This document shows positions 1 to 33,227 of a stretch of 33,227 nt of DNA, in pieces. Both the position numbers and the translations under genes were made by a program. The notes under the pieces were generated by a model. That model was not told the DNA's origin, ran no database searches, and worked only from the letters and a program-made list of their open reading frames with translations. Location: positions 1 through 33,227 of the forward strand of contig JYFJ02004295.1 of the NCBI GenBank assembly GCA_000934665.2. The letters are read 5' to 3'. Each line of letters begins with the position of its first letter. Position 1 is the first letter of the stretch. Origin of the DNA: Catajapyx aquilonaris (lineage: Eukaryota).

Positions 1-576
1 CTTTCCCTGATCGTCGTTTCTGTGGCGGTTCTCACTATTGTTTTGGGATCAATTCAAACGCAGGTACAGTGTAACATTTTTGCTGCACTCTCATTTTCCT
101 CTTTGCCAATATAAATTAGTTTGTGGCTATCTTAATATCGCTTAATGTTTGGACATTTCCAGAGCACCAGTTCCCTGGACAACCTCATGAACGCAAATCG
201 TCGGGTGGTCAATCCGAGCATAAAGGCAGACGTAAGTGTCCAGTGCAGTTCACTTCTCATCGTGTACGTAATAATGTAGAAATTACTTGTACTTTCGCTT
301 CATTATTCAGATGGATTCTCTGATCCAGAAGATGACTGGTTCTCCCATGGGAATAACTGCGGCCAGTTACTTCACTGTTAATCGAAGTCTCTTGACGTCG
401 GTAAGTTGTGCTGCTAATTACTTAATCAAGATTAATGCACTGACATTTGATTACCTCTTCAGATCGCCGGATCTGTGGCCACATATCTCATTGTTCTGGC
501 CCAGTTCAAAGGAGCTGAAGACGCGGAGGCTTCTTCCGTGGCATGTCCACCAAAAATTATTACAAGTGGACACTGA
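1..576 (+). CDS. Gustatory receptor, type A (A1), 5'-partial. Exons <1-63, 163-231, 311-400, 463-576
   Basis: GT-AG phase-0 introns. Spliced product ends STSSLDNLMNANRRVVNPSIKAD / MDSLIQKMTGSPMGITAASYFTVNRSLLTS / IAGSVATYLIVLAQFKGAE...SGH*. TYLIVLAQF is the GR TM7 motif. Near-identical to the A3 3' end. Confidence 0.88.
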
Positions 577-1473
577 GGCTGTACAGTCCGTTTAACGTAA
601 CTTATACAGCTTCTGATCATTTTAAAATCTGTAATGTGTACCAGTATGTAATCTACATCAGATAATTATGTCATCACTTTCCATGAAACCAATCTATTGC
701 AATCAAGTGCAGCAGAAGTCCAATCGATGGCAGTGAATAATGACTGTAACTCTTTACTGGTGTTATTTATGGTCTGTCCAGGCCAAGATATCAATGGTTG
801 TCTGGCCATGTCCAAGGGCACTTATTGAAAGAGTAAGTTTGCGTCGAAATAATTAATACGTATAGCACACAACATTTAGTCACTGGCATTTTGTTAATTT
901 TAAGATCGTTTGCAAATGTTTCCGATACGGTAGTTATGTCATTGTTTTGTTTCATTGCAATTTTCACCATGTAAACTTCGCTAGCCTTCTGTTTCTGGGA
1001 TCCATACCACGAATGGTAAGTGTTGAAGCGATCATGTAACTAGTGCTTTTGTTTGCACACATACTGGTCATTCTATACATCTGATGGGATTCGACTTTGT
1101 AACTTTACAAAATAACAGCCTACTGTTCTTCATCCACATATACTTGATATGCGTGAAACTGGCCCTGTGTAGTACTTTTTATTACCTCATCTGAAGTAGC
1201 CAGTCATTCAACCGGCCATTGAAGGGAGGGTTGCCAGTCCCTTCTCTTCATCATTTCTTGTCAAAGTGTCACGAGGGCATACAAGCAGCGGAGCAAAATT
1301 GAAACTCTTTTGCTGGAAATTGACTTCAGCCGCTTTGCTCTGCAATGAACGCAGTAAGGCTGTTAATGAAGAGAGCTTTCTCGATACATCCATCTAAAAC
1401 GTCCACAATTTAATGGGTTTTATTGGACCTTGAAGTCATCCTGCTGATGTATGACTGGTTAACAGTCCATTAA

Positions 1474-1630
1474 CTCACCTTCACATGACCCAAAACACTT
1501 ACTCCTATAGAGACACATGGCATTATTCACAGCCATCGACTCTCATTACGATTCTTCTGTCACTGTTTTCTGATGTTATGTATATGGGTTCCCAGGGCAA
1601 TATGTCAATGGTTGTTTGGCCATGTTCACT
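1474..1630 (-). promoter_or_regulatory. Degenerate inverted copy of the shared ~200-bp module
   Basis: gacacatggcattattcacagccatcgactctc...gatgttatgtatatggg matches the reverse complement of the module at 8575-8781. Shorter inverted fragments lie at ~757-812 and ~18613-18672. Confidence 0.55.
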
Positions 1631-1664
1631 CTCACTATAGCCAGTTTGCTTCGAAATAACCGAG

Positions 1665-1915
1665 GGGCAGCCCTATTAGACGACCTCATCAATGCAAATC
1701 GTCGCATGGTCAATCCGAGAATCGACACAGACGTAAGTGTACAAGTTGTTCTCTTCACTTGTTAGAGTACCGGTATACGAGCCTATAATATAAAATATTA
1801 ATCTGATGTGCATATCATCCTCCAACTCGATTCTTTGATCCATAAAATGACTGGTTCTTCCATGGAGATAACTGCGGCCAATTATTTCATGGTTAATCGA
1901 AGCATTTTGAGGTCG
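1665..1915 (+). pseudogene. GR type A relic (exon 2 and exon 3 remnants only)
   Basis: LLDDLINANRRMVNPRIDTD|gtaagt ends at 1732. LDSLIHKMTGSSMEITAANYFMVNRSILRS lies at 1826-1915 with its acceptor mutated to caa. No exon 1 or exon 4. Confidence 0.8.
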
Positions 1916-2348
1916 GTCCATACTTCATCAGTGGCATAACTAAAATTTTCTGGCGCCATTCATTCGGCATGAAAAGACCATAATTGTTGGGAAAATGTCG
2001 CTATAGATCAACACTGGAGGGATGAAAAGAATGCATTATGGGAAATAATAGAGGAGAAAAGTGGGGTCATTTCGGAGCTGCTTACCACAGGTCGAGAGGA
2101 AGTGGACACAATTTTAATTTTTGGGGAGTGTGACTGTCAATGTTCCAGTCATGTACATCCAGGCGATTGATTGCGACTAATATTATTAAATAATATTGAA
2201 ATATGAAGTGGTGGTTTATGGGCGTTAAGAATATTGATTTCCCAATGATGTATGCTACTGCAATCTTATTTGCCTCAGTGAAAAAGGAAGTAATTAGACA
2301 TACTAATTAAGCCTTTTTTCTTGTTCTGAAGCCTCGACTTCTGAAGAA

Positions 2349-3734
2349 ATGATTCCCAGGCGTTCTACTGTGGTTCAAGTGGAAGAAGCAAAATCTGAAG
2401 GGAAAACAGAAGAGGAAGACACGTTTTGGACAGCGTTCAGACCATTGGCAATCTTGGCCACCTTTGGAGGAATCGCTCTTTGTCTTTGGCCCAGGAAAGA
2501 TGCAAATTGGAAGTGGCATCACAGGTGGCCCGCAATGGCCCACTTCATTCTGCTGGCTGCATATGCCGCAAAAGTGACTTGGAAGCCATTCCCGTTTTGG
2601 GACAGGAGCAATCACACGAGCACAACAAGTTGGGTGACAAGCCTGACTCTTTTCTCAGCAGCTGTTGGTGCCCCATGGCTTCACTTCATGTTCTGCCAAA
2701 CAAGAGTCACTCAAATTTCTAAATGAACTCACCGTTTTTCGGCACTGAACTTGTGTCGCCACAAGAGTAAACTTTGTACATATTCCGCACTTCTAGTGTC
2801 TGCTTGCTTCTTGCTGCCGTTAGCTGAACAAACATACCAGATCTTAGCCAATCTTCAGAGTGGACAACTGTTTCAATTTTACAACATGTTTGACATGATC
2901 ATTGTGTGGCACTCTCTCTTTCTGCTTCTCTTGATCCCCGTGCAAGTGACTTTTTTGGCTACAGTCATTCGATTGAAGCTAGATGATTTCAACGAGGAAG
3001 TAATCCATGTCTGCACTGCTGGGCATAGTAATGGCCCTTGTGATGACGAATTGATCAAGAAATTGAAGTCTGCCAGCGACCTTTTCTACGACCTTTGCCT
3101 GATAGTGGACGACATGGGCAGCACTTACGGGGCATCCATCGTGGCCACCTATCTCATATATGTCGTGTGGATCACAGGCCATGTGTTTCACTTGATTGTT
3201 GTTACCTACCCAAGTCTAAGCACCCCAATCGTTTTAATATTCGTCACTGCAGTGCTCGTGTCATCAGTCATTACCTTCACTATCATCTTGGGATCTACAC
3301 CTCAGCAGGTATTGTATCTTCTACTGAATGGGCATTAATGTGATGGTAATTACTCTTTTCATGTTTCCAGAGCACAAGGGCATTGCCTCATCTAATCCAC
3401 TCTTGTCCTCTGGCCACCAATCCAAGCATCAAGGCGCACGTGAGTTACTGTTCACTCTTCCCTCATTCAATCTGCATTTGCTGAAGTGTACAACCGTGTG
3501 TTTCAGATGGAAGTTCTGGTTCAGAAGCTGACCGGTCCTCCCATCGAGATATCCGCAGCCAATTACTTTTTTGTCAACCGGGGCCTATTGACAGCCGTAA
3601 GTCTACAGAGCTGATTGACACTCAGGTCTGGCTAGTTACTTTCTATGTGTCATTCACAGTTAGCTGGAGCAGTGACCACATATGTAATAGTCCTGGCGCA
3701 GTTCAAGGGAGCTGAAGCAACAGATCACACCTAA
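2349..3734 (+). pseudogene. Gustatory receptor, type B (B1), single nonsense codon. Exons 2349-3308, 3371-3439, 3507-3596, 3660-3734
   Basis: Collinear with B3, but TGA at 2724-2726 replaces TTA (Leu) of B2/B3. Splice sites and the TYVIVLAQF motif are intact. Confidence 0.88.
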
Positions 3735-3969
3735 TGACATGTACAGTACTGTACACTAGTGGCGGTGAGGTGGTAAACGCATGTGGCTAACAAGTTTCCC
3801 CCCTAAGTGGGTTATTGTTGAGGGGAGTAGAGAGAGGAATATGCATGTTGTGCGAGATGGGCTAATTTTTTGGAAGCTTAGACATGCGGCATTAAAATTT
3901 TCGTGCACGAATATTACATTACAATGGTGTGTATCAACTCACTGTTTCAATTGGTGACTTATTGTATGA

Positions 3970-4325
3970 ACAATGCCCAAGCTGCCATCGGAATTGTGGC
4001 CTGGACAGCATAATACTGAAAAGCCCAAAGAGTTAGGGTGCGTTTACATGTGAGGCATATGATCGCGTGATGTCATGGCCGAGCGATGAATCCAATTGTT
4101 TGGGGCGAAAATAGATTGTTACCGTGATCGTTACTTTTGCCCCAAACAATTCGTTTCATTGCTCGGCGATGATATCGCTCACATGTAAAGGCACCTTGAC
4201 AGTCACGAGAAGCGTCTATGGCGGTGATCAATGCCATTGTGACGAGAGTGTTTTGTCAGGGTGGAGACTATTCAGGACATATTCAGGGAGCGGCCTCTCT
4301 TCACCAATAAATCTATAACCAGGAT
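3970..4325 (+). promoter_or_regulatory. Shared module copy (orphan), interrupted by a MITE
   Basis: atggcggtgatcaatgccattgtg, ggtggagac...ctcttcaccaataaatc. Confidence 0.6.
4036..4196. mobile_element. MITE, PIF/Harbinger (Tourist)-like
   Basis: TIR gggtgcgtttacatgtgag / ctcacatgtaaaggcacct, with inner arms also complementary. Flanked by TTA and TGA. The paralogous site near 12136-12155 (cccaaagagtgacagtcac) is empty. Confidence 0.8.
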
Positions 4326-5461
4326 ATATATTTTTATGATCTTCCTACGCCTTTACGGTATAGTACATCCAAACTGATTCAATGGTGAAAAATGTCGGGG
4401 ATTAGTTTTATATTCTGAGCAGAGAAGGTTGAACACGACTTGCTGAATCGTCTTGTAGATGCCAACTGTTGTATATATATATCGTCACTGTCCTTGAATA
4501 TTGTAAGAAGCAATGTATTAAAATGCCTCAAAAACATGACTCATCCGTTTAATATTATTTATTGGGTTCATTTTTGATACATTGATTGAAGCAAAAGAAG
4601 CAAAATATTCGTCTTCCGCATACAGGGAGAAGAAACCACAGCAGATATCTTGTCACCACAATGATGGTGCGTACATTGTACCAACTGATGGGAAGTAGCT
4701 CAACATTCATCCGAATGAAGGCGGACTTTATCTCACCACTTGGCAATGTATTCATGAATGGCTACATTTCTACATCATCTTCCCAAAAACAATCCCGAGA
4801 GTAGTGAGTAAAACAGTGCACATGTGCCAATGTGTTTAGCATCGTGTGAGCGATGTTGGGTCTCGGTATAAACAATATAGTATTTAACAGTAATCGGTTT
4901 GGTCGTCGCCACCAGATATGTGTATCATTAATCTATAATGGGCTTGCTTGCAGTGTCATTAAACTACCATTGGGTGCAACCTTGATTTTGGTTGATGATT
5001 ATAATAATTAGAATGTGATGATTAAGAATGATTGCGAACCATTTGATGGTGATTGTGTTCCAGGCTGGTGACCAGTGTAGAAGAATATTGAAATATGATG
5101 CAAGATAGTGCAGGCGGTGCAACAGTCATTCCGCTCCCTTGAACTGCGCCAGGACTATGACGTATGTGGTCACTGCTGCAGCCAACTGTGAAGGAGACGT
5201 GAAGAGTGATTAGTTACACTTCCATCTAATACATATTTCAAGACCTATATCTGTCTGTCTTTCTTTTGTCACCTAAACAGATCCATACGGAGGCCTCCAC
5301 ATATGCCCCAGGGGTATCACCAGGGGTAGTTTTTTACCGGGAAGGTTCTTAGCGCATTGGAATTGACCTCCGAGGTCATCCTTGGTCACAGGAGGCGAAA
5401 ATCACTTTGGATGTTGGCCCCCTGTGTTCTAATAATGCTGTTTAGTTGCCCGGGAAACCAT

Positions 5462-5555
5462 ATTCCTTCCCTCCTCTCTCTCTCTCCCTCTCTCTCTCTC
5501 TCTCCCTCCCCTTCCCTCCTCCTCCTCCCCCCCACCTGCCACCTCCTCCTCCAGC
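5462..5555. repeat. (CT)n / (CCT)n polypyrimidine microsatellite inside the Helitron
   Basis: ctctctctctctccctctctctctctctccc...cctcctcctcctccccc. Confidence 0.9.
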
Positions 5556-6484
5556 CCCTCAGTGTCATTACATCTCTACGTGGTGGCTGTACTTTGGTCA
5601 GTGTTCTTGCACTCACATTGGTTGCATACTTTATTGTTCCAATTTAGAATTTATTATTACACACTGTTGCCTTGGTTACGAGACTACTGGTGTAATTGGG
5701 TGATGATCACGTTTTGTTCATAATATTCAAAGAGTTCCATATCTTGCTATGCTGGTATCTTATTCCATGTTTATCCTAGGCACGGTCCAGCTACGGCCTC
5801 GGGGCAGGCCCAGGGTTCGAGCTGGTGGTATACAAATGCGCTGCATGTCAGAGTAGCGGTTTTGGGTTGTTTCTTCAGGCAGCCTGTCGGGATTTTCTTG
5901 GCGTACTTTTCCTGCCATATCTTTCCCCTCTACGTACTGTGTCATGTGCTTTTTGTCGGAATTCTCCTGTTCCGAACTGTGTTAACTGTTAAGTTGTGTG
6001 ACATGTAGTTTTCAATCGTTTTGCTTTTATTTGTTTTTTTCCCCTTTGTAAAATTTGGACCTCCACATTCTCAATGTATATGCAAAAGTCGTTATGGGAT
6101 GTGGTTTAACGTGTTTAAGGTGTGGTATAAAGGTATAAGGTGTGGCATAATGTGGTCTACGTAGGTTTGTGTCATGCAGTTTTCAATCTTTTTTGCATTT
6201 GTTTGTTTTTTCACTTTCTAACGTTTGGACCTCCTCCACATTCTCAACACCCCACCGACATCACAGCATTGGCAGAAGCACATTGGATACACACAGAGTT
6301 CGGCTAAGGGTGAGGGACCAAGAGACTGAGGAAGAACACCAAGCATGTCTCCACTCTATGAGAAACAGCGGCCATCAGTCGGAGATTAGCTCCATTTTCA
6401 TCAACCCACCTCCTACATGCCGCTTTCCACTACTCAGCAGACATTGACAATAATTCTTCTGCCGGTGTTGTTGCAATTGGATCT

Positions 6485-7130
6485 ATGTCAGAGGTATGCC
6501 ACCATTGTCAGGCAAAGAAGTGGAAGAGGGAAACAAACCCGATCTGTTGCTCCATTGGAAAGGTTAGCCTTCCTCTACTGGCTGAGCCTCCACAGCTAGG
6601 CTACTTAAAATGCTCCTCTTATAGGCACATCACCCGATTCAAAACATTTCCTGAAGACCATCAGAAATTACAATTCGGCCTTCCAGATTACATCTTTTGG
6701 GGCCAACGTTGTTAGAGAAGGGGGCTTCATGCCTACATTCAAAGTGCAAGGGCAAATTTATCATCGCATGGGATCACTCCTTCCTTCAGAAAACCAGAGT
6801 CCGCGGTCTCTGCAGCTTTACTTCGTGGGGAACATGCAACAGCAGGCGGAATACCGTTGCACCTACTTAAACGGCACATGCCTCGACATCATACTGCAAC
6901 TTCAGGAGATGATCCCTTCCACACATGTCAAGAGCTTCAAACTAGCACTTGAGAGTCCTCCTCCTCTGGAATTTGACTTGGTCATCGATGCAGACAAGCG
7001 ACTACAAGGTGATCATCGTGGTCGATTCAATCAACCTTCTTGCAATGAGATTGCTGTCATCATGAGTGGTCAGGAGCATGGTAATAAGAGGGATATTGTG
7101 TTGAAGCTTCGAGACAACACGCTTCATCTA
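6485..7130 (+). pseudogene. Helitron Rep/helicase N-terminal fragment, frameshifted
   Basis: CxxCxAxKWxxExxxxCCxxGKVxLP, YNSAFQITSFG, FKVQGQIYHRMGSLLP, LQLYF, NEIAVIM and RDIVL are typical Helitron RepHel N-terminal motifs. No HUH or Pif1 motifs remain. Confidence 0.85.
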
Positions 7131-8574
7131 TGCAATTATGAACGTAATTGGCCATACCAATTATTGCATGTGCATCAAGTCCAGAAAAAACACAATGGAT
7201 GTCAGATTGTAAGCTCTGCCATGCTGGAGCTTCTACATTCTACATTTACTTCTACATTTATTGCACAACCTTCAATTTTTCATGACATACTTTTGCTGGA
7301 TTTTGGAGGTGTATTGTGTATTTTCTTACAATCCGACATCCTTAGTGTGTTGTTTGGACTTCATGCACATGCAATATGCTCCATGTCACTGGTATGCCAA
7401 CATTGTATAGCCATAATTATTGCAAATCAATGAGTCACTCCTATGGAAAAGTATTTCATAACCCGAGCAACGCCGGGTATCCTGCTAGTAATATATTATA
7501 GCAAATGAGCTCTGTAGACTTACTGCTGTCAATAGGCCCCGGTTGACAGGAAAGTATTGTCTGCGGATATCTCGATGGGAGGACCGGTCAGCTTTTGTAT
7601 GAATACTTCCATCTGAAACATACAGGTGGCCATGATGGATGCTCCGTAAGTGCTGCCCATGTCATCCACAATCAGGCAAAGGTCGTACAACAGGTCGCTG
7701 GCAGACATTAGCTACTCGACCAGCTTGTTACCAGTGGGTCCATTTCGTTGTGTACTGCAGACATGTATTACTTCCTCATTGAAATCTTCCAGCTTCAATG
7801 CGATGACTGTGGCCAAAAAAGTCACTTGCACAGGGATCAAGTGAAGCAGAAAGAGAGAGTGCCACACAATGAATGTGTCAAACATGTTGTAAGATTGAAA
7901 CAGTTGTCCGCGTCGAAGATAGGCAAAGATCATATATGAGAGGTCAGCTAACGGCAACAGAAAGCAAGCTGACACTAGAAGTGCGGAATATTTTCGCAGT
8001 TTCCTCTCGTGGCGACGGATGTTTAGTGTAGAAAAACGTGGATTAGTTTCGAAATTTGAGTAACTCTTGTTTGGCAGAAAATGAAGTGAAGCCATGAACC
8101 ACCCTCTGCTATTCCATCAAGAGTTAATGTTGTGACCCAACTTTTTGTGCTCGTGTGACTGCTCCTGTACCAATACGGGTATGGCATCCATGTCACTTTT
8201 GTGACATATGCAACCAAAAGAGTGAAGTGCACCATTGCAGGCCACCGTTGATACCACTTCCAATTTGCATCTTTCCTGGGCCAAGGACAAGGAGCGATTC
8301 CTCCAAATATGACCAAGATGGACAGTGGTTTGAATGTGGTCCAAACGCGTCTCTCTTGCCCAATGGCCATCACTTTCTTCTGGTTCCTTCTTCTCTTCCA
8401 CATGAAACACTGCTGATGTTCGATGTAATGTGAGGAAGGCACAATTTGATCTGTTATTTTTTCTGAAACAAGTGGACAATACTCTGAACCTCGCTGGACC
8501 TCCACCAGGGCAGCCACGTGTACAATCACCACCGAACACGACCTAAACAGCCTTGGCCTTTGCTGGCGACTCGT

Positions 8575-8781
8575 CTGAGCATGCCCAAACTGTCTTAGAA
8601 ATTGTGCCCTTGAGAGCCCATTAATATAACATCCGAGAAGCGAAAGGGTGACACTGAAAAGAAGAGTCGATGGCGGTGATCAATGCCATTGTGTCCAGAA
8701 GGGAGTGTTGGGTCAGGGTGGAGACAGGTCAGGTCAAGGTCAGGGAGCGGCCTCTCCACCAATAAATCCATAACCAGGCTC
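8575..8781 (+). promoter_or_regulatory. Shared ~200-bp module (reference copy), upstream of C1
   Basis: cgatggc-ggtgatcaat-gccattg; ggtggaga...aggtcaggtcaaggtca...tctccacc; aataaa. Function is inferred from position. Confidence 0.6.
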
Positions 8782-9700
8782 TAGGGTACATCCAAACCTA
8801 TTCATTATTGTGGACAATGGTGCTCGTAAAGCTGCGTAGAAAACCACATAAGCGCAGACAGTGTAACCTGCCAGTTTCACCATTGCAGCGGAGTGACACG
8901 GACTGCTAAGAGGAAAGGTTCCAAATCACGGTTTAAGTTCATTGCATAAGGTGCAGTTATTATTACTGTCCAAAGAAAGTGTGTAACCCTTTATCCAGTA
9001 GTTCTTCGAATTATTCCTCAAGTTTATTAACAGTCTGGTCACGGCGAGAGGAAGTTGGCAGTCAAAATAACATAGCATTTTCAGCACTCTGATCGCCAGC
9101 GGTCTCCTCCCCGTTTCCAGTCTGAGAACGTATCCAGCAGTATTTCACGGAAGTGAAAGATATGTTTTTATGTAATATGTTTGTACCATCTCCAATCCCG
9201 CGCAATGAGACAATCCCCAAATGTGAGCATTATGTAAGGAAATAGGCACCATCTTAGATTCAAATATTCTGAAGGCAGTATTTAAATTTCTCGATTTAGC
9301 AGCAACTAAAGATTTTTTGAACCTGATTTTAGTAAATCGTTAGGGATGATTTCGAACAATTTGAAGCACCATACAGTAACATGAAAAAATAGTCACAATA
9401 ATTGCCTTGAGTTGTGCGCAGGCCTGCCACAGGCCGTGTGAGGAAGTGAGGAAGTTGACGTAATTTTAATTTTTGGTGAGTGTGACTGTCAATGTTCCAG
9501 CCATTTACATCCAGGCGAGTGGTTGCGGCTAATTATAAAATAATATTGAAATATGAAGTGGTGGTTTACGGGCGTTAAGAATATGGATTTCCCAATGATG
9601 TATGCTAGTGCAATCTTATTTGCTTCAGTGAAAAAAGGAAGTAATTAGACATACTAATTAAGCCCTTTTTTCTTGTTCTGAAGCCTCGACTTCTGAAGCA

Positions 9701-11063
9701 ATGGTTCCCAGGCGTTCTACTGCTATTCAAGTGGAAGAAGCAAAATCTGAAGGGAAAACAGAAGAGGAAGANCCACTGTCCATCTTGGCCACCTTTGGAG
9801 GAATCGCTCCTTGTCCTTGGCCCAGGAAAGATGCAAATTGGAAGTGGCATCACAGGTGGCCTGCAATGGCCCACTTCATTCTGCTGGCTGCATATGCCGC
9901 AAAAGTGACTTGGATGCCATTCCCGTTTTGGTACAGGAGCAGTTACACGAGCACAACAAGTTGGCTGACAAGCATGACTATTTTCTCAGCATCTGTTGGT
10001 GCTCCATGGCTTCACTTCATGTTCTGCCAAACAAGAGCTACTCAAATTTCGAAATTAAATCACCGTTTTTCGGAACTGAACATGCGTCGCCACAAGAGTA
10101 AACTTCGTACATATTCCGCACTTCTAGTGTCTGCTTGCTTCTTGCTGCCGTTAGCTGAACAAACATACCAGATCTTTGCATATCTTCAGAGTGGACAACT
10201 GTTTCAATTTGACAACATGTTTGACATGATCATTGTGTGGCACTCTCTTTTTCTGCTTAACTTGATCCCACTGCAAGTGACTTTTTTGGCTACAGTCATT
10301 CGATTGAAGCTAGATGATTTCAATGAGGAAGTAATACATGTCTGCACTGCTGGGAATAGTAACGGCCCCTGTGATGACGAATTGATCAAATTGAAGTCTG
10401 CCAGCGACCTGTTGTACGACCTTTGCCTGATTGTGGATGACATGGGCAGCACTTACGGGGCATCCATCGTGGCCACCTATCTCATATATGTCGTGTGGAT
10501 CACAGGCCATGTGTTTCACTTGATTGTTGTTACCTACCCAAGTCTAAGCAACCCAATCGTTTTAATATTCGTCACTGCAGTGCTCGTGTCATCAGTCATT
10601 ACCTTCACTATCATCTTGGGATCTACACCTCAGCAGGTATTGCATCTTCTACTGAATGTCCATTAATGTGATGGTAGTATTACTCTTTTCACGTTTCCAG
10701 AGCACAAGGGCATTGCCTCATCTAATCCACTCTTGTCCTCTGGCCACCAATCCAAGCATCAAGGCGCACGTGAGTTACTGTTCACTCTTCCCTCATTCAA
10801 TCTGCATTTTCTGAAATGTGCAACCGTGTGTTTCAGATGGAAGTTCTGGTTCAGAAGCTGACCGGTCCTCCCATCGAGATATCCGCAGCCAATTACTTTT
10901 TTGTCAACAGGGGCCTATTGACAGCCGTAAGTCTACAGAGCTGATTGACACGCATGTCTAACTAGTTACTTTTTTGTCTCATTCACAGTTAGCTGGAGCA
11001 GTGACCACATACGTCATTGTTCTGGCGCAGTTCAAGGGAGCAGAAGCGACAGATCACACCTAA
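9701..11063 (+). CDS. Gustatory receptor, type B (B2). Exons 9701-10636, 10701-10769, 10837-10926, 10989-11063
   Basis: Open frame, canonical splice sites, TYVIVLAQF. The N at 9772 stands where B3 has 22 nt, probably an assembly gap. Confidence 0.85.
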
Positions 11064-11644
11064 TGACACTAACATTTATCATCAATTGCATTCATATTTG
11101 TGATGTTACTGTTATAGTAAATAGTAATAAAATGTAGGGAGAAGAATGGCCTTGATTCCAAATATAATTACACACAATAGCAGTATAAAATAACATAGAA
11201 ATTAATTTATTATGTACCCGTGGGCCCATTGTTTTAATAGCAACTCTTCCAGGACCCATTTTGCAGGGACGCATAATAAATTAAACGTAAATTGTTCTTG
11301 TAATAATATCAGATAGAAAAGTGAAACTCATTGTTTAAGTACTGGTGTGAAAATGGTGTGAATAAGGACAGATTTACGTTTTTGGCTAATATTTTTGCTA
11401 AAATTGTACCATTTCCTATTTTCTAAAGGTTGACAAATTCAATTTTCCTACACGACCGGTATTTAATTGCCTGCAAGTAAAATCCCCTCATGCAGGAATG
11501 TTACCGACTACAATAATTATTCAATTCATCAGTTTGGAATTAATTCTGAATTAATAATTCAAATCCAAATTGAATGTTGCCCATCACTGATATTGCTGCA
11601 ATTCAGTGAAACCCATCTGTAATAATAATCCATCTTAGAACCGA

Positions 11645-11790
11645 AGCAGGTTAGGGTGGAGTCCGACTGCTAATCGGGAGGTCCTGGGTTCGATTCCCAG
11701 GGCCGGCGATCTCCTCCCAGGATAATTCCGGGATCGTTTTCGTATAACAGGCCACAGCCGCTTCCTTCCCTATCCTTGGCCCTACCCACA
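11645..11790 (+). mobile_element. tRNA-derived SINE
   Basis: B-box ggttcgattcc and a degraded A-box. Body ggataattccgggat...aggccacagccgcttccttccc. Same position in the duplicated unit as the copy at 23975. Confidence 0.75.
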
Positions 11791-11900
11791 TACTGTATGA
11801 AGAAAAATTGAGTAGTAAAATGGTGGTATTCCATCCCCCTAATGGAGCGCTGATTCTTCCAACAGGGTAAATAAATTTATATCTGTGGGGGAGAGGTGTA

Positions 11901-11988
11901 CTATGGGCGCCAAAAGAATTGACCGGAGTTGATGGGTATATAGCGCCATATACCCATCAAATCCGGTCAATTCTTTTGGCGCCCATAG
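11901..11988. mobile_element. Palindromic MITE with TA flanks (Tc1/mariner-type)
   Basis: 45-bp arms (11897-11941 / 11948-11992) with one mismatch and a 6-nt loop. Confidence 0.75.
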
Positions 11989-12089
11989 TACAAGAAAGAG
12001 AGGAAATAGAGAGTGTTGTCAAAGAGTGCTCAGGGCGTGATTGCTTATCCTGTATCCGTGTCTCGATGGATAAAAGGTACAACTTCACA

Positions 12090-12275
12090 TGGAAGTTGTG
12101 GCCTGGACAGCCTATAGGCCTAAATAACATCCGAAAAGCCCAAAGAGTGACAGTCACAATCGATGGCGGTGATGAATGCCATTGTGTCCAGATGGGAGTG
12201 TTTGGTTAAGGTGGAGACTATGGTCAGGACAAAGTCAGGGAGCGGCCTCTCTCCACCAATAAATCCATTCCCAGG
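12090..12275 (+). promoter_or_regulatory. Shared module copy (orphan)
   Basis: cgatggcggtgatgaatgccattgtgtcc, ggtggaga...tctccaccaataaatcc. Confidence 0.6.
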
Positions 12276-13070
12276 TCATAATTTACGACCTTCCTACGCA
12301 TTTACGGTATAATACATTCAAACTGATTCAATTGTGAAAAATGTCGGCCATAAGTTTTATTTTCTGTGCAGAAAAGGTCGAATACGACTCGATGAATCAT
12401 CTTGTACATGCCCACTGTTGTGGTTAAGACTAGCACATCAAATATGACGTCATTGTCCTTGAATATTGTAAGAAGCCAATGTATTAAAATGTCTCAAAAA
12501 CATGACTCACCCATTTAATATTATTTATTGCGTCTATTTTTGATACATTGATTGAAGCAAAACAAGCAAAATATTCGTCTTCCGCATACAGGGAGAAGGA
12601 ACCACAGCAGATATTTTGTCCCCGCAACGATGGTGCATACATTGTACCAATTATTGGTGGGAAGTAGCTCAATATTCATCCGAATGAAGGTGGACTTTAT
12701 CTCGCCTGTTGGTAGTGTTCTCATGAATGGCTACATTTCTACATCATCTTCCCAAAAACAATCCCGAAAGTGAGTAAAAGTGCACAACATGTGCCAATGT
12801 CTTGGCAACGTGTGAGCGATGTTGGGTCTCGACATAAACAATATAGTATTTAACAGTAATCGGTTTGGTCGTCGACACCCGATCCGTGTATCATCAATCT
12901 AATAGACTTGATTGCAGCGTCATTAAACTACCTTTGGGTGCAAGCAACCTTGAATTTGGTACTAGATGATTATAATAATTTATCAGAATGTGATGATTAA
13001 GAATGATTGTGAATCATTTCATGCTGATTATGTTCCAAGCTGGTGGAATATGAATCAGGCGGTGCAACAG

Positions 13071-14481
13071 TCATTCTGCTCCCTTGAACTGCGCCAGGAC
13101 TACGACGTATGTGGTCACTGCTGCAGCCAACTGTGAAGGAGACATGGAGAGTGATTAGCTACACATCCATCATATAAAATGTCCTCTGTAGACTTACGGC
13201 TGTCAATAAGCCCCGGTTGACTGAAAAGTAATTGGCTGCGGAGATCTCGATGGGAGGACCGGTCAGCTTTAGTATGAAAACTTCCATCTGAAACATACAG
13301 TGGTACATTTAATTTCAGAAGTGAAGGTTTATAAATGTGTAGGTGCATCACTCACATGTGCCTTGATCCTTGGATTGGTGGCTAGAGGACAAGAGTGGAT
13401 GAGGTGAGGCAATGCCTTTGTGCTCTGGAAACATGAAAAGAGTCATTATTATCACACCAAATGTACACTCAATGTATGATGCTACCTGCTGAGGTATACG
13501 TCCCAAGATGGTGGTGAAGGTAACGACTGATGAGATGATTATCCCAAGAATCACTATTAATATTATTGGTTCAATTATACTTTGGTATTTATCATTGTCT
13601 GGAATCAAGTAAAACATATCGCCGGTAATCCACACGACAGATATGAGATAGGTGGCCATGATGGATGCACCGTAAGTGCTGCCCATGTCATCCACAATCA
13701 AGCAAAGGTCGTACAACAGGTAGCTGGCAGACTTCAATTTCTTGATCAATTCGTCATCACAGGGGCCATTACTATGCTCAGCAGTGCAGATGTGTATTAC
13801 TTCCTCATTGAAATCATCTAGCTTCAATCGGATCACTATAGCCAAAAAAGTCACTTGCACGGGGATCAAGTGAAGCATAAAGAGAGAGTGCCACACAATG
13901 ATTATGTCAAACATGTTGTAAGATTGAAACAGTTGTCCACGTCGAAGATACGAGTAGATCAGGTGTGAGACTTCAGCTAACGGCAGCAAGAGGCAAGCAG
14001 CCATCAGCAGTGCGGAATATTTTCGCAGTTTTCTCTCGTGGAGACGCATGTTTAGTGCAGAAACACGGTGTACTACTTTCGACATCTGAGCGACTCTGGT
14101 TTGGCAGAAAATGAAGTGAAGCCACGGAGCACACACTGCCACTGCATAGAGAATTACGCATGTTGCCCAACTTGTTGTGCTCGTGTGATAGCTCCTGTAC
14201 CAAAACGGGAATGGCATCCAAGTCACTTTTGTGACATATGCACCAAATAAAAGGAAGTGCACCAGTGATGACCACCGTTGGTACCACTTCCAATTTGCAT
14301 CTTTCCTGGGCCAAGGACAAGGAGCGATTCCTCCAAAGGTGGCCAAGATTGCCAACGGTCTGAACGATGACCAAAACGCGTCTCTCTGGCCATCACTTTC
14401 TTCTGGTTTCTTCTTGTCTTCCACATGAATCACTGGTGATGTTCGACGTAACGTGAGGAAGTCGCTATTTGATCTGTTCAT
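13071..14481 (-). CDS. Gustatory receptor, type C (C2), ~404 aa. Exons 14481-13486, 13424-13356, 13287-13198, 13130-13071
   Basis: Intact frame, GT-AG phase-0 introns, TYVVVLAQF. The start was chosen at the ATG shared with C3; the frame stays open further upstream in this copy. Confidence 0.88.
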
Positions 14482-14559
14482 TTTTCTGCAACAAGTGGAA
14501 AAGACTCTGAACCACGCTGAACCTTCACCAGGGCAGCCAAACAGTCTTGTCCTGTGCTG

Positions 14560-14761
14560 GCGACTCGTCTGATGGTGTCCAAACTGTCTTAGAGAGCCCA
14601 TGAATATAACATCCCAGAAGACGAAGGGTGACACTGAAAAGGATAGTCGATGGCGGTGATGAATTCCATTGTGTCCAGAAGGGAATGTTTGGTTAGGGTG
14701 GAGACAGGTCAGGTCAAGGTCAGGGAGCGGCCTTTCCACCTATAAAGGCACAACCAGGCTG
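14560..14761 (+). promoter_or_regulatory. Shared module between head-to-head C2 and A2
   Basis: TCAAGGTCA at 14714-14722 and TATAAA at 14741-14746. The two ATGs are about 500 bp apart. Confidence 0.65.
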
Positions 14762-14978
14762 TAATAAATTAATGACTTTCCTATACTCCTTTACAGCACA
14801 GTCCATGCAAACTTATTCAATTGTAAAAAATGGAGGCCATAAATTTTATGTTCTGCCCAGACAGTGTTACGTGGCAGTTTCACAATTGCAGTGCAGTGGA
14901 GTGACACGGATTGCTAAGAGGAAAGGTGACAAATCACTGAGACATTCCCTAATTGGCACTTGGAATGGACAAGAAATT

Positions 14979-16343
14979 ATGCTCAGGGTAACGTCCAATA
15001 GGGCGATTTCAATGAAGGAAATGAAGAGTCCAAAAGACTTTGCAAGTAAGGAAAATGCATTTTGGGAAGTGTTCAGACCAGTGGCCATCTTGTCAGTGGT
15101 CGGAGGGATAGCTCCTTGTCCATGGCCCAAGAAAATGGAGGATCTGAGAGGAAAGTGGTACAGACGGTGGCCAACAATGGCGCACATCCTTCTACTCGCC
15201 ACTTACATCACCGTCTTCGGCTGTTATCCGCCGAAGGATATGATCAGTGCCAACCAAGAGCAAAGCCAGACTAAAACATTGACTATAGTCTCATTGTGCA
15301 AGTCCTACTTAGTATTGCCTCGTGCCTGAACTTCATCTGGGTTCAAAAGGGTCTCACCAATATTTGGGAACTAATCAACTGATTGTCAAATCAAGATGTG
15401 AGCAGGCACAAGAGGTCACTTCGAAAATGGTCATTGTTGCTGGCAGTAGCGACAGTCTCACTTCCTTTACTGGAAACGTCCAGATTAATTACTGCTCTAG
15501 CTCTTGAAGGGGGGTTTCTTCAGCCATATTACTTGTTCTTTTTGTTCTATGAGTGGCACTGTCTATTCCTGCTCAGTCTATTCCCATTCAGTTGGTATTC
15601 CTGGTACAATAGTTATTCAGCTGACATCTATTACGAGCTAAGTGCCTTAGTGACCATGATTAACAGCACTTACGGCATGCACATCATGTTAGTTTTCCTG
15701 GCATGTGTCGTCTGGATCACAAGCTTATTATTTTATTTTATCTTGATTTCTGAGCCACTAATTCTGATATCTATGAGATTGATTCTCATTTTCACCGTGG
15801 TCGTTTTTGTGGTGGGTCTCACTATTGTTTTGGGATCAATTCAAACGCAGGTACCTGGACTCTCATTTTTCTTTTTGTTAATTAGTTTGTGACAATCTTG
15901 ATATTGCTTAATATTTGGTCATTTTCAGAGCACCAGTACCCTCGACGACCTCATGAACACACATCGTCGGGTTGTCAATCCGAGTATAAAGGCAGACGTA
16001 AGTGTGAAATAGTGTTCGGTGCAGTTCACTTTTCATCCTGTAATAATGAAGAAATTATTTGTACTTTCGCGTCATTATTCAGATCAATTCGCTGATCCAG
16101 AAGATGACTGGTACTCCCATGGGAATAACTGCGGCCAATTATTTCACTGTTAATCGAAGCCTGTTGACGTCGGTAAGTTGTGCTGCTAATTACTTAATCA
16201 ACATTAATACACTGATATTTATTCCCCATCCAGATCGCCGGATCTGTAACCACGTACCTCATAGTTCTGGCTCAGTTCAAGGGTGCTGAGGAAGTGGAGG
16301 ATTTTTCCACGGCATGTCCACCAACATTACGAGAACACAGTGA
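14979..16343 (+). pseudogene. Gustatory receptor, type A (A2) pseudogene. Exons 14979-15850, 15929-15997, 16083-16172, 16234-~16343
   Basis: 2-nt insertion near 15285, 1-nt deletion near 15575, ~110-bp deletion near 15607 relative to A4, and a tail frameshift. TYLIVLAQF is retained. Confidence 0.88.
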
Positions 16344-16504
16344 GGCTGCACATCAGACCGACAATAAGTTATGCAGCTGCTTATTATTTTAAAAGCCGTG
16401 ACAACATGTTATATAAAATACTCCGAACATCCCTGAACCTTTCACCAGAACAGCCAAGTGTACCATTACTCCCGACCATGACCTATAAACAGGCTTGTCA
16501 TTTG

Positions 16505-16735
16505 CTGGCAACTCTTCTGAGCATGCCCAAACTGCTTTAAAAATTGTGCCCTGGACAGCCCATGAATATAACATCCGAGAAGCCAAAGGGTGACACTGAA
16601 AAGGAGAGTCGATGGCGGTGATCAATGTCATTGTGTACTGAAAGGAGTGTTTGGCCTAGGTGGAGACATGTCATGTCAACATAAGGATTAAGGAGGCGGG
16701 CTCTCCACCAATAAATTCACAACCATGCAGGCTAT
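16505..16735 (+). promoter_or_regulatory. Shared module upstream of A3, preceded by a C-type 5' leader relic (~16415-16505)
   Basis: gagtcgatggcggtgatcaatgtcattgtg, ggtggaga...tctccaccaataaa. Confidence 0.6.
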
Positions 16736-16950
16736 AATAATTGTGTCAACTTCCTCTTGGGTACATCCAAACCTATTCATTATTGTGGACAATGGTGCTC
16801 ATAAATCTGCGTAGAAAAAAACATAAGCGCAGACAGTGTTACCTGCCAGTTTCGCCATTGCAGTGCAGTGGAGCGACACGGACTGCTAAGAGGCAAGGCG
16901 CCAAATCACTGAGACATTCACCAATTGGCACTTGGATTGGACAAGAAATT

Positions 16951-18438
16951 ATGCTCAGGGTAACGTCCAATAGGGTGATTTCGATGAAGGAAATGAACAG
17001 GTCAAAAGACAATGGAAAGAAGGACAATGCATTTTGGGAAGTGTTGAGACCAGTGGCCATCATGTCAGTGGTTGGAGGAATCTCTCCTTGTCCATTGCCC
17101 AAGAAAATGGAGGATCTGAGAGGGAAGTGGTACAGACGTTGGCCAGCAATGGTCCATTTTCTCTTACTCGCCACTTACATCGCCGTATTCAGCTGTTATC
17201 CGTGGGAAGACCTGATCGGTGACAACCAAGAGCAAAGCCAGACTAAAACATTGACTGGTCTCATTGTGCAAGTCCTCCTTAGTATTGCCCCGTGGCTGAA
17301 CTTCATCTGGGTTCAAAAGAGTCCCACCAATATTTGGAAACTAATCAACCGATTGTCAAATCAAGATGTGAGCAGGCACAAGAGGTCACTTCGAAAATGG
17401 TCATTGTTACTGGCAGTAGCCTCCGCCTTACTTCCTTTACTGGAAATGTCCAGATCAATAACTGCTCTTGCTCTTGAAGGAGGGTTACTTCAGCCATATC
17501 ACTTGTTCTTTGCGTTCTATGTGTGGCACTGTTTATTCTTGTTCCACGTGATTCCCATTCAGTTGGTATTCCTGATCATTGTTGTACAGTCGCGACTTAA
17601 GGACTTCAACAACGAAATCGCAAGAATATGCCATTTTCTACATCAATCCACTCCTGAGCAACATAATAGCGAGAGTCTAATTAGGAGCGCTAGTTATTCA
17701 GCTGACCTCTATTACGAGCTAAGTGCCTTAGTGACCATGATTAACAACACTTACGGCATGCACATCTTGATTGTTGTCCTGACATGTGTCATCTGGGTTA
17801 CAAGCTTATTATTTTATTTAATCTTGGTTTCCGAAGCACGAATTTTCATATCTATGTCATTGATTGTCCTTTCCCTGATCGTCGTTTCTGTGGCGGTTCT
17901 CACTATTGTTTTGGGATCAATTCAAACGCAGGTACAGTGTAACATTTTTGCTGCACTCTCATTTTTCTCTTTGCCAATAATTAGTCTGTGGCAATCTTAA
18001 TATCGCTTAATGTTTGGACATTTTCAGAGCACCAGTTCCCTGGACGACCTCATGAACGCAAATCGTCGGGTGGTCAATCCGAGTCTAAAGGCAGACGTAA
18101 GTGTCCCGTGCAGTTCACTTTTCATCGTGTACGTAATAATGAACAAATTACTTGTACTTTCGCTTCATTATTCAGATGGATTCTCTGATCCAGAAGATGA
18201 CTGGTTCTCCCATGGGAATAACTGCGGCCAGTTACTTCACTGTTAATCGAAGTCTCTTGACGTCGGTAAGTTGTGCTGCTAATTACTTAATCAAGATTAA
18301 TGCACTGACATTTGATTACCTCTTCAGATCGCCGGATCTGTGGCCACATATCTCATTGTTCTGGCTCAGTTCAAAGGAGCTGAAGAGTCGGAGGCTTCTT
18401 CCGCGGCATGTCCACCAAACATTACCAGTGGACACTGA
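16951..18438 (+). CDS. Gustatory receptor, type A (A3), ~416 aa. Exons 16951-17931, 18028-18096, 18176-18265, 18328-18438
   Basis: Intact multi-TM frame, canonical splice sites, TYLIVLAQF. An alternative in-frame ATG lies at 16792. Confidence 0.9.
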
Positions 18439-19180
18439 GGCTGTACAGTCCGTTTAACGTAACCTAGGCAGATGCTGATCATTTTAAAATCTGTAAGGTT
18501 TACCAGTATGTAATCTACATCAGATAATTATGTCATCACTTTCCATGAAACCAATCTATTGCAATCAAGTGCAGCAGAAGTCCAATCGATGGCAGTGAAT
18601 AATGTAACTCTTTACTGGTGTTATTTATGGGCTGTCCAGGCCAAGATATCAATGGTTGTTTGGCCATGTCCAAGGGCACTTATTGAAAGAGTAAGTTTGC
18701 GTCGAAATAATTAATACGTATAGCACACAACATTAAGTCACTGGCATTTCGTTAATTTTAAGATCGTTTGCAAATGTTTCCGATACGGTAGTTATGTCAT
18801 TGTTTTGTTTCATTGCAATTTTCACCATGTAAACTTCGCTAGCCTTCTGTTTCTGGGATCAATACCACGAATGGTAAGTGTTGAAGCGATCATGTAACTA
18901 GTGCTTTTGTTTGCACACATACTGGTCATTCTATACATCTGATGGGATTCGACTTTGTAACTTTACAAAATAACAGCCTACTGTTCTTCATCCACATATA
19001 CTTGATATGCGTGAAACTGGCCCTGTGTAGTACTTTTTATTACCTCATCTGAAGTAGCCAGTCATTCAACCGGCCATTGAAGGGAGAGTTGCCAGTCCCT
19101 TCTCTTCATCATTTCTTGTCAAAGTGTCACGAGGGCATACAAGCAGCGGAGCAAAATTGAAATTCTTTTGCTGGAAATTG
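17868..19180 (+). repeat. Recent segmental duplicate of 1-1321
   Basis: Near-identical through introns and ~750 bp of 3' flank. Similarity ends after ttttgctggaaattg. Confidence 0.9.
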
Positions 19181-19199
19181 CGAGAAAATTGCGAGGAAA

Positions 19200-19351
19200 A
19201 CATGCGAGAAGGCAAAGGATGACACTGAAAAGAAGAGTCGATGGCGGTGATCAATGCCATTGTGTCCAGAAGGGAGTGTTGGGTCAGGGTGGAGACAGGT
19301 CAGGTCAAGGTCAGGGAGCGGCCTCTCCACCAATAAATCCATAACCAGGCT
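19200..19351 (+). promoter_or_regulatory. Shared module copy followed by a truncated A-type leader (to ~19504)
   Basis: Near-identical to 8635-8781; TCAAGGTCA at 19305-19313. Confidence 0.6.
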
Positions 19352-20273
19352 CTAGGGTACATCCAAACCTATTCATTATTGTGGACCAATGGTGCTCGTA
19401 AAGCTGCGTAGAAAACCACATAAGCGCAGACAGTGTAACCTGCCAGTTTCACCATTGCAGTGGAGTGACACGGACTGCTAAGAGGCAAGGTTCCAAATCA
19501 CGGTTTAAGTTCATTGCATAAGGTGCAGTTATTATTACTGTCCAGAGAAAATGTGTAACCCTTTATCCAGTAGTTCTTCGAATTATTCCTCAAGTTTATT
19601 AACGGTCTGGTCACGGCGAGAGGAAGCTGGCAGTCAAAATAACATAGCATTTTCAGCACTCTGATCGCCAGCGGTCTCCTCCCCGTTTCCAGTCTGAGAA
19701 CGTATCCAGCAGTATTTCACGGAAGTGAAAGATATGTTTTTATGTAATATGTTTGTACCATCTCCAATCCCTCGCAATGAGACAATCCCCAAATGTGAGC
19801 ATTATGCAAGGAAATAGGCACTATCTTAGCTTCAAATAATCTAAAGGCAGTATTTAAATTTCTCGATTTAGCAGCAACTAAAGATTTTTTGAACCTGATT
19901 TTAGTAAATCGTTAGGGATGATTTCGAACAATTTGAAGCACCATACAGTAACATGAAAAAATAGTCACAATAATTGCCTTGAGTTGTGCGCAGGCCTGCC
20001 ACAGGCCGTGTGAGGAAGTGAGGAAGTTGACGTAATTTTAATTTTTGGTGAGTGTGACTGTCAATGTTCCAGCCATTTACATCCAGGCGAGTGGTTGCGG
20101 CTAATTATAAAATAATATTGAAATATGAAGTGGTGGTTTACGGGCGTTAAGAATATGGATTTCCCAATGATGTATGCTAGTGCAATCTTATTTGCTTCAG
20201 TGAAAAAAGGAAGTAATTAGACATACTGATTAAGCCCTTTTTTTTTTGTTCTGAAGCCTCGACTTCTGAAGCA

Positions 20274-21661
20274 ATGGTTCCCAGGCGTTCTACTGCTATT
20301 CAAGTGGAAGAAGCAAAATCTGAAGGGAAAACAGAAGAGGAAGACGCGTTTTGGACCGTGTTAAAACCACTGTCCATCTTGGCCACCTTTGGAGGAATCG
20401 CTCCTTGTCCTTGGCCCAGGAAAGATGCAAATTGGAAGTGGCATCACAGGTGGCCTGCAATGGTGCACTTCATTCTTTTGGCGGTATATGTCGCAAAAGT
20501 GACTTGGATGCCATTCCCGTTTTGGTACAGGAGCAGTTACACGAGCACAACAAGTTGGCTGACAAGCATGACTCTTTTCTCAGCAGCTGTTGGTGCTCCA
20601 TGGCTTCACTTCATGTTCTGCCAAACAAGAGCCACTCAAATTTCGAAATTAACTCACCGTTTTTCGGCACTGAACTTGTGTCGCCACAAGAGTAAACTTT
20701 GTACATATTCCGCACTTCTAGTGTCTGCTTGCTTCTTGCTGCCGTTAGCTGAACAAACATACCAGATCTTTGCATATCTTCAGAGTGGACAACTGTTTCA
20801 ATCTTACAACATGCTTGACACATTCATTGTGTGGCACTCTATCTTTCTGCTTCACTTGATCCCACTGCAAGTCACTTTTTTGGCTATAGTGATCCGATTG
20901 AAGCTAGATGATTTCAATGAGGAAGTAATACATGTCTGCTCTGCTGGGCATAGTAATGGCCCCTGTGATGACGAATTGATCAAGAAATTGAAGTCTGCCA
21001 GCGACCTTTTCTACGACCTTTGCCTGATAGTGGACGACATGGGCAGCACTTACGGGGCATCCATCGTGGCCACCTATCTCATATATGTCGTGTGGATCAC
21101 AGGCCATGTGTTTCACTTGATTATTGTTAACTACCCAAGTCTGAGCAACCCAATCGCTTTAATATTCGTCACTGCAGTGCTCGTTTCATCAGTCATTACC
21201 TTCACTATCATCTTGGGATCTACACCTCAGCAGGTATTGCATCTTCTACTGAATGTCCATTAATGTGATGGTAGTATTACTCTTTTCACGTTTCCAGAGC
21301 ACAAGGGCATTGCCTCATCTAATCCACTCTTGTCCTCTGGCCACCAATCCAAGCATCAAATCACATGTGAGTTACTGTTCACTCTTCCCTCATTCAATCT
21401 GCATTTGCTGAAGTGTACAACCGTGTGTTTCAGATGGAAGTTCTGATTCATAAGCTGACCGGTCCCCCCATTGAGATATCCGCAGCCAATTACTTTTCTG
21501 TCAACAGGGGCCTATTGACAGCCGTAAGTCTACACAGCTGATTGACACGCATGTCTAGCTAGTTACATTCTATGTCTCATTCACAGTTAGCTGGAGCAGT
21601 GACCACATACGTCATAGTCCTGGCGCAGTTCAAGGGAGCAGAAGCGACAGACCACACCTAA
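20274..21661 (+). CDS. Gustatory receptor, type B (B3), ~397 aa. Exons 20274-21233, 21298-21366, 21434-21523, 21587-21661
   Basis: Intact frame, canonical phase-0 introns, TYVIVLAQFKGAEATDHT*. Confidence 0.9.
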
Positions 21662-21980
21662 TGACACTAACATTTATCGTCAATTGCATTAATCTTTGTG
21701 AGGTTACTCTTATAGTACTGTAAATAGTAATGAAATGTAGGGAGAAGAATGGCCTAGTCTGATTCAAAAGGTGATTACACAATAGCTGCATAAAATAACA
21801 TGGAAATAATTATATTTATTATGTACCCGTAGGCCCATTGTTTTAATAGCAACTCTTCCAGGACCCATTTTGCAGGGACGCATAATAAATTAAACGTAAA
21901 TTTTTCTTGTAATAATATCAGATGGAAAAGGGAAACTCATTGTTTAAGCAGTGTAAAATGGTGTGAATAAGGACAGATTT

Positions 21981-23709
21981 GAAACCACTATTTGCCAAAG
22001 GGCCCAAGTCCACCATTTCATGGAAATTGAGTTAATGCCACTAAAGTGTAGCTAAGGCATAGGGGCATTCACATGCGGAAGGATAGGGCCCAAGTCAGTC
22101 ATTGTTATTGTAAAAAAAATTGTTGAAATGTTCCATAATTTGCCAAAGGTCCCAAGTACATGAACGGTAAGCTCCAGGATGTGATGGCACTTATGCCATA
22201 TGTTGATGAAACGAATCAGGGGTATTACAAAAACTTCCTCCCAATGGTTCGCAAGAGCCGGAGGATGAGGATTATGCGTATAATGTGATTGCAGTGAATA
22301 AAAAATACAGACTCTCAAATGCGTATCTCCTTGTTTCATCCAGAAACTTCCAGGGCATCTATTACTTGCTATTACATAAGATCACATCTTTCCACAGCAC
22401 CAATTTACCCTTTCAGTTCATGTATAATTTTCATTATTTCACAAAGGGCCCAAGTCCTCGACTTTCAAATTTTTTTTCTCAGACTGGTTTGATCATAAAT
22501 GAGTATCGTTTATGCCAATCTGTGTACAACATTCTAAAGCACAATGTGCATTTTTTGGGGTACCATTGCCACCATTGCCATACAGGAATGTGACAGTTTT
22601 TTTTGTCTCCTGAAAAATTTTCTTCCACGGACTTGGGCCCTTTGTCAAATCATTTACCCGCGAGCGACAATTGATCGGCGAATTTTCAAACGTATGGGTG
22701 CATGATTCCGTGCACCGACTTATGCACCATGATTTTTGAAAATTCGCCGATCAATTGTCGCTCGCGGGTAAAGAATAGTTTATGCATTTCTGAAGAGGGG
22801 GCGATCCAAGGAATCTATGGACATACCAAAACTCATAATTGGTCCAGTCCTACCTGGAGAAATTTGAGCTCGAAAATCGGAGATATGCAGTGATTCACAT
22901 TTTAAGGATTTTTTTATTTCCAACCCTTACGTGACCTATCACAATGATGTTTTGCATGTACATTTAGTCAAAGGTGATTGCCCTACATCATAAATACCAC
23001 TTTGTTAAAATCATAATGTTATGAGTTACGGCTATCGGATAAATATAGTGATTTACACACATACGTTTGAAAATTCGTCGTTCAATTATCGATCACGGGT
23101 AAAGAATGTGTTATGTATTTCTGAATAGAGGATGATCTAAGGAATCAATTGACATACCAAAAGTCAAAATCGGTCCAGTCCTACCTGGATAAATTTGAGC
23201 TCGAAAATCGGCAAAATGGGGTAATTCATATTTTCGGGAATTTTTATTTCCAACCCTGCTTGACCTATCACACTGAGGTTTTACATGTGCATAAAGGCAA
23301 AGGTGACTGCACTGTATCCTAAATATCACTTTGTTAAAATCATAACGTTATGAGTTACGGCTATCGGGAATATAGAGTGATTTGGACATAAATGTGCGAA
23401 TTTTTTGCGACGTCGTTTTTCGAGTTAGGTCGAATATTTTGCAACCATGTTATTCGCCTCATCATTACCTTCCATGTGATATGTAACATGTGGGTGTTGG
23501 GAGAACAGTCTGAACAATTAAAAATTCTTTACGTGGACGTCATTGTTGAACTTTCCATTGTTATATCTCCGTGAGATTTGAGTCCAGCGGCCTCAAATTT
23601 AGGATTTCGCAATAAGGTGTCGATAACCACCTACATGATTTTTTTCAGTTATATCGGAAGGGGTCGAGCCACCAACATTTACAGGATTGACATGGAATGA
23701 CCCGGCTTC
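21981..23709. mobile_element. Composite non-autonomous DNA-transposon insertion with a 4-bp ATTT target duplication
   Basis: Absent from the paralogous site ggacagattt|acgtttttgg (~11375). ATTT at 21977-21980 and 23710-23713; termini GAAACC / GGCTTC. Internal TIR pair at 21990-22011 / 22629-22650. Confidence 0.8.
22735..23392. repeat. Two diverged tandem units of ~331 bp
   Basis: Units start tttgaaaattcg at 22735 and 23066 and share ggtccagtcctacctgga, gagctcgaaaatcgg and ttatgagttacggctatcgg. Confidence 0.85.
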
Positions 23710-23974
23710 ATTTACGTTTTTGGCAAATATTTTAGCTGAAATGGTACCATTTCCTATTTTCTAAAGGTCGACAAATTCAATTTTCCTACTCGACCGGTAT
23801 TTAATTGCCTGCAAGTCAAATCCATTCAAGCAGGAATGTTACCAACTACAATTATTCAATTAGTCAGTTTGGAATTAATTCAGAATTAATAATTCAAATC
23901 CAAATTGAATTTTGCCCATCGCTGATATTGCTACAGTTCAGTGAAACCCATCTATAATAATCCATGTCAGAACC

Positions 23975-24142
23975 GAAGCAGGTTCGTGTGGTGGTTAAGG
24001 AGTCCGACTGCAAATCGGGAAGTCCTGGGTTCGATTCCCAGGGCCGGCAACCCTGACCGTGGTTTTCTGTGGTTTTCCACGGTCTTCCAAGGATAATTCC
24101 GGGATTGCTTCCATATAATAGGCAACAGCCGCCTCCTTCCGT
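23975..24142 (+). mobile_element. tRNA-derived SINE
   Basis: A-box-like tggtggttaagg, anticodon-arm-like ccga-ctgcaaa-tcgg, B-box ggttcgattcc, then a non-tRNA body ggttttctgtggttttcc...ccgcctccttcc. Confidence 0.8.
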
Positions 24143-24250
24143 CTATGGCGGTGATCAATGCCATTGTGAAGAGAGTGTTTTGTTTGGGTGGAGACAGGTC
24201 ATGACAAATTCAGGGAGCGGCTTCTCCACCAATAAATCCATGTAGGCAGG
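24143..24250 (+). promoter_or_regulatory. Shared module copy (orphan, 5'-truncated)
   Basis: atggcggtgatcaatgccattgtg, ggtggaga...tctccaccaataaatcc. Confidence 0.55.
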
Positions 24251-24934
24251 TTATATTTTATGACCTTCCTACGCCTTTACGGTATAGTTCATCCAAACTG
24301 ATTCAATTGTGAAAAATGTCGGCCATAATTTTATCTTCTGTGCAGAGAAGGTTGAAGACGACTTGCTGAATCATTTTGCACATGCCCACTGTTGATTAAG
24401 ACTAGCACATCAAATATGTCGCCTTTGTCCTTGAATATTGTAAGAAGCCAATGTATTAAAATGTCTCAAAAACATGACTCAACCATCTATAATATTAAAA
24501 TGCTTGCGTTGGGGGGCCGAGCCCTCTAATTGGTCCGCCGCCGCGCATTGTTGCCCCCACCTCCCCATTGGCCCGCGTTCATTGTTCCCTGGAAGCATTG
24601 TTACCACGACGCCTCCAATTGGCCCCCCTTCCGAGCATGCGCAATGGGTGGAAGAACGCCACAGTCGCTTGCTGGACGTCAGCGAGGACGCATCATTCTC
24701 CTCTCCCGTGAAGACTCCTCCACCCTCTTCCACCTTCCCCCACCAGCCACATCTTCACGGTGACCTCACAACAAGGGGAGGGGGAGAGGAGGGGGGAATG
24801 GAACGTGCCGTAAACAAACCGAATCGAATGTTGGCTAAGGTCGGAATCAGTTGTTTATCAATGGTGCCGATATAAACTCCACGGACGTTTATGAACAAAG
24901 TAAAATAATTCCGGTTTTTCAAACGAGGTCCTTA

Positions 24935-25170
24935 CTGCTGCCGTCAGATATGAGAAGACCGTAACTCAATGGCCACTTCCCCTTGCGCCGCTTGCGGCGA
25001 GAAAAAAAAGCAGTGGTACCAAAAGCACCCAACAGGTGGAGTTGGGATGCCGTTCCTTTTTCTCCCTTCCCCCAACGCCACCTCTTGGATCCTGTCGGTA
25101 ACACTTGCTTTCTTCTCTCGCCGCAAGGGAAGTGGATAATGAGTTACGGTTCTCTCACATCTGACTGCAG
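24935..25170. mobile_element. MITE with TA flanks nested in the Helitron
   Basis: ~80-bp imperfect inverted arms (gtcagatatgagaagaccgtaactca / tgagttacggttctctcacatctgac), TA on both sides. Confidence 0.72.
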
Positions 25171-25334
25171 TACTGGCATCCCCCAGTGGGAAGAGTTGCA
25201 GGATTAGCCGCGATATTCAACACTGAACCCGGGGATAGGACGAGAACGTCAAAGGAAAGTGTCGGGAAGAATTAAACCAGTTTTTGATCGTGTAATATTA
25301 TTTTTTAATTGTAGTTATTTTTATTTATTAAAAT

Positions 25335-25396
25335 AATCGCGGCCACCCTCGACACCCACGGAGACGGCTTCGCGACCCCCAGGTTGGGAACCACTG
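25335..25396 (-). mobile_element. Solo hAT (Charlie-like) terminus
   Basis: Reverse complement reads CAGTGGTTCCCAACCTGGGGGTCGCG; the other end was not found. Confidence 0.55.
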
Positions 25397-26367
25397 ATCT
25401 AATACAGACACTGCCAAGTTCCATTGGCTGTTTATTAGTAAAGGGAAGTTATGAGTAGTTAGAAAAACGTGGATACATGTGCGAGTGCATGCGAATAGAG
25501 GCGGTAGAGGTTGTGAATTTTTGTTCATACAATTTTTTTTTTTGCAAAGGTATGGGTATGTTGAGGTGGGCAAATGCATATTTCCCAGCCAATGCAAAGG
25601 TGGGATTGCAGATTGGTCGCAGGGTATAGGGAATCACATATATGTGAATGCACGGAGGAACGGGTGAGGGTGGGGGGTGTGGATGTGATTGGCATCATCA
25701 CTGGCAATATAAGTCCGAAGCGATTAAAAATATGGTGGGCACTGTAGGCCAGCGGCCTAGGAAAATACGAGCGGAGCGAGGGTTTTCCTAGTTTATTATT
25801 TATTGACTATACTTTTGATACATTGATTGAAGCAAAAGAAGCAAAATATTCGTCTTCCGCATACAGGGAGGAGGAACAACATCAGATATTTTGTCACCAC
25901 AATGATGGTGCGTACATCGTACGAACTGATTGGAAGTAGCTCAATATTCATCCGAATGAAGGCGGACTTTATCTCACCACTTGGTAATGTTTTCATGAAG
26001 GGGTGCGTCTCAACATCATCTGGCCAAACACAATTTCCCAAAAGTGAGTAAAACAGTGCACATGTGCCAATGTCTTGGCATCGTGTGAGCGATGTTGGGT
26101 GCTGACATAAACAATATATTTAACAGTAATCGGTTTGGTCGTCGCCACCCGATCCGTGCGTCATTAATCTAATGGGCTTGCTTGCAGAGTGATTAAACTA
26201 CCATTGGGTGCAAGCAACCTTGATTTTGGTAGAAGATTATAATAATTAGAATGTGATGATTAAGAATGATTGCGAACCATTTGATGGTGATTATGTTCCA
26301 GGCTGGTGACCAGTGTAGAAGAAGAATTATTGAAATATGATGCAAGATAGTGCAGGCGGTGCAACAG

Positions 26368-27798
26368 TTATTTTTCTGCTCCCATGAACTGCGCCAGGAC
26401 TATGATGTATGTGGTCACTGCTGCAGCCAACTGTGAAGGAGACGTGAAGAGTGATTAGTTACACTTCCATAATATATTATAGCAAATGTGCTCTGTTGAC
26501 TTACGGCTGTCAAGAGGCCCCGGTTGACTGCGAAGTAATTGGCCGCGGATATCTCGATGGGAGGACCGGCCAGCTTCTGAACCAGAACTTCCATCTGAAA
26601 CATACAGTTGTACATTTCAGCAAGTGAAGGTTTAATTGTGTAGGTGCATCACTCACATGTGCCTTGATCCTTGGATTGGAAGCCCGAGGACAGGAGTGGA
26701 TGAGGTGAGGCAATGCCCTTGTGCCCTGGAAACATTAGAGTCATTATTATCATACTCAATGGCAATCAATTGAAGAAAGATGTACGGATGCTAATTTATT
26801 ACCTGCTGAGGTATACGTCCCAAGATGATGGTGAAGGTAACGACTGATGAGATGATTATCCCAAGAATCACGATTAAAATTATTGAGTCAACTACACTTT
26901 GGTCTGTAATAACACTAATAAAAAGCAAGTAAAACACATCGCCGGTAATCCACACGACAGATATGAGATAGGTGGCCATGATGGATGCTCCGTAAGTGCT
27001 GCCCATGTCATCTACAATCAGGCAAATGTCGTACAGCAGGTCACTGGCTGACATTAGCTTCTCGACCAGCTTGTTACCACTGGGTCCATTTCGTTGTGTA
27101 CTGCAGACATGTATTACTTCCTCATTGAAATCTTCCAATTTCAATGCGATGACTGTAGCCAAAAAAGTAACTTGCACGGGGATCAAGTGAAGCATAAAGA
27201 GAGAGTGCCACACAATGAATGTGTCAAGCATGTTGTAAGATTGAAACAGTTGTCCTCGTCGAAGATAGGCAAAGATCATATATGAAAGGTCAGCTAACGG
27301 CAGCAAGAAGCAAGCTGACACTAGAAGTGCGGAATATTTTCGCAGTTTCCTCTCGTGGGGACGCATGTTCAGTCCAGAAAAACGGTGGACTAGTTTCGAA
27401 ATCTGAGGGACTCTGGTTTGGCAGAAAATGAAGTGAAGCCACGGAGCACCGTCTGCTATTCCATCAAGAGTTAATGTTGTAACCCAACTTGTTGTGCTCG
27501 TGTGACCGCTCCTGTACCAATACGGGAATGGCATCCAAGTCAGCTTTGCGGCATATGCAGCCAAAAGAATGAAGTGCACCATTGCAGGCCACCGTTGGTA
27601 CCACTTCCAACTCTGCTCTTCTCTGGGCCAAGGACAAGGGGCTATTCCTCCAAAGGTGGCCAAGATGGACAGTGGTCTGAACGAGGTCCAAAACGCGTCT
27701 CTTTGGCCTTCACTTTCTTCTGGTTCCTTCTTCTCTTCCACATGAAACACTGCTGATGTTCGACGTAACGTGAGGAAGTCGCTATTTGATATCTTCAT
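26368..27798 (-). CDS. Gustatory receptor, type C (C3), ~405 aa. Exons 27798-26803, 26725-26657, 26594-26505, 26430-26368
   Basis: Intact frame, canonical phase-0 introns, TYIIVLAQFMGAEK*. Confidence 0.9.
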
Positions 27799-27919
27799 TT
27801 TTCTGCAACAAGTGGACAATACTCTGAACCTCTTTGAACCTTCACCAGGGCAGCCAAGTGTACCATCACCACCGAACACGACCCTTGACACGACCTAAAC
27901 AGTCTTGGCCTTTGCTCGC

Positions 27920-28133
27920 GACTCGTCCGAAGATGTCCAAACTGTCTTAGAAATTGTGCCCCGGAGAGCCCATTAATATAACATCCGAGAAGCCAAAGGG
28001 TGACTCTGAAAAGAAGAGTCGATGGCGGTGATCAGTGCCATTGTGTCCAGAAGGGAATGTTTGGTCAGGGTGGAGACTGGTCAGGTCAAGGTCAGGGAGC
28101 GGCCTCTCCACCAATAAATCCATAACCAGGCTA
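27920..28133 (+). promoter_or_regulatory. Shared module upstream of C3
   Basis: Full copy; TCAAGGTCA at 28086-28094. Confidence 0.6.
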
Positions 28134-28149
28134 TAATATGTCAACATTC

Positions 28150-28897
28150 TGTTTTACGTCTCCTTCTCAGGCAGCTGGAGCAGTGAACACATGTTTATGG
28201 CGTATACCTTACAAACACGTTCTCGGCATTTGTCATTTTGGTGACAAGCAGGCCTCATGCACCATTTTGTTGTCTCTCACTTGTGTCCGGATAATCTACT
28301 TCCAAATCCCACGGAATCCCATGTAGTGTTTCCCCCTCTGGAATGACCCAATATGATACGAACTCATGTGAGGTGGCCATCGCGCCTCGGTTAGCGTAGT
28401 TGACTCATGCGTTGAATTTACGGCAGTAGGACTTGTAATGAAAAGAGACGAGGCGCGAGGCATGCATACCATGGGTGGCATGAAATCGATGCAGATGCAT
28501 TGATGTAGTTTAATAATAAGCTTGTAGATATAGTGTTGAACGAGGGCATATCCATGAGAACTTGAACAATGGGATATTGTTAAGTGGGTTATTGTTGAGG
28601 GGGGTAGAGAGAGGAATTATTATGCATGTTGGGCAAGTTGGCTCAGTTTTTGGAAGCTAAAACATGCGGCATTAAAATTTTCGTGCATGCAAATTATGTG
28701 ACTATGATGGTGTGTACCAACACAAAGTTTCAATTGGCGACTTGTCTGAACATCTGTCATGGAAATTGTGGCCTGGACAGTGTCATTAAACCACCATTGG
28801 GTGCAAGCAACCTTGATTTTGGTAGATGATTATAATAATTAGAATGTGATGATTGATTAAGAAAGACTGCGAACCATTTGATGGTGATTATGTCCCA
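28150..28897. pseudogene. Collapsed repeat-unit relic: + strand GR exon-4 fragment, copy of the post-B1 spacer, C-type 3' flank
   Basis: acgtctccttctcag|gcagctggagcagtgaacacat (~28156-28192). 28581-28780 resembles 3804-4008; 28781-28897 resembles 4953-5060. Confidence 0.65.
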
Positions 28898-29084
28898 GTG
28901 GCCTTGAAGATAAAGGGCGAGGAAAGGGTGATCTGATCTAATTATGGTGAATGACCATCGTGTAATTCAATGCGTGCCCTTTGTGACAAGAACCTATCTG
29001 ACGAACCTATACAGTGACGTTACGAAAAAAAGGAAATGAGTGACTAAACAATGCAAATGAATTAATAAGAGGATGTGATATACG

Positions 29085-29280
29085 ACTCGTCTGAATATGC
29101 ACAAACTGTCATCGAAATTGTGGCCAGGATAGCCTATAAATAACATCTGAAAAGCCAAACGGGAGTCGATGACGGTGATCATTGCCATTGTGTTCAGAAG
29201 CAGTGATTAATTAGGGTGGAGGCACGTCAGGTCAAAGACAGGTCCGAGCGGGTTCTCCGCCTATAAATCCCAGGCTATAA
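29085..29280 (+). promoter_or_regulatory. Shared module upstream of A4 (diverged)
   Basis: gagtcgatgacggtgatcattgccattgtg; ggtggagg...tctccgcc; TATAAA at 29262-29267. Confidence 0.6.
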
Positions 29281-29491
29281 TAAAATAATGACCTTCCTAT
29301 ACGCCTTTATGGCGCACAGTACATGCAAACTTATTCAATTGTAAAAAATGGTGGCCATAAATTTTATCTTCTGCCCAGACAGGGTTACGTGGCAGTTTCA
29401 CCATTGCAGTGGAGTGACACGGACTGCTAAGAGGCAAGGTGCCAAATCACGGTGACATTCACTAGTTGTAACTCGGATTGGACAAGAAATT

Positions 29492-30965
29492 ATGCTCAGG
29501 GTAAGGTTCAACAGAGTGATTTCGATGAGGAAAATGAATAGTCCAAAAGACAGTGCAAAGAAGGACAATGCATTTTGGGGAGTGTTGAGACCAGTGGCCA
29601 TCATGTCGGTGGTCGGAGGAATCGCTCCTTGTCCATGGCCCAAGAAAATGGAGGATCTGAGAGGGAAGTGGTACAGACGGTGGCCAACAATGGTCCATTT
29701 TCTCTTACTCGCCACTTACATCGCCGTCTTCAGCTGTTATCCGCCGAAGGACCTGATCAGTGCCAACCAAGAAAAAAGCAAGACTAAAACATTGACTAGT
29801 CTCATTGTGCAAGCCCTTCTTAGTATTGCCTCGTGGCTGAACTTCATCTGGGTTCAAAAGGGTCTCACCAATATTTGGAAACTAATCAACCGATTGTCAA
29901 ATCAAGATGTGAGCAGGCACAAGAGGTCGCTGCGAAAATGGTCATTGTTGCTGGCAGTAGCCACAGTCTCACTTCCTTTACTGGAAATGTCCAGATTAAT
30001 AACTGCTCTAGCACTTGCAGGGGCGTTACTTCAGCCATATTACTTGTTCTTTTTATTCTATGAGTGGCACTGTTTATTCTTGTTCCACGTGATTCCCATT
30101 CAGTTGGTATTCCTGGTCATTGTTGTACATTCGCGACTTAAGGATTTTAACAATGAAATCACCAGAATATGCAAATTTATTCTTGAATCCACTCCGGAGC
30201 AACAAAATAGCGCGAGTCTTATTAGGAGCACTAGTTATTCAGCTGACCTCTATTACGAATTAAGTGCCTTGGTGAACATGATTAGCAGCACTTATGGCAT
30301 ACCTATCATGATAGTTTTCCTGACATGTGTCGTCTGGATCGTAATATTATTATTTTATTTTATCTTGATATCTGAGCCACTAATTTTCATATCTATGAGA
30401 TTGATTCTCATTTTCACCGTGATCGTTTTTGTGGTGGCTCTCACTATTGTTTTGGGATCAATTCAAACGCAGGTACCTGCTCTCTCATTTTTCTTTTTGC
30501 TAATTAGTTTGTGACAATCTTGATATTACTTAATATTTGGTCATTTTCAGAGCACCAGTTCATTAGACGACCTCATGAACGCAAATCGTAGGGTGGTCAA
30601 TTCGAGTATAAAGGCAAACGTAAGTGTTTGATGGTATGCAGTTCAGTTCATTTTGCATCCTGTAATAATGAACAAATTACTTGAACTTTCGCTTCATTAT
30701 TCAGATCGACTCGCTGATCCATAAAATGACTGGTTCTCCCATGGGAATAACTGCGGCCAGTTACTTCACAGTTAATCGAAGCCTGTTGACGTCGGTAAGT
30801 TGTGCTGCTAATTACTTAATCAACATTAATGAACTGATAATTGATCCTCTTCAGATTGCCGGATCTGTGACCACATACCTCATTGTTCTGGCTCAGTTCA
30901 AAGGGGCTGAGGAGGAGGAGGATTCTTTCGCGGCATGTCCACCAAACATTACAAGTGGACACTGA
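29492..30965 (+). CDS. Gustatory receptor, type A (A4), ~416 aa. Exons 29492-30472, 30551-30619, 30705-30794, 30855-30965
   Basis: Intact frame, canonical splice sites, TYLIVLAQF...CPPNITSGH*. Confidence 0.9.
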
Positions 30966-31026
30966 GGCTGCACAGGCCATCTGAGACAACTTATGCAGCT
31001 TCTTAACCATATCCGTGTATTTAATC

Positions 31027-31637
31027 AATGGGCAACCTTGATCTATAATAGATATAATTTAGTTCTGTGATGAATATTATTGCGAACCATTTGTGAAGGT
31101 TGTTATGTTCCAGACTCTTGACCAGGGTAACAGTACTTGATCAATCTGCAAGAGTGAAGTATGTGCAACAGTTATTCTGCACCTTCCTTTCAGACTGTGT
31201 CTGCTTTTGATCAGGCAGCTCTGAAATGCGCCATTGTTTCCCATAATGAATTCTTTTCGTTCTGTAGTGTTAAGCGAGCCATATTGTCCCAATAAATGTA
31301 GTCTTTTCATTATGGCGAATGAATGGCCCCCAAATAAATAATGGTGGATTCCACAAATGCCGTATTTCTGTCCGTGTTTCATGCCTTTCTCATGCTATAA
31401 ACTTATAGAGTGTATGGGGCCTGTAATTTGTCACACATGTCATTAATATTGACTCGAAGAGTAACCTCACACACGCCCACATGAATCTCTGGTGATGTTC
31501 GACGTAACGTGAGGAAGTCGCAATGTGATCTCTTCATTTTTCTGCAGCAAGTGGACAATATCTGAACCTATTTGAACCTCCACCAGGGCAGCCAAGTGTA
31601 CCATCACCACCGAACACGACCTAAACAGCCTTTGCTG
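31027..31637 (-). pseudogene. GR type C relic: leader and first ~20 codons (ATG at 31537) plus degenerate stop and 3' flank (~31027-31185); body lost
   Basis: 31478-31637 resembles 27738-27915; gtgcaacagttattctgc resembles the C-type stop region. Confidence 0.7.
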
Positions 31638-31857
31638 GCGACTCGTCTGAACGTGTCCAAACTGTCTTAAAAATTGTTCCCCGGAGAGCCCATAAATATA
31701 ACATCCGAGAAGGCAAATGGGTGACATTGAAAAGAAAAATCGATGGACGATGGCCGTGGTCAATGCCATTGTGTGCTGAAGGGAGTGTTTGGTTAAGGTG
31801 GAGACATGTCAAAGTCAGGGAGCGGCCTATCCACCAATAAATCCACAACCAGGCTAT
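31638..31857 (+). promoter_or_regulatory. Shared module between the C relic and A5
   Basis: gatggccgtggtcaatgccattgtg, ggtggaga...tatccaccaataaatcc. Confidence 0.6.
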
Positions 31858-32074
31858 AATATGTCAACTTCCTGTTGTCTCTAGGGTACATCCAAACCAT
31901 TCATTATTGTGGACAATGGTGCTCATAAATCTGTGTAGAAAAACACATAAGCGCAGACAGTGTAACCTGCCAGTTTCACCATTGCAGTGCAGTGGAGCGA
32001 CACGGACTGCTAAGAGGAAAGGTGCCAAATCACTGAGACATTCACTAGCTGCCACTTGGATTGGACAAGAAATT

Positions 32075-33055
32075 ATGCTCAGGGTAACGTCCAAGAGGGT
32101 GATTTCGATGAAGGAAATGAACAGTCCAAAAGACAGTGCAAAGATGGACAATGTATTTTGGGAAGTGTTGAGACCAGTGGCCATCATGTCGGTGGTCGGA
32201 GGAATCGCTCCTTGTCCATGGCCCAAGAAAGAGGAGGATCTGATAGGGAAGTGGTACAGACGGTGGCCAACAATGGCCCACTTCATCTTACTCGCCACTT
32301 ACATCGCTGTCTTCAGCTGTTATCCGTGGAAAGACCTGATCGGTGACAACCAAGAGCAAAGCCAGACTAAAACAGTGACTGGTCTCATTGTGCAAGTCCT
32401 TCTTAGTATTGCCCCATGGCTGAACTTCATCTGGGTTCAAAAGAGTCTCACTAATATTTGGAAACTAATCAACCGATTGTCAAATCAAGATGTGAGCAGG
32501 CACAAGAGGTCACTGCGAAAATGTTCATTGTTGCTTGCAGTAGCCTCCGCCTTACTTCCACTGTTGCAATTGTCCAGATTAATAATTGTCCTAGATCTTG
32601 CAGGGGTGTTCCTTCAGCCATATCATTTATTCTTTTTATTCTATGTGTGGCACTGTTTATTCCTGCTCCACGTGATTCCCATTCAGTTGGTATTCCTGGT
32701 CATTGTTGTACATTCGCTACTTAAGGACTTTAACAACGAAATCACCAGAATATGCCATTTTCTACATCAATCCACTCATGAGCAACAAAATAGCGAGAGT
32801 CTAATTAGGAGCACAAGTTATTCAGCTGATCTCTATTACGAGCTGAGTGCCTTAGTGAACATGATCAACAGCACTTACGGCATGCACATCATGATTGTTT
32901 TCCTGACATGTGTCATCTGGGTTACATGCTCACTTTTTTATTTAGTCTTGGTTACCGAGTCACTAATTTTCATACCTATGAGATTGATTGTCATTTCCCT
33001 CATCATCGTTTCTGTGGCGGGTCTCACTATTGTTTTGGGATCAATTCAAACGCAG
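32075..33055 (+). CDS. Gustatory receptor, type A (A5), exon 1 only (3' exons not in window)
   Basis: 981-nt open exon, same length as A3/A4, ending CAG|gtacag. An alternative in-frame ATG lies at 31916. Confidence 0.82.
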
Positions 33056-33134
33056 GTACAGTGTAACATTTTTGCTGCACTCTCATTTTTCTCTTTTCCA
33101 ATAATTAGTCTGTGGCAATCTTAATATCGCTTAA

Positions 33135-33227
33135 GGTGGAAATGAAGCTAGAGTCACTCAATGAGAATTTTATGAAAAAAACATATGTTACGCAGTTTTG
33201 TGTCCTCTTATCAATGGTGCAAAGAAA
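33135..33227. mobile_element. Probable insertion at a TTAA site in A5 intron 1 (Kolobok-like end), running off the window
   Basis: atatcgcTTAA|ggtggaaatg replaces atatcgcTTAA|tgtttggacattttcag seen in A3. Confidence 0.45.

Follow-up and report, generated by a model that had tools for sequence, protein, structure and literature searches.

A repeated spacer sequence in a gustatory-receptor gene array of Catajapyx aquilonaris and its probable duplication with the adjoining genes

The sequence that recurs eleven times in this stretch of Catajapyx aquilonaris DNA is most readily understood as the 5' flank of A- and C-type receptor genes, probably promoter plus leader, passively duplicated together with them. 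The window, that is the whole 33,227-nucleotide stretch that was analysed, is an array of gustatory-receptor genes (Pfam 7tm_7) that have three exons and fall into three types, A and B on the plus strand and the B-like type C on the minus strand. The repeated sequence, referred to here as the module and represented by the index copy at 8575-8781, is the centre of a head-to-head spacer of approximately 540-580 bp that extends from the start of a C gene to the start of an A gene. It is an ordinary by-product of the growth of the array, and nothing indicates an array-wide control function maintained by selection.

The receptor array and the position of the module

Matches to 7tm_7 were found by Pfam for three A-type open reading frames (16741-18000, E 5.2e-15; 31841-33124, E 2.7e-13; 29456-30514, E 1.1e-10) and two B-type frames (9662-10666, E 6.4e-06; 2727-3338, E 5e-05). 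None of the other B or C frames had a Pfam match at E≤0.01, including the minus-strand frames 13348-14739 and 26791-27894, which were relatives of the B genes by tblastn (64-75% identity). The loci were placed by tblastn with the A16 and C14 proteins and the splice sites were read from the sequence, giving three-exon models of these two genes that translated cleanly (Table 1). Their last exons contain the C-terminal TYhhhhhQF motif. The N-terminus MNRS was common to the A and C proteins, while B2, B9 and B20 started at an ATG of their own, with the sequence MVPRRST or MIPRRST. The 240-260 bp directly upstream of B9 were common only to B2, B20 and B9, and the proximal upstream sequence of the B genes had no match to the module profile at E≤10 (nhmmer, filters off). 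The single N of the window, at 9772, lies in exon 1 of B9, so that the intactness of this gene cannot be fully judged. A stretch of about 510 bp (8930-9441), which separates the upstream region specific to B genes from the A-leader relic, had as its sole match in the window its own recent duplicate, 19502-20013 (98.2%).

Table 1. Coordinates of module copies, receptor genes and duplicated blocks in the window
Feature	Position	Strand	Remarks
Oldest copy, inverted	1401..1628	-	nhmmer E 2.7e-18; 62-69% identity to the other copies in the common core; C-side end toward B2 (ATG 2349), 720 bp away
Orphan copy, split	3955..4429 (nhmmer 3963-4028 and 4196-4426)	+	E 7e-07 and 8e-39; a hairpin (MITE-like) insertion of 167 bp interrupts it at 4029-4195; no adjoining gene start
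Index copy	8575..8781 (whole spacer copy 8460-8929/8930)	+	nhmmer E 2e-171; left, pseudogene C8 with ATA at the start codon position; right, A-type leader relic without an A exon, then the B9 ATG 920 bp further
Orphan copy	12048..12377 (nhmmer 12047-12375)	+	E 7.7e-60; followed by about 0.7 kb of spacer and the 3' end of convergent C14
Full spacer copy between C14(-) and A14(+)	14483..14938	+	E 2.2e-138; sole copy flanked by gene bodies on both sides (C14 intact-looking, A14 pseudogene)
Copy 5' of intact-looking A16 (ATG 16993)	16416..16910 (nhmmer 16415-16911)	+	E 2.9e-156; C side a stub only, abutting the A14 3' flank
Left-truncated copy	19197..19501 (nhmmer 19197-19502)	+	E 6.8e-109; 97.6% duplicate of 8628-8930; B20 ATG (20274) 0.92 kb further
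Orphan copy, left-truncated	24141..24352	+	E 4.3e-43; directly after the tRNA-Cys-like repeat
Copy 5' of intact-looking C27(-) (ATG 27798)	27800..28159	+	E 5.3e-123; A side ends at profile position 348, no A gene following
Copy 5' of intact-looking A29 (ATG 29534)	29083..29450/29451	+	E 3.1e-102; without a C side
Full copy 5' of A31 (ATG 32117)	31539..32034/32035	+	E 3.3e-162; left, 20-codon C relic (31537-31478)
Short inverted fragment, profile 117-181	18610..18672	-	A16 3' flank; duplicate at 752-814(-)
Short fragment, left part of module	28734..28788 (nhmmer 28734-28781)	+	within relic 28160-28898
A-type tail	1-573	+	tblastn
A14	ATG 15021	+	pseudogene: frameshift, stops and a gap of about 113 bp (tblastn)
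A16 model	exons 16993-17931, 18176-18265, 18328-18438	+	379 aa; 7tm_7; last exon TYLIVLAQF
A29	ATG 29534	+	intact-looking
A31	ATG 32117	+	intact-looking start; exon 1 only in view
B2	ATG 2349	+	in-frame stop 2724-2726
B9	9701..11045	+	own ATG, MVPRRST...
B20	ATG 20274	+	B-type
C8	start 8455	-	start position ATA; frameshifts; about 2.3 kb inserted in intron 2
C14 model	exons 14481-13486, 13287-13198, 13130-13071	-	381 aa; last exon TYVVVLAQF
C27	ATG 27798	-	intact-looking
Relics	C, 20 codons, 31537-31478; exon relics 1823-1999		tblastn
Duplicated block	7624-8783 = 13650-14763 = 26970-28135		self-alignment; 81.8% and 90.4%, respectively
Duplicated block	8628-11375 = 19199-21980		self-alignment; 94.9%
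Duplicated block	14421-15605 = 31477-32700		self-alignment; 81.1%
Duplicated block	16434-18013 = 31573-33137		self-alignment; 88.4%
Duplicated block	16511-18451 = 29085-30978		self-alignment; 83.0%
Duplicated block	4197-5226 = 12148-13171		self-alignment; 82.9%
Duplicated block	12519-14766 = 25794-28138		self-alignment; 82.4%

The receptors of the window have almost no relatives in the protein sets that were searched. Two matches to the A16 open reading frame (419 aa) were obtained among 1.84 billion representative proteins, and one of them, a repetitive protein of 1998 aa, was rejected as spurious. The sole credible relative was an unnamed, receptor-like fragment of 141 aa that matched residues 95-211 of the frame (E 2.9e-07); no homologue was found at E≤0.001 among proteins of 230-734 residues. 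In A-type exon 1 (16993-17931 and its paralogs), third codon positions were 84.7-88.8% identical and first and second positions 87.5-92.8% identical, while in the C-type genes the values were 82-88% for third positions and 85-91% for the whole exon. Since third positions were about as diverged as the first and second, weak constraint or diversifying selection on the young A and C paralogs is suggested.

The eleven copies listed in an earlier sequence-only reading were all recovered at the expected places within the window by both BLASTN and nhmmer. The BLASTN query, 8401-9000, gave 12 further matches in the window. The nhmmer profile was built from seven copies and run with filters off, so the scores of these seven are partly by construction, although BLASTN located the same places independently. 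The E values of the eleven copies ranged from 2e-171 to 2.7e-18, with the copy near 3970 detected as two pieces, and the spans given by nhmmer and hmmalign differed by a few bases. Three short fragments were found by nhmmer in addition to the earlier list (752-814(-), 18610-18672(-) and 28734-28781), the last of which lay inside a decayed relic consisting of the 3' end of a B gene, an orphan copy and spacer (28160-28898).

The distances to the gene starts were also as previously described. The module-equivalent ended 227-237 bp before the ATG in all four copies of A exon 1 (15021, 16993, 29534, 32117), and the module began 88-129 bp from the start of all three minus-strand C genes (8455, 14481, 27798); the distances of the earlier reading fit if its letter C denotes these genes. 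The same 88-129 bp separated the module from the start of the 20-codon C relic (31537). The three B-type ATGs (2349, 9701, 20274) were preceded by the module at approximately 0.72-0.92 kb; the copy before B2 was the inverted one, with only 62-69% identity to the others.

In the fullest copies (8460-8929, 14483-14938, 31539-32034), homology extended from the C start to a point about 60-80 bp short of the A start. The ATGs of C14 and A14 (14481 and 15021) were 539 bp apart on opposite strands, a head-to-head pair with starts less than 1 kb apart, although A14 is a pseudogene, and relics of this arrangement were present at 8460 and 31539. The copies started at profile positions 1 (four copies), 17, 96, 108, 113, 117, 167 and 207, and their ends were at 348, 377, 423, 423, 426 or 492-493. 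Roughly profile positions 207-335, corresponding to 8666-8781 of the window, were common to all eleven. The segment 8575-8781 is thus approximately the intersection of differently truncated copies and has no borders of its own as a unit; it appears to be a unit of 200 bp because truncations from either side leave this stretch in every copy. At the outer edges, where full copies end a few bases from the C start codon, the description as non-coding does not hold cleanly.

An intact-looking gene start adjoined five of the eleven copies (those of C14, A16, C27, A29 and A31), and no copy had intact genes on both sides. Two copies (8460 and 19197) retained the A leader without the A exon, 0.92 kb before B9 and B20. 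The remaining four (1401(-), 3955, 12048 and 24141) lacked an adjoining intact start, and three of these (3963, 12047, 24141 in the nhmmer spans), the orphan copies, had no gene start whatever beside them. The module had been said to persist where the neighbouring gene was deleted. The copies are indeed present at these places, but their persistence is not evidence of control because each is the surviving gene's own 5' flank.

Duplication of genes with their flanks

Alignment of the window with itself showed that ten of the eleven copies lay within longer self-alignments that reached into the adjoining gene or spacer (Table 1). The exception was the inverted copy, 1401-1628, in which homology continued only about 30 bp past the module. 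Since ten copies are parts of longer homologous blocks, the reiteration of the module is explained by passive segmental duplication of genes together with their 5' flanks, the module being the central part of the ancestral C(-)/A(+) spacer.

The array is composed of at least three rounds of a higher-order unit of about 10.6 kb, a length given by the 10,571 bp that separate 8628 from 19199. The order within the unit was B(+), an orphan copy without an A gene, a spacer of about 1 kb, C(-), the full spacer with the module and one or two A(+) genes. The tree and the identity matrix of the copies followed the flanking blocks, with five of the eight inner branches weakly supported. The three orphan copies grouped together (81/81), with 29083 as sister (83/85). 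In the core, copies 8460, 19197 and 27800 were 96-100% identical, while copy 1401(-), at 62-69% identity, had a long branch.

Unequal crossing-over, one inversion and later partial deletions multiplied the genes along with their 5' flanks. Each intact A or C gene would then be driven by its own inherited copy of the proximal promoter, and the remaining copies would be decaying relics. The identity of 1401-1628 to the other copies was of the same order as that between B and C proteins (64-68%). Because of this similarity, and because its C-side end faces B2, the inverted copy may be a remnant of the spacer of the B/C ancestor, left after the inversion of one copy.

The module is of value mainly for annotation, since it flags A- and C-type receptor genes at their 5' ends and identifies relic gene starts. 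It also reveals how the array grew, first by rounds of the 10.6-kb unit and then by local duplications, an inversion and deletions, and its copies constitute a set of candidate promoters of graded divergence for later expression work.

Constraint, promoter motifs and other readings of the module

The sequence-only reading had proposed that the divergence of the module be compared with that of neutral flanks, and the outcome argued against a selected control unit, the module being equal to its surroundings in the C pair and more diverged among the A paralogs. For the pairs formed by A14, A16 and A29, with 16517-16733 as the module-equivalent of A16, the module differed at 36/192, 38/169 and 43/183 aligned sites (18.8-23.5%), whereas introns 1 and 2 differed at 30/283, 36/292 and 27/282 sites (9.6-12.3%). 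The module was therefore about twice as diverged (Fisher p 0.015, 0.0055 and 5.9e-05), a contrast that could be inflated by gene conversion of the gene bodies, which would make the introns look younger. A31, whose intron is cut off by the end of the window, was excluded from this comparison. Among the same three genes, identity at the third codon positions of exon 1 was 86.9-88.4%. Between C14 and C27, 22/208 sites of the module (10.6%) differed versus 103/793 sites of the introns plus 3' spacer (13.0%), so the module was slightly but not significantly better kept (p 0.41). Among the three orphan copies, identity was 79.7-87.0% in the module part versus 85.0-90.4% in the adjoining spacer.

A conserved footprint was sought in ten copies, from which 19197 had been dropped as a near-duplicate along with the small fragments, and none was found; the best windows of 12, 20 and 27 columns were matched by 510, 2110 and 393 of 5000 column shuffles, respectively. 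The terminal branches of the gene-linked copies (16415, 0.099; 14483, 0.11; 29083, 0.13) were as long as those of the orphans (0.055-0.13). Purifying selection on the module was not detectable, in comparisons that have low power for weak constraint at 10-25% divergence.

From its position and from AT-rich motifs recognized post hoc, the spacer probably had a promoter role, and we infer that it contains a pair of proximal promoters that face outward, together with 5' leaders. The labels CCAAT, TATA and initiator given to its boxes are presumptive. On the A side, a CCAAT/TATA-like box was present at 8760-8767; its pattern, [AT]ATAAA[TG], occurred in 10 of the 11 copies and had the form TATAAA in copies 14483 and 29083. 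This box was followed in 9 of 11 copies by a conserved, CA-rich, initiator-like site resembling CATCCAAAC. On the C side, TATATT was found on the minus strand at 8623-8628, and 7 of 11 copies contained the corresponding plus-strand pattern, A[TA]ATAACAT. A 20-bp near-palindrome, ATGGCGGTGATCAATGCCAT (8670-8689), lay between these boxes, and a degenerate pattern of it occurred in all copies including the oldest, inverted one. All of these patterns were written after the alignment of the same copies had been viewed, and the counts are descriptive only. A fixed spacing of TATA box and initiator was not found, as the distance ranged from 28 to 63 bp among the copies, and a nuclear-receptor-like TCAAGGTCA was discarded as a conserved feature, being confined to four closely related copies (8460, 14483, 19197, 27800). 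Considering the head-to-head position of the spacer, an outward-facing promoter pair is a reasonable reading of its former state.

It had been proposed that the module is a bidirectional promoter or control element, reused as a selected unit throughout the array, with sense read-through and antisense transcription aiding the choice of receptor. The copies do lie 5' of A and C starts in a head-to-head spacer, between divergent starts, with the outward TATA-like boxes at both ends and the near-palindrome, itself a post-hoc pattern, in 11/11 copies. Moreover, a copy without an A gene was kept in all three higher-order units, and each of these orphans (3963, 12047, 24141) faces the 3' end of a C gene convergent with it. 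The precedent that had been cited is real, as the promoters of ant odorant receptors are reported, in a preprint, to be bidirectional with antisense lncRNAs (PMC12393541). Nevertheless, several observations make a selected, array-wide unit unlikely, 1) the module was not conserved in excess of introns and spacers, with about twofold more divergence among the A paralogs, 2) no footprint exceeded the shuffles, 3) intact genes flanked none of the 11 copies on both sides, 4) proximal upstream sequence of another kind precedes the B genes, which make up 3 of the 13 counted receptor loci, 5) one orphan copy was split by an insertion and others were truncated and 6) gene-linked branches were no shorter than orphan ones.

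A related possibility concerns the orphan copies themselves (3955-4429, 12048-12377, 24141-24352), which could be retained promoters that fire rightward through the spacer of about 1 kb into the convergent C 3' end, the antisense transcript silencing the C gene when other receptors of the unit are chosen. We regard this as quite improbable; if true, the firing of the orphans would be the gustatory-receptor counterpart of the transcriptional interference among ant odorant receptors, and the module would matter more only if these copies proved to be transcriptionally active. The spacer that follows the orphans was rejected as coding sequence, as it contained no long open reading frames, no Pfam match at E≤1 and, by tblastn with the A and C proteins, only chance-level matches at E≤10.

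Open frames were observed upstream of the MNRS starts of A16, A31 and A14 (16741-16992, 31841-32116 and 14697-15020, respectively), with an in-frame ATG at about 16789 in A16. The lengths of these frames (84, 92 and 108 codons, respectively), together with the 81-95% identity of the A paralogs from the right end of the module to the ATG, could mean that the module is for the most part a leader that is transcribed, whether as an untranslated 5' exon or to encode additional N-terminal residues of the A type, and is not promoter DNA. However, the corresponding frame was open for only 26 codons in A29 and was broken by stops in the 8460 relic, indels of 2, 5 and 7 bases occurred inside the module, and the A and C proteins both begin at MNRS. 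The open frames of A16 and A31 are not independent, given their recent shared ancestry (94.9% leader identity). The open frames are probably the result of chance and shared ancestry, and a leader as the main identity of the module is very unlikely. Likewise, the module as a small open reading frame starting at the ATG at 8670 was eliminated, its frame being broken among the copies by indels of 2, 5 and 7 bases.

There is still less to recommend a mobile or mobilised repeat, such as a short element that is not autonomous or a piece of promoter picked up by a rolling-circle element, that would occur genome-wide and would have entered the array by insertion; the window does contain other repeats (the hairpin at 4029-4195, the tRNA-Cys-like segment at 23978-24049 and the possibly Helitron-like frame at 6609-7433), several copies begin near profile positions 96-117 and the small fragments occur in both orientations, but the copies have neither terminal inverted repeats nor a common pair of ends, no RNA-polymerase-III-type or structured RNA signal was present and 10 of 11 copies have homologous flanks past the module, so that the shared left ends reflect one or two ancestral events and not independent insertions. 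No terminal inverted repeats flanked the module in the four regions scanned, no Rfam match reached the gathering score and the folding energy of the module was no better than that of shuffles (z 0.11 for the plus strand and 1.38 for the minus strand). ARAGORN found no tRNA-like signal in the module, its only call in the window being elsewhere.

Known systems and other repeats in the window

Passive duplication of the 5' flanks, the preferred reading, can be set beside several known arrangements. Head-to-head gene pairs that share a promoter region of less than 1 kb are a known class. C14 and A14, with starts 539 bp apart on opposite strands and TATA-like boxes facing outward, resemble its members, but gene bodies flank only one of the 11 copies on both sides, and of that pair one gene is a pseudogene. 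The variable-exon promoters of protocadherins carry, before each exon, a short element with strong conservation both among paralogs and between species. The likeness is a promoter-proximal sequence that recurs in front of every member of a tandem array whose expression has to be selective; the module differs in that it contains no block conserved beyond shuffles, and the genes here are complete with 3' exons of their own.

The closest description of the process by which the module would have been duplicated is the account of promoter copying in honeybee odorant receptors, in which unequal crossover is described as duplicating promoter regions, entire or in part, with the genes (PMC12001030). 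In both cases the position of the crossover decides whether a tandem receptor gene has a complete promoter copy, an incomplete one or none, and recent duplicates have similar promoter sequences. In contrast to the honeybee genes described there, the receptors here are of the gustatory type (7tm_7), and in the duplicated unit one gene is inverted, with the result that a single head-to-head spacer serves two genes.

In ants, the preprint describes odorant-receptor arrays in which bidirectional promoters give rise to antisense lncRNAs, in addition to read-through transcription (PMC12393541). In both systems chemoreceptor genes stand in tandem and a sequence recurs at their 5' ends, with some copies oriented such that a transcript would run antisense through a neighbouring receptor. 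The evidence in ants is transcriptional, consisting of twin capped-RNA peaks and RNA-FISH, and the ant arrays are mostly head-to-tail, whereas the array described here has mixed orientations and a module in which no sequence constraint was detected. A literature search that joined "gustatory receptor" and "bidirectional promoter" found no paper, and a broader search, judged by titles and abstracts, found no work on gustatory-receptor promoter modules.

Several other repeats and insertions were observed in the window. The 167-bp insert at 4029-4195, present as a single copy in the window, has inverted arms (4032-4066/4166-4200 and 4069-4113/4132-4176) that are 83-84% complementary, and looks like a small hairpin (MITE-like) element. 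A palindrome of 96 bp, 95.8% self-complementary, is located just left of the orphan copy at 12048 (11897-11992). The tRNA-Cys(GCA)-like call of ARAGORN (23978-24049) falls within a repeat, 23710-24140, that abuts the orphan copy at 24141 and matches 11372-11769 at 81.7%; the latter segment gave no tRNA call, and 23978-24049 may be a tRNA-derived short interspersed repeat.

The insertion of about 2.3 kb noted in Table 1 (5227-7480) lies in intron 2 of pseudogene C8 and includes low-complexity frames rich in Ser, Leu and Pro (5330-5720) and, on the plus strand, an open reading frame of 274 aa (6609-7433). The latter had no Pfam match at E≤1 and may resemble the N-terminal part of Helitron replicase/helicase proteins. 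In the third higher-order unit, an insertion of about 1.3 kb (24498-25793), the open reading frames of which had no Pfam match, has no counterpart in the homologous spacers at 4557 and 12523. The long spacer that follows B20 contains two adjacent direct repeats of about 320 bp (22735-23054 and 23066-23383) with 83.8% identity.
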